64,000 nucleotides of DNA from Rhizaria sp. SCN 62-66. Lineage: Eukaryota. Made by a program: the position numbers and the translations under genes. The DNA is taken from positions 1 to 64,000 of the forward strand of contig MEDY01000191.1 of NCBI GenBank assembly GCA_001724265.1, in the 5' to 3' direction. Shown here piece by piece: positions 1-64,000 of the stretch. Every line of letters begins with the position of its first letter. Within the stretch, counting starts at the first letter, position 1. A model generated the notes under the pieces. The model was not told the DNA's origin. It saw only the letters and a list, made by a program, of their open reading frames with translations, and searched no databases.

Positions 1-219
1 GCCACGGCCGGCACGGACCTTCTTGTTGTACTTGTTGGTCTGGCCGCGGACGACGGGGCGGAGAGCCTCGGTGGGGCGGGGGAAGAGCTTCTTGGCCTTG
101 GCGACGCGCTTGGCAGCACGAGCAACCTTCTGGGCAGGCTGGTCAAACCAGGTCTTGATGTGGTTCTGCCAGTCCTTGCGGAAGTGGTTGTTGGCGATCG
201 CGTTGTTGTGCTTGACCAT
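1..219 (-). CDS. RPL13: 60S ribosomal protein L13 (eL13), 5' part; runs off the window start
   Basis: Manual translation from ATG at 219: [73 protein letters not shown], the eL13 N-terminus (HFxKxWQ, TWFxQP, RxGRG). Confidence 0.95.
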
Positions 220-802
220 CTTCTTCTAAAAAAGAAAGGCATTGCAACGGTGGATGGGAAGATACACATGAAATAAAAGAGTCAGTGAGGTACGGATCAT
301 TGGAGCTAGTACAGCGGTGGAAGGGTACAGAATAAGTGGCGCAGAGCAGGGTGCGCTGAACGGTGGGCCAGAGTGGACGAAAAGGGTGGCCACCCAAGGG
401 CTGATGGAGCATCTGGTGTCAAGCAAACTTTTACACATAACAGATCATAGCACAAATACTCTACACAAAGAGCAGCATTACGGTTGGTCGACGCATTCAC
501 CCGCTAAATAAGGCAGAAATGGTCGCACTCGGCTCGATCCGAAAGTAATTTCGGTCGCTTATTTTTCGGTCGAGCGCCGAGGAGGAGGAGCGAGCATGCA
601 TGCGATCGGATTGTGGTGGTGGGACAGGACTGCCACACATGCTATCTTCGAGCATGTTTGCAATTTTATATGATCAACATGTTAATGATCGCTGATCGAA
701 CTGCTTACATGTGATCAGTAATCTAAATAAATTTTATAGTATTAATTTATTTTTTCTTTGTTTAAAACTTCACGTTTCGACGCACTACAGCTATTTCAAA
801 GA

Positions 803-2544
803 ATGATGTCGACCAAGGGCATCTTTAAGTCGAGCCAGTCTCTCGCGTCCGGCTCCCTCGCGCGCACCTGTCTTTCTTTCTACAAGCGCACTCTTACCAC
901 GATTGCCGCCCCTCCTATCACACCTAAGGTACGCCCTGTTCTTTCTCCCGCACACATATTCCTCTGGCTGTGGCCCCCTGTTTATGATGCGCGTCGACTC
1001 TCACCACGTAGCCCGATCATGTCCTTCCTCTTTCTCTGCACTCAGAAAACGGTTGTTGATCTCCAGAAGATGAAGAACGCAGGTGAGAAGATTACCATGG
1101 TGACGGCGTACACCCACCCGTCGGCCGTCCACGTTGACTCGGCCGGCATCGACATGATTCTCGTCGGAGACTCCGTTGCGATGGTCGAGCTTGGGTTTAA
1201 CACCACCTTGCCCGTCACCCTAGACCAGATGGTACGAACGACCCTCGCCTTAACTTTACAAATTGAGAAGGGGTCTATGTTGACGGGTTATATTCATACC
1301 TGTTTATGTTTGGTTTATTTGTCAAATATGACGATCTATAACATTTTATCCTCACATTTCGTTTCAACTTCAAATCATCCTTCTCATAACTCAACTCTTG
1401 AACACAGCTTTATCACTGCAAGGCTGTTGCCCGTGGCGCCTCCCGTGCTCTCCTTGTTGGTGATATGCCCTTTGGCACGTACGAGGTTTCCGAGCAGGTT
1501 GCTTACGACAACGCGATCCGCTTCCTCAAGGAGGGCAGCATGGATGCCGTCAAGCTCGAGGGTGGCTTGATCCGCGCTAAAACAGTCAAGTACGCAACTA
1601 TCTGGCCATACTTACAAAAGAAACTCGTAGCAATCACATCACATCTACATATTCCTGATAACTATGTTAGTTACTCTTCTGTAGTGCGAAGTTAGTGCCT
1701 AGATATCCGCCATTTATGTCCCTCACAAAATGTTTTGCGTCTTAAACGTCCTAACTTTTTTCAGCACCCTGGTGCGCGGTGGCGTCGCTGTGATGGGTCA
1801 CATCGGCCTCACCCCGCAAGCCTACTCTGTCATTGGCGGTTTTCGCTCCCAGGGCCGCTCCACAGCGGCCGCGCTGGCCCTGCTGGACGACGCGCGCGCG
1901 CTGCAGGACGCAGGGTGCTTCTCCGTCGTGATCGAGTGCGTCCCCCCTGAGGTCGGGCTGGCGATCTCGCAGGAGCTGGAGATCCCCACCATTGGCATCG
2001 GTGCCGGCACGCACACCGACGGACAGGTGCTCGTGTACCACGACCTGCTGGGCATGATGGAGCATGAACACTACAAGCAGGTCTCGCCCAAGTTCTGCAA
2101 GCGCTTCGCCGAGCTCGGTACGCATGAACTAATATGACCAATCAAACATCAAAAAATCTCTAGTATATCACATTAGTTGTTGTCTACCCCACACATCGCT
2201 GCAAATCCCTTGTATTTTGATCTTATTCTGCGTGCACATTTTGTTTCAATCGCTTCGTGTCATTTGCTCGCATCACAGGCCCCGTTATCCACGGCGCGCT
2301 GACTTCGTACCGCGACGAGGTACGCACCGGCGCATTCCCCGGCACTGGATACGCGCCATACAAGATGCCTGCCGCGGACCTGGAGGCGTTCAACGAGGCC
2401 CTGGCGCAGCGCCGCTCGCAGTCGCCGTCGCCGCTAGGCAGCCACACGCAGGCCAAGGGCAAGGGTGAGGACAAGCACAAGGACGGCGGCCACGGCCACG
2501 GGCAGAAGAAGGAGCTCCCGGCCGAGCAGGAGAAGCTCTACTAA
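803..2544 (+). CDS. panB: 3-methyl-2-oxobutanoate hydroxymethyltransferase (ketopantoate hydroxymethyltransferase) with probable mitochondrial presequence; exons ~803-928, 1046-1231, 1408-1589, 1765-2117, 2279-2544
   Basis: Motifs [63 protein letters not shown] are joined in frame by GT..AG introns. The N-terminus is basic and Ser-rich. Ends TAA. Confidence 0.95.
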
Positions 2545-3390
2545 GTGATTATTGCCAACAGCGTCAATAATCGTTCGCGTAACCCTGGTTGACTGACCGG
2601 TCACTTTCTTTTATCCTGTGTTTCTGTAGTCACTTTACTTATCAATGTTTGCCACTTTCACTAAAATCTCAGTTTTTAAAATTTACTTTTACACACATAA
2701 TAGTCTTTCGCACAGTCTTCCTGTGCTAATATTCACAATATTGCTCATCGGTCTTATTGCTCGACTTGTTTCGAATGTTACAACAACGCCTACATTGCGA
2801 GGTTGCATTGCAAGTGATGTCGACCTTTGTATACGAACTATTTCTATTTGTCGTTGTTTTTCTTTGTCATGTATTTATGTCACCCTTTGTTCATAACAAA
2901 GTTATTTCTTATCATTCGTATCACACGTCCACTTGGGCAGCAGCAAAATGAAACACTTAAGTGCACGTCTGTCATGTGTTCTAGCACTTCACACTCGTCG
3001 TTGATGTCAGTGTTTTAAAAAAAATAATCATCATTACATTCCATATGCACTCTTATATAGCAGATGATAAGCACAATCAGTTTCAAAAGGTTCGTTCTCC
3101 TAAAAGCACACCTCTTCATTCCGAACAATAAGAAACACGAGGAGCACATATGTTGAGAGTCGAGTTTTTTCACAAGCAATACACATCACGAACCTTATGG
3201 CATCGAATATTTAGCTTGTAAGTCAATGTATAATCTTTGTATTACTGTTATGAGAAAGCGTGTAACACCCACAACGAATCTCACCCATGTTGCTGGCCCT
3301 ATCTGCGAGTCACAAACGAGAAAGAGCTCACGCAATCAAACGGTAGCACTCGGACAAACTTCCCGTACCGGACGGTGTTCACCGCGGTGC

Positions 3391-5283
3391 TCACTCCCAG
3401 TCGTCGTCGTCCGAGTCCTCGGAGTCCGAGTCGGCCTGCACGGCCTTGCGGCGGGCCAGAATCGACATGACCGCGCCCAGGCCACCCGAGGACGCCTCGG
3501 CGGGCTTGGCGGCCGCGGCCGTCGCCGCGGGGTCGACCTTCTTGAGCACCACCTTGCGGTTGCGGATGTCGTCCATGAGCCCGCCCGTGCCGCCGGAGCT
3601 GGGCGCGGGCTTCTCGGCCACCTCGACCTTGCGCAGCGTAACGCCCTTGTGGATCGCGCCCAGCAGCCCGCCCATGCCGCCGCCGCCGCCGCCCGCGGCC
3701 GCGGGGGGCGCGGCGCGAGGCGCAGCGCGGGGCGCGGCCGCCGCGGAGGCCGCGGGTGCGGCGGAGGACGCGAAGAGCGCGTCCAGGTCGAGCTCGGGCG
3801 CGTCTGGGACGCCAGCAGGGTTGGCCGAGGCCGAGGCGGCGGGCAGTGTCGGCACGTCGAACAAGTCGAACATGTCCATCGGCGGCGGCGGCACCGCACC
3901 AAACGACGCGTCCGCGCCCGTGCCCGCGGCGGCGGCGGCGGCGGCCGCGGGCGGCGCGGGCGGCGCGGCGTGGCCGTGGCCGTGCGAGGGCGGCGGCGGG
4001 GGGCCGCCGGGGACGGGCGGTGCAACGGCGACGAACGCGGGCGGAGGCAGCCCGCCGCCGGCCGCCATGGCTGAGGCCGCGGGCGTCGCGGGGGGCGGCG
4101 GCGGCGCGAAGGTGCCGAAGTTGGCCCCGGGCGGCGGGGGCACGAACGCAGGCGCGCCGCCAGCAGCCGCGGCGGGGGCGGCGGACGGCGGGGGCGGCGG
4201 CGAGAGAGGCGCGGTGGGCGGCGCGGGCGGCGGCGACATGGTCCCGTACACGCCGGGGGTCGCGGGCGCGGGCGGCGCGGGCGGGGCCGCGGGAGCCGCG
4301 ACGGCGGCCGAAGCTGAGAAAGAGAAGTCGTCGCCGCCGTAGCCGTCGCCACCAGCGCCCGCGGAGGCGGCGACGGCGGCAGCGTACTGCTGCTGCTGCT
4401 GCTGCTGCTCGTACTGCTGCTGATGTTGGAGCTGTTGCTGCTGCAGCAGGCGCTGCTGCTGCTGCTGCTCGTGCTGGACCATCTGTTGCTGCTTGGCCAG
4501 CGCGGCCGCGCGCGCGGCGGCTAGGTCCGCGCCGCCCGCGCCCGCGCCTGCGCCAACTGTGGAGCCATCCTCGAGCAGGGCCGCGGCGGCGCCCGCGGCC
4601 GCGGCGGCGCCAACGTCGACGGAGATGGTCGTCTGCGCGGCGCCGGAGCCAAACTCGGCGCCCTGCGCGTTGTACACCTTAACGACGATGCCCTGCATGT
4701 CGTCGTTGGCCGCCTGGGCGCGCTTCTTGCGGGCCTTCTTGGGCTTCTTGGTGCGCGCGACGGCCGAGGCCTCGAGCTTGCGGCGCTCTGTCTCGGCCCA
4801 CTCGTTGAAGAAGTACGAGGGGTCTGAGTAAGTCTTCATCGAGTCCTTGCCCGAGAGCGGGTCCAGGCGCCAGACCTCGGGCGGCTGGAAAGCCATCGCG
4901 CGCACGGCCTCCACCGTCGCCGGCCGCGTCGCCGGGTTGAACACGGAGTCCGAGGGCGGGGGGCGCGCGACGTAGTGCGACGTGGGCCGCGTAGCGATGA
5001 ACGTCGCCGACGGCGTCGTGCGCACGGTCGCGATGACCGAGGGCAGCTTCTCCTCGAGCGCCGTCGTGCGCTGCGTCAGGGACACAATGCGGTCACCAAC
5101 GGCAAAGGCTTCGTTGGCAAGGTTCGAAAAGATGTCTGCGGCGAACTCTGAGATCTGGTTGAGCTGGGTGAGGAGGCCGACCATGTGGTTGGCCGACACA
5201 GCAATGAGCGACGCCGGGTGGGGCACGGCCACCGCGTTGGGCTTCACCGGCACGGGTCCGAACGAACGCGTCGTCAGGACCAT
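3391..5283 (-). CDS. WAVE: SCAR/WAVE-family Arp2/3 nucleation-promoting factor
   Basis: N-terminal WAVE homology domain (LLTQLNQISEFAADIFSNL; YSDPSYFFNEW), basic region, poly-Gln and poly-Pro tracts, WH2 motifs (LLGAIHKGVTLRKV; LMDDIRNRKVVLKKV), central ILARRKAV and acidic DSDDDDWE terminus. Ends TGA. Confidence 0.92.
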   Translation of the reverse strand: MVLTTRSFGPVPVKPNAVAVPHPASLIAVSANHMVGLLTQLNQISEFAADIFSNLANEAFAVGDRIVSLTQRTTALEEKLPSVIATVRTTPSATFIATRPTSHYVARPPPSDSVFNPATRPATVEAVRAMAFQPPEVWRLDPLSGKDSMKTYSDPSYFFNEWAETERRKLEASAVARTKKPKKARKKRAQAANDDMQGIVVKVYNAQGAEFGSGAAQTTISVDVGAAAAAGAAAALLEDGSTVGAGAGAGGADLAAARAAALAKQQQMVQHEQQQQQRLLQQQQLQHQQQYEQQQQQQQYAAAVAASAGAGGDGYGGDDFSFSASAAVAAPAAPPAPPAPATPGVYGTMSPPPAPPTAPLSPPPPPSAAPAAAAGGAPAFVPPPPGANFGTFAPPPPPATPAASAMAAGGGLPPPAFVAVAPPVPGGPPPPPSHGHGHAAPPAPPAAAAAAAAGTGADASFGAVPPPPMDMFDLFDVPTLPAASASANPAGVPDAPELDLDALFASSAAPAASAAAAPRAAPRAAPPAAAGGGGGGMGGLLGAIHKGVTLRKVEVAEKPAPSSGGTGGLMDDIRNRKVVLKKVDPAATAAAAKPAEASSGGLGAVMSILARRKAVQADSDSEDSDDDDWE

Positions 5284-6620
5284 GGTGCACTGGACTGAGC
5301 GGCAAAAAGCATAGTATCATGGCAAGTGGTAATCAGGAACAGTGGGTGAGTACAAATGAGCCGCAGAGATGGGGATATAGAAATGGGGGGCAGTGGCTTG
5401 GAGAGGCTTTGATGCCTTTGAAATTGAGTGAAACCTCATAAGAAATCGTCGTCTCTTGGCATGTGGCTTCATAAAACATGAAATAACAAACGGTTTCTAT
5501 CTATAAACAAAACGGTCATCGTATTCTAGCGACCATATTGTCCTCCGACCCCTGCTTAAGGCAGGCCCACAGCACGAGGCCCAGTCCTTGCTTTCTGTTC
5601 GTGGTGGACGACCGTGACCAGCTGCGTGCAACGCATGCGCCGGACACAAAATACCAAGATGCGTGTCGTAATAATTACTAATCTCCGCCACTTTGGGATT
5701 GCATGTATGTAGGCATGTGTCCTCTATTTATTTGTTGTTTGAATTACTATTGCAGACCAAAAAGCAACAGATATCTTGCCAAACATTTAGTTCAATATGA
5801 GTAACTCGCTCAGAACGAATGAAGAGCAACGCAACCATGCATCACATAAACTGACATTGTTCATTGAACACAGCCACACGATATACTCAGCAAGTGCTGA
5901 CATATTTTAACGTTGTGCACACATTCTCACAACAAGATCCTCCTTTGCAAGGCTCACACCATCGTGAGACGAATAGCTTGGTCGATTTAAGGCAAAATTA
6001 TATCAATAATACGTAAAATAACACTCGACTCATCGGCACATTCGATTTTACTGCGACTGACCATCGATATGTGGATAGTCACGACAGTTACTGCTCTAGG
6101 AGCAGTTGTGGCTCGAAGCACTGACCCTCTCGTAGCGCACTCCCTTCGCATGAAATGGAAGGCGAGAAATTAGGAAAACAGGTAAAAAATGTTTACTTGC
6201 CACATGAAATCACTGGAAGCCACTCAGGTTTCATCATTGTTCCGATATTTGTTGCTAAGTTCTCGGAAAAGTTAAGCCGCTCAGCCTCGATCAGCTGGAT
6301 GACCCTCGTGACTGGTGGCTTGTTCGAGATTTTTAGATTTGTTGGTCAGTCAGTGTCAAACTTGGCTCCCATGCGTTAGAATTATCGTGGCTTTTACACC
6401 ACTCAATTTGGGTTTTTGTAATATTATCCATATCTACTTGGGCTTTTGCCATGCCTCTCTCAGACATTCTCAAGATTCGAATTTGGGCAGAGTGTAAGGT
6501 CGCGTGGCGATGATCTCTCACTGCATTCTGACACTATGTCTGACCAGTTTGAAACTGATTTATGTAATCCACGTATGTCTGATTTTTCTCTTTTATGTGT
6601 TGAACCGTAGACCCTCTCAA

Positions 6621-7918
6621 ATGTCTGATATCGACAACCATGAGGTGATTCCTTCCGTGGACGCGCCAGAGGTCGAGTCGGCGCCTGCTGTCTCTGCCCT
6701 TGAGGCCGCTGACAGTGCCGCCGACGTCGCTGCCGAGCCTGCTGCCGCCCCTGCGCCCGCCTCCGCTGCGGCCGAGGAAGAGTCTGCTGGCCCGCGCACC
6801 CGCAGCGGCCGTGCCCGCACCTCCAAGGCCGCCGCGGAGCCCGCCCCCGTGACCCGCCGCGTCACCCGCGCGTCTGCCCGCAAGTCGGTCGGCGAGGGCG
6901 AGACCGAGCCCGCCGCCGCCTCCGCCGCGCCCGCCGCGCCCCAAACCCCCGCCGCGGCGCCCCGGTCTAGCAAGGCCGTTGCCGCGGCCGAATCGCCGGC
7001 GTTCAAGACCCCCGCGCGCGTGTCGTCGCCCGTGGCCGCGGCGGCCCGCTCGCGCCTCTCCATCGGCGGGTCCGCCGCCAAGCACGGGCTCCCCCTCGCC
7101 GCCGCCGCGGGGACCCCCGCCAAGAAGGAAGCTGCGACTCCCGCTAAAGCCGCCAGCCCTGCCAAGGCTGCGTCACCGTCGCCAGTCAAGAAGGCGCCCG
7201 CCGCCTCTGCCTCCACGACGCCCGCCAAGCCGGCCAGCCCCGCCAAGGCTGCGAGCCCCGCCAAGGCCACCTCCCCTGTCAAGGCCGCCTCTCCTATCAA
7301 GACCGCCTCCCCTGTCAAGGCTGCCTCTCCCGTCAAGGCTGCTCGGCCGGCCTCCGCGGCCGCCGCCCCCGCTGCTGCTGTGCCTAAGCCCTCCGCGGCC
7401 AAGCCCGCTGCCGCCGCCGCCGCGCGCCCCGTCTGGGGCGGCAAGTCCGCTGCTGCTGCTCCTGCCGGCGCGCGCCCCGCCTCGGGCTCAGCCGCAAAGC
7501 CTGCGGCCGCTGCCGCTGCACGCCCCTCGAGCTCCTTTGGCGGCTCCTCTTTTGGGTCCAAGCCCGCGGCCCCCAAGCCTGCCGCCGCTGCTGCTGCCAA
7601 GCCCGCTGCCCGCTCGACCTTCGGATCCGCGCCCCGCCCCTCGTCCGGCGCGGCCCCCGCCGCTGCGGCTGCGGCCAAGCCCGCCGTGACGAAGCCTGCC
7701 GCCGCCCCCGCCGCGAAGCCCGCGGTCCGCCCTAGCTCTGCCCTCGCCAGCGCCAAGCCCGCTGCTGCCGCTAACAAGCCCGCCGCTGCTAAGCCCGCTG
7801 CGCCTGCTGCTGCGAAGCCCGCCGCTGCGAAGCCCTTCGGGTCCTCCGCTGCCGCCAAGCCCGCTGCGGCCAAGCCCGTCGCGGCCGCCAAGCCCGCTGC
7901 TGCGGGCGCTGCCAAACC

Positions 7919-7965
<47 letters not shown>

Positions 7966-8465
7966 TCAGTGGCGTGAAGCCCGTCAGTGGCGCGAAGCCT
8001 GCTGCTGCTAAGCCTGCTGCCGCTGGCACTAAGCCTGCTGGTAAGCCCGCCGCCGCCGCCGCCGCTGCTGCTGCTGCTGCTGCTGCCCCGGTCGCCGCCG
8101 TCGCTGTCGTCGCCGTGGCCGCTGCTGCTCAGGAGGAGCCCGCTGCCGCTGCCGCTGCCGCCGCTGTTGAGGCTGAGGCTGAGGCTGAGCCTACTGAGGC
8201 CGAGACCGAGGACATTCACGCTGAGCAGCATGTCGAGGCTGCCGAGGCCGAGGCTGAGGCTGAGCCCGCCCCTGCTTCCAAACTCATCGCCCCCTTCGAG
8301 GAGGTCGAGGCCGAGGCCGAGCACGCCGAGGCTGTTGAGGCTGAGACTGAGCACGCCGAGGCTGCCGAGGTCCCCGTTGAGGAGGCTGAGGCCGAGGCTG
8401 CTGAGGCTGTCGCCGAGCCTGCCGAGGCTGATGTTGTTGCTGAGGAGGAGCCTGCTGCCGAGGCC

Positions 8466-8496
<31 letters not shown>

Positions 8497-8945
8497 CTGA
8501 GCAGGAGCAGGCTGAGCAGGAGCACGTTGCCGAGGAGCAGGCTGTCGAGGAGCAGGCTGTCGAGGAGCAGGAGCACCACGAGGAGGCGCCCGCGGCTGTT
8601 GCTGAGCAGGAGTACGAGGCTGAGGCCGAGGCCCCTGTCGAGGCCGAGGCTGAGGCTGAGGCTGAGCCCGCTCACGAGCAGGTCGCCCATGAGGAGGCCC
8701 CCGTTGAGGCTGAGGCTGAGGCTGAGCCCGCTGCTGCTGAGACTGAGGTCGCCCATGAGGAGGCCGCCCTTGCCGCGGCGGAGCCAGCCGCTGCTGCCGA
8801 GCCCGCTGCTGCCGAGCCCGCTGCTGCCGAGGAGCCTGTCGCTGACACCAAGGCCGCCGCCGCTGAGCCTGCGCCCGAGGCCTCCTCGTCCGCGTCCGGC
8901 CCCGTCGAGGTGGCGGCCGACGAAAACGAGACCGAGGAGTGGTGA
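6621..8945 (+). CDS. Low-complexity orphan protein: basic Ala/Lys/Pro-rich repeats (SPAK/SPVK, AAKPA) followed by an acidic Glu/Ala-rich half
   Basis: Long ORF with coding-like codon usage, starting at ATG 6621 just after a likely 3' splice site (ccgtag). Ends TGA, followed by AT-richer UTR. Confidence 0.8.
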
Positions 8946-9693
8946 GGCGCGTGTGTGGCGCATGTGGCGCATGTGGGGCGCGCTGTACAGGGCACGAAGA
9001 CTGCTCTGCGACGCGCTTCGCACGCGAGACACTGTGCACTTTCTCGCACCTAGTCAGTCTGTAGTTCCACGCCGACATGATATGACTTTCATGCGGCTTG
9101 ATTTTGCTTCAATTTCCCGGCTTTTTACCTCCTACTCGTCTTCTATTGTGCTTTTGCTTTGCTTTGTTAGTTTGATGATTGACTCTGTCTTAGTTTGTTT
9201 GTGTTAACGAGGCCATGGCCAGCCGCCTTGCATTCCCGACTTCGCCGCGCAGCAACGCGCTGTGCTGTGTCGTGTCGCTGGAGATAGATGTGCGGCGGGA
9301 GTAGAGAGAACAGGTATTAGAGCGACGGCATCGGCAGCAGCATGTGCATGGGTGTGCTCGTGCCGTTTGTTGAAGTGCCTCCTTTCATGTTCCTTTTGAT
9401 TTCTAAGATTTTCTCAATAAAAACCTCGAACTAGTTTACAATAACCGATTGTATAAGTCGCGTCTTGGTATGACATTTTTGTTTTTCATGTTATTATCGC
9501 TATTGACGAACGAATGTATCCTGTGGGAGTTAACGCGTGTCGTGCACGAGCTTCGCGAAGGGGCGAGCTGCCTCCCCCGTGCCCGGTCCGTGAGGTCCAG
9601 TCAATGACACCTTAAAAAGGCTTGAACATTGCCAGCTGTCCGTCAGCGACACTGTGCATCGCCTTTTGCACTTTAACTTTGCAGTTTAGATAT

Positions 9694-12475
9694 ATGCCTC
9701 GCTTTTGGGTTGATGACGATGTCGCCCAGCTTATTGCTGAGGCAGGACGCCTTTTCAACCTGCAGTGCCTTACGACCGCCGTCGCGGGACGCATGCCGCT
9801 CGACAACGTGCTTCTCCCTCGGCCTCCGCAGCGCAGTACTTCGACTGCTCACGCGCAGCACTTTGCACCTCCGCTGCGCCCCGGCTCGCTGGTGCCGCCT
9901 GCCGCAGGCCGCACGCCGTCGTGCCCCGGCCGCGCCCTGGGCCTGCAGCCATCGGCGCTTGACGACCGCGCCTTCTCCCACGGCGGCCACCACGGCGCGT
10001 TCGGCGCCTGCGACGACGACGACGGTTTCGCGGACGTGGACGCGCACCCCGAGGAGGAGGACGCCTTCTCGGGCCCCGCCCCGCTGCCCCGCAACGCCTG
10101 CGACGTCGCGCGCCTGCTGACCGAGGCCGTCACCGCGCCCTTCCCGCTGCGCCCGCCTTCGCCGGTCTTCGCGCACGCCGCCCCGGCCGCCTCTCAAGGC
10201 GCTGCGGTTGCGGGCGCCTCTGCGTCCTCGTCCTCGTCGACCGCGTCGCAGGCCGCCCCAGGCGCGGGCACAAGGCCCACGCGCACGTCCTTCGCCTCGG
10301 AGGACGCGCCGGCGGGCCCCGCCGCCGCGGCCGCCGCCACGGCCGCCGCCGCGGCCGCCGCGACGGTGGCGTGCTGCAACGATCTTGCGTGGCGCATCGC
10401 GCGGCTGGCGCTGACGCCCGACGCGCTGGAGCAGCTCGACGAGAGCGGCTGGACGCCGCTGATGCACGCCGCACACGCCGGATCCGCGCCCGCGGCCGCG
10501 CTGCTGCTGGCGGCGCGCGCGAGCATGTCTGTGCGCACGAAGCATGGGTAGACACCGCTGATGCTGGCGTGCCAGGGCGGGCACGCGCCGACCGTGGCCG
10601 TTTTGCTGCAGGCGGGCGCGGACCCGCGCGCCTGCGACCACGAGGGCGTCACCGCCATGCACTTTGCCGCCGAAGTCTCCCCCTGCGCGCCCGCCGCCGC
10701 CGCCGTCGCCGTCGCGGCCAACACACAGAGCGCGCGGGGCGGCGGCAACATGGCCGGCTGCAGTGCGGGCAACGGCAGCACGCTGCACCACGCGACGCTC
10801 TCAAGCCACAGCGCGACCCCAGCTACGACTGCGGCGGCTGCGGCAGCGGCCAGCACGGCGGCCTGCACCGGCGCGGCACGCTGCGTGACGCTGCTGGCCA
10901 ATGCGCGCGCCAACACGGACGCGCGCGCGGGCTCCGGCGCGACGCCGCTGCTGCTGGCCGCGCAGAACGGGCACGCGCGCGCGGTCCAGGCGCTGCTCGC
11001 CACGGGCGCGCTGCCAGACCTGCCCTTCGAGGCCGCCGCGCCCGTCGCCGCCGCGCGCAACGCGCACAACGCGCACGGCGACATCGCCGCGACTGCAAAC
11101 GCGGACAGGGCTCTCGCAGCGAGCGCTGCGGCGGCGACGGTCGCGCTGCCGTCGCTGGTCGTGTACACGCCCATGCACGTCGCGGCCTCAGGGCCCGGCT
11201 GTCCCGGCTCCGGCGCCGCTTAGCCCGCGGACTCGGCGCACGCGCTTGCGCTCGCGGGTGCGTTGTCGGGCGAGCAGGCATGCGCGCACGGGACCTGCGC
11301 GCGCCGCTGCCGCAGCTGCCGCCGCGCGCTGCGCCGCCAGCGCCGCCGCGCGCAGCGCCGCCGCGACAGCAGCGCCGAAGGCAGCCTCGTGTCGAGCGCC
11401 ACGGCCCTGTCGGCGTTCGGCGACTCGATGTCGCAGTCTGTCGCCGGCTCATCCCTGGTCGGCACCTGCACCTGTGCCTGCGCAGCACGCACGGCGGCCG
11501 GCGCGCTCCCCGCCGCCGGCGCCCGCTTGCCGCCGCTGCTGCCGCAGCCGCCGGCGCTGCAGTCGCACGTTCACGCGCATGAGCACGCGCACGCGCACGG
11601 GCATGGGCAGCCGCTGCTGCCGACGGGTCTCGAGTCGGCGCGGAGCGGCCCCCCCGACGCCGGCCTCCGCCCGGCGACCCTGCTTTTCCCCGCGCCCGGC
11701 CTCCGCCTTGCCGCCGCCGTCCCCATGTCCGCCGTCCCCGCGTCCGCCGCTGCGGCCGCCTCCGCCGCCTCTGTTGCCGACGGTCCAGTGGCGCCCGCGC
11801 CGGGCCCGGTGGTGCTGACATCCGGCGGAGCGCGAGTGCGGCCTGTCGCCAGCGCCGCCGCCAGCACCACCGCCGCGGCCTCGCCCCTGACGGCCTCCGG
11901 CGCGCTCAGCGGGGCGTCGCCGGCGCAGTCGAGCGCGTCGCGGCTCTCGGGCGGCGCGTTATCGGCCTCGTGCAACAACCTCGCCGGCCTCGGCCTCAGC
12001 GCCGCGGGCGCAGTCTGCGTGTGCGGCGCCGCGGCGGCCGGCGGCGGCCAGGGCGGCGGCGGGTCGCTGTTGTTGTTGTCGTCATCATCGTCGTCGCACT
12101 CATACTCGCAGCCGCAGCTCAACCACCGCGGAGGCTCTTCGCTCTCTGCCGCCGCCGCCGCTGCCGGGGCCGTGGCGGCGCCGCTGCCCGCGGTCTCGGC
12201 GGCGGCCGTGGTGCGCCTGCTGCTCGCCGCGGGGCTCAACCCCACGACTGGAGCCACGACCTTCACCGTCTGTCCCGATGGTGATAGTGACGGCGAAGAC
12301 GGCTTCGACCTCGGCCGCCGCCGCCGCAGCGCCAGCAACGCGAGCAGCCACAGCCTCAGCCACAGCCACCCCGACATCGACACTGCCGCGGCTCTATTGC
12401 GCGCGCTCGGCCCCAGCGCTGGAGACAACAACGCCGGCGCCAGCGCTGGCACGGGCGCCGTCGCGAGCAGCGGCA

Positions 12476-12509
<34 letters not shown>

Positions 12510-14564
12510 CAGACTCTCGGCGCTGTGCCAGTGGCTGCAATGGCTGCGCCAGCGCCCGCGCGCGCCGCCGCTGCCGACGGCGTCGCCGCTGCACGTCGCC
12601 GCGCGCTTCAACTTGCCCGACGTTATCTCGGTGCTGCTGCGCGCGGGCGCCTCGGCGCTGGCCGACGCCAAGCTCTGCTGGGCCGATGCCAGCTGCAGCG
12701 CGCCAGAGATCTCGCCCGCCGCTATGGCAGCGCTCGCCGCGCACCGCAGCAGCCACGGCCCTCTGCAGACTGACGCGAGCGCCAATACAAGCGTGGACCA
12801 GACCCAGTCTCAGTCCGCGGCTCATCCTTCGGCCGCGCCGCTGTCGGCGCCCTCGCTGTCGCCCGCGGCCTCTGCCGCGCGGTCCCAGGCCTCGCAGATC
12901 TTGTCGCAGGCGCCGCCGCTCTGGCCGTGCTCCTGCGCCGCCCGCGGCTACGCGCCACGGCTGCCCAACGCCGCCGTCACCGAGGGCACGATGGTGGCGC
13001 TCACGCCACTGCAGTGCGCGCTGCTCTCGGGCAGCCGCCGCTCCGCGCGCGCGCTGCTGCGGGCCGGCGCGCTTATGCCGCCGCTGCTGCTGCAGCCGAG
13101 CCTGACCGCCTCGACGGCCCTGCTGGCGCTTCACAGCGGCAGCGGCGCCTGTGCTGCCGAGAGCGCTTGCGCCTGCGCCTGCGACCCGCTGTGGTGGGCC
13201 GTTGCGCAGGCCGCCGCGGGCGCCGCGAGCCGCAGCCGCACGAAGCGCGCGCGCGCGGCCACGCTTGCGGGCGCTGCCAGCGATGTCGCCGCTGCCGCCG
13301 CTGTCGTCGCGAACGCTGCGCACGCCGCCGCCGCCGCCGCTGCCGCGGCTGCTGTGGGCGATGCGATCGAGGCGGACGCACCTCACGGGCACGTGCACGC
13401 GGGCGCTGTGAGTGCTGTCGCGTCAGGCGTCGCGTGCGCCACCGCCATGGCCGGCACCGTGGCCGCGCGCGTGCGCGACTGGGTGACCGCCTCCGCCGCC
13501 GCCGCCGCCGCCGCGTATGTCGCCGTGGCCGCCGCCGCCGCGGCCGAGTGCGGCGCCGACGGCTCTGGCCCGGCGGACAAGCGCGCGAAGCGGCTCAAGG
13601 CTGAGGCGCAGGGCTGGCTCGCCGCCGCCGTCGCAGTCTCGGCCGGCTGGGCCGCGGCGCGCATGCACGTCAAGGGGCTGCCCACGGTCACGCTGTTGTC
13701 CCACTCGGTTACCTTGGCGTCAACGGCCACTGGGACTGAGGACAAGCTTGACACTGCTACTGCTCCTGCCACTGCGGCTGCGGACGAGGCTGAGGCTGAG
13801 AGCAATCAGGCCCCGAGCGGTGCCGCCCCGGCCCTGGACGCGAGGCCTGTCACGACGACCGTGAGCAGCGGCGAGTCCGTGCGGCGCCTGAGCGACTGCG
13901 GCGGCGACTGCGACGCGAGCGTGCATGTGGGCGTCGACGGCGACGGCGAGGGCAACGGCAACCGCAGCGACGCCCAGACGGAGATCGTTGCCGTCGACAA
14001 CGGCGCGGACCGGGACGCGCGCGCCAACATCCGCAAGGGCAAGAGCGCGCGCAAGGCGAGCGACGCGGACGTGGACTGCGACGGCAACAACAACAGCAGC
14101 AGCAGTGCGTGCCTCAACGACGACGACGACGATGTTGACGACGACGACGTTGACGACGATGACGACGACGAGGACGAGGACACGACCGGCAACGACGACG
14201 AAGAGGACGACTACGACAGCGACGATGACGACCACGAGCCCTACAACAAGAAAAACAACAACAGCAGCAGCTTCTACTTCTACAACAGCAGCAGCAGTGG
14301 GGCTTACGGTCACACCCACGCGTTCGCGAGCTACAGCTTCAAGGGCGAGCGGACGCTGCTGTCCACGCCGCCCCGCAGCGACGTTTCCTGCGCCCCCTCG
14401 GTGGCCCCGTCCAACGCCACCTCGCAGGCGCAGTCGGCGTCGCTGTCGCCGCCCCTGGTGACGCCGCCGCCATCGCTCATCGCCGCCGCCGGCCCGCCCG
14501 CGCTCGCCGCGTGGGCGCGCGCCCCCATCATTGCAGCCGCAGCTGCAACTGCGCAACAGCAGTC

Positions 14565-14595
<31 letters not shown>

Positions 14596-14868
14596 CGGCG
14601 GACGCAGCTCAAGGTTCCTGCGCTGTTGCACTTCGCGCCTGCTGCCGCGCTGGCCGCGGTGTTGGCTGTCGCAGTGTCTGTGGAGGGCGCCGGCGCAGCA
14701 CTGGCGCGGGCTGCGCTTGAAAGCGTGACCGGACCTGCTGTGCAGTGCAGCGAAGTCAGGGCGACAGCTGAAGCCGCTGCGCAAAACGCGAAGCTGGCCG
14801 GGAATGATGATATTGCGGACGTGATTGATGTGTGGTTAAATCAGAATAACTTGATCACGCAAAATTAA
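9694..14868 (+). CDS. Large ankyrin-repeat protein (~1724 aa), read through two in-frame TAG codons (10549-10551 and 11221-11223)
   Basis: Three ORF-track pieces (9622-10551, 10561-11223, 11263-14868) are in one frame and separated only by TAG. Ankyrin motifs GWTPLMHAA, G*TPLMLAC, GVTAMHFAA, GATPLLLAA, SPLHVAARFN and TPLQCAL run across all three. Ends TAA. Confidence 0.85.
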
Positions 14869-15187
14869 CACTTTCTTTAACTGACTTTACTGCCTACCTA
14901 ATAATACACTTTTTCTTCAAGTCGACAGCGCGTCTTTTATCACAATTTGAGCCGACCTTTGTCGTCGTGGAGTGGCGGTCTGACTGTGGGTCCATTGCCG
15001 AAGTCGTGGAAGCTCTTGCTGACAGGGGCAAGCTCGCCTCAATTGAATGATCAGAATCCGTCTCTACCTCTCGTCTAAAGAAGTCGTTGTTTTGATATAC
15101 TTCCTGAGATGCGCTTTATTTTTTGATCATTTGCTGTTTCTTACATGCGCTTTGTCTATCCTTCTGTATCTTTTGTTCGTCATAGGT

Positions 15188-16534
15188 ATGTCCGACACCG
15201 AGGAGGTACCCGCCTCCGCAGTCGTCGCGCCTGCGACCCCCGTCCCCGCTTCGTCAACCCCGGAGCTTCCCTCCCTCCCCAAGGCGCCCGAAACTCCCTC
15301 CACGCACTCTGCGGCCGCTGAGCCTGTGACTCCCGCCGCTGCCGCTCCTGGCGGCGACGCCGCCTCGTCTCCCGCTCCTGCTGCCGCCTCAGCTGCGCCC
15401 GCTGCCGCCGCCGTCCCTGCGACCCCGATGTCCCCGGCCGAGCGTGCCGCGCAACGCCGCGCGAAGATCCTTGCGCGCGGCGACTCGCGCATGGCGTTGG
15501 TGACTGGCTCGATGAACGCCAACACGTTCCAGGTGAAGAACAGCGCGCCGATTCCCGCTGAGGTGGTGGCGGCCCACGCGCTGCCGACCCCGGCCGCGAT
15601 CGCGCCGCCCACGCCCGCGCCCGCGGCCAAGCCCGCCACCAGCAACGCTGCCGACACCGCCTCGGTCGAGGACGACGCCGACGCGGACTCGTCGTCGTCG
15701 TCAGCCGCCTCTGGCGCTGCTGATGCCGACAGCAGTCTGCGCCAGCGCAAGCCCGACGCCGCCCCCGCTGCTGCCAAGCCCGCGGCCGCCACTGCTGCCG
15801 CCAAGCCCGCTGCCGCGGCCCCCGCCGCCGCAGCTGCGGCCGCGCCGTCCGTGGTGACGCCCGCGCCGCTGCCGTCAGCGCTGACGAAGCCGATCCCCGC
15901 GCTGCGCACGTACGCGAAAGCCGAAACGGTGCTCCGTCTGCTGGGCATCTTCGTCCTCGCCTGCCTCTTCTCCTCCGACCCGGGCGCGCCCGCCGTGGCC
16001 GTCCCCGCCGCGGGCGCGGGCTTGGCCGCCGTGCAGGGCTACCTGGCTGCGGCGGGCGGCGCGCTGTCCTCAGCCGCCATGGCCATCCCCTTCGCCTCGG
16101 CGCGCCCCGTCGCCGCGCTCGTGATCCTCTACCTCTGCTACGAGGCCGCCGTCGCCTGGGTGCTGCGCGCGCTGCGGGCGCGCTCCAAGGCCGAGGTTGC
16201 GGCCGCCATGGCCGCTGCCAACGCGGCGCTGCCCCGGGGTCCGCTGATGGGCTCCCGCGCGGACCCTGCCGCTGCGACGCTGGGCCTCATGACGCCGATG
16301 GGCGGTGCGGGCGGCGCCGGCGGCGACGCGGCGGCGCTGATGAACCTGCTGGACAAGGCAGCCGGGCAGGCGGACGTGTTCACGGCCGGGCTGGGCAACT
16401 CGTTTGCGGGCAAGGCGATCGCGTGGTCCGGCACGGTCATGTCGACGTACAAGACCGGCAAGGCGCTCGTTGACGGCTTCTGCTTCCTCGTCGCCGTCAC
16501 CACCGTGCTCTCTGCCGCGCGCGCGCTCGTCTGA
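15188..16534 (+). CDS. GET2/CAML-like tail-anchored-protein insertase receptor subunit
   Basis: N-terminal basic motif AERAAQRRAKILARGDSRMALVTG resembles the GET2/CAML Get3-binding RRxKIL..R(L/M)..(I/V)TG motif. A disordered linker leads to about three C-terminal hydrophobic segments. Ends TGA. Confidence 0.65.
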   Translation: MSDTEEVPASAVVAPATPVPASSTPELPSLPKAPETPSTHSAAAEPVTPAAAAPGGDAASSPAPAAASAAPAAAAVPATPMSPAERAAQRRAKILARGDSRMALVTGSMNANTFQVKNSAPIPAEVVAAHALPTPAAIAPPTPAPAAKPATSNAADTASVEDDADADSSSSSAASGAADADSSLRQRKPDAAPAAAKPAAATAAAKPAAAAPAAAAAAAPSVVTPAPLPSALTKPIPALRTYAKAETVLRLLGIFVLACLFSSDPGAPAVAVPAAGAGLAAVQGYLAAAGGALSSAAMAIPFASARPVAALVILYLCYEAAVAWVLRALRARSKAEVAAAMAAANAALPRGPLMGSRADPAAATLGLMTPMGGAGGAGGDAAALMNLLDKAAGQADVFTAGLGNSFAGKAIAWSGTVMSTYKTGKALVDGFCFLVAVTTVLSAARALV

Positions 16535-17365
16535 GTGCGCACTGGGCGAGCCAGCAACGCACGACGCGATCTCAGTTGTGTGTTGTTGGTGTTGGTGTTG
16601 GTGTTGTGGAATGATTAGTCGCAATACTCACGGTGATACTTGTGAGGGGCCAGAAAGTGCTTTCCGCAATTTTGGGTATACCCTACACTGGTGTTGTTTA
16701 TTAAGTCAGATTTTTGTATGTCTCTCTATATAATAAAACCTAAATATTTGAAAATGATCGATTTAATGACTGTTTATCCAATCATATCGTCAATTGTCGT
16801 GCAGTTTGCCAGCCGTTGAGCAAGTCCAAGGTGACTGTGCGAAGAAAGTGCGCACAGTCAAGTTTTGAAGAGACGTTTTTGGGTTCGAGTTGCAATCGAA
16901 ATACGATAAAATTTTGGCGATAACTGCGGATTATAGCGCATCAACTAGAACACTACTGCATTCTTGTGCAGTATACCCGCCTGCATTGTTTGTATTCTCC
17001 GCCTGCACGTATCTATCGCGCTATCCAGAGTCTTTTTGCTCTGCATGTCGGCATGTCGGACGACGCGCCGCCAGCCTTCATGCAACTGTGTTTTGCTCGC
17101 TTTTATTATGCTAAAACCTCATACTATGCACATGAACATAATATTTAGCTTTCTACGTTTATGTTTCATCAGTTCTCTCGGGTTATTCATCATGAATGTC
17201 TCACAATCACGCCTATCTTCGAACATCTTCCCATTGTGGGCCTCCTTTCCACGCACAGCGCCTGGGCCTGTCCATTAGAACCATCTTTTGATTATCAAAA
17301 GAAGCTTGAAATTGCATCCTTTTAAGTACCCAAACTGTCCCTCGGGCTTTTTTATCTAAGCCGCT

Positions 17366-20300
17366 ATGTCTGATCACTCTCCTAAACGGAACAGCCCTCT
17401 CACGGGCACTGCATCTTTCTCGGCCTCGGCTTCGGCTGAGCGCCCCCCGACTTCGGCCTCGTCTTCAACTCACCAGCACTTGGCCTCAGCCGCCGCGCAC
17501 TCGTCCTCGATGCCCCCACCTGCTCTTCTGCGCGCCGCGTCCCCGGCATTCTACTACTACTCGTCGATGCAGCCGCCGTCGCCGTCGCCGTCCACGGCGG
17601 CCTACTCCGCCTTCCCGCCCCCGCTGCTGCCCGCGCCCGCGGCCGACGCGCTCTTCGCTGAGCCGCACCACAGCGCCGGCGCGCTGGACCTGGCCGTGGC
17701 CGAGGCCGCCGTCGCCGCCGCCGCGCAGCACCAGGGCTGCGTGATGTGCTCGCCGCTCGCGCCCCTGCTCCCCGTCGCGCTGCCTGCTGTGCAGGCGCAG
17801 CAGCACAGCGCCTCGGTGACGGCGTACCACAACGGCCAGCAGGGCCAGCCGCAGCTGCAGGAGCCGCAGCCTGCGGGCGCGCCGCCGCGGACGCGCACGC
17901 GCGCACGCATCGTCATCTCTGGCCTGTCGCTGGGGCTGCCCTCGAACCCGGCCAACCCGGGCGCGGCCGTTTTCTCGCCCGACAACCTGCCCTCGCTCTT
18001 CCGCGGCGACCTGCGCATCCAGCCGCTGACGGACGCCGACACGGACGCGCTTCTGTCGATGCGCCCCTTTGCGCTGGGCAAGCCGCCCGCGCCGGGCGCC
18101 GCGCGGCCGAAGCAGTACTACTCGCGCGCGGGCCCCATGCTGCGCGTGCATGCGCGCCTTACGCCCGGCGCGTTCGACCTCTGCGCCGAGTACGGCGTGC
18201 CCGCCTTCGTGGCCGAGGCGCTCGACGCGTCCTTCACGCTCGCCATCGCCGCCGGCTTCGAGGCCCTCCACGACGCAGGCATCCCCGTCCTCTCGGAAGA
18301 CATCGTCGACGACAGTGCAGCTGCCTCGGGTGCCGATGCGCCGCCGCCGCGCCGCCGCCGCCGCGCCGCGCCGCTGCCGGAGCCGCTGCAACGTGACACG
18401 GGCGTGATCTTCGCATCCTCGTTCCCGGGACTCGAGTCGCTGGCCGAGGAGGCCGAGGCCGTGGGGCTGGACCGCGCGCGCGCCGCCGTGGCCGCCGCGC
18501 TGGCCGAACGCGCCGCGGACCCGCGCGTGGCGGCCGCCGACGCCGCCGCGCGCGCCGCCGAGGCCGCGCTAGGCCCCGCGCCCGACGCCGACACCGCCGC
18601 CCGCGAGGCCGCGGCCGCCGCGCGCGTCGAGACGATCTCCGAGGCCGAGGCGATGCTCGCCAAGGGCTACGCGGACGCGCGCGCCGCCGCGCTCGCCGCC
18701 ATCGACCGCGCCCACGGCAAGACCGGCGCCGGCGGCTCCACCGGCAGCTCCACCACGGGCACTGCTGTTGCAGTCGAGACCGACGCGGCGACGGAGGCGG
18801 TGCTGTACGAGTACAACCGGAAGCTGCTGTTCCGCGTGTTGGTGATGGCCAACGCACAGCTGGCCGAGCTGATCCGCGCGCGGGGGCCCAACACGCAGAC
18901 CAACGCTGCCTGCGCCGGCACCTCGCAGGCGCTCGCCATCGCAGAGGACTGGCTCGCCGCGGGCCGCTGCGCGCGCGTGCTCGTCGTCGCCGCCGACACG
19001 CCCACCTCGGCGCGTCTGCTGCCATACGTGTCCACGGGCTTCATGGTCCTGGGCGCGGCCTCGACCGTGGCAGCGCCCGCAGTGGCCGCCGCGCCCTTCG
19101 ACGTGCGCCGCAAGGGCATGATCATGGGCGCCGGTGCCGTCGGCTTCCTCGTCGAGACCATGGCCTCCGCGCGCATGCGCGCCCCGCACCTCGCCGGCGG
19201 CGGCTCCGCAACCGCGACTGCCGCGGCGGTGCCGGGCACGGGCACGCCGGCAGAGTGGTGCCCGCGCGCGGAGCTCCTGGGAGCGCACGTCGCCAACTCT
19301 GGCTTCCACGCCACGCTCATCGACTCGCAGCACGTCGCGCGCGAGCTCTGCGCCTTTGTCGAGTGCATGACGCGCGTGCACCGCGGCCGCCTGCTCCGCG
19401 GCGCGCGCTACCGCTCCGACGGCACCGTCGCCGGCCTCGCCGCCAACGGGCTCGCGGGCGTCTGCAATCTCAAGCCCGTCGCCGCCGCCGCGCTCGCCGC
19501 AGCCAAGCCCGCGCCCGCCGCCGCCGCTGCCGTCGGCGACGGCGCAACTGAGACAGCTGAGGAGGCCGAGGCCAAGAAGGCCGCCGCCACCAAGGCCGCT
19601 GCCGCCAAGGCCGCCGCGCTCGATGAGGCCGTGGCGGCGGCCGCGCTCGCCGCCGCCGCGCTGCCCAGTCCCGACGACGACGTCCCCGCCGCCGTCGTGG
19701 CCGCCGCTGCCACTGGCTCTGCCGCGTCCGCGCCCGCTGCCCCCGCGGACGAGGCGGCGGACGCGGCGCTGTTCGCGCCCGTGGTGGGCGGCTACTACCA
19801 CGCCCACCCCTCCGGCTACCCGGCCCCCAAGCCCGCCTGCGACGCGGCTGTCGAGAAGGCGCCCGCCGCCGCCGTCGCGTGCGCTCCGGCGGCCAAGTGC
19901 GGGGCAGAGATGCCCGCGCCGTCGCAGGTGACGTACTCGTACGCGGCCTCGGCGGCGCGCGCGCGCCTCTTCCGGCGGCGCCTGGCGCGGCGCCTTGCCT
20001 TTTTCACGCACGAGACTGGCACGGCGTCGTGCGCCAAGTCGGAGCTCATGGCGCTGGAACTCGCTCTGGGCCGCCGCGGCAAGGCCTCGACGCTCGTGTG
20101 CAACACCAAGGGACTCACGGGCCACGCCATGTCGGTCTCGTTCGAGGACGTCGCCGCCGTGGGCTCGCTGCACCACAAGCTGGCGCCGCCCGTGGCGAAC
20201 CTGGCGCGGCCCGACCCCGCGCTGGGCTCGGCGACCTACTCGCCCGGCGGCGCGCATGACCGCACGCTGGCGCTACGCTTCGCCGCCGGCTTCGGCTCGC

Positions 20301-22080
20301 AACTCATCTTCCTGCTCTTCAAGGCCTGGGACCCCAGCGACGTGGCCGACGCCGACGTGGTCGCCACAGCCTCGCCCGTGCCGCTGCCCGCGGCCGCCGG
20401 CCCCATGCTCTTCCCGGTGGTGGCGACTCAGCTCGACGACGACGACGTCGACGCCATCGCCGCGCTGCCGCCGCGCCGCCCCCCCACCCCGCCCGCCGCC
20501 AACGCGGACGCCGCCGCGGCCGCCGCGGCCGCCGCCGAGGCGCAAGGCCTGTGCCCGCAGGCCGAGCGGTATCCGCGCTGGCCCGCGCCTGACGCCGTCC
20601 CCGTCGCGGACGCAGCCTCTGTCTCCGGCGCTGCTGGACCTGTGCCTGCGTCTGCGTCTGGGGCGACTGAGGTCACGGACGCCGCGGAGGCCGCCGTGCT
20701 TGCGGTGATTGCGGGAGCGCCTCAGCTGACCGCCTCCCCGTCGCCATCATCGTCTCCGGCGCCCTCGCTGCCCGCCTCGCCCAGCCCCCGCGCGCCCTCC
20801 ACGCTCCCTGCCGCGCTCTCGGCCCACAGCCACAGCGCCGCCGCCGGGGCTGCCGCCGGAGGCGTCGCCGGTCTGTCGCTGTCGGCGCCCGCGTCGGGCG
20901 GCCAGCTGCCTCTGGCGGCCGCGGGCATCCCCACGGTGCCGTGGTACATCTCGCCCCGCGCCCTCTGCGCGCGCCACCGCGCCGCCGCCGCCGCCACGGC
21001 CCCGCCTGCCGCGGTCGCCGCCTACGCAGCCGCCGCCGCCGCTGGTTCCGGCTCCGGTTCCGGCTCTGGCGCGAGCTCGAGCGCGAGCTCGATGCACGTC
21101 AAGACGCTGAGCGGGAGCGGCGGGCGCGCGCCAGTGCCGCTGCCACCGTCGCTGCCCTCGTCGCGCAGCCACTCGAACATCGCCGGCATCGCCACCACCA
21201 TGGGCTTCAGTGCCAGCAGCGCCAGCGCCAGTGCTTGTGCCAACGGCAACAACAAGTACAACGCGTCGACCCGCGCCTCCGTCCATACCACCGTCGGCCA
21301 CGGCCACTCTGCTGCCGGCGCTGCCGCGGTGAGCCCGAGCAGCGCGTCGTTCAACGCCAGCGGTCCGGGCGTCACCATGGGCTCCGTGGCCACGCTACCG
21401 CCCCCGCGCGCGCACCGCCGCTCCGCGGGCGCCGCGGGCACCGGCTCTGCCGCCGGCGCCGGCGCCGGCGCCGGGGCCTTGGACTCGGACTCGGACGACT
21501 GCGGCGCCAGCGACGGCGGACTGCCCCGGTCCTCGTCCCGGTCCTCGTCGCCCTCGCGCGCCTCGGCCGCGTCGGCCGCCGCCGCCGTGAGCGGCCGTGC
21601 GCGGGTGACCGAGGTGGACGGCAGTGCGCTGGCGACGGCCATGATGACCGCCCGCAACGCTGAGGACGGTATGAACGCGCCCGCGGCGCCCGTGGCGGTG
21701 CCGGCTTCCAGCGCGCGCAGCGGCCACCGCAGCTTCGTGCTGGGCGGCGGCTTCGACGACGCATCGACCGCCACCGAGGACGACGGCCACGGCCACGGGG
21801 CCGGGGCGGACAACGACGACGTCAACGGCGACGATGACGACGACGGCGACGACTCGGCCGACAGCAACGGCAGCGCGAGCGGCGCCGCTGGCGGGGCCGC
21901 GAGCGCGCTGCCGCGGCACGGAATGACGCGGTCGAGCTCGCAGTCGCAGTCGCTGCGGTCCAAGATCGCACAGCCCTTCGTGGCCGTGTCGTCGCGCATC
22001 TCCTCCTTCCTCTCGACCTTCTCCGCGCCCGGGAACCCGCCGCTGTACCCCAACGGCGACGTCCGCGGCAACGCCGGCAA

Positions 22081-22118
<38 letters not shown>

Positions 22119-22231
22119 CGGCGATGGCGGTGGCCGAGGCTGAGCGCGCGGCGGAGGAGACGGAGGAGGCCGAGGCGCGCGCGGCCGCCGCGCAGGGCGT
22201 CTTCGGCTTCCACTCGAACCGCATCTGCTAA
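17366..22231 (+). CDS. Stand-alone beta-ketoacyl synthase (KS) domain protein with long low-complexity insertions and tails
   Basis: KS motifs DTGVIFASSFPG, MANAQLAELIRARGPNTQTNAACAG (catalytic Cys at 18911), APFDVRRKGMIMGAGA, FTHETGT (His at 20009), NTKGLTGH (His at 20123), LRFAAGFGSQ. Intronless 1621-aa ORF ending TAA. Confidence 0.85.
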
Positions 22232-23335
22232 GCTGCTCTCGCTTCGACCGACGGAGTGACCTAGAGCAGGGTGTCCAGTTTGTTAACACCATAAGCTCAC
22301 GTGTTACTTTCGAAACACACTTCATGTTTCTGTATCAATATTTTTGTGACGTCTCTTTTGTCTTTGCGCTTTGTGATTTGTTTCTGTTTTCCCTCAGCTT
22401 TGATGATTGCTTTCTCGCTCTTGCTCGCACCTCGCTTGCTCGTTCTGTGCATGGCTCAACGTTGCGCATGCGCTGCACTGCACACACTACGCGTGCGTAG
22501 CAATCACTTGGGGAGCGCTGCGTTGCCGTCACACACGTAACGCGTGCGGCACGCGTGGGCCCTCTCTACCTCTTTCTTCCCTTTCTGTTTCAGAAACTGC
22601 ACGTCTTTATCATGATCGTCATCATTATCTATCGCGTGCTCATCCCCTGTGGTCATTTTTTGTGTTTCCGTCCAATCACTTCATGATACCTTTTTTAAAT
22701 CCAGTGTATTTGCGTTTGTTTGTTTGTTCCCCTTTCGTGTTTTGTGTGTTTCGTTTTTTTGGTTTTTGTTCCCAGCTCCGTCCAGAGCCAAGTACGCTAT
22801 GTACACGTCATGTAAATCCCCCATCCTCAATTTTTATAACAACTCACAATCAATCCAATCGAGTCATTAATACCATGTGTCCATCTGACTTCTACTGTCT
22901 TAACACCCTCTTCTTCGTCATCAAGCATTTGTGGTTCAATCAACAATGTACATTTGCATTTACATTGCTGTGCCTCTGCGCCACTTTACTTTCATTCAGT
23001 CAACAACTCCCTCAACAACATAGTCTCCTCGTCTTACATAACACCTCAATAATAAAGCCATATTTACCACCCATCGCTTGTCTTAGTGTCGTATTCTGTG
23101 ACCTGAATGTTTCCGTGTTCTTTGTGTATTCTTGCATCGAGTGAGCAAATAAATAGCAATCAGCATTCACGTACGTACGTGCTTGAAGGGTGTGTCTATA
23201 AAAAAAGTGCAAGTCGGTCAGTCCGTGAGCGAATTGGGTTTGCAAACGAACTGGCCGCCCGCGCCGTAATATGCAGACAGGATCGGTCTCCGCTCAGACG
23301 TCGCTGTGAGTCCTGGTCTCTGCGCCCCCGCGCGC

Positions 23336-24310
23336 TCACGCGTCGGCCTTCTTGCCCTCAGCGTCAGCCGCGGCAACGCCGGCCGCGGCGCCGGCCGCGG
23401 TGGGGAGGCCCGCGCCCGCGCCGGCCGAGTCGTAGAAGACGTAGCGGATGGTGCTGAGCTTGGCGTACTGGTCGGCGATGGCCTCGGCCATCTCGTCCAC
23501 CGTGGGGAACTTTTCGTAGTTGACCTTGATGACGGGGATGATCTTGGAGATGTCGGTGAGGAAGTGCTCGTAGCCAGCGTGCAGCGCAGAGAGGTACTCG
23601 AGCGAGATGCCCGTCTCGCAGTCGCGCGAGCGCTGCTTGATGCGGTTCAGCGACTCCTCGGGTGCCACGTCCAGGTGGATGATTAAGTCGGGGCGCTTCA
23701 TGAAGTTGGACATGTTCTGGAAGAGGGAGATGTAGGTTGCATAGTCGCGCTTGTCCATCATGCCGGACTCGTAGAGCATCTGCAGCACACGCATTGGGAT
23801 CGTGGCAGAACATACAAAAGACGAATAAAAGCATTAATGTAAGGAAAATCTTAATTGAACTTGCATACAAGGTATAATTTGGCGTATACTATATATTGTG
23901 GGCATTATAAATCAACAGTCTAAGATGTTGCTGAGATATCATGATTGCGATATGTGAGTGCGTACCTTAGCGAAGATGGAGTCCTCGTAGATGGAGCGGT
24001 CCTGGACGCCACCACGGTTGCTCCAGATGATCTCCTGCTGCTGGCGGAAACGAGCGTTAAGGAGGTAGACCTGCATGGCAAATGAGTACTTTGCGGTGTC
24101 CTTGTAGAAGTCCTCGAGGTAGGTGTTGTCGGTGACGGGCTCGTAGAACACAGGCAGGTTCAGGCGCTTGCCAAGAGCGGTCGCGAGGGTGGACTTACCG
24201 GCGCCAATAAGGCCGGAGATCACGATGTGGACGTTCTTAAGCGCGGCGGCACTCACGTCGAGCTCGGGCGCGGCGACGGGGGCAGAAGACTTAGCGGAAG
24301 ACTCAGCCAT
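23336..24310 (-). CDS. Deoxynucleoside kinase (dNK family); exons 24310-23966 and 23779-23336
   Basis: P-loop ISGLIGAGKST, YEPV, YSFAMQVYLLNARF, QDRSIYEDSIF, PDLIIHLDV, RIKQRSRDCE, YLSALHAGYE. One GTACGC..CAG intron. Ends TGA. Confidence 0.93.
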
Positions 24311-25027
24311 AGCTGCGAGGAGAAAGCAGAGCATGTCGAAATGAGCGCAGAAACAGATTGCACAGTACACATATGAAATACAGCAGACACAGAAGTACGA
24401 GTTAGATATGTTATCGAATGTTAGGTGGAAATAAGAACAAACTCTGTTTAACCGAATAATACGTTGCTATGTCTCGAAACAAACTCTTCAAAGTTCGGTC
24501 GCATTTTTGGCGCGCTGAGCCCAACGACAGAGAAGCTGACTGTGAGTCCAAAAGGGATCATATAGTTTCATCATTTAACTAATGTATATCTTGCATTATC
24601 GCAATAAACTATATTTTAATGATAAAAACCAGGTTGAGAAACAAGGGACTGCAATCTTCACTTTGTAGTTACCTCATATATGCTGCCATATCCCTAAATG
24701 TCATCAAAACAACAACGAATTCCTATCGCTATGCAATGAAAACAAAGAGTTAAGTTGACAACTTTAAATTTTATACGGCTGGGCACATGACGTAGCGTAT
24801 GCGTATATTGATAACTCGATATCAGCTTGTTATACCCTCGAAAATCAGTAGATCCTCGGAGTACTCTCTGTGTACAGCAGCAAGATAGATGCACTTCAAG
24901 ATAATAGTAATCGATTCCAACAATAAACTACAAACAATGCCCGCAACCTTAAAATTAGCATTTGAAACAGACCTACTCAGGGTGAAAAACGTCAAAATGC
25001 GTGTTGGAGGAGGTGCGCGGTGTAACT

Positions 25028-26752
25028 ATGGTAAGCCGATGGACTCGTCGCCACACACACCTCCAGCAACGCTTTGTGAATCAGATAGCAGCAGCGTGCA
25101 TACTCGTTGAAACGGCAATGTGTGATGCATTCCAGCTTTAGTTGACTGAGTTCTACATGCATTCTTAATTGTGTACCTTGTTTCTCGTGTTTATACTTCT
25201 CTGTATTCATACTCGAAACTTTGCTTAAACGGTCGTTGCTCTCCGTTTTCCCACCTTCGCTCCCGCAGGTCGACCTCATGTCCCTCGAGACTCTGCCCCC
25301 CATTGCCTCGGCTTGCGCCGTCACTGCGCTTGCCATGTACCCTGTGGACGTTGCCCGTGCGCTCAAGATGGCATCTGCCACTGGCCCCGGCTATACTCTC
25401 GGTGAGGTAAGCGAATGTTGCTTTCGTTCTGCCAACTGCACCTTCCTATCTTGAGTTTCAAACCAAACAAGACGACTAGCTACGCTTGTCTCATCAAGAT
25501 ATAGCTTGGTAGCACGATATAGTGTCCACTAAACTTGTAATCTGGTTGATCCTGTGATGTAAAGGCTATCCTTGTGTTATCTATCGAGTCTTAACTTAAT
25601 CTCTCACTCTCGCGTCTTCCTCCCCGACACTTTCATCGTCCACAGTTTGTTAAGACCCATGGCGTCAAGGGCCTGCTGTCGCAGGGTGTGATGCCCGAGA
25701 TCGTGCGCGCAACGTGGATGCGCGTGCTCAAGTTCTTCTTCTTCCCTATCACCTTCGAGGCCATGTACAACAAGCCCGTCTCCCAGGGCACGCCGCTCGA
25801 GAAGGGTCTGGCGGGCGCGCTGGCCGTGACGCCCGAAGTGGCCACGATCACCACGCTCGAGCTCGTCAAGATCGGCATCCAGCTTGACTCGCAGAAGAAG
25901 TACAAAAACTCCGGCGTCGCGCTCGTTAAGGACGTGATCGCGTCGCGCGGCGCGCTCGGCTGCATGGCCGGCTGGCAGGGCGTGCAGGCGCGCCAGATGC
26001 TCTGGACCGGAACCTACTTTGCCACGCTCGACACCTTCAAGAGGCTCGTCAGGAAGGTACGCAACACATCCCCGCTAGCTCCTCCGCGACAGTCCCTCTT
26101 CATAAATTCAACCTTAATCTTGTTGCTGCGACTTGAAACAGAAGAATTCATTGGAATTTCATGGTCTGAAATAATGTCATCAACGTCTAACACTAACAAT
26201 CTTGTTTGCTTCTTCTTTTTTTTTCCTCACTCGGCTTCTGCGCTGCACATCGCTGACTCACGATTGCCCGCCTCGCGCAGCCGCTCGCGGGCCTGGGCGA
26301 CTACGCCGCGGGCATGACCAACTTCACCGCGGGCTTCCTCGCCGGCGTCGCGGGCGCGGCCGCCAACACGCCCTGGGACGTCTGCCGCACCAACGTGCAG
26401 AAGGAGTTCCTCCAGGCGCCCAAGGGCTCCAACCTGAGCTACGCGCTCTCGCTCAATAAGCTGCTGGGCGTCGGCAAGGACATCGTCGCGCAGCGCGGCG
26501 TCAAGTCCCTCTACGCGGGCTTCGGCTTCAAGGCGCTCCACATGGGTACGCACTTTGACAACAATCAGCACCGCTCATTCAAACCTATATCCTATCTCGG
26601 ATCTCTTTATGTTGCGTTTCAAGTTGAGTAAACTCACTCTCTGGTAATTTCCGTATTGTTTTGTGTCTTCCGTAGGTGGTTCTGGTGCTTGCGTTGCGCT
26701 GCTTATCCCCATCTTTGCGAAGATGTTCGGCGTCACCAAGGTCATCATGTAA
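25028..26752 (+). CDS. Mitochondrial carrier (SLC25) family protein; exons ~25028-25030 (ATG only, tentative), 25269-25406, 25646-26056, 26281-26545, 26676-26752
   Basis: Three carrier signature-like motifs (YPVDVAR, TTLELVK, TPWDVCR), plus GVKGLLSQG and GVKSLYAGF. Introns restore one frame. Ends TAA. An alternative start is ATG 25278. Confidence 0.88.
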
Positions 26753-27316
26753 GTAAGTGATCCTGGTTTGCACTATCGCATTGCGACTTATCTATTGCAC
26801 TCGTTTAACCTTCGTTTCTCCTTGGTCTGAGCGCCATACGCAAGCGAACAACTAAAAAACACGTTCACGTCTTTTTCACCGTGATCAAGCTCGACGAAGA
26901 CAAGACTGTTTGCATAACGCCCCACAAACATATGCAAGTTGTTGGATTGATAACAGCAGGGACAAAATTGTTGTGCTCACGCTTGTTACCAGAAGCAACA
27001 CAATATGTGGGCTGCAGACGCGGTTTATTGAGTGAAAAACTACATTGATACATAATTCCTCTTTATAGACAAAACAAGTCAAGATCTTACATTTTCCTTT
27101 AGCATCAAGACGCTGCATTCATGTTGCTGTGTGTTGATAATGTATTTGATGCAGATTGAAACTCAAGTTCACTCTACAGATGGAAAAGGCCTTCCCGAAC
27201 ACAAAACAAAACAACGAATAAACTCGGATATAGCTTCACCACAGGCCGAAGGACTGCAACACTTCACATATTGACATCTCACGCTCGTCCGCGCGCGCAG
27301 CCCAGGCCAGCTCAGC

Positions 27317-28760
27317 TCACTCGACGAACGCGGCGACCTTGGCCGCCACCACGGTACTCACGCCCGCGTCGGCGGTGGCCGCGCCGACCGCCGCCGCCAC
27401 CGCCGCGCCCACCTCCGTCTCCACCTCGCCCGCAGCGCCCGCGCCACTGACAGCGGAGACTGCGGGCGAGCGAGTGAGCGAGAGCAGCGTCTGCGCGGCG
27501 GGCGTCACGGCGTCGGTGGCGGCGCCCGCGGCGGCCAGCGCAGCGGCGCAGCGGCGGTGGCCGCCCCATGCCGCGTGCAGCAGCGCCGTCAGCCCGCAGC
27601 GGTCGCGCGCGTCCACGCCGCTGCCGCCGCTCTTGCCGCGAGCGGCGTCGCCGTCGCTGTCGAGATAGGCGAGGAGGGCGGCCAACGCGCGGGTGCGGCC
27701 GGCGGCGGCGGCCACGGCGAGGGGCGCGCGGCCCGCGCTGTCGCCCGCAGCCACGCCCGCCGATACAGCAACGGCCGCAGCAGAAGCCGCCTCAGCGTTG
27801 GTCGCGGCGGAGGCGGAGGCGAAGGCGGAGGCGGAGGCGGAGGCGGAGGCGGAGGCGGAGGCGGAGGCGGAGGCGGAGGCGGAGGCGGAGGCGGAGGCGG
27901 AGGCGGAGGCGGAGGGTGGGGAGAGAGAGGAGGAACGCGAGAGAGCGCGCGGCGCCGGCGGCGGCCAGCTCGTGGAGCAGCGAGTGCACGGGCGCGGATG
28001 AAGATAGCAGCTGCGCCAGCGCCGCGGGCACCGAGCCGGCGTCGCCGAGGGTCACACTGCCGATGCTGCTGCTGCTGCTGCTGCTGCTAGCCTCAGTAAC
28101 GCCAGCAAGCGAGAGGGGCGCCAGCAGCGACGCCGCGTAGACGCCGTAGCTCGTGGCGGGGGCGGCGGCGGCGGCTGCGGCGGGGAGCGCGAGCGGCAGC
28201 GTGGGGAGCGTGAGGGCGGGTGGCAGCGCGGCCGACAGCGCGGCGGGGCCCGGCGCCGCGGGCGCGGACACCGCGGCCGCGGACGGCAGCAGCGGCGCGC
28301 AGGGCGGCGCGGGCAGCGAGAACGCGCGGCCGGGCACCATCGTCACGGCCGCGGCCGCGGGCTCGCCGCTGCTGCCGGCGCAGTTGCCGTCGCCGCCGTA
28401 GAGGGCGAGGAGGTCGGCGAGCGTGAAGCCGGCCTGAGCGGCCGCGGTGGGCAACAGCAGCGCCTGCAGGGTAGCCAGCACGGCCCCGTCGGCAGCGCGC
28501 AGCGCGGCGCGCGTCGCGGGGGATTCGTCGGCGTCGGCGTCATCGGAGTCGGCGTCATTAGCGGCAACAGCGGCGCTGGTGGCGTGGGTCGCGGGCGCCG
28601 CGGCAAGGAGTTCGGCGCGGTCGTCTGCTGAGAGGATGACAGCATCGTGAGCGGCAGTGGGGACGCCCAGTGCGGCAGCGCGAAGTTGGAGAGCGAGGCG
28701 CGCGAGCGCGACGGCGACGGGCGGACGCGAGCTGAGTGACTCGAGCAAGTTCTGGGACAT
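27317..28760 (-). CDS. Ankyrin-repeat protein with an apparent +1 frameshift at ~27915, at the edge of a hexamer microsatellite
   Basis: The upstream frame gives SLLHELAAAGAARSLAFLL. The downstream frame gives poly-(Ser-Ala), then GRAPLAVAAAAG and VDARDRCGLTALLHAAWGGHRRCAAALAAAGA. ATG-to-stop length is 1444 nt = 3n+1. Ends TGA. Confidence 0.7.
27806..27914. repeat. (GGCGGA)n microsatellite, ~18 units, encoding poly-(Ser-Ala) on the minus strand
   Basis: Directly visible tandem hexamer with one variant unit (GGCGAA). Confidence 0.95.
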
Positions 28761-29356
28761 GTTCGTCAAGAATGCGACGCAAAGACGTTGCGGGTTTAAG
28801 CACGGGTCAAGAAAGGTATTCTTTCGTAGATATAAATACTTAACGTACAAGAAGACAGTGAAAATATGATAATGGTTACGCATGAATCAAGGTGTAAGAT
28901 AAGGTGAGTGAGATGGAGATGAGGGGACGATAACGCCCAATGAATAGATGATATATCGTACATATATAGCGCGCATGAGAGTGGAGATAAAATAAATCGC
29001 AAAATGTTGTAATTTTATGTCCTGATATGTCGAACTAATACTAAAATGTTATGATGAGAGACGAGAAATCCATGTTGAATTCTTGGCCAAACTCCGTCCT
29101 TCTGACCGAGTCGCAGGAGGCAGTGCAAGAGCGAAACCGCATCATCAAAAATCATGGTGTATTGGGATATAAGCAGTGGTTATCAAGATATGAACACAAT
29201 TTCCTAAAAGAGTGCCTTCATTTGTTCACGAAAACGTTACATTTTAAGTCATACCATCAGTTCTGTCACCAAGATCCGCCGATTTTACAACTCAGAGAGG
29301 GAAACAAGTGTTAAATTGAGTGTTGGCGACAGCCATCACCTCGCGTTGTGGTCGGC

Positions 29357-30127
29357 TCACGCAGTCTTTTTCTTGCTAATAGTCGCAGTTACAGCCGCGG
29401 TACGCGAGGAGCGGCGCACGGGCGCTCCATCGGCGGTCTTAGTGGCCGCAGCGGCGGCCTTGGCGGCGGGGCGCGCGCGCTTGGCAGCGGGCGCGGCAGC
29501 AGCGTCGCAGGCGTCGTCGCAGGCGTCGGCCGCGCCGGACGCGCGGGCCTTGCCCGTCGCGCCAGCCTTCTTCCCCTTAATGTCACCGGTCTTTTCGCCT
29601 TCAGCAGCGGCTTTGGGGGCGGTTGCGGTGGCGGCGGCGGCGGCCTTGCTCCCCTTGCCCGGGAGGATGGCGATGATGTTCTCCAGCGGCCGGCCCAGCG
29701 CTGCGGCGTCAGCCGTCACGGCCAGCGGACGCTCCATCAGACGCGGGTTCGCGGCCAGCGCCTTGGCAACAGCGGCAGCCGAGTCCAGCTTGAAGGGCTT
29801 TTCGCGGAAGGCGGGCTCCTTGGAGCGCACCAGTGACGCCGCCGCAGAATCTCCGCCAAGCTTGGAGAGCACAGAAAGCAGCTATAAAAAGCAAATGAAG
29901 ACATAAAACGTGGTATTGTGAAAATAATGTGAATCCGTATGTGCTTTGTTAAAATATACTCAGAATCAGTCATATTGTTGTGCTGTGTGGTGACGAACCT
30001 GAGTCTCTGACAGAGGCTCCTTGAGATACTCTACGACAGTCATGTCGACGGAGCGCCCCTGCAGCGCAGCAACAGCCTCACGGCTTTTGGAGCAACTGGG
30101 GTTATGATACAAAACAAGCTTGGACAT
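29357..30127 (-). CDS. arsC: ArsC-family (glutaredoxin-dependent type) arsenate reductase with basic Ala/Lys-rich C-terminal tail; exons 30127-29999 and 29881-29357
   Basis: LYHNPSCSKSR active-site motif, VEYLKEPL, LVRSKE, NPRLMERPL and LGRPLENI all match the E. coli-type ArsC layout. One GT..AG intron. Ends TGA. Confidence 0.88.
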
Positions 30128-30445
30128 CGATGAGCAGAAGGACCGGGTCGTGCTTGCACGCATTCACTCTGTATGTGTTGCTAATCTTGTCGTCCACACC
30201 TTTGTCCCAGCGCTGGCTACCGCAAAGCAAATATCACGGCACATGCGTCTAGACATACCCCTTCGACAGCGAACAAATTGAACCGCACTCTCGGATTTCT
30301 CATTACTTTTCCGTAAATTTATATTTATTATACTTTATCAATCTCGCGCCATCCCCATTATTTTTCTGCTTTTAGTTTCTCTCAGCGCTCTCCGCAAAGC
30401 TCTCCTGTCTTCTTGTCTTCTTCTGCGAAGTCAGAGGACAGATTG

Positions 30446-33097
30446 ATGAGCAGCGACCCCCACCGCGGTGCGGTGCAGCGCGACTGCCCTTCCGCGCCTT
30501 GGACCGCGCCCTGGACCTCCGAGACGCCCATCCCGCACAAGGCCGTGCCCCCGCACTTCATCTCGCAGCCCCAGCGCCATTACTTCGTTCCCGCCGCCGA
30601 CGCCGCCGCGGGCGCAAGCGCGGACCTGTTCCCCGCGACGCGCGGCGCCGCGGACTGCGCGCCTGACGCGCTGGATGGCGCGGTCGTGTCTGCCGCCGCG
30701 GCCGCGCGGCGGCGCTTCGCGCACCCGTTCCTGCAAGCGCTGCTGGAGCGGCGGCCGGCGGACGTGACGGCCGCGGCCGACGCGCCGTACCTTAAGTTCC
30801 TCTCGCCCATGGTGCGGTACTCGAAGCTGCCGTTTCGGCTGCTGTGCCGCCGCTACGGCGCGGACCTGGCCTTCACGCCCATGCTCGTGGCCAAGGACCT
30901 CAACCGCTCCGGCTTCGCCAACGACCTCGCGGCCCAGCCCTCGCCGCTGTGGGCCGCCGCTCAGGCTGACGCCGCGCAGACGGCCGCCCGCAGCGTTGTG
31001 CGGGGCAGCGCGGGCGACGAGGACGGCGACGGCAGCCGGCGACGTCTTAGCAGTGGCGCCAACAGCGGCGGCGGTGCTGTGACGTCCTTCGCAGTGGTGA
31101 CGCCGGCGACGGACGCGGCCGCCGAGGCGGATCCCTCGGCCCTGCTCGCCGCCGCCGCCGACACCGACGCGGCCTCGCTCTCACTCTTGCAGCAGCAGCA
31201 GCTGCAGCGCCAGCGCAGCTGCTGCCACAGCAGCGGCGCATACTCCGTGCTGACCGGCGGCGCGGGCGCCTGGGGCACTGAGGCCGCCGGGACAGCGGCG
31301 TTCGCGAGCGCTGTGGGCGCGCGGGACCCCTTCGCGCTGCGGCTGTCGCTGGAGGAGTTCTCGACGGCGCCCGCGGACCGGCCGCTGGTGGCGCAGCTGG
31401 CGGCCAACGACCCCGTCGAAGTCTCGCGCGCGGCCGCCGCGCTCGCGCGCTACGTAGACGGCGTCGACCTCAACTGCGGCTGCCCGCAGACGTGGGTGAT
31501 CCAGCAGAAGATCGGCGCCGCGCTCTCGGCGCGCCCCGAGGCCGTGGCGGAGCTGGTGCGCGCCGCGCGCGCGACGCTGCCGGCGGACAAGACCGTCTCG
31601 CTCAAGATCCGGCTAAGGCCCGACCTGCGGCAGACGGTGGAGCTGGTGCGGCGCGCCGAGGCTGCGGGCGCGGACTGGGTGACGGTGCACGGGCGCACCC
31701 GCGAAGAGCGCACGCAGACGGCCGTGCGCGCCGACGCCATCGCGCTGCTGCGCTCCGTCGCCACGGTGCCCGTCATTTACAACGGCGACCTCACAACGCC
31801 CGCGGAGATGGACGCCGCCGCGGCGGGCACCGGCGCCGCGGGTGTGCTGCTCGCGCGCGGCGCGCTCGCCAACCCGGGGCTCTTCTGTGGCGCCGCGGCG
31901 CTGCCCGCGCGCGCCGTGGCCGACTACGCAGACTTGGCGCTGCGCTACGGCTCTCTCTTCCCCATGCACCTGCACCACCTCACCTACATGCTGTTCGCGC
32001 CGCTCGCTAAGGCCCGCCGCAGCGCGCTCGCGCGCGCCAAGTCCGCCGCCGCCGCGCTCGTCGACTCGGGCGCCGCCGCCGCGGGCCGCTGGGGCGGCGC
32101 GGGCTTCGACCGCGGAACCGCCACTGGCGCCGCAGCCGCCGCCACGGGCACTGCCACTGCCTCTGGGAGCCAGAGGCAGAGCAAGCGACAGAGCCGGCGG
32201 ACGCGCGCGTGCGGCAGCGGCGGCGTCTGGGGCGCGGGCGCCTACTCGCGCTGGGGCTACGGCGCCGACGGGACTGACGACGACGAAGGCGACGACGGCA
32301 CTCACGGTGGCATTGGCTTTGGCGAGGACGAGGACGAGGCCGCGGCGGTGCGGTGCGCGGCCGAGGCCGAGGCGGCCCGCGTGCTGCGCAGCGCCGCCGC
32401 CGCCGCCGCGGACTGCGGGCGGCGGTGCCCGGTCTACTCCGTCAGCGCCAGCGGCCGCGGACTGGGCCTGGGGCTGGATCTGGAGCGCCGGTTTGCGCCG
32501 GAGGTGTCGCCCAGCGAGGTACGTCGAATTCCGTCTATATAGCGTTGAATATGTTGTTTTGGTGTAAATCACTGTCTTTTATATGTTATTTTGCACATCT
32601 TCTCACCTTGTTTCTTGTTTGCTCTTTGTATCCCTCCGCAGGCTCCGATGGACTTCACGGGCCGCTGGGCTTGTCCGGACGGCTACCACCTCTACAGCGG
32701 CGGCGGCGCGGCCACCGGCGACGGCGACGACGGCTCCAGCCACCCCGAGTACCAGTACGGCGCTCATAGTTGCAGCGGCAACGGCAGCAATACTGACGAC
32801 TGCGAGCGCGCCGCGTTCGCCGGCGCTGCGCACTGCTGCAGCGCCGACGTGGGCGTGCCGCTGTGGCGGCGCCCGCGCGGCGGCCGCTGCGCTTGCTGCG
32901 GAGACCGCGCCTGCGACGGCTACGACTGCGTCGACGACACCGGCGACGCCGGTGACCGTGACCGTGACCGTGGCCGTGAGCCCAATGACGCAGACGCGGA
33001 CGCGGACGCCGAGGGTGCGCTGTGGGGCTGGCTGGAGCGTGAGACCGGCCGCGCGGGCGCGCGCGGGCACAGCGACGGCGTGCGCTACTGGGCCTGA
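30446..33097 (+). CDS. DUS4: tRNA-dihydrouridine synthase 4-like; exons 30446-32518 and 32642-33097
   Basis: PMVRYSKLPFRLL, FTPM, DRPLVAQLAAND, GVDLNCGCPQ, VSLKIR, VTVHGRT, PVIYNGD, ARGALANPGLF. The GTACGT..CAG intron gives an in-frame terminal exon ending TGA. Confidence 0.88.
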
Positions 33098-33553
33098 GTG
33101 AGGCCGCCTCAGTCGGCATCATGGTGACACGAAGAGGCGTCTAGTGCGCCTCCGTGGGAGCAGTGACGTCAAATCAACTATAAGCTTATTTAGTTTAGCA
33201 ACGATGTTGTTTTTTTTTCCAAGAGACAACATCTTGGGGTGAATACAATCACATTCAAGAGGATCATACATTGATCATTCTGGTCCTAGTCAACAAAATG
33301 AATCAGGAATTGTATTGTGCTGCCCTTCACCTGGAGGCGGTTAGTCTAAGTATCTAAGTATTCGTCGGTATTAATGTGTCTCCGCATTGCAACATAGTGT
33401 AATTACGACATATTGTAACAATAAATCACTCTCCGTGATTCACTGTGACAAGACCATCGATGATTACAGTCGTCGTAGTCGTTGAACTGTGTTGCAAAAC
33501 TGCACAATTGAATGCATTGCAGTGCGCGTTGGTTTGGGCGCTCACGGTTCGCC

Positions 33554-36547
33554 TCAGTCGTCCGCGTCGGCCTCGGAGTCGGACTCGGGCTCCGCCACCA
33601 GGAAGTCCCCCAGGCTCACGGTCACCTTGGCCGCGGCCACCGGGCTCGCGGCCTCAGTCGCAGAAGAGCTCGCACCTGCAGCTGCGGTCGCAGGCGCGGC
33701 CTCGGTCGCAGCAGCGGCCCCAGCGGCGGCAGCGGGCGCGGCAGCGGCGACGTCGTCCAGCGAGTCGCTCTCGATGGCACTGTGCTGAGCCGCGGCAGCG
33801 TGGCTCGGGGCAGCCGGCTTCACAGGCTCTTGCTTCGCGGGCTCCTGCTTGGCGGACTGCTGATTGGCGGACTGCTGATTGGCGGACTGCTGATTGGCGG
33901 ACTGCTGATTGGCGGACTGCTGCGGCCGAGCGGGCTCCTGCGACTTCGGCGCAGCCTCGGCCACCTTTGCCGCAGGCTTCGCAGGAGCCGTAGCAGCAGG
34001 CTTCGGAAATACAACAACAGCAGCAGCAGCGGTAGCAGCATCAGGCTTCGCATCCATCTCAGCCTTCGCAGCAGACGCAGCCGGGGTGTTGGCTTGCTGC
34101 TGGTGCTGCATCTGCGCGAGCCTCCGGGCGCGGTCGACCTGCTTGCGCGCGGCGGCGAGGCGCTCCTGAGCGAAGGCCAGCGCGCAGGCCGCCGAGCAGA
34201 AGCGCGTCCCGGGCGCCACCGCGGGCAGCCGCACGGCCGCGCCGTTGCCCGCGGCGGCCGTGGCGGCGATGTCGGCGATGTCGGCGTCGAGCGCAGCGTC
34301 GAAGGGCAGCCCCGCGGCAGCGGGGAACTGGCAGTAGCACTGGTAGCACGCGCAACGCCCAGCGGCGCCGCTGCTGCCACTGTTGCCACTGCTGCTGCTG
34401 ATGCTGCCACTGCTGCTGCCACTGCTGCTGCTGTTGGCAAGGTAGCGCAGGGGTACGCGTGCAGCCAGCAAGTCCCACAGGTCGCCCCCGCCGCTCCCCT
34501 CCTCGCCCATAGTGGCAGCAGCGGCAGCAGTCGCGGCGCTCGAGGCTGAGGCCGAGGCGGCGGCAGCGGCGGCGCCCGCAGCGACCGCGGCCGCCCGAGG
34601 CCCGCCAGGCTTGCCACTCGCCCCGCTCGCACTCCCATTCCCACTCCCACTCGCACTTGCAGCGGCGGGCGCGGCGGCGGCGGCAGCGGCTGCGGCCTGC
34701 GCGCCCTGAACCCACGCGGCGCGCGCGGCCTTGAAGTCGCTCTGCGCGGCGGCCTCGTCGTACTGGCCCCATAGTAACGACCCGGGCGCGGGCGGCGCGT
34801 CCTCCCCGTCGTACCCCGCGTCGCCGACACCGCCATTGCCGGGCCTGTCGTCGACGTCCGCGGCCCACTCGATGCCGTCGCGTACGAACCGGCCCTGCGC
34901 CGCGCGCGCCTCGCCCGCAGCGCCGCCGCCATAGCCGGCGCTGCCGTTTCCAGCGCCGTCGGTGTCGGCGCCGTCGGTGTCGGCGTCGGCGCTGGCCCGG
35001 GTGCCGCGGCCGTACCACGCGCCCTGCTGCCGCTGCTGCTGCTGGCTCGCCGCCGCGGCCGCCGCGGACGCCGCGGGCGCGGGCGCGGGCAGGCCCATGA
35101 AGGCGGCGCGGGCGGCGGCAAACTCGGCGTTGTTCACCCCTTCGTCGTACGACCCCCATAGTAAGGACCCGGGGGCGCCGCTCATGGGCGCAGCGCCACC
35201 GCTGCTGCTGCCGCTCTGGCTGCCGCTGCGGGCCGCGATGGTGCGCTCCCCGCCCTGCCCGGCCCCCGCCTTCGCCCCAGCCTGCGCCCCAGCCCGCGCC
35301 CCGGCGACGCGGGGGGCGATGGTGCGCACCCCGCGCGCGTCCGTGCTGATCAGCACCGGCCCCGCGCTGCCGCCGCTGCCGTGGCTGCTCGCGCCACTGC
35401 CGCCGCTATTGTTGGTGTTGAAGGCGGCGCGCGCGGCGGCGAACTCAGCGTTGTTGGCGCCCTCGTCGTATGTGCCCCATAGTAAGGACCCGGGGGCGCC
35501 GGGCGGCGGCGCGCGCCCGCCCGAGCTGGTGCTGGCCCCCCCAGGGGCGGGGGCTTGGCTGGCAGCGGCAGTCAAGATGGTAGCAGGACTGCTGCTGCTG
35601 TTGCTGCTGCTACTGCTGTTGCTGCTGGCGAGAATGGAGCGCGCTGAGGCGAGGCGGGCGAGCGCGGGCGCGGGCACGGGCACGGGTGCGGCGGGCGCGC
35701 CCGCGGCGGCAGCCACAGCGGCGGCCACGGCGGCCAGCGAGCTCGACCCCGATGGGGGGCGCGCCAGGGCGGGCTGCCGCTGCGGCGGCGGCGGCGGCAG
35801 CTGCGACTGGGAGCGCAGGGACGAGCCCGTCGCCACGGCCGTCGCCTGCTGCGGCTGCAACTGCTGCTGGGGACGGGCGACGCCCGAGAGCGGCCGGCCC
35901 GTGCTAGACAGCGGCCGCTCCATCGAGTACGCGGGCGCCTGCACGCGCCGCGCGCCCCCGGCCACGCCGCCGGCCCCGGCCCCGGCCCCTGCAGCGGCGC
36001 CGGCCCCAGCGGCACCGGCCGTGGCGCGCGGGGGACGGGCCGCCTGCGGCTGTGGCGACAACTGTTGCTGTGAAGAAAAGTTGACGGAGATTAGGCTACC
36101 CAGGTCGAGCTGTCCGCTGCCGTTGTTTGCACTGCCCGCGCTGCCAGCTGGCGCAGCGCCAGCCGCGCCCGGCCGCTTCTTGGCGCCGGCAGCGCCAGCA
36201 CTGCTCGCAGCGACTACGCCAGCGCCGGCGACAGGGGTTCCCGCACCCCGGCGCAATGCAGCAGCACCGGCGCCGCTGCCAGCAGCGCCCGCAGCGCCGC
36301 CCGCGCCGCCGCCGTTGGTCGCAGAGGCAGCCCAATAGACTCCGCCCTGCTTCTCGCGAACGCGCTGCCACTGATCCTTGTCGGCGCTCAGCTTTGCCCG
36401 CAGCGCCTGCAGCCGCGCATCCATGCGGTCCGTCTCCTCCTGCAGCGCCTGCAGCTGCGCAGACGGAGCTGCGGGTGCAGGCGCGGCGGCAGGCGCAGCG
36501 GCAGGAGCGCGGGGGCGGCCGCCTTGGGAAGGCGCCGAAGAGCTCAT
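33554..36547 (-). CDS. ZBBX-like protein: N-terminal coiled coil, three GSLLWGxYDE..F..AR..(F/W) repeats, C-terminal Cys-rich finger
   Basis: LQALQEETDRMDARLQALRAKL...YWAAS at the N-terminus. The repeats resemble, from memory, the ZBBX LLxGxFDExxSAxSFQEALxxWR motif. CYQCYCQF..RFCSAAC finger. Ends TGA. Confidence 0.6.
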   Translation of the reverse strand: MSSSAPSQGGRPRAPAAAPAAAPAPAAPSAQLQALQEETDRMDARLQALRAKLSADKDQWQRVREKQGGVYWAASATNGGGAGGAAGAAGSGAGAAALRRGAGTPVAGAGVVAASSAGAAGAKKRPGAAGAAPAGSAGSANNGSGQLDLGSLISVNFSSQQQLSPQPQAARPPRATAGAAGAGAAAGAGAGAGGVAGGARRVQAPAYSMERPLSSTGRPLSGVARPQQQLQPQQATAVATGSSLRSQSQLPPPPPQRQPALARPPSGSSSLAAVAAAVAAAAGAPAAPVPVPAPALARLASARSILASSNSSSSSNSSSSPATILTAAASQAPAPGGASTSSGGRAPPPGAPGSLLWGTYDEGANNAEFAAARAAFNTNNSGGSGASSHGSGGSAGPVLISTDARGVRTIAPRVAGARAGAQAGAKAGAGQGGERTIAARSGSQSGSSSGGAAPMSGAPGSLLWGSYDEGVNNAEFAAARAAFMGLPAPAPAASAAAAAASQQQQRQQGAWYGRGTRASADADTDGADTDGAGNGSAGYGGGAAGEARAAQGRFVRDGIEWAADVDDRPGNGGVGDAGYDGEDAPPAPGSLLWGQYDEAAAQSDFKAARAAWVQGAQAAAAAAAAAPAAASASGSGNGSASGASGKPGGPRAAAVAAGAAAAAASASASSAATAAAAATMGEEGSGGGDLWDLLAARVPLRYLANSSSSGSSSGSISSSSGNSGSSGAAGRCACYQCYCQFPAAAGLPFDAALDADIADIAATAAAGNGAAVRLPAVAPGTRFCSAACALAFAQERLAAARKQVDRARRLAQMQHQQQANTPAASAAKAEMDAKPDAATAAAAVVVFPKPAATAPAKPAAKVAEAAPKSQEPARPQQSANQQSANQQSANQQSANQQSAKQEPAKQEPVKPAAPSHAAAAQHSAIESDSLDDVAAAAPAAAAGAAAATEAAPATAAAGASSSATEAASPVAAAKVTVSLGDFLVAEPESDSEADADD
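33848..33921. repeat. 15-bp tandem repeat (TTGGCGGACTGCTGA, ~5 copies) encoding (QQSAN)n on the minus strand
   Basis: Directly visible; translates as QQSANQQSANQQSANQQSANQQSAK. Confidence 0.9.
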
Positions 36548-36918
36548 TGTGGGGTCTAGTTACAAGGCAGAAAGACCAATTGAAGATGTTAGCATTTAAA
36601 ATCAGACACAACATGCATGCACAAATCAATAGCAACCTTTTAATCACCACTTGACGAACAAACATGACGACTACAGAGGTTGATGTTTGAATGGCAGTAC
36701 TCCCTCATCGCGAGTGCAGACAACAAAATAGCCGTTGGAAATAACTGCAAGGTTGCAATTTTGTTTCTTGATATAACTCTATGTAGAGTCCGTCTGTATG
36801 AAATTCCTTTTATTCTCCAACTGTACTTGACTTAAACTAACTCGTTCTTATTTTATACTTTTCTATTCAGCTTTTTTCCTTCACACAGCACCAACCTAGT
36901 TTAGAGCGAGCAAACCCA

Positions 36919-39918
36919 ATGGATCAGGAGTGGGACGGCTTCGGCCGTGTCCCGCTTCCGCACGATGGTATGCCGCGTGCTGGCTGGGAGTATGATACTT
37001 TTCTTGCACAGTCTGTACCGCGTTTGTGCGTGTTGTATGAAGACTCCCTGTCGCCGCCACCTTCACCGCGCCTCGAGAAAGCGCCTGTCCTCGGCTTCGC
37101 CCACTTCGGGCTGCCAGACCTTGCACTCACTCTCACCGTCACCAACGAGCCCGCCGCAAGCTCGCCCGCGCAGGGCACGACTGGAACAAGCGCAAGGCGT
37201 GCGTCCCCTGCATCTGCGGCGCGTGTCTCTGCGATCCGCGCGCGCTTCACGCACTGCGCCGAGCTAGAGTTCTCGGACTCAGACTCGGACTCGAACAACC
37301 ACGACAACATCAACGGCGTTCTTGGCGGCATTTCCGGGCTCGATCGCGGAGAAGACACAACGCTGCCAAGTTCAGACGCATCCGCAGCTTCTGACGCATC
37401 CTTGTCTCCCCGCACCCATAGCCACGCTCGCAGCGCCCGCGTCTCGAGCGCCGGCGGCACCTCGCTGGCTGCGGCGCGCTCTGCGGCCGGCGCGGCCGCG
37501 CTGTCAGCGCAGGTGCTGTCGGCGCTGAACGCGGGCGCGGCCGCGCGCGCGCGCTGCGAGGGCCGCGTGCGCGCACTGCAGCGCAAGCTCGTCGCCACGC
37601 GCGCCGTGGCCCGCAGCGCCATGGACCGCGCCTGGGAGCGGCTCGCGGCCGCTCAGGCCGAGGCTCGGACAGCCAAACAGGACAAGTATGTCAGGAAGCG
37701 CAATCACAAGAATTTGTCATTTGATGCTATGTTGTTTTTGATGTGTTTGTGGTTTTGTTCTGACAAGATGTTTGGAAAGTTCTCGATGACGGACCTCCGA
37801 TTATACTTCCTAAACCCACTCATTCATCCCTCATTTTATGTCACTATTTTCAATGTACGAAAAAAATGTATATGTTTTCTTTTTTGTGTTGTTGTAGCGT
37901 TTTGCTGCGCGAGCGCGTGAGCGCGCTTTCGCAGCAGACAACTGCGCAGCAACAGGAACTTGCCACGCTCGCCAACGCTGCGGCCGAGGCACGCGGCGAG
38001 GCCGTGGCGGCTGCGGACGGGATTGTTGCCGCCGCTGCCGCGCGCGCGCATGCGGAGGCCGCTGCCGCACTGTATCAGAAGGCACTTGGCGAGGAGAGCG
38101 CTCTTGTTCAAGAGCTTAGGGGTACGGCGAAACACGTCTCTAAATCGCAAGAAACGGATGATCCGAATCTCATTCATTGCACGTACAATTGAGTAATTCG
38201 TTTATTATTGACTTATTTTTTTCCCTCGCCCTTTTTTTCTGCCTTCTCCAACACCATCCATCTTAGCACGCCTGTCGGCGGCCCGCAGCGATGCGAGCGA
38301 GGCGGCCTCGGGTCACCAGCTGCAGCGCACGGGCCTAGAGGCGGACCTGGCGCAATCGCGCGAGGCACTCACAGCACAGGTTGCGCAGCTGCGCGCTGCT
38401 GCGGCCACGCACGAGACAGCGCTCGCTGCTGCGCGTGCAGAGGGTCTGGAAGAGGGCCGCGCGCGCGGACGCGACGAAGGCGAACGCGGTGGCCGCGCGG
38501 CGGGCGCCGCGGCGGCTTTCGAGCAGGGCCGGCTAGTCGGCGCCGCTGAGGGCGAGACACGTGGGCTTGCAGCTGCGGAAGCGCTTGCTGCTAAGCGCGT
38601 TGCCGCGGCTGTTGCTGCAGCGGCGGCGGCAGCTGCAGCCGAGACTGATGGCGAGCGCGAGCGCCTGACGCGCGAGTTGGCGCTTGCGCGGGCTCGGGTG
38701 ACTGAGCTAGAGGCTGCCACTGCTGGCGCTGAGACACGAGCTGCCGAAGTGCGCGCGGCGCTTGAGCGGCGCGAGGCTGAAGAACGCGTGCGGCGCATCA
38801 GCGAGCAGCGGCGCGAGCAGGAGCAGTTGCTGCAGGCACAACAGGAGCAGCTGCAGCGGCAGGGTGCGTTGCTTGAGCAGGCCGGCAAGGACGCTGCAGC
38901 CGCAGCGGCGGGTGCCAAAGCTGCGGCGGAGGCTGCTGCTGCTGAACTTGCGGCGACCGCCGAGCGCAACCGACTTCAGCAACAAGCTGCTGCTGATGCC
39001 GCCAACTACGATGATGTTGATGAGGATGACGAGGATGAGGGAGCGCGGTGCCGGCCGGGCACGTACCCCAACACGGTCCCACCAATGGTACCAGGCATGT
39101 ACGCGCCGTTGCCATTAACACCAGTGCCTTTTGCAGGTGCGGCATTGGCCAACAATGCTGCGCTGCCTCCTCTGAGCAGGCCACTAAGCGCTGTCAACAC
39201 TGGCCATGGCAACGGCAACGGCAGTCGGGGCGGAACACCACGCAAGGCTGTTGTGATGCCAGCTGCTTCGGTAGTGGCAAACGCAGACCCCGGCTTGGCT
39301 GGTGTGGACTCACTGCTGCGCGCTGCGCGTGTGCGTTGCAAGGAAATCTTGCGCGACACTCAGCGACTCGAAGCGACGGGAGTAGCGGGACAGAGAGAGC
39401 GCGAGCGGGCCAGCTCGCAGTCACGCGCGACAATGATCAGCGTGTCCCGCGCTGCCGCGGAAAGCGATACTGCCGTGCAGTTCCCACGTCTTGAGGCATG
39501 GGCACGTGCGCTCCAGAGTGGGAGCACGAGTGCGGAGCAGTCGGCCCTGTTCATCCCAGGTCGCGCCTCACCGCGCGACTATGACCGCTATCGCTCGACT
39601 AGTGTCGGTGAGGCAGCTGATGACTCGGCTGTGGACAACGTCGACGCCCCGGAGCCTGAAAGCGCGCGTGGACGCAGTCGGGATCCGCTGTCAAGAGGTT
39701 CCTCTCGCGCATCGAGTCGCGGTGGAGATGACTTGAACGACAGCACGTACCGCATTTATGGCGGCAACGGCACGTTTAACCCACTCTCACCAAATGACTC
39801 AAATCACGCCTGGCCACACGAAGGCGCCCGGAGGCGCGGAGACATCAAAATGGAGACAGCGATCAGGGCACGTCCAGGCATTTTCGACAACGGACTGGCC
39901 GTCCACATGAACCACTGA
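36919..39918 (+). CDS. Orphan coiled-coil protein; exons ~36919-37685, 37898-38121, 38267-39918
   Basis: Two AT-rich GT..AG introns join three coding-like blocks in one frame. Long Ala/Glu/Arg/Gln helical stretches and a GxxxG run (EGLEEGRARGRDEGERGG). Ends TGA. The true start may lie further upstream. Confidence 0.75.
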
Positions 39919-40757
39919 ACAGTGTCCGCTCACTTGATTTTTTACACTAGAATACAACATCATCAACTCGTACACATCATCTACTCAATCTTTTTGACGC
40001 AACCCAAAGTATCTTGCAAAGCTTCCTTGACAATAAACATTTTCACCCACAATACACAAATCTATTCGCAGTTTTCTTGATGTGCAACAAAATGTCTTTT
40101 GACAAACTACCTAAACTGAAGAGACACAACAAGATAATTGTGAAATAATTAAGCAATAATAGTATATTATTTTTTTATAGTTTTTATTTTGATTATCTTT
40201 GTTTTTTAAAAATATTTACATAAGTTCAAAGTTTTAGATAATTAAAATAATATATACACAGATACTCTTTTTATTATATGATTTTATTATTATGTTTTTA
40301 TTAGTTAGATATGTTTATGTCGCCTTTGTCAAAATCAACATCTGTTACCTCACCAACAAACTACAATTAAAACAATAATAAAAATTATTGTACAAATGAA
40401 AAAATCTATTAATGCCTTAATATTTTTAAACATTTAATATGACAATAAATACACTTAGGGAAGTTAAAAAATGCTTTATAATTCAGAAAAAATATACGTT
40501 GCGCGTTATAATATTTTAAAAGCTTTTTTCATCAATTAAAAAAATGTACAGTTTGATCACGGCGTTTTTTCTCAAGGCGGACTCCCATGATCTGAGTCGT
40601 TTAGGTTGATTTCACGGATATGCGCATGCGCAAGGTCGGAAAATAACGAAACTCACAGGGCTGGTTTATTGTCAATGTGACGATATCAGAAGTGTTTCTA
40701 CAAAATATTTGTTCTCTACGAAATGGAGTTAGTTTGTTTTTAACGTGGTCTACGAGT

Positions 40758-40800
40758 TGATCCAGCTGGGTGATCATCCAGCTGGGTGATCTAGCTGGGT
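40758..40800. repeat. Short imperfect direct repeat (ATCCAGCTGGGTG-like, x3)
   Basis: tgatccagctggg tgatcatccagctggg tgatctagctgggt is visible just downstream of the ATP12 stop. Confidence 0.7.
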
Positions 40801-40868
40801 ATTGGATTGGTACACGTACATGTATTGAGTATTACTGAGTATTATAGATAAATAAAAGAGCCTTGAGT

Positions 40869-41957
40869 TTAGAGCTTAAACTGGCGGAGGTTCATGACAG
40901 TGCGGATCGCGGCGAGGCGCAGACGTGTGTGCTCCTCGGGGATGTAGGTGCCGTAGACACCCTCAACGCGGCCACTGAGGTTGAGTTGAAACGTCTCCTC
41001 GAGGCGCATCGCACGGAAGGCGCGGTCTACATCAATCTCGCGCTGCAAGAAGGCGAGCGCAATCACTGCCGACTTACCAATGCTCGTGAGCTCGTCCATG
41101 GCCAGCAGCTCCCAGGGATCCATGGCATCAACGATGGCGGCGAACTTGGCCACCGACGCCGCGGGCTGTTGCATCGCGTTCATGCTGTAGGTCGTGGGCA
41201 GTGCGATGCCGTGATGCTCTTCAAGCCACTCCAGCACGGGGTCCCAGTGCTTCTCCTGCAGCCGCACCAGTCCCGGCGAGTCCTCGTTGTCGTCGCGGTA
41301 CAGCGTGGCGTCGAACTTGAGGATGCCCATCACGGACTCGATCATCGCATCGCGGTCGCGCGCCGCGCGGTCGTGCACGGCAACGGCGTAGTAAGTCAGC
41401 GGCATCGTGTGCGGGTAGACAAACGTCGTCTGGTTCTCGAACTCGAGCGCCACCAACAGCGCGTAGTGTTTGTTTGGCAGGATCAGCGGCCGGTCGTCAG
41501 GCGTCATGACGACGTGGCCGCCGAGCCGCAGCGCGTAGGTGCCCGCGCCTTCGGGCGTGATCGAAACTTCGTCGTAGAATCGGCGTGTGGAGCCGTCCAT
41601 TTTGACGTTGCGCAGGTGCGCGGGCGCGTCGCGCTCCATGAGGTCCGTCAGCCCTTCGTCACCGTCAGCCATGCCGCCGCTGCCGCCGCTACCTGAGGGC
41701 AAGCCGAATTCGCGCTCAAGCTCAGCGCGTGCGTACTCCTCTTCGGGGATGCGCGGCACGGCAGGGGCCGCGGCAGCGCTGAAGCAGACCCTGGACTGAG
41801 AGAGCACGGACGCGGGAGCGACGGCACTGCTGCGTGACTTAGTGGCGATAGCTGAGCGCGCAGCTGCAGGGGCGACTGAAGGCAGGTATCCAAAGCCGGA
41901 ACGGGCAATAAGAGAGGTGGCGCGCACGGTGGCAGCGCGGGCTCCGCGGGAGAGCAT
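40869..41957 (-). CDS. ATP12: Mitochondrial F1-ATPase assembly factor 2 (ATP12/ATPAF2)
   Basis: Arg/Ser-rich presequence, RRFYDEVSI, TPDDRPLILP, PHTMPLT, DATLYR, LQEKHWDPVLEW, KSAVIALA, RLEETFQ, GRVEG. Ends TAA. Confidence 0.92.
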   Translation of the reverse strand: MLSRGARAATVRATSLIARSGFGYLPSVAPAAARSAIATKSRSSAVAPASVLSQSRVCFSAAAAPAVPRIPEEEYARAELEREFGLPSGSGGSGGMADGDEGLTDLMERDAPAHLRNVKMDGSTRRFYDEVSITPEGAGTYALRLGGHVVMTPDDRPLILPNKHYALLVALEFENQTTFVYPHTMPLTYYAVAVHDRAARDRDAMIESVMGILKFDATLYRDDNEDSPGLVRLQEKHWDPVLEWLEEHHGIALPTTYSMNAMQQPAASVAKFAAIVDAMDPWELLAMDELTSIGKSAVIALAFLQREIDVDRAFRAMRLEETFQLNLSGRVEGVYGTYIPEEHTRLRLAAIRTVMNLRQFKL

Positions 41958-42507
41958 GTTATGTGATGAGCGACGAGACGGGGGCGCGCGGCTGGAAGGG
42001 GTGGAAACAAAGGCTTCTCGAAGGCGAGTGACGAAGGGCTTTGTGCAAGGACGGGGATTGCGTAGACATTGTGACAGTTGTGAGAAAATAACAAATTGAA
42101 TAAGAAATTATACAAAGTTTAGTACTGCATTACGAAGATAATATCTTCATTGTTCGGTCTCACCCCACTTTTCTAGCAGTATTTTAGGAGACCCAGAGTC
42201 CGCAGACTGGTCCATTCCTGCTCGTCCTGTCGCATCTTGTCGAGGGAGAGCGGTTCTGAAGGAGGATTGAGAGCTGTCTTAGCGGGGGTTTTGCGTACTA
42301 TATGCTTGTGAGAGTTTGCTGATATGAATGCATATGGATATGCTATGGGTAGATTTACTTGACACTATTTTGGTTGCTTTCGTTGTGGCGGTTTTATCCA
42401 GCGAAACCGACCGTTTTCTCGCGTGCGCTTTTCTCCTCCCTCACACCTCGTCTCGACCACTCTTTCCTTTTCTTTTGATGCCCATTTTGCGTTGATACAG
42501 GAGGTTC

Positions 42508-43844
42508 ATGGGTGGCACCGGCGTTGAAACGTTGCCCCCGATCCGTCCGCGGCGGCCTCGCCCTAAGAAGCGCGGCTTCTGCTCATTTTTCGGCAGTGGT
42601 GGTTCCGATTCCGATGGAGATGGAGACGTACGTAATCCATTCCCTTCTTTTACCTATATCTTACTTATTCGCTTATTCATCCGCGCTGCCAAGTCTTTCC
42701 TACGATTTTATTTGTCGCTTCAATTATTTTCTACCGAGCGCACAAGATAACCCTGACATTACTTTCCCCCTGCGTCCTCTTTCTTCCCCTCAACTTCACT
42801 GTCTTCGCCTTGCCTCGCCCCCCGCAGCTTGACTATGAGGACTCGGACGTCGAGTCGGATTGGGAGGAGCCCTCAGACGAGGAGCCCGAGATGAAGGAGG
42901 CGTCGCCCCTGCCGTACGTCAAGGCCGCCCCCGTGCCTGACCTGCCCGAGGACGACGAGTATCAGGACGACGACGAATACGAGTGCGCGCGCTGCATCCT
43001 CGTCGGCCGCGAGCCCGTGGGCTCGAACGACGGCGGCGCGTGCTGCCGCCAGTGCTTTGCCGAGGCCACGCCAGACTTTTTCGCCACGACTTACCACGCC
43101 AACAACGAGCACCACGCGTGCGGCCCCGACTTCCCCGAGTCCGAGGCCGCGCTGTACGAGCGCGCGGGCCACGGCGACATGGTCCCGCGCCTCCGCGCCG
43201 AGTGGCGCCACGCGCACGCCGAGTGGCACGCCGCCAACGGCACCGCACCCGGCACGCCCGCTGGCGCGCTGCCGTGTCCCAGCGGCGACCACTCGCTCTG
43301 CGAGCCCGAGCACGGGCTGGGCTGCACGGCGGCCGAGGCTGAGGCGCTGAGCCAGGTCTTGGCCCACAACGCAGACGTGCACGACTGCTGCCCGGAAGAC
43401 TACCCCGTGCTCATGATGCGCCGCCCCGACCACGTCGCCTTCACCAACTCCGAGGTCGCCTTCGCGCTCGCGCTCTGGCGCCACTCGCACCTGCGCCACG
43501 AGTTCTGCGGACCCTACGTCGCCAACGGCTACCCCGAGTTTGACTGCTCGCTCGCCACGGCGGCCGAGCACGCGGCCGAGTGGGAGCAGGTTGTCGCAGA
43601 CCGTGCCGCGGGCCGCCCCGCGCTCGACAACATGCTCACGCTCTCGGTGCCCTCGATTCGCGAGGCCGCCGCAGAGCGTGCGCGCGCCGCGGCCGACTGG
43701 CGCCCCGAGGACTTCCGCAATAACAACGACGCGCTGAACGACGACGACGTCACGGGCGGGCTCTTAGCCGCGTCCAAGACGGGCGCGTTTGCAAACGACG
43801 AGGAGAGCAAGGCCTCCGAGAGCGCTGCGGCTGCCACAGTCTAA
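42508..43844 (+). CDS. Orphan acidic His/Cys-rich protein; exons 42508-42627 and 42828-43844
   Basis: GTACGT..CAG intron keeps frame. Coding-like codon usage. CxxC...CxxC followed by repeated H-x4-H-x2-C motifs. Ends TAA. Confidence 0.78.
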
Positions 43845-45019
43845 TCGTGTGCAGTCGGCATTGTGATATGTCAATGGACGCATCAACGTGTCCGTGGAAC
43901 GACTCGCTAATGTTGAGTGTAATGTTGACGGAGATCTTTGGTCGTGACCGTTTTTTTGGTAGGCTTACGATTGTGAGAGTTTTTTTTTGCGATGCTGTGT
44001 ACATGTAGTGCTGTTTGATTGATGAACAACAACCATCATTTGATTGCACAGTGCGTGCAGATATGATCACGAACAACAGTTACCCAACTCCTTCACCTCC
44101 ACTGACACCTTGATCCTTACCATCGACACTGACGCCGATATTGTCGACGCTGACGCACACGGAGACACACTGTGGCATTTTTTTAGTGCTTAAAAATGAT
44201 TTGAATGATTTTGACTTTAGTTTACACTGTCCGTGCCTCCAACAGACTGATACTGATTCAATTTGGACAGAGCAGAACATCACAACACAGTGCTGCACTT
44301 TCTTGACTCAGTATGTTCGTTCCTTCGGAGATCATTGTATTCTGTTGTGTACAAGGTGCAATTGTTCTTCGTAACACAGTCTTTCCCAATTACTTCGACT
44401 GTACATGTGTATTAGTACGTAGGCTTATTACATGCACTGTTTCTGCTGCTTGCAAGCGTGAGAACTGCTTCGCGGGCGGCACAAAATGAGAAATTTAACA
44501 AACAACGAATAACCAAGAAGAACGAATGACAACAAAAACAAAACACACAAAAACAAAACACAAAAAAACAAAAAACGAACGAAAAAAAAACAATAAATAC
44601 AGAACCATGTTAACTCTATTTTATTGCAGTTCAATTATACACAATGTTTCAGGCATCTTTTGCTGTAGAACTCGTAGACACAAAGTGTCAATAAGCAGTC
44701 CGAACGCGAGTGAGCACTGCTGCAAATGTGCTACAAAAACAGCGGCACTAGTGGGTTTGAACCACGCTCATGCGTCGCGCCCACAAGAATGTTGCGATCA
44801 TGTGGAGTTGCTCTCCTATTAGTGTCACAGGGTGATTAAATATTGCAAGTATGTGAACGTATGTCGGTGTATTAAGGGTGGTTGCTGCTGTGTTTGTTAA
44901 TAGAATAAGTAAACATACAAACTGACAACAGACTTTAATAAAGATCAATGGTGTAGCGATAACAAAGTATAAGTATGATTCTCTCACGCGACTGTATCAG
45001 CGCCGCGCCGCGCGGGTAG

Positions 45020-48000
45020 TTAGTTGAGGTACACGGCGTGGACGTCCGAAGCGCCGAAGGCCCGCGCGCAGGCGGGGCACTTGCGGCGGCGCGCCTCGAG
45101 ATTGTCGTCGATGCACTTCTTGCAGAAAGTGTGGAAGCACTTTGTGATGACCACGGAGCGGTCGCGCTGCGAACACACGGTGCACCGCACCTTGGCCTTG
45201 GTGAAGCGCAGCTCCTCCAGCAGCAGGTCCCGCTCCGCGCGCGCGCTGTCCTTGCCTACGACCGCGCTAGAGCCAGGGCCGGCGCGCTGCTGCTGCTGCA
45301 GCTGCTGCTGCTGGTCGGCGAGGCGGCGCTTGGCGCGCTCGTACTTGCTGGCGGCCACGGCCGCGGCCTCCCGGTCCCGCGCGGCGGCGACCGCGGCCTC
45401 GGCCAGCGCTGCGGCGTCGAGGCGCGCCTGCGCTGACAGCGCCAGCACCGCCGCGGCCGAGCGTGCGGCCTCGGCGCGCAGCGCGCGCGCCCACGCCGCC
45501 ACAGCGGGCGCACTCGCACCGCCGCTGCTGTCGGCCGAGTCCGCAGTCGCAGTGTCACCGGCAGCGGCAGCAACAGCCGCACAGGTGGCGTGACCATGCG
45601 CGCAGAGCCGCGCGGCCTTGCATTGCGCAGCCCATGTGCCGCAGCTGCTCGCAATACTGCTCACGCCGCCGCTGCTGCTGGCGGTGTTGAGGACTGCGGC
45701 GGCGGCGCGCTGCCAGGCGCCGGCAGTGCCCGCGCCCGCGGCGAGCGCGGCCTCGAGCGCAGCCACGCGCGCCGCGGCGGCTGCGAGGCGGCGCTGGGCG
45801 AGCGCGCCCGCGGCGGCCGCGGCCTCCGCGGGCCCGTCCGGCGCGGATAGCTGTACTAGCGCCCCCGGAGGGCTGCTTGACACGGCGGCAGAGGAGGAGG
45901 AAGAGGAAGACACGGAGGCGGTGGGACTGGCCAGCCCCGACGCCAGCGGCAGCGCCGGCAGGGCAGGGCCCATCACCGGGCCGCCGACAGCGCCAGACGC
46001 GGCGCCCGCGCCGCCCGCGACGGGGCCGGCAGTGGCGGCGGCGGCGTAGGCCTGCTGGTTGAGACGGCGGAAGACGCCGTCGAGGTCGCGGAGCTGGCGC
46101 TGCAGCCGCAGGGCCTCGGCCTGGTGGCCCGCCACTGCGGCGGCCGTCTCCTCCAGCTCGGCGCCCAGCGCGTCGGCCACCTGCCCTGCCGTCTCGGCCT
46201 CGGACCGCCAGTCAGTCCCCTCAGAAGCGCCAGCGGCCGCCGCCGTCGCGGTGGCAGCAGCGGCAACGGCGGCGGCGGCCGCGGCCTCGGCAGCGGCCAC
46301 CACGCCCTCCGGCGCAGGCCCCTCCGCGGCGTCACCAGCACTCGAGACGGTGCTGGTGACTGCGCCCGCGGCGCTGGTGAGTGCGCCGTCGGCCACGGCG
46401 CGCGCGAGCAGCCGGCAGCGGCGCGCGAGCAGCGCCACCTTGGCCTTCTCGTGCCGCACCGCCGCGGTCTCGCTGCCCTCACGACCGTCGCTGTGAGCGG
46501 AGCTGTCTGTGCTGTTGGAGCTGGCGTCGGCGGCGCCGGCGTTGAGCGCGGCGACGGTGGCCCTAATGGCGTCCCCATCGGCGGCGCGGGCCGAGAGCTC
46601 GGCGATGCGCGCGCGGTACTGCGCGGCGCCCAGCTCGGAGCCCTGCGCCCGCAGAGCGCGCAGCTCTACCACGGCCGCCGCGCGCGCGGCCTCGGCGGCG
46701 GCCTGCGCGGCGCGCGCCGCCGCGGCCTCCTCGGCGGCGGCGGCAGCGCCCGCGGTGGCGCCCGCGCGGACGGCGGCGGCGACGTCGGCGACGAGCGCGC
46801 GTGAGAGCGCCTCGTGGGCCGACAACGAGCCCGCCAGCGCGGCCGCCAGCGCCGCGGCGCGCGCGCGGTGGGCGGCGACCGAGAGCGCGAGCGCGGGGAC
46901 CAGCGCGGCCAGGTGCGACAGCAGCGGCGCCAGGAGCGCCTGCACCAGCGCCACCGGCACCGTCAGCGTCAGCGCCGCGGGGGACGCGTCAGCGCCGGCG
47001 GAGGACGCAGAGGCGGCAGGCGCGGCGTCGCCGTCGGCGCTGACTGCGTCTGCGTCTGCGTCTGCGTCAGCGTTGCCGTCGCCACTACTGAGCGCGGCTG
47101 GGGCCGCAACGGCCGAGGCCGCCGCGGCCGCGGCGAGCCCCGCGGCGAGGCGGCGCACGAGCGCATTGATGACCACGGGCAGCGACACGCAGTCGTCGCC
47201 GTCCGTCTCCAGCACGCTGCCGTCAAGCGCGCTGCCGTCCCCGGCCGTGGCACCGGCGGCGGAGGCGGCAAGCGCGGTGGCGGCGGCGACAGCGTGGGCC
47301 GCGGCGGGCGCGGGCACGCGCAGCAGACCGGCGATGGAGCTCGTGCTCTTAGCGCTAACACCGTCGGTGTCGACAGCAATGGCGCTGCTCTCACCGCCGC
47401 CGGCAACAGCGCCGTCGCCGCCGTTGACGGAGTCAGCTGCGGCGAGCGCGCGCGCGAGCGCGGCGGGCAGCGCGGCGGCGGCGGCCAGCAGCGCGCGCAC
47501 GTCGGCCGCAACCGCGGAGCTCAGTTGCGCGGGCAGGCCGCCCTCGGGCAGCAGCGGCAGCGTGACGGCGCCAACTGAGGCCAAGGCCGCAGGGGCAGGG
47601 GCAGCAGAGTCGTCGTCAGTCATGTTTGCGCCAGCGCCGGAGACGGCGCCAGAGACGGCGCCGCCGAGCATAATGGGCACCGACACAGACTCGGCTTCAG
47701 ACCCGTTCGCCGCAGCGCCCGCAGTGGCGCTGGCGAGCGCCTCGAGCGCGTCGGTGAGCGCGGCGCGCAGGACGGCCTCGCGGGCGCGCGCGGCCTCCAG
47801 CTCGGCGCCGCGCGCAGCGGCCGAGGCGCGGGCCTCCGCCGCGGCCTCGGACAACGCCACCAGCTCGGCGCTGCCGGCGCCAGACTGCGCGGTGGTGTTG
47901 CTGTTGGCGGGGGTGGCGAGGGAGGGGCTGGCGTTGAGGGCCGGCGCAGCCAGAGTCGCAGCGGCCGCGGCGTCGTCAGCGACACCGGCGCAGGCAGCGG

Positions 48001-49517
48001 CAGCGGCAGTGGCGGCGGCTGCGGTGGGCTCGGCGGGGACGTGGGCCTCGGCGGCGGCGGCGGCGGCGTCAGAGCCAGAGCCGGGGGCAGAGGCTGCGGC
48101 GGCCGCGGGCACGGGCGCCAGCGCAGCGCCAGCAGCAGCGGCAGCGCTCGAGGTGTCACTCATCGCGGAGGCCGCAGCGGCGGCGGCGGGCACGAGTGGG
48201 GCCAGGGCCGCGTCAGCGGCCGCGGTGGCGGCAGCACTCCCGTCCGCCGCGGCGTCCGCGCCCGCGGCGACGGCCTGCGCGGCGGCGGCGGCGACGGCGG
48301 CGGCGACGGCGGCGGCGGCGTCGGCCGTGGCGTCGTTGCCGCCGCGGCCACCGGTGCCGCTGGGGTCGTCCCCGCCCTCGTCTTCGGCAGCGGCGGCGGC
48401 GGCGACCGCGGCGGAGGGCAGCGCAAGCGCGGTGACGGGCGCGGCGGCGGGCGCGGGGGCAGGGACGAGCACGGTGGCGGCCGTGAGCACGCGGTCGAGC
48501 GCGCGGGCGGCGTAGAGCGCCTCGGTGGCGGCCGCGGTGCGCGCGCACAGGGCCGACGCCGCAGCGTTGCGGGTGGCCGTCAGGCGCGCGCGCAGGGACA
48601 CCACGCGCTGCTCGCTCTGCGCCAGCTCGGATTGCGCCGAGATCGCGGCGGCGTCGGTGGCGGCAGCGGCGGCGGGGGCGGGGGCAACGTTGCTGTCAAT
48701 AGCGGCGACGAGGCTGGCCAGGGTCTATGGAGGTGGGAATAGCGCAAGACAGAAAATAAAGTCGGAATATAGATGAGACAAAAGTTGAAGCATACCATGT
48801 GTGAGTTCTACGATCACAGACGATTGTAGCACGGCGCTGGAGACGTACCTGTGTGAAGGCGGCGCGCTGGCGCTTGAGCTCGCGGTCGAGGCGGCGGGCG
48901 GCGCGCGCGGCGGCGGCCTCTGCGCGGGCCAGCTCGCGGCGCGCGTCCTCGGCGGCCGAGCCCTTGCTCTCCTTGTCCTTATCCTTCTCGCGCTCGCGGC
49001 CGCTGTTGGCGCTGGCGATCGGGTCGTCCTCGTCCTCGCCGTCGTCGTAGTCGTCGCTCTCTTCAGCTGCAGCCGTAGCTGCTGCCGTGGCGGTGGAAGA
49101 GTCGTCCAATATCGGCGCGGCCACAGAGGGCGGCGAGTGGCGCCGCAGCAACGCGAGGAAGGAGGCGGCCGCGGGCAGACGTGCGCCGGCCGCGGCGGCG
49201 GCGGCTGAGGCGGCTGTTTCAGCCACAGTATCCTTAGAGGCGCCGTCCGCAGCGGGGGCCGCGGGGGCCGCGGGGGCAGCCGCGGCGGCGTTGGCGTCGG
49301 CGGGCGCGAGCTGGGCGCGGAGACGCGCGAGGTGGTCGCCGAGCTCGGTCCAGTGGGCCGCAGTGAGCTCGAGCGCGAGCGTCTGCGAAGAGCGCTGGCG
49401 CTCAAGAGTCTGGACCTGCGCTTCGAGGCGCGAAATGTCCCTGTTCTTTTCGAGAAGCCGCAAGTACAGAGCGCGGTTGCGCCGCTTGAGTACTTTAACA
49501 CTGAGCTCAGTTGCCAT
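45020..49517 (-). CDS. BRE1: BRE1-like E3 ubiquitin ligase (H2B monoubiquitination); exons 49517-48849 and 48724-45020
   Basis: N-terminal LSVKVLKRRNRALYLRL coiled coil. C-terminal RING CTVCSQRDRSVVITKCFHTFCKKCIDDNLEARRRKCPACARAFGASDVHAVYL matches the BRE1/RNF20 pattern. Ends TAA. Confidence 0.9.
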
Positions 49518-49880
49518 TTTGCAAATGAACCAGGCGGGCAGCTTTTTCTCGCACAATTCAAAATTAACACCACTGTCCTAATATGACTCACAGCCAATTG
49601 CATGCCTGCCGCACATTTTCGCGAACCGGCACAGGACTACCGTCAGCTGCCAGACGGTCGCGAAAGAGGGCTACGCAAAGTGCCTCGAGTCGGTACATTT
49701 CGAACGTAGTTTGTTTATTTATCATTTTCATATGGATTATGTATTAAATTTGTTTCTAAATCCTTTTTAAAACTCGCCCAATCATCTTCTTCGTCCTCAA
49801 GCGCCTGTCTCACCTAACCCTTCTTCCTCTCTCATTCCCGTCTGCACTCGCCCCGACCTTTGTACAGACGCTGCGAGGTT

Positions 49881-50999
49881 ATGTCGTCTAACAAGAAGGC
49901 CCGCAAGGCCGACGTCCCTGCTGCCGTTGTGCCCACGCCCTCAAAGCCTTCTAAGTCCAAGAACAGTAACAGCAGCAGTAGCAGCAGTAGCAGCAGCAGC
50001 AGCAAGCGCTCGTCTGCCCCCGCCTTTGTTGGCCCCGTCACGCTCTCGCACAAGGGCTTCCACTCCATCGCCGTCGCCATCGAGGACTCCCTCGTCGTCT
50101 CCTCTAGCTCAAGCTCTAGCAGCTCTAGCTCTAGTTCTAGCGCCGGCCCCGCGGAGGCGTTGCGGTACCTCTACGTGAAGCGGCGCCAGGACGCCGCGAC
50201 GACGGCGGCCAAGGCGCAGGCCAAGGCCGCCAAGGCCGCCGCCAAGGCCTCCGCCGCGGACAGCGACGATGACGAAGACAAGGACGAGGAGGACGCAGAG
50301 GAGGAGGACGAGGAGGACGAGGACACGCTGGCGCGCTGCGTCGTGGTGCACGGTGTCCCGGCCTTCTTCTCCGACCTGGACCTAGCCACCGCGCTCGAGG
50401 CCTTCGGCGAGGTTGAGTCCGTCTTCTTCCACGTCCCCGCGGGCTCCGCCGCCGTGGCGGGACTGGCCGGGCTGACGGCCGAGGCCGTGTTCGCGGACCC
50501 TGCGGCGCTGGATTTGCTCTTCGCGTCCCGCCACGCCGTCACGCGCATTCCGCTCGCGGCCGACTACGGCGGTAGCAGCGAGCTGGCCAGCCTCGAGACG
50601 ACCGGCCTGGCGCGCTGGGAGGCCGGCTTCGCGGCGGCGCGGCCCGACTTCGGGGCCCTGCAGACGCAGATTGACGTCTTCATGGCGGCCTTCGACAAGC
50701 GCAGCGCGGCCGAAAAGGCCGCGCGCAAGGCGTCGACGACCGTGGTCGACGACGAGGGCTTCACGCTCGTCGTCGCCGCCGACAAGAAGAAGCAGCAGCG
50801 CGAGAAGAGCAGCCAGAAGTCGGCCGTCAAGGTCTACGAGCGCAAGATTGCGCAGCGCGCCGAGAGCGCGGTCACCTTTTACAAGTTCCAGGACAAGGAG
50901 CGTCGCGCGGCCCAGACCGCGGCGCTGCGGCGCAAGTTCGACGAGGACAAGGCGCGCCTCAACAACCTCAAGCTCAACCGCTCCTTCAGGCCCCTGTGA
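49881..50999 (+). CDS. RRP7: Ribosomal RNA processing protein 7 (RRP7A-like)
   Basis: RYLYVKR, degenerate RRM (VVVHGVP..FGEVESV), LQTQIDVFMAAFD, VDDEGFTLV, FYKFQDKERR, LRRKFDEDKARL..RSFRPL. Ends TGA. Confidence 0.92.
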   Translation: MSSNKKARKADVPAAVVPTPSKPSKSKNSNSSSSSSSSSSSKRSSAPAFVGPVTLSHKGFHSIAVAIEDSLVVSSSSSSSSSSSSSSAGPAEALRYLYVKRRQDAATTAAKAQAKAAKAAAKASAADSDDDEDKDEEDAEEEDEEDEDTLARCVVVHGVPAFFSDLDLATALEAFGEVESVFFHVPAGSAAVAGLAGLTAEAVFADPAALDLLFASRHAVTRIPLAADYGGSSELASLETTGLARWEAGFAAARPDFGALQTQIDVFMAAFDKRSAAEKAARKASTTVVDDEGFTLVVAADKKKQQREKSSQKSAVKVYERKIAQRAESAVTFYKFQDKERRAAQTAALRRKFDEDKARLNNLKLNRSFRPL

Positions 51000-51364
51000 G
51001 CGCGGCTTTGATTGGCAACACACAGCAGCGCAACAGCACAGTGTCTTTCGAAGCGTGTGCACATGGAAGCGTTGTGACAGTTTGTCCTGCTTTGGTGGTT
51101 TTGTATAAACGAGCAGAGCGAGGTTCAGGGCCAGACATATTACGTAATAGTTTCTTTCATGATAATTTGACTTGTCCCAGTAATACATACAACCATATTT
51201 CATAGCATTCGACACCAATATTACGGAGACTCGCACGAAAGTGCGGAGCGAAAGCATTTCAGGTCAAGGCCAGCGTGGAGAGAGCAAAGAGGGAGAGTTT
51301 AGGATTGAAGTCGATGTGTATGCCGGAAAAAGTTAACTACAAGGTGTCTTAAACATCAAGCAAT

Positions 51365-51840
51365 TTACTTCTTGTTGGAGTCCTTGAACTTGTCCTCAGT
51401 GGGGAACTTGCTGAGGTCCTTCATGAGCTTGTTCTGGGCAGCAATGCTGTGGGGTGGGACAGGGGTGAAGAAAGGGAAAGAAAGACGGGGCAACGGACAT
51501 GAGAATAGATGTAAATAAGGCAGGGAGGGCAATACGAGAAAGCAGACAAACGACTAGCTGTGTCCAGAGCTCACACAAGCGCGTTGGAGAGAGACTAAGA
51601 GCGGCGCAGTGGGATGACGGTGCGACTGCGGAGGAGGGATTGAGAGAGAGCGTACCGGTTGACAGAGGCATCCGCGAAGCCGTTCTCACGGACGTAGCCG
51701 CAGAGAGCAACGGGGGTGTACTTGTTGGTGTACAGGCCATCAGCGTTAACGTGGCCGATGTTGAACTGGACAGCGGCGTGGTCGTGGGAGCCGATGAGGC
51801 GGCCAGTGGCAGTGCACTTGCGGGGGGTGTACTCCGGCAT
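51365..51840 (-). CDS. RPS21: 40S ribosomal protein S21 (eS21); exons 51840-51656 and 51446-51365
   Basis: [28 protein letters not shown]...[18 protein letters not shown], then [26 protein letters not shown] after a GTACGC..CAG intron. Ends TAA. Confidence 0.92.
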
Positions 51841-52246
51841 GAGACTAGACGGAGCAGGGCAGGGGGCGAAGAACGCGAAAGCAAGGTGAAGGGAAGGGGG
51901 AACAGGAAGAAGTGAGTGGGAAGTTAGGAAAAGACGAGAAATAGCGGTGAAGTACACACATGCTCGCGCGAGAGGACGGTTCGAAGCTCCTGCGGGGAGG
52001 CAGTCCATTGTCTTGGGGTCACAGAGCCCACTTCGCAAGCGTCTCCAGGGAATCAACGCGGCGTTGCAGAATATCGCCGCTTAAATATCAAATGCAACAG
52101 ACCCGCACAATAGTATATATAATGTTCTAAAGCGCCCCAGTCGGTCTTGTGACGCACATAGAGCGCTTTCGCGTCGTGCCGCCCCGCTCCGACCGACCGC
52201 GCCGAGCCCGGCCAGTCTAAGGGCAAAAGCACGCAAATTTGTCCCT

Positions 52247-52270
52247 CTCAAATTAGAGCTCTAATTTGAG
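52247..52270. other. Perfect 24-bp palindrome CTCAAATTAGAGCTCTAATTTGAG
   Basis: The two 12-bp halves are exact reverse complements. It lies between the RUVBL2 3' end and the RPS21 5' end. Confidence 0.9.
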
Positions 52271-52769
52271 GGGCATCGGACTTTTTCGGTCCAGGGACAC
52301 ACTCCTCAACCTTTCTTGTTTCCTGCCAAGATATCTACTCTAAAACGTTTTTATTTTTAATCGAAACGTCTATTTTTCAATTTTAGACTAACTATATTTA
52401 AATTTCATTTTGTTTTCATCTCGATTCTTACCAGGTATCAGTGTCAAAGATGGGATGTTATGGTGCGAGCAATGATAAAGTGGGTTGATTTATTGATTTG
52501 GGGGGGTCATATGTTTGAGTCTGTGTCTTTTGGGTGTGTTTTCAAAACTATTTAAGTAAATACAACAGAGTTCTTTGGCTCTTATCGTCTTTGATATTGC
52601 TATTATACGCCGCGGCGGACCAGTAGATACCAGTGTGTGAGAGTGAGTGTGCGTCATTTTGTTTGATCAGATCATGATCTTACACATGACGACGACACAT
52701 AATTTAGTTTACTTTGACCTAAGCTTATGTCATGCTAAGGCTCACGTAGTTCCTCACTTGCATCCCTAT

Positions 52770-54838
<2,069 letters not shown>

Positions 54839-55644
54839 TCAAGAGCTGCAGAATTTTAAGATATAAACCAAAAGTACATAGGAAGGCTGTTGACATCATA
54901 CAACAGTGCAAGCAATGATCCAATTTTGAGATATTGATCACTGACCACTTCCGATTCGGGGCCTCTTCTCTCTTGCTTCGGTCGCGCTCTCGCAGCCCAC
55001 GGTCACTTTGACTGCTCACGGTCTCGGTACACTTTCAAACAGTCAAAAGACGGCAGAAAATTTCTGCTTTGATATAAAATTGTATCAGTCGTATATAAAA
55101 AATTGCCAAAAACATAGTTCTGTTGCAAAAACAGCTGGCGTAGCGAATATCTATGGAAATACGCGACATAATTATTTCAAGCTTTTTTGTGGTCAGTTGC
55201 ACATCGAGCGAAAAGCACTGGTATGTTAAAAATGGCGCTGATATCGCTGGCCAGATCGTCAATCGTGAATTTGACTAATTTCCAGCATATAACTTTGACC
55301 TTCTGTTTATCTCCCTCAATAATGTTTCTTCGGCCTATGATTTGACTCCGGGCCCCGCAGTGGCCGTCAGTTCCACGCTTTGCACATATCAAGTCAGCTT
55401 CGCGATCGCGTTTTCTTGAATGCCAGAGTCACAATGATTTTGTAACCGGAATTTGTCAGTTGATTTAGAATTTACATGCGCGCTTACAGTGCATATTTTG
55501 CCACTTCCTCATCATACTGTTGTCTACCTTCGCTGCTTGAAGTCTTCACATCACTCGGCATATTGTTGCCCGCCAACCCAACTACGCTCCTCACCGCGTC
55601 CTGTCACGCACCCGTTGCTTCTCAGCATAAAATCTTTCTTGAGC

Positions 55645-58600
55645 ATGTCAGACGCGTCGCCAACATCTTTGGTGGGCTATCTTTTGCGTCTTGATACGCC
55701 AGTTTCCTCCTCCTCTGCGGCCGAGACTGTCCCTGCATTCCCCTCCCCGCCGCCCTTCTCGCACCCCAGCTCCGTCGCCACCGCCGCGACGGAGCCGCTG
55801 CGCCTCCCGCTTTACTCCGGCGTTAACCTTGTTAGCACCTACCATTTTATCAACGATGGCGACGCTATTCCCTCAAAGATTGCTTCTGCGACAGTCTTTG
55901 CAGCAAAGGCTGCGAAAGCATCAGCAGAGGCGACAGCAGAGCGCGTCCGGACGCTGGAGGCGCTCCACACCCTGCTCACAGTGACTGCGAGCAGGACCAG
56001 CGCTGGCGGCGATGCTAAGCAGGAGCAAGAGCAGAAACAGACGCGGAAACCGAAGCAGAAGCAGAAGCAGGAGCAGAAGCAGGAGCAGGAGCAGGAACAG
56101 AAGCGGGAGCAGGAGCTTGACAACGTGACAGTTACCGTCTCTGCGACGTGCATGGCGCCCTCTAGGTGCGCTTTTGCCGCTGCTCTTGGCTGCTTAAGCG
56201 CGCATGCCGAATCTGCTGTGGCGATCACTGCTCCCTACAACAACGAGTCGAACAGTAAAGAGGGCGACGACGCAGGCGCGGCTGCAACAGCGACCGGGGC
56301 AGGCGTGTCGCCATCGCCCAGGGCTGCTAAGGATGCGAAGGGTGCGGTTGTGGCGTATCAATGCCCCTGTTGTGCCCCTGCTTTGTTTACAGGCTCTAGC
56401 ACTGTGCCCGCTATTACTCTGACTGACGGCGCTGTGCTTCTACTTTGTGGCGGCCTTCGCTACCAATTTCACGATATTTCGACCGCACTGACTGCGGCCG
56501 AGTCAGTTGCAAGCGCCGCGGACCTGAAATCAGAAGTCAAGGTCGAGACTGTAGCGGATGCTGAAGGCGAGGCGAAGGAAAGCGCGACTGCGGCGGCAGA
56601 GCAGTCTGCAGCGGCTGTGACAAGTGCAAGCCGCTGCAACAGCTTTGTGCTAGGCAGCAACACCAACAGCCCGAACGCCAGCGTGGACAGCGGCACCCAC
56701 CACAACGGCTACAACAGTCTCGCGAGCATTAGCGACAGCAGCAGCAGCCACAGCAGCCTCGGTGTGAGCGCCGGCTCGATCGCCGACTCGGTCTCTGCCG
56801 CAGATGCAGATGCAGACGTCGACGCCGACGGCGCCAGCGCCAGCGTCAGCGCCAACGCCAGCGCCAACGCGGGCACGAGCCTTGCTGCCAGAGCGAGCAC
56901 TGGCGACTGCGACGGTGATGGCGGTGACGACATCGATATTGACGGTGACGGCGACGTCATCGACTGCAACGGCAGTGGCGGCTTCATCGCGAGCAGCTCT
57001 GATCCCATCCCGATGACGCTGGCCACCTCCGACAACCTGTGCGGCGGCGAGAGCGCCGAAGATGCGGGGGCCGACGGCCGTGCGGGCGCTGCGAAGGCCG
57101 TTGCGATGACTGACGGCGACGAGGGCGACAGCAATCGCGCCGATGGCAACGGGAGCACGAGTGTTGCTGCGGGCGCTGTTGCTGTTGCTGGTGATGCGAG
57201 CAATGCTGCTGCTACTGCTGCTGCTGTTGCAGCAGCTGCCACTGACGACTTTGTGTCGCCCACGTTCCTGAATGATTTCTTCAACGACGACGACGAGCAA
57301 GACGCCGCCTATACCCAGAGCAGCCCGACTGAGGGCAACAATCAACACACAGCTACCAGCAGCAACAGTACCACTAACTCCAACACCGACAGTCTTGGTT
57401 CTATCATCGCCTCAGCGCGGCAGCAGCAAGTCCAAGATTAGCAGCAACACAAGCAGCAGCAGAGCGCTCGCCTGTCTACGGGCAGCGACGCCGCGACGGG
57501 CGACGTCACGTGCTACCGGGACGGCTTGACTTCTCTGCAGGACGACTCGCTGCTGTACCGGCCCTTCACCAACGGCAGCAACAACACCAAGAGCGTGAGC
57601 GCCAGTGCTGTCGGCAGTGCAGCTCCTGCCTCTGCCTCTGTTTCTGCCTCGCATGCTCACCCCCAGTCGGCTCGCCCCCAGTCGCGCGCGCAGTCGCTGC
57701 TGCAGTCCCAGCCGCAGCCGCAGCCCCAGTCCCAGCCGCAGCCCCCGCTCCGGCCGCAGCCGCAGGGCAAGAGCAACCTCGGCGGACTGCAGCTGCCCGC
57801 CCCGGACTCGTCTTCGCAGCCGCAGCCGCAGAGTCTGGGTGCGACGCTGGTGCTGCCTGCGGCCGCAGATGCTGACGCGACACTGGTGCTTGAGTCGGCG
57901 ACGATGGTGATTGACAACGGCAATAATAACCACAATGACAACGACAGCGATGCTGCGACGCTTGTCATCGGTTTCAATAACAACACGCAGGCTAATAGTG
58001 ACACTGAGGACGATGTTTCTGCGACGCTTGTTATTGGCGATAGCAATCATGACAGCGCGTTTAACCCTACTCTTGTGATTAACAATGATAACGACAAGAC
58101 TGACGATGCCAGTAAAACCAACAATAGATTTGACGGCGCGAGTACGCTTGTTATCTCTGCTGACAACGAACACGATTCTGGACACGACGCGACTTTGGTC
58201 ATTGATGACACTAATACGGGTGCCAACCACGTCAAAACTGACGACAAGTTTGACATGACTCTTGTGCTCAATAGCCATGTCAACACGAACTCGATCCCGA
58301 ACAGTATTAAGGAAAACGACGCTGCGAACCAAGAGGTTTATGACATCAAGACTGCCACTGCGACGGCGATTAACGCAGCACGCAGTATCAGCGGTATCAG
58401 CGTCCGCAGTCATAGTAGGAGCGCCAGTGTGAGCAAAAACAACAGCCAGAGTTCGACCACTGGCGTTTGTGATGAGGACATTGATGTTGTTGAAAGCGGC
58501 AGCAGCAGCAGCACCAACATCAACAACAACAGTGAAGACAGCGCTGCTGCCAACGATGTCGACGACGACAACCTAAACGCCACCGCCACTGCTGACCTGC

Positions 58601-61600
58601 TTCTGAGCAACGTCGCCAAAGACTCCGCTGTGCCCGCGCAGATTAACCGTGAACACACTGAGTGTGAGCAGAGCGCTGTTGTAGTTGCGGGTGATTCTCA
58701 CGCTGATGACAGCGCTGTCGGCAGCACTGCCGGCAACACCGACGACAACGGGGCCACTGCCGACAATGGCGATGACCCAGCCTCCGACAGCGCGAACTTC
58801 GACTCCTCTTCGTTGTTCCCCAGCACGCTGTCGCTCGACAACGACCGCCGGCCCGCTGAGGGCGAGGACGAGGGCGTGAGCGCGGGCGAGAGCGAGTGCG
58901 AGGGCGAGGGCGAAAGTGACGCGGGCGCGGGCCGCGATAACGGTGAACAGGGCCCGGGGGGCTCGGGAGACAGCAGTGAGCACAAGGACAGCGGTGTTGC
59001 GATGCATGATGACGACGACGACGACGTCAACACTGTCGCCGAGGTGAAGCCGCCTGCTGCTGAGCTGAAGTCTCAGGTTTCCATGGCGAGGTCACGCGCG
59101 TCGAGGGCGAAGGCGCCTCTCAAGTCAGACGATGATGGCGACGATGAGAAGCAGACGGAAGACGGCTTTGACGAGCAGCTACTTCAGCAATCCCAGAAGC
59201 AACTTCAAGAGCAGCTCCAAGAGCCAAAGCAAGAGCAAGCGGAAGAGCATGAGAACGAGCATGACGCTGCCGAGATCAAGCCGCGCGGCAAGCGTGCGCG
59301 CGCTGCGCCAGTCTCGCTTGCGTCGCGCGTCGAGTCGTTGTCGCAAGGCCATCCAGCCTCTGTCGATGACAAGGAGTGTGCTGCCGCTTCAGAAGTTGCT
59401 GCTGCTGTAGCTGCTTCTGCTGCTGATGACGTATCTGACACGATTGCAGCGGCAGCAACAAGCATCACTAAGACGTCCAGCACATCTGTTACGAACGCGA
59501 CCAGCATCAAGGCTCCAATTACGAAGGCGGCTAGCTGCAAGGCAAGTGTTGCCAAGGAGGCTGAGACGCCAGCGCCAGACCAGGTCTCCGAGTCTACGGA
59601 AGCGGCTGCTGCTCCCTATGATGCTGCTCCTAAGGTCCCTGCTGCGGGCTCGAGCGCCCGTCCTGCGCGCAACAGTCGGAACCACAATTTAAATGCTGCC
59701 GCTGAGACGGACACTGCCACTGCCGAGAAGGCTACCATCAATAGCCCCACGACTTGCGATGACACGAGCAACAAGAGTGTTGCAACTGCTGCGAGGAGCA
59801 AGGCGAAGAATCCGCCCGCAAGCAAGAACGCCAAGAGTAAGAGCAAGCCTAAGAGCAGGTCTGACAACAACGACAGCGACTATGACAGTGACGACGACAG
59901 CAACACTGCTGCCGTTGACACCACGACAGCACCGAAGGCGAGCGCAACCGCGGCTTCCGCGAGTGTTGGTGGCGGAGACACTGCGACAGCGAAGCCCCCC
60001 CGCGTCGTCGTCGTGTTCTCTCAGTCTGCGCTCGACGTTGACGCCACCGCCGCGGCGCTCACAGCCCTCGGCGCCATTTGCATCACGAGCAGCAGCGGCA
60101 GCGGCAGCAAGGACGCAACCAGCGCGAGCGCTACAAAGGTGTCAAAGCAGTCCGGCCGCTCTTCTCGCGGCGCCGGCGCGAACGGCGCCGCTGCAGAGGC
60201 CGGCGTGAGCCCGGCGAGTGAGGACCTGTGCCCGTGGCCGACGCACTTGGTGTCGTCGGGTCAGTTGCGCACGGCCAAGGCGCTGGCGGCGCTGGCCTCC
60301 GCACGCTGGGCGCTGTCGGACGACTGGGCCGCGCGCTCCATCGCCGCAGGCCGCCTGCTGCCCGAGGCGCCCTTCGCGCTTTCGCCCGCGCTGTCCGCGG
60401 ACGGCGGCGGCGAGGATGCAAACGGCGGTGCCGCGACTGAGGGCGGCGCGACCAAGGGCGGCAAGAGGGGCAAGGCGGCCGCTGCAGGCGCTGCAGTCGC
60501 TGCCGACGCTGGCGCGGCCACGACGGCTGCGCGCGCCGCTGTGGTGACGTTGGAGCGCGCCTACGCGTTTTCGCTGTCGGACTCGCTGCATCGCAACCGC
60601 TACAGCTCGCTTCATCTGCGCGCACCCTCTCTATCAGAGCCACACGCGCAGGCAGGCTCAGGTTGGCTGCACGGCTGCGTGCTGCTGCTGCTGCCCGGGC
60701 TGCGGATGCCGACGGCCGAGCTGCGCGCTGTGGCCGCCGCGGCGGGCGGCGCTGTGCTAGCGCTGACGCCCGCCACCGCTGCCGCCGCAGCCAAGGCCGC
60801 CATCGCTGCTGGTTCTGCAGCCGGTGCAAGTGCCAGTGGCGGTGAAATTGATGGTAACAGCGCGAGGGCTGCGGGCGTGGCCGCGTTTGTGGCGGCTCTG
60901 TCCGAGCGCGACCCGCTCTACCAAGCCGCAGCGAGGAGCCACGCCGCGCCCCGCAAGGGTCAGTCCCCAGCGCAGTCGGAGGCCGAGGCCGAGGTGGCGG
61001 CGCTGGCGCAGTCCCCGCACCTGCTGGCCATGACGGCGGCTGAGCTTGCCGTTGTCGCCGCGCGGGCCTGCGCCGGCGCCCTTCCGCCCGCGCACTGCTA
61101 CCATAGCGGCAGCGTGCGCCAGCGCGGCGACCGAGACGAAGAGGAAGAAGAGGAGGAGGAAGAGCAAGATGATAACGGAGCTGGCGCTCGTGGCCGTTCG
61201 TGGCCAGACGCCAAGAGCTGCCGCGAGTGGTTGCTCACGGCACCATGCAGTATCAACGCCACCAACAGCAGCGCCAGTAGTGACACTATTGCGATTGCTG
61301 CCAAGGGCGGCCGTGCTGCCAAGACTGCTCCCCGCGGCACCGCCAGCGCCGTCACCAGCAGCAGCGGCGTTGGCGCTGGACCGGCCGTCATCATTGTCGG
61401 CGAGGCTATTGCGACAGGCTCGAGCTCGAACAGCAAGAGCGCCAGCGCGAGTGCCGCATCTGTTCCGAAGCCAGTGGCGGGCGTTCTTGCTGACTTGCGC
61501 AAGGCTGGTGTACTGTCATCCTCGGACGCTGACGCCGACGGCAGCAGCTCGCAGGTGCAGGAGCAGAAGCCGAAGGGCCGTGCCGGTGGCCGCGGCAAGG

Positions 61601-61746
61601 CTGGAGTCAGCGGCGCTCCTATCCAGCCCGCTGCCAGTGTCAGTGCCGACAACGCAGGCCATGGCGTGTGGCTCTGCTCGGTCGAGGTCGTGCTCACTGG
61701 GGCGCTGCGGCAATGCGCACAGCCGGAGCTTTTCCCCCTGCTCTAA
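55645..61746 (+). CDS. MDC1/PTIP-like tandem-BRCT protein (~2033 aa) with a possible degenerate N-terminal FHA domain, read through an in-frame TAG at 57439-57441
   Basis: ORF pieces 55453-57441 and 57526-61746 are in one frame and separated only by one TAG. BRCT motifs: RVVVVFS, THLVSSGQLRTAKALAAL, LSDDWAARS, ERAYAFSLSDSL, WLHGCVLLL, AAGG, SVEVVLTGALRQ..PELF. Ends TAA. Confidence 0.78.
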
Positions 61747-62127
61747 GCAACTGACAGTTACATAGGGCACCAACATAATGAATCATTTACCTAGAACTTT
61801 CGATCAGTAATGTAACAATGAGAAAGTGACAATAAAATACATCACTTTATCGACTTGATGGATGATAAACAAGTATAAACACGTTGTTTATTTACAAATT
61901 GGCACACTATGTTGTTTTGAATCGATAATTAAAGTCGTCACACAAACAAAACACGCACTAGAGTGATTATAAAAGGCATATGAAATCACAATCACACAAT
62001 CAATCACAATATGATAAAAGGAAGGACTTGAAAAAAAGAAATCTGAGCACAATAGCAGTTGTAATCCAACAGCTAAAGCAAAAAGTTGCGATTGAGCTAT
62101 TAGTACTATACTGTTCTTGCATTGCAC

Positions 62128-62163
62128 TCGTAAATTGAACAAAAGTCGTAAATTGAACAAAAG
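62128..62163. repeat. 18-bp direct repeat x2 (TCGTAAATTGAACAAAAG)
   Basis: Directly visible in the AT-rich spacer between two convergent genes. Confidence 0.8.
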
Positions 62164-62324
62164 ACTGACTTGTTGTACAGGGAGACAGGAACGATTCGAT
62201 ACATGAATGGCGACAACAAGATGTTGTGAAAGGGTTGCGATTAAGCAACATACGCAGATGAGAGGCTGTTTTGAATCCCTGTGCCACAATCACGTCTTGC
62301 TATGGAGCTATGATGTCCTCGCAC

Positions 62325-64000
62325 TCAGGCGCGCTTGCGTCCGCGCCCGCGGCCATTACCGACGCGCGCCATGATGGCGAGCACAAGGGTCGCGGCGGCG
62401 TTGGCTGCGGCGACCAGGACGGTGCCGGCGACGGACACCACGGTCGCCGCCACGCCCCACAGATGAGCCAGCGTCGCGTCGGATGCGGCATCGCTCTCGG
62501 AGACGGCACCGGTCGCACTGCCATCTCTGGCGGCGGCGACGGCGGTGTCCGCGGACGCTCTCGGGCTGGTGGTGCTGCTGCTGCTGTCATTCATGTTGGC
62601 GCCCGCGACGGGGGTGCCGGGGAAGGCAAAGGAGCTGGCGCGGGTCAGCAGGCTCAGCGCGAGGCTGGGGGCGCTACTCTCGCTGCTCGCAGGCTGCTGC
62701 TGAGCCGCCTGCTGCTGCTGCTGCTGCTGGCGCAGCAGGGCCTTGCGCGCCTTGCCGCTGCTGGCGCCCTTACCCGCGCGCTTCTTGCCGGGGGACTGCA
62801 ACGCGAGCTGGCCGCCCGCGGCGACGGCCTTGCGCGCGGCCGCGGCCGCGTCGCGGTGCTCGTCGGCCCCGTCGTCGTCGCTATCCTCCTCGTTGTCCGT
62901 CGCCCAGCCGGAGTCGTCGCCACGCGCCTCTTCCGCGTCCGCGCCGCCCTTGCTGCGCACCATAGTGACCGCCGCGCCGCTGGCGGGCGCTACTGGGGTC
63001 GCAGACGAGAAGGACGACGACGGCGACAGGGAGCCGTCACGATCCTTGCTGTCGCCGCCAGCGTTGCTGCTGAGGTTGCTGCGGTGGCCCTTGCCGGGCG
63101 TCCGCGACGCCTTGGTGCTCGCACTTGCGTTGTCGTTCATCTAATCACTCTAGCGGCGCAGACGGCGGAGCGCGGCGGCCTCGGCCTCAGCCTCAGCGGC
63201 AGCCTCAACGGCGTTGGCGGCAGCCGTGGCGGCAGCGGCGCGGGTGGCCTCGGGCCCCTGGTAGGAGAGGTAGACCTCGAGCACGGTGACCATGATGCCC
63301 GAGAGGAGCGGGCCGAGGATAACGCCGATGGTGCCGAAGACGTAGAGACCCATGGCGAGCGAGGTGCCGACGAGGAAGGTGTTGCCAGGGATGATGCCGT
63401 AGATGAGCGAGTCGCCGGCCGAGAGCAGGAGCTGGACGGTGACGACGAGCACGGCTTTGACGGGCGCGCCGGTGATGGCGAGCCCCGCGGCGACGGGGAC
63501 CCAGACGACCCAGGACGAGAGCACGGGCAGCATGGCGGTGAAGCCGGCGATGAAGGACAGGATCAGCGAGATGTCGATGCCGACGAAGAGGAACACGAGG
63601 TACGTGCCGAGCATGTGCGAGAGGCCGACAGCGGTGGAGGACACGAAGACGGACACGACGGACTTGTTGAGCGAGCGCATGAGTTTGCCCGAGTCCTCCT
63701 GCGAGAAGGGCGAGAGGTCGGTGAGCAGCCCGCCCCACGACAGCTGCGTCTGCAGGAAGTAGAAGAGGCACGACGCAAAGGTCACGAACGAAACAAGCAG
63801 CGAGACCGAGTCAGCGAGCACGCCCAGGACGCCGCCCAGCGCGCCCGTGAGGTGGTTGCTAAACTGCATCGCAGTGTCGACGATCGTGGTCTTCACCACC
63901 GCGGCGTCCCAGGGCGGCAGCTCCCAACCCCACGTCTTGGCGTAGCGCTCGAACCAGAGGTAGTAGGGCGAGGAGCCGAAGTCGTCAAGCAGCGTCTGGA
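62325..64000 (-). CDS. TMEM245/AI-2E-family polytopic membrane protein, 3' part, continued through two in-frame TAG codons (63150-63152 and 63141-63143)
   Basis: Multiple hydrophobic helices with LPVLSSWVVWVP and GTSLAMGLYVFGTIGVILGPLL (AI-2E/TMEM245-like). The frame is open from the window edge and continues RR*SD*MNDN into the 271-aa ORF ending TGA at 62325. Confidence 0.75.

Follow-up and report, generated by a model that had tools for sequence, protein, structure and literature searches.

UAG as a probable and very rare sense codon in the nuclear genes of a GC-rich, probably cercozoan protist

In the stretch of DNA that I discuss here, a window of 64,000 nt from contig MEDY01000191.1 that is eukaryotic, nuclear and intron-bearing, UAG is probably a very rare sense codon that stands for one amino acid, with UAA and UGA still serving as stops. 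I favour this reading because TAG is found five times inside intact genes and at none of 21 gene ends, and because the coding signal runs on without interruption past each of those TAGs; a note of caution is that these are five codons only and that the numbers are small. By analogy with known cases, UAG would have been lost as a termination signal across the nuclear genome, leaving UAA and UGA in about equal use, while a tRNA with the anticodon CUA would decode UAG and not UAA, and an eRF1 with weakened recognition of UAG would let it do so. The low use of the codon suggests a reassignment that is either young or inefficiently read, and the organism is probably a new case of the rare nuclear codes in which UAG alone has changed its meaning.

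The window was modelled with 19 complete and 2 partial genes, giving 21 gene ends (RPL13, at the left edge and with its end outside the window, is excluded from the gene-end counts). Its 17 introns are of the GT-AG type, 117-239 nt long and with a GC content of 0.33-0.56; the two in RUVBL2 are both confirmed by the spliced transcript that a relative (L001) provides, the long exon of which is about 90% identical. Three further candidates for in-frame TAGs were rejected, two as intron acceptors (48725, minus strand, in a RING gene; 29882, minus strand, in an ArsC-like gene) and one as lying in the interior of an intron (about 32540, plus strand, in a DUS gene). The 21 genes end in TGA (11) or TAA (10) and never in TAG; within them TAG occurs 5 times in 14,978 codons and in 3 of the 21 genes, making it the second rarest codon after ATA, and all five in-frame stops in the modelled intact nuclear genes are TAG. 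Each of the five lies at least 271 codons from the end of its gene (271-1,438 open codons follow), so no TAG gene end has been overlooked. The 60 codons past each TAG look like coding sequence (+0.75 to +1.27 bits per codon, GC3 0.83-0.93), whereas in the 60 codons past all 21 TAA or TGA ends the coding signal is lost (-0.73 to -2.61 bits per codon, GC3 0.32-0.58), GC3 being the cleaner of these measures, as the score's non-coding background includes the UTRs past the ends. All six frames, with 2,995 stop triplets between them, were also scanned without regard to the modelled ends; the four triplets that passed were all TAG, comprising one false match in antisense and three of the five sites (the other two were missed), against 0 of 785 TAA and 0 of 1,581 TGA. 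In addition, the three TAG-bearing genes keep to one frame in 166 of 168 scanning intervals. The probability of seeing no TAG at 21 ends is 0.009 if TAG has a 20% share, as it does among the non-coding stop triplets of the window, and 0.13 at the 9% share taken from the RUVBL2 ends called among 81 eukaryote loci (7 of 76, redundant rows included). A relative from the same clade (L002) has three TAA ends and shows no in-frame TAG in 6,077 codons, a difference from the window that is not significant (P 0.33).

The site at which sense decoding was originally proposed lies in a single-exon ankyrin-repeat gene (9694..14868, plus strand; 1,724 aa with TAG read), which contains two in-frame TAGs and ends in TAA; frame 0 scores best in 66 of its 67 intervals. 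The first TAG (10549..10551, plus strand), after which 1,438 codons are open, occupies the x of G-x-T-P-L with the bases and spacing that the original prediction described. Ankyrin repeat 1 (10447..10545, plus strand) is 33 aa long with Trp at the x position (position 2), and repeat 2 (10546..10644, plus strand) is likewise 33 aa long when TAG is counted and corresponds to positions 1-32 of the 33 of the Pfam model PF00023. The perfect 33-residue array that had been claimed thus holds for these two repeats but not beyond them: repeats 3 and 4 follow (10645..11025, plus strand; repeat 4 from 10936), and in repeat 3 a low-complexity insert of about 65 residues interrupts the sequence behind the first helix. 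With TAG written as X, the protein scores 73.1 bits against PF00023 (cut-off 21.1), and in the best stretch (residues 310-341, model positions 1-32 of 33) X312, the TAG, falls on a match state with no gap, in agreement with the prediction. Solved ankyrins such as 4rlv_A can also be aligned, ungapped across X, to a 97-aa ankyrin stretch. A single-sequence AlphaFold2 model, made to look for the helix-turn-helix-hairpin fold, is of low confidence (mean pLDDT 47.8). The protein is like the ankyrins of PF00023 and PF12796 in its 33-residue period, its TPL motif and its ungapped match across the TAG, and it differs from typical ankyrins in having a short, interrupted array within a 1,724-aa low-complexity protein. 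The second TAG (11221..11223, plus strand) is placed in a low-complexity linker and is followed by 1,214 open codons. Searches for orthologs of this gene retrieved fragments from its own species and generic ankyrin proteins, with none outside the species. Another ankyrin gene in the window (28760-27317, minus strand) has a frameshift at a microsatellite.

The ankyrin period had been put forward as the best evidence of sense decoding in the window, on the argument that it is kept only if TAG encodes exactly one residue. Decoding remains probable, but the period is weaker evidence than was claimed, since no column of the ankyrin repeat carries less information than the x position, which accepts nearly any residue, and since a nonsense change from TGG or CAG to TAG would preserve the period equally well. 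The case must therefore rest on the whole window, and its main support is the contrast there between gene interiors and gene ends.

The remaining TAGs are found in two other genes. A single-exon gene of 2,033 aa (55645..61746, plus strand; ending in TAA), whose product matches BRCT weakly near the C-terminus (E 0.003, short of the Pfam cut-off), carries the third TAG (57439..57441, plus strand) within a Gln-rich tract, with 1,434 open codons beyond it. The 3' part of a gene for an AI-2E/TMEM245-like membrane protein (PF01594; 62325..63998, minus strand; ending in TGA, with its start beyond the window) carries the fourth (63150..63152, minus strand) about 35 residues past the membrane domain and the fifth (63141..63143, minus strand) three codons later, directly 5' of an ATG and with 271 open codons to follow. 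P0159/P0316, the closest ortholog of this membrane protein with 67% identity where the two align, is a single open frame whose tail has a similar length and layout; the tails of the membrane gene and of P0159 are not significantly alike (BLAST E 1.7, a score reached in 312 of 1,000 shuffles).

An alternative is that the code is standard and that the three genes have acquired recent nonsense alleles, as young pseudogenes or truncations, with TGG turned into TAG at the ankyrin site and, in the Gln tract, CAG into TAG, while TAG is absent from gene ends by chance. In its favour, the more distant orthologs P0157 and P0158 stop close to the first TAG of the membrane gene, about 35 residues past the membrane domain; two of the three genes contain two TAGs, as dead genes do; a fourth gene in the window carries a frameshift; the neighbouring ankyrin repeat has Trp at the very column of the TAG; and about 73% of random single-step nonsense changes in the window would give TAG, so that five TAGs out of five have P about 0.2. 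Nevertheless, I consider this alternative unlikely, since it requires 3 of 21 genes to be broken by five stops, and yet there is no frameshift in their 12,951 bases, where neutral decay yielding five stops would bring about 227 substitutions and, at an indel ratio of 0.03-0.1, 3-11 frameshifts. Codon bias is moreover fully kept past every TAG, and the empty TAG count at the 21 ends would need a coincidence of P 0.009-0.13.

One might also suspect an artefact, either of assembly or of small introns that excise the TAGs, and in favour of this there is a 21-nt, frame-keeping GT..AG stretch that ends at the ankyrin TAG (10551), as well as one apparent assembly slip at a microsatellite. Excising those 21 nt would however delete seven residues of an ankyrin hairpin, and the real introns are 117-239 nt long with a GC content of 0.33-0.56 and far better donors. 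Among frame-keeping GT..AG introns that could remove a TAG there was no credible one, the best donor scoring 0.9 against 2.8-6.9 in the 17 real introns, and no candidate over a TAG combined an intron-like donor with an intron-like GC content. As for assembly, the residue of TAG 10549 is also where proteins predicted from other assemblies end (P0144 on four contigs, P0006 and P0145 on one each), the piece between the ankyrin TAGs (P0005) occurs on six contigs, and P0006 comes from an allele with a different Ala run, of which it lacks eight residues. These proteins exclude an error peculiar to the window, yet they may not represent independent strains, as their reads are perhaps common with those of the window. 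Since the stop positions recur in this way in proteins of 4-6 contigs, an artefact is very improbable.

RNA reads across 10549-10551 had been suggested as a check. Four runs (X5, X4, X6 and X8), compared with 9400-15100, contain near-identical pieces of this species to the left and to the right of the site, and among the 32 listed of 3,716 none bridges 10549 or 11221. The pieces from the poly(A) run X5 cover 10252-10477, 10565-10968, 13004-13314 and 13730-14220, and X5 also covers the non-coding 9400-9571, so that DNA carry-over in this run is possible.

As improbable as an artefact is the idea that UAG is a leaky or context-dependent stop, inefficient and read by near-cognate tRNAs without a dedicated tRNA of its own. 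Such a stop would sit well with the extreme rarity of in-frame TAG and with the base that follows it, which is A or C and never G at the five TAGs, while G follows 13 of the 19 true stops checked. Against this, a search of the five 3' contexts for a common motif, as programmed readthrough would suggest, found none, and with two TAGs on one mRNA the yield of full-length protein would be the product of two small fractions.

Returning to UAG as a sense codon, the question of which amino acid it encodes can be approached from the ankyrin column, the codon counts, the local context and precedent, which do not point the same way. As a rough ranking, given a reassignment, glutamine is the tentative first choice, followed by tryptophan as a possible reading, leucine as a more doubtful one and any other residue as improbable. 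The alignable domain holds only one of the five TAGs, and that one in a variable column: among 1,989 distinct ankyrin repeats from 149 proteins, the x of G-x-T-[PA]-L-x-x-A is R in 11.5%, W in 10.5%, N in 10.3%, D in 8.7% and K in 6.4%, with Q and E at 5.8% each, A at 5.6% and L at 5.5%. The original remark that GQTPL and GLTPL are both common starts is thus fair as far as it goes, but the column cannot name the residue, and Trp, which that remark did not take into account, is as live as Gln or Leu. Trp is in fact enriched about 17-fold at this column over its background of 0.6% in the window, and it is also the residue that best fits the codon counts: comparable synonymous steps lead one to expect about 51 TAGs if the codon is a free synonym for Gln, 13 if for Leu, 156 if for Tyr and 6.1 if for Trp, against the 5 seen, although these expectations assume equilibrium and no selection, assumptions that would fail for a codon that is young or poorly read. 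Put differently, TAG would make up about 1.0% of Gln codons, 0.5% of Leu codons or 5% of Trp codons, and the ratio of 5 TAG to 92 TGG matches that of comparable synonymous G-to-A steps, so that Trp, which I hold to be possible, alone fits the counts without assuming selection. The Gln-rich site at 57439, on the other hand, favours Gln (LR 15.9), and in the Gln-rich tracts of the window Trp occupies none of 146 codons; a TAG within a CAG tract is nevertheless one C-to-T step away whatever its meaning. A context model trained on the window, combined with the ankyrin column, gives summed log10 LRs of 1.28 for W, 0.80 for Q and 0.35 for L, and the four non-ankyrin sites separate Q from L by a log10 LR of 0.08; another context model, built from the 149 outside proteins, was discarded as it had no predictive power on the window proteins. 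Precedent would favour Gln or, within Rhizaria, Leu. If a single residue has to be named, I would tentatively and narrowly choose Gln, from precedent and the Gln-tract site.

That UAG means Trp in this nucleus, with UAA and UGA as stops, is a possible if doubtful reading, supported by W being the second commonest residue at the ankyrin column, by the Trp of the neighbouring repeat and by the 5 TAG to 92 TGG; the route could be a tRNA-Trp(CUA), or else A-to-I editing in an organism that is neither fungus nor animal. In the second form, UAG would remain a stop for the ribosome and editing would turn it into UIG, read as Trp, much like the correction of premature stops in fungi, and TAG would be avoided at gene ends since editing there would extend the proteins. 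The Trp enrichment at the ankyrin column and the 6.1 TAGs expected against 5 seen speak for this as well, and the A is predicted to be unpaired at four of the five sites (P 0.86-1.0), although an unpaired A is common in GC-rich RNA. In Fusarium, 71 genes are described as requiring UAG-to-UGG editing, with U at -1 and hairpin loops preferred, and A-to-I editing there corrects premature stops, mostly in connection with sexual development, while UAG is still a normal gene end (PMC11156358). The window shares with such fungal editing a rare genomic in-frame TAG in otherwise intact genes, there at Trp positions, and departs from it in that no gene end of 21 is TAG and no edited read was seen. Comparable editing has reportedly been found in Neurospora; it is described for filamentous ascomycetes and I found none for Rhizaria. 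The poly(A) run X5 has no excess of A>G (3 of 16 differing places, at thin cover and with the differences mostly from one divergent contig), and the absence of Trp from the 146 codons of the Gln-rich tracts also counts against an edited UAG, which I therefore regard as improbable.

The organism itself is, to judge from its sequences, a GC-rich protist that probably groups with Cercozoa (Rhizaria). In trees of RUVBL2 it falls into a well-supported clade with environmental sequences, nested in a larger group in which the sequences that bear names are those of chlorarachniophyte Cercozoa (SH-aLRT 97 with 77 rows; SH-like 95 with 110 rows), a placement that comes from one gene and from quick trees without bootstrap. 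Lapot gusevi, another rhizarian, lies outside this group, and the assignment to Cercozoa is therefore only probable. No named sainouroid was among the sequence matches. The sequencing runs that contain the gene are labelled as bioreactor, wastewater, activated-sludge and microbial-fuel-cell metagenomes. Neither tRNA nor rRNA genes were found when sought in the 64-kb window, and no further DNA of the same organism turned up in a genome contig set (one distant match) or in a viral contig set.

Now considering the known codes, the closest parallel is exLh, an uncultured insect-dwelling rhizarian of the Sainouroidea known from a transcriptome, for which nuclear UAG is reported to mean Leu with UAA and UGA as stops, on the basis of 384 in-frame UAGs in 71 genes that end in UAA (56) or UGA (15) (PMC5304391). 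The window resembles it in that UAG alone would be a sense codon, in that genes end only in UAA or UGA (10 and 11 of 21) and in that both organisms are, here probably, Rhizaria; it differs in having 5 UAGs in 21 GC-rich genes and in leaving Leu undecided. The rpl13a coding sequence of exLh given in supplement 1 of that paper is AT-rich, so the two are different organisms, and of the genes that might have been compared, RPL13, RPS21, RUVBL2, ATP12 and WAVE are absent from that supplement (PMC5304391). UAG is read as Gln (NCBI table 15) in Iotanema spirale, Hartmannula sinica and Trochilia petrani (PMC5304391; PMC11687900) and as Leu (table 16) in phyllopharyngean ciliate MAGs from TARA (PMC11687900). 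A tRNA(CUA) together with a relaxed eRF1 has been argued for exLh and Iotanema (PMC5304391), and tRNA(CUA) was found in two of the ciliate MAGs (PMC11687900). As described there, UAG makes up about 8-32% of Gln or 6.5-10% of Leu codons in the published cases, it occurs in 78-91% of ciliate genes, and UAA ends 87-98% of the genes of those ciliates (PMC11687900). The window organism is like Iotanema, Hartmannula, Trochilia and the TARA ciliates in having UAG decoupled from UAA, and unlike Iotanema and the ciliates in belonging to another supergroup, in carrying UAG in only 3 of 21 genes and in ending half of its genes with UGA; wide use of UAG, which is typical of the published cases without being definitional, is not what was found here. 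For UAG as Trp, the only cases met in a literature search that subscription papers mostly lay outside were the plastids of Balanophoraceae, with no nuclear one, and the same search found no rhizarian nuclear code change besides exLh. In Balanophora and Thonningia, TAG is described as Trp (PMC10268348). Those plastid genomes are organellar and extremely AT-rich and use bacterial-type release factors, unlike the nuclear, GC-rich window. The Balanophoraceae plastid code is NCBI table 32.

It is rare for a nuclear code to treat UAG and UAA differently, exLh being the one case found in the literature for Rhizaria, and if the residue should prove to be Trp, the code would be without precedent for a nucleus in the literature searched. 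With UAG gone from gene ends and used once per 3,000 codons, this may be a reassignment caught early, the very stage that is disputed between the codon-capture and ambiguous-intermediate models. Furthermore, long contigs of genomic DNA exist for the organism, which turns up repeatedly in runs from activated sludge and wastewater, so that its tRNA(CUA) and eRF1 should be directly findable. The practical effects are visible already, as standard-code gene callers have fragmented these genes in public protein sets (P0005, P0144, P0155 and P0160).

Across all the gene models of the window, ATA accounts for just 1 of 285 isoleucine codons, where about 8 would be expected from the shares of CTA and GTA, and because it is found only this once, ATA is rarer here than in-frame TAG. 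In L002, a contig from a relative in the RUVBL2 clade of this organism, ATA occurs 16 times in 6,077 codons, and in-frame TAG occurs in none of those codons; this stretch (positions 1-20891), with a GC content of 53%, carries four long genes in which no intron was seen, and TAA ends genes three times.

At 63135-63152 (minus strand), the two neighboring TAGs of the AI-2E/TMEM245-like gene each start one of two similar 9-nt units, and the pair may have originated in a single local duplication. An ATG lies immediately 3' of the second TAG, and it is here that gene callers began a separate 271-aa minus-strand protein, P0160. Another locus of the RUVBL2 set, L081, holds a eukaryotic RUVBL2 (112-996) with 12 in-frame stops inside a Bacteriovorax (bacterial) MAG; this contig probably comes from a protist contaminant in which a stop codon is recoded, and we infer a ciliate-like source.

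The second ankyrin-like gene (27317-28760, minus strand) changes frame near 27900-27940, at a pyrimidine-rich run and 6-nt microsatellite; the frameshift is either genuine or a slip in the assembly. The gene at 45020-49517 (minus strand) encodes a coiled-coil protein of 1,457 aa that carries a C3HC4 RING at its C-terminus and is presumably BRE1-like; a TAG at 48725 was rejected as an in-frame stop, being an intron acceptor in the gene model.

The gene at 15188-16534 (plus strand) is probably GET2/CAML: its product had no match in the Pfam search, and its top match in the ESM Atlas, a GET2-like cluster (score 0.87) with GET2 in 44% of members, serves as a lead only. The 1,621-aa single-exon protein at 17366-22231 (plus strand) has a weak ketoacyl-synthase match (Pfam ACP_syn_III, E 1e-4, below the cut-off) interrupted by long Ala-rich inserts, and an intron-containing eukaryotic gene at 29357-30127 (minus strand), assigned to the ArsC family at 22.1 bits, below the Pfam cut-off, encodes an Ala/Lys-rich tail. 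Four low-complexity proteins (6621-8945, 33554-36547, 36919-39918 and 42508-43844) gave no Pfam match at E 0.01. Between genes, at 40755-40805, a 10-13 nt word can be made out by eye in three near-copies, adjoining a very AT-rich region (40100-40520).

What the first reader, a model, noticed from the sequence alone, without database searches (positions are those of the whole stretch)
57415..57465. TAG embedded in a glutamine tract points to UAG=Gln
Seen: CGG CAG CAG CAA GTC CAA GAT TAG CAG CAA CAC AAG CAG CAG CAG (RQQQVQD*QQHKQQQ). Read-through joins the N-terminal putative FHA-like part to the C-terminal BRCT pair, giving an MDC1-like architecture. Inference: TAG arose from CAG by one transition and behaves as a synonymous Gln codon.
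Basis: partly seen in the sequence, partly recalled or inferred. Interest (0 to 1): 0.75.

Follow-up and report, generated by a model that had tools for sequence, protein, structure and literature searches.

The report
Protist reads UAG stop as glutamate
This uncultured protist uses the stop codon UAG as a rare amino-acid codon, most likely for glutamate rather than the glutamine first proposed, while keeping UAA and UGA as stops, a variant of the nuclear genetic code that I did not find described.

Summary
The in-frame TAG (57439-57441) is real and is also present in a run from another study. TAG is a sense codon genome-wide. After coding sequence, 26 of 32 TAGs continue as coding, against 1 of 122 TAA/TGA. 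The only eRF1 gene found carries one at conserved Glu108. It is the rarest codon, 35 of 139,429.

The residue is probably Glu, not Gln. The one tRNA(CUA) found has the acceptor stem of the genome's tRNA-Glu. The eRF1 site is Glu in 34 of 38 close homologs, and a kinase hinge site is Glu in 25 of 33 paralogs. eRF1 has T32S and T58K at otherwise near-invariant stop-reading positions.

Against this: TAG is enriched in polyQ tracts, one ubiquitin copy has TAG at a Gln site, few conserved sites exist, and the tRNA search was not exhaustive. TAGs in polyQ tracts fit CAG>TAG transitions tolerated as Glu, or mixed Glu/Gln decoding. The FHA/MDC1 label is unsupported. Lineage unresolved; no proteomics.

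The parts
57439..57441 (+). In-frame TAG, sense codon (probably Glu), codon 599 of the gene
   Evidence: present in independent run X6
57418..57462 (+). Gln-rich stretch around the TAG; low complexity, no Pfam match, so it cannot by itself identify the residue
55645..61746 (+). Single reading frame of 2033 codons ending in TAA; largely low-complexity protein with a C-terminal BRCT-like region
60241..60378 (+). Weak BRCT-like match (RTT107_BRCT_5, 17.9-19.1 bits, cut-off 27); Atlas neighbours are BRCT clusters at 0.82-0.86, a lead only
57838..58272 (+). Nine short x-x-T-(L/M)-V-(I/L) repeats; possible phospho-Thr docking motifs (inference)
10549..10551 (+). In-frame TAG inside an ankyrin repeat of the ORF 9616-14868; variable column, Glu and Gln score alike
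11221..11223 (+). Second in-frame TAG of the ankyrin ORF
63141..63152 (-). Two in-frame TAGs three codons apart in a coding-like minus-strand frame
48725..48727 (-). TAG that looks like an intron acceptor of the RING-finger gene, not a sense codon (inference from the upstream text)

Best explanation
The organism has a variant nuclear code: UAG mainly encodes glutamate, and UAA and UGA remain the stops. A tRNA-Glu gene changed its anticodon to CUA (shown: gene, fold, Glu-type acceptor stem; inferred: charging by GluRS). eRF1 changed at Thr32 and Thr58 and reads UAG poorly (shown: substitutions; inferred: effect). UAG stays very rare. It arises by GAG>TAG synonymous change and by CAG>TAG transitions, tolerated as Gln>Glu in unconstrained polyQ tracts; the TAG of this finding is most likely one of the latter (inferred).
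For: Sense, not stop: 26 of 32 TAG against 0 of 63 TAA and 1 of 59 TGA are followed by coding sequence, and none of the other 6 is a clear terminator. Error or nonsense models are rejected, P 4e-5 to 3e-3. The only eRF1 found has TAG upstream of GGQ, identical in record L199. Glu: tRNA(CUA) at G000:C84 scores 58 bits in Rfam, shares base pairs 1-72 to 5-68 with both tRNA-Glu types, and has 47 identities to tRNA-Glu(CUC) against 32-36 to tRNA-Gln. eRF1 column: E 34, Q 2 of 38 homologs at 60% identity or more; GAG/GAA in 73 of 74 matched metagenome loci, the 74th being this organism. Kinase hinge: E 25, D 4, Q 1 of 33 paralogs. SUV3 site is Asp in human; kinase L061 site is Asp in its two closest paralogs. 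Pfam sums over 13 sites: E 774.9, Q 771.2, K 770.6, L 754.0 bits (added by hand). TAG lies in acidic tracts as often as GAG, 8.6% against 9.1% (CAG 1.6%). eRF1 T32S (T in 18 of 18), M34V (20 of 20), G57S (26 of 26), T58K (T in 25 of 26). An engineered human tRNA-Glu(CUA) inserts about 95% Glu (PMC12204705).
Against: Only two strongly conserved sites were found. At the kinase site the nearest solved relatives have Ser (KSR) or Gln (RAF). The Glu-over-Gln Pfam margin is 3.7 bits, 2.4 of it from one site. A ubiquitin copy has TAG where the genome's ubiquitin has Gln. TAG lies in Gln-rich tracts in 4 of 35 sites (GAG 0.7%), with three more seen later. A context mixture rejects pure Glu (lnL -72.4) more than pure Gln (-69.3), best near half (-65.7). 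The pattern that found the tRNA required A38 and would miss a Gln-type tRNA(CUA) with U38; the Rfam search scored 63 of 506 candidates. TOR, ABCA, ion-channel and Hel308-like sites were uninformative. No RNA spanning a TAG and no proteomics.
Confidence: 0.74

Rival explanations
1. UAG is decoded ambiguously as Glu and Gln, perhaps with residual termination: the single-copy Glu-body tRNA(CUA) is partly charged with Gln, or competes with tRNA-Gln(CUG) or an undetected Gln-type suppressor. That would explain why the codon is so rare.
For: TAG contexts are about half Glu-like and half Gln-like. TAG is the rarest codon and absent from exons in six 10-kb dynein stretches. C36 is a GluRS determinant in E. 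coli, and several amber suppressors take Gln, G73 favouring it in one case (PMC9976931); E. coli tRNA-Glu suppressor gave 59% Glu and 17% Gln (PMC12204705). This tRNA has G73.
Against: The mixed context also follows from mutation supply: with transitions weighted 6-fold, CAG supplies 54% and GAG 11% of new TAGs. A human-derived tRNA-Glu(CUA) showed no Gln. TAG is kept at a conserved Glu of the only eRF1 found.
Confidence: 0.15
2. UAG encodes Gln (table-15 type, as in Iotanema).
For: Enrichment in polyQ tracts; ubiquitin copy with TAG at a Gln site; Gln at the hinge in RAF; a Gln-type tRNA(CUA) is not excluded.
Against: The tRNA(CUA) found is Glu-type and unlike the Gln-type suppressor seen in another organism's locus L275. 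eRF1 column 34 E to 2 Q; hinge 25 to 1. TAG contexts differ from CAG (P=0.015) and CAA (P=0.003), although a synonymous transition should make them alike.
Confidence: 0.07
3. The TAGs are nonsense mutations, pseudogenes or G>T / C>T sequencing errors under the standard code.
For: TAG is very rare; such cases are common in other genomes of this scan (unchecked notes); the ubiquitin copy may be decaying.
Against: 26 of 27 in-frame stops are TAG, where 62-74% is expected. TAG is not used as a terminator. A cognate tRNA exists. eRF1 would be truncated. The TAG is shared by independent runs, and database gene calls break at the same TAGs (P0022, P0276).
Confidence: 0.02
4. UAG encodes Leu (as in rhizarian exLh) or another residue such as Lys, Tyr, Ser or Trp.
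For: A rhizarian precedent for Leu exists (PMC5304391). Lys is only 4.3 bits below Glu.
Against: Leu is 20.9 bits below Glu over 13 sites. The tRNA has a short variable loop and a Glu acceptor stem. Tyr, Ser and Trp were not scored against Pfam.
Confidence: 0.02

Closest known systems
Oligohymenophorea sp. PL0344 code (UAG=Glu, UAA=Lys; PMC10553269, passages read)
   Same: UAG read as Glu by tRNA-Glu-derived tRNA(CUA)
   Different: There UAA is also reassigned and ten tRNA(CUA) genes exist; here UAA is the commonest stop (63 of 122), one gene was found, and the genome is GC-rich
Iotanema spirale and phyllopharyngean ciliates, UAG=Gln (table 15; PMC5304391 sections 8-9, PMC11687900 section 11 and passages)
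   Same: UAG alone reassigned, UAA and UGA kept as stops; eRF1 Thr32 changed (T32G in Iotanema, T32S here)
   Different: Residue is probably Glu; UAG is far rarer here, under 1% of Glu codons against about 8% of Gln codons in Iotanema
Rhizarian exLh and TARA phyllopharyngean MAGs, UAG=Leu (same papers)
   Same: UAG alone reassigned
   Different: Leu scores 20.9 bits below Glu; eRF1 Leu69 is unchanged here, L69A in exLh
Blastocrithidia nonstop, UAR=Glu (PMC10196215, passages); peritrich UAR=Glu, table 30 (recalled)
   Same: New tRNA-Glu with anticodon cognate to UAG
   Different: Both UAA and UAG are Glu there; UAA is never in frame here (0 of 63)
MDC1-like BRCT scaffold proteins (features recalled)
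   Same: Long low-complexity protein with a C-terminal BRCT-like region and repeated Thr motifs
   Different: No FHA support, one SDT-acidic motif, no TQxF

Membership tests
UAG-only stop-to-sense nuclear codes | In-frame UAG in intact conserved genes | tested here: met
   eRF1, kinases, SUV3, TOR, ABCA
UAG-only stop-to-sense nuclear codes | UAA and UGA kept as terminators, UAG not used as one | tested here: met
   TAA 63 of 63 and TGA 58 of 59 end coding; none of 6 non-continuing TAG is a clear terminator (about 0.98 Mb of 34.9 Mb, overlaps included)
UAG-only stop-to-sense nuclear codes | Cognate tRNA with CUA anticodon | tested here: met
UAG-only stop-to-sense nuclear codes | Altered eRF1 stop-reading motifs | tested here: met
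   T32S, M34V, G57S, T58K; functional effect not tested
UAG-only stop-to-sense nuclear codes | Residue confirmed in protein | not testable with these tools
   no proteomics
Table 15 type (UAG=Gln) | Conserved columns at UAG dominated by Gln | tested here: not met
   eRF1 34 E to 2 Q; hinge 25 E to 1 Q; few sites, one Gln site
Table 15 type (UAG=Gln) | tRNA(CUA) of Gln type | tested here: inconclusive
   The one found is Glu-type; the search could miss a Gln-type gene
UAR=Glu codes and PL0344 | UAG at Glu columns with tRNA-Glu-derived tRNA(CUA) | tested here: met
UAR=Glu codes and PL0344 | UAA also reassigned | tested here: not met
   0 of 63 TAA continue as coding; no UUA anticodon among 48 distinct own tRNA sequences
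UAG=Leu code (exLh) | Leu columns and Leu-type tRNA | tested here: not met
MDC1 | N-terminal FHA domain (recalled) | tested here: inconclusive
   No Pfam or Atlas hit; single-sequence model has pLDDT 41
MDC1 | C-terminal tandem BRCT (recalled) | tested here: inconclusive
   One sub-threshold BRCT match; Atlas 0.86, lead only; model pLDDT 38
MDC1 | SDT and TQxF repeat clusters (recalled) | tested here: not met
   One SDT-acidic motif, two TQ, neither TQxF
Rhizaria / Cercozoa | Insertion at the polyubiquitin junction (PMC6133090) | tested here: inconclusive
   No junction in the assembly; ubiquitin genes start with two extra residues

The most novel reading that the evidence does not exclude
A reassignment caught early. 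UAG is still contested between one Glu-body tRNA(CUA), Gln insertion and a weakened eRF1, and the UAG at eRF1 codon 108 is a feedback switch: more eRF1 activity on UAG truncates eRF1 itself, holding read-through at a set level. One TAG in eRF1 has a 10% chance probability at the average rate, so feedback is allowed but not shown.
Probability: 0.15. Interest if true: 0.92.

Novelty: new variant of a known kind. Interest (0 to 1): 0.78.

Why it matters
The papers read list UAG-only nuclear reassignments to Leu, Gln and Ser, and UAG=Glu only where UAA is reassigned too. UAG=Glu with UAA as stop would be a further code variant, in a GC-rich, intron-bearing protist. Both parts of the machine are visible in one genome: a Glu-type tRNA(CUA) and an eRF1 changed at Thr32, the residue reported to contact the G of UAG. 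That makes codon capture versus ambiguous intermediate testable, and gives a natural eRF1 variant that may ignore UAG alone. At 0.025% of codons the code is easy to miss: database gene calls are already cut at these TAGs. The organism occurs in wastewater and bioreactor runs, where metaproteomes may exist.

Tried and rejected
Neighbour-residue classifier: Glu-minus-Gln score -1.2, between Glu (+31 to +52) and Gln (-43 to -78) codons; not decisive. Family searches with no usable exonic TAG in the matches: ABC, AAA, dynein N2, SMC, AMP-binding, tRNA-synt_1c. Ten TAGs reported inside matches were dropped as intron acceptors or intronic: L055, L062, L089, L179, L181, L184, L185, L186, L188, L280, plus the first TAG of L180 and L281; L056, L057, L058 and the match-edge TAG of L063 were not used for the same likely reason. 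TAGs listed together with TAA/TGA in some UCH and SNF2 matches were not fetched. Sites L183 and L059 were not scored against Pfam. TOR homolog search gave 2 hits (Glu, Ala); yeast and human have Ser. ABCA site is Pro or Cys in animals. Kinase homolog search returned only the organism's own truncated call. Both structure predictions were too poor to use; no fold search was run. Lineage: RuvB2 homologs and cluster look-up gave no labelled close relative; no polyubiquitin junction. RNA run X5 has no listed piece across the TAG, and runs with small shares were not used as habitat evidence. No CAG/TAG or GAG/TAG polymorphism was seen at the site. Earlier findings on this genome: none.

Full report
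Observation. The codons are as described; the TAG is at 57439-57441. With TAG read through, one frame runs 55438-61746 and ends at TAA. From ATG 55645 the protein has 2033 residues and TAG is codon 599. A contig of run X6 spans 57404-57681 with a single other letter at 57419, and an X4 contig also spans the site; these runs belong to other studies than the possible source. No plausible intron removes the codon. No listed RNA piece spans it.

The genome. G000 is a eukaryote of 34.9 Mb in 714 contigs, with GT-AG introns, at least ten dynein heavy chains and a divergent 18S with four group I introns. I could not place it. That it is not a ciliate is an inference from GC content and intron size, not a tree.

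Is UAG a sense codon? I trained a coding model on fetched loci. Among 139,429 codons flanked by coding sequence, 35 are TAG, the rarest of all. After strongly coding sequence, 26 of 32 TAG continue as coding, against 0 of 63 TAA and 1 of 59 TGA; the other six TAGs look like continuing or shadow frames. If errors or nonsense mutations made these codons, 62-74% of in-frame stops should be TAG; 26 of 27 are (P 4e-5 to 3e-3 under four mutation models). The eRF1 search gave one eRF1 and one pelota-like gene, and eRF1 carries a TAG at human position 108, upstream of GGQ; record L199 is identical. Database gene calls P0022 and P0276 start after or end at these TAGs.

Which residue? A pattern search found one tRNA with a CUA anticodon, on contig C84. 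It folds normally, scores 58 bits and is single-copy by DNA search. Its first five acceptor pairs equal those of both tRNA-Glu types, while the tRNA-Gln genes begin with GG and have a different stem. Its best match among own tRNAs is tRNA-Glu(CUC), 47 identities against 32-36 for tRNA-Gln. A Gln-type suppressor in another organism's locus (L275) looks like tRNA-Gln, a useful control. The limit: my pattern needed A38 and no intron, and the Rfam search scored 63 of 506 candidates, so a Gln-type tRNA(CUA) is not excluded. A near-identical copy of tRNA-Gln(CUG) would probably have been scored with the five found (inference).

Conserved columns. eRF1: E 34, Q 2, D 1, P 1 of 38 homologs at 60% identity or more; E 88 of 145 overall; GAG/GAA in 73 of 74 matched loci of 80. 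Kinase hinge (L187): E 25, D 4, Q 1, other 3 of 33 paralogs, out of about 150 kinase matches; but KSR has Ser and RAF Gln. SUV3: Asp in human. Kinase L061: Asp in its two closest paralogs. TOR: Glu, Ala, Ser. A ubiquitin fused to a Peptidase_S74-like piece has TAG where own ubiquitin has Gln. Pfam sums over 13 sites, four residues tried: E 774.9, Q 771.2, K 770.6, L 754.0 (added by hand). Leu is excluded; Glu leads Gln modestly.

Why TAG sits in polyQ. TAG is in Gln-rich tracts at 4 of 35 sites (CAG 15%, GAG 0.7%) and in acidic tracts at 3 of 35 (GAG 9%, CAG 1.6%). A mixture fit is best near half and half, and rejects both pure cases. Strain differences are 12 transitions to 4 transversions among the 16 rows listed for 55117-63417, so CAG supplies about five times more new TAGs than GAG. 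If UAG were Gln, nearly all TAGs should be Gln-like; half are not. If UAG is Glu, synonymous GAG-derived and tolerated CAG-derived TAGs give a mixture. This step assumes ordinary selection on missense changes and is an inference. Mixed decoding gives the same pattern.

Mechanism. eRF1 has T32S, M34V, G57S and T58K at positions nearly invariant in the homologs fetched; NIKS, E55, L69, S70 and YxCxxxF are intact. Thr32 is reported to bind the G of UAG and is Gly in Iotanema (PMC5304391 section 9). The likely working: eRF1 stops at UAA and UGA and poorly at UAG; tRNA-Glu(CUA) inserts Glu. A human-derived tRNA-Glu(CUA) inserted about 95% Glu, an E. coli one 59% Glu and 17% Gln (PMC12204705 passages; identity rules from PMC9976931 passages). 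No exonic TAG was seen in six 10-kb dynein stretches, which suggests the codon is inefficient or young (inference).

The gene itself. Pfam gives one sub-threshold BRCT match and nothing FHA-like; the Atlas gives BRCT clusters at 0.82-0.86 and nothing for the N-terminus; both models are unusable. It is probably a BRCT-type scaffold; MDC1 membership is not shown.

Comparison and novelty. Read: PMC5304391 (passages, sections 8 and 9), PMC11687900 (passages, section 11), PMC10553269, PMC10196215, PMC6133090, PMC9976931, PMC12204705 (passages). They list UAG-only changes to Leu, Gln and Ser, and UAG=Glu only with UAA reassigned. Searches showed no report of UAG=Glu with UAA as stop; the library lacks most subscription papers. 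I read no supplements; the eRF1 alignment of PMC5304391 may show T32S in other taxa. Table 30 and the MDC1 motifs are recalled.

Verdict. Observation confirmed; recoding about 98% likely; Glu-dominant 0.74, mixed Glu/Gln 0.15, Gln 0.07. New variant of a known kind; interest 0.78.

Noticed in passing
L123:1594-1596 (minus strand; G000:C63): The only eRF1 gene found needs UAG read-through at Glu108 to be made; possible feedback loop, chance probability about 0.10.
   Followed up: partly
L031:1501-5945 (G000:C706): 18S gene of 4.4 kb with four group I introns; the first insertion has extra sequence that may encode a homing endonuclease (impression, not tested).
   Followed up: no
L128:1500-1830 (G000:C681): Ubiquitin fused to a Peptidase_S74-like piece in an AT-richer region with a duplicated upstream domain; looks like a mobile or viral element; TAG at a Gln site.
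   Followed up: partly
L275: Another organism's eRF1 locus (GC 0.32) carries a Gln-type tRNA with a UUA anticodon, probably a UAR=Gln ciliate.
   Followed up: no
window 57838-58272: Nine x-x-T-(L/M)-V-(I/L) repeats in the BRCT-like protein, possibly FHA-binding phospho-Thr motifs (role recalled and inferred).
   Followed up: no
window 53636-55645: The BRCT-like gene is head-to-head with RuvB-like 2 across about 1.1 kb.
   Followed up: no
G000:C55:67652-89044: Open frame of 11,291 codons holding ion-transport repeats, 12,541 when a TAG is read through.
   Followed up: partly
L172, minus strand, offset 2826: The single in-frame TGA followed by coding sequence; repeat-like context, selenocysteine or error not tested.
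   Followed up: no
L126, L129, L130: Ubiquitin genes begin with two extra residues and some end in a short tail; may reflect the rhizarian polyubiquitin insertion.
   Followed up: partly
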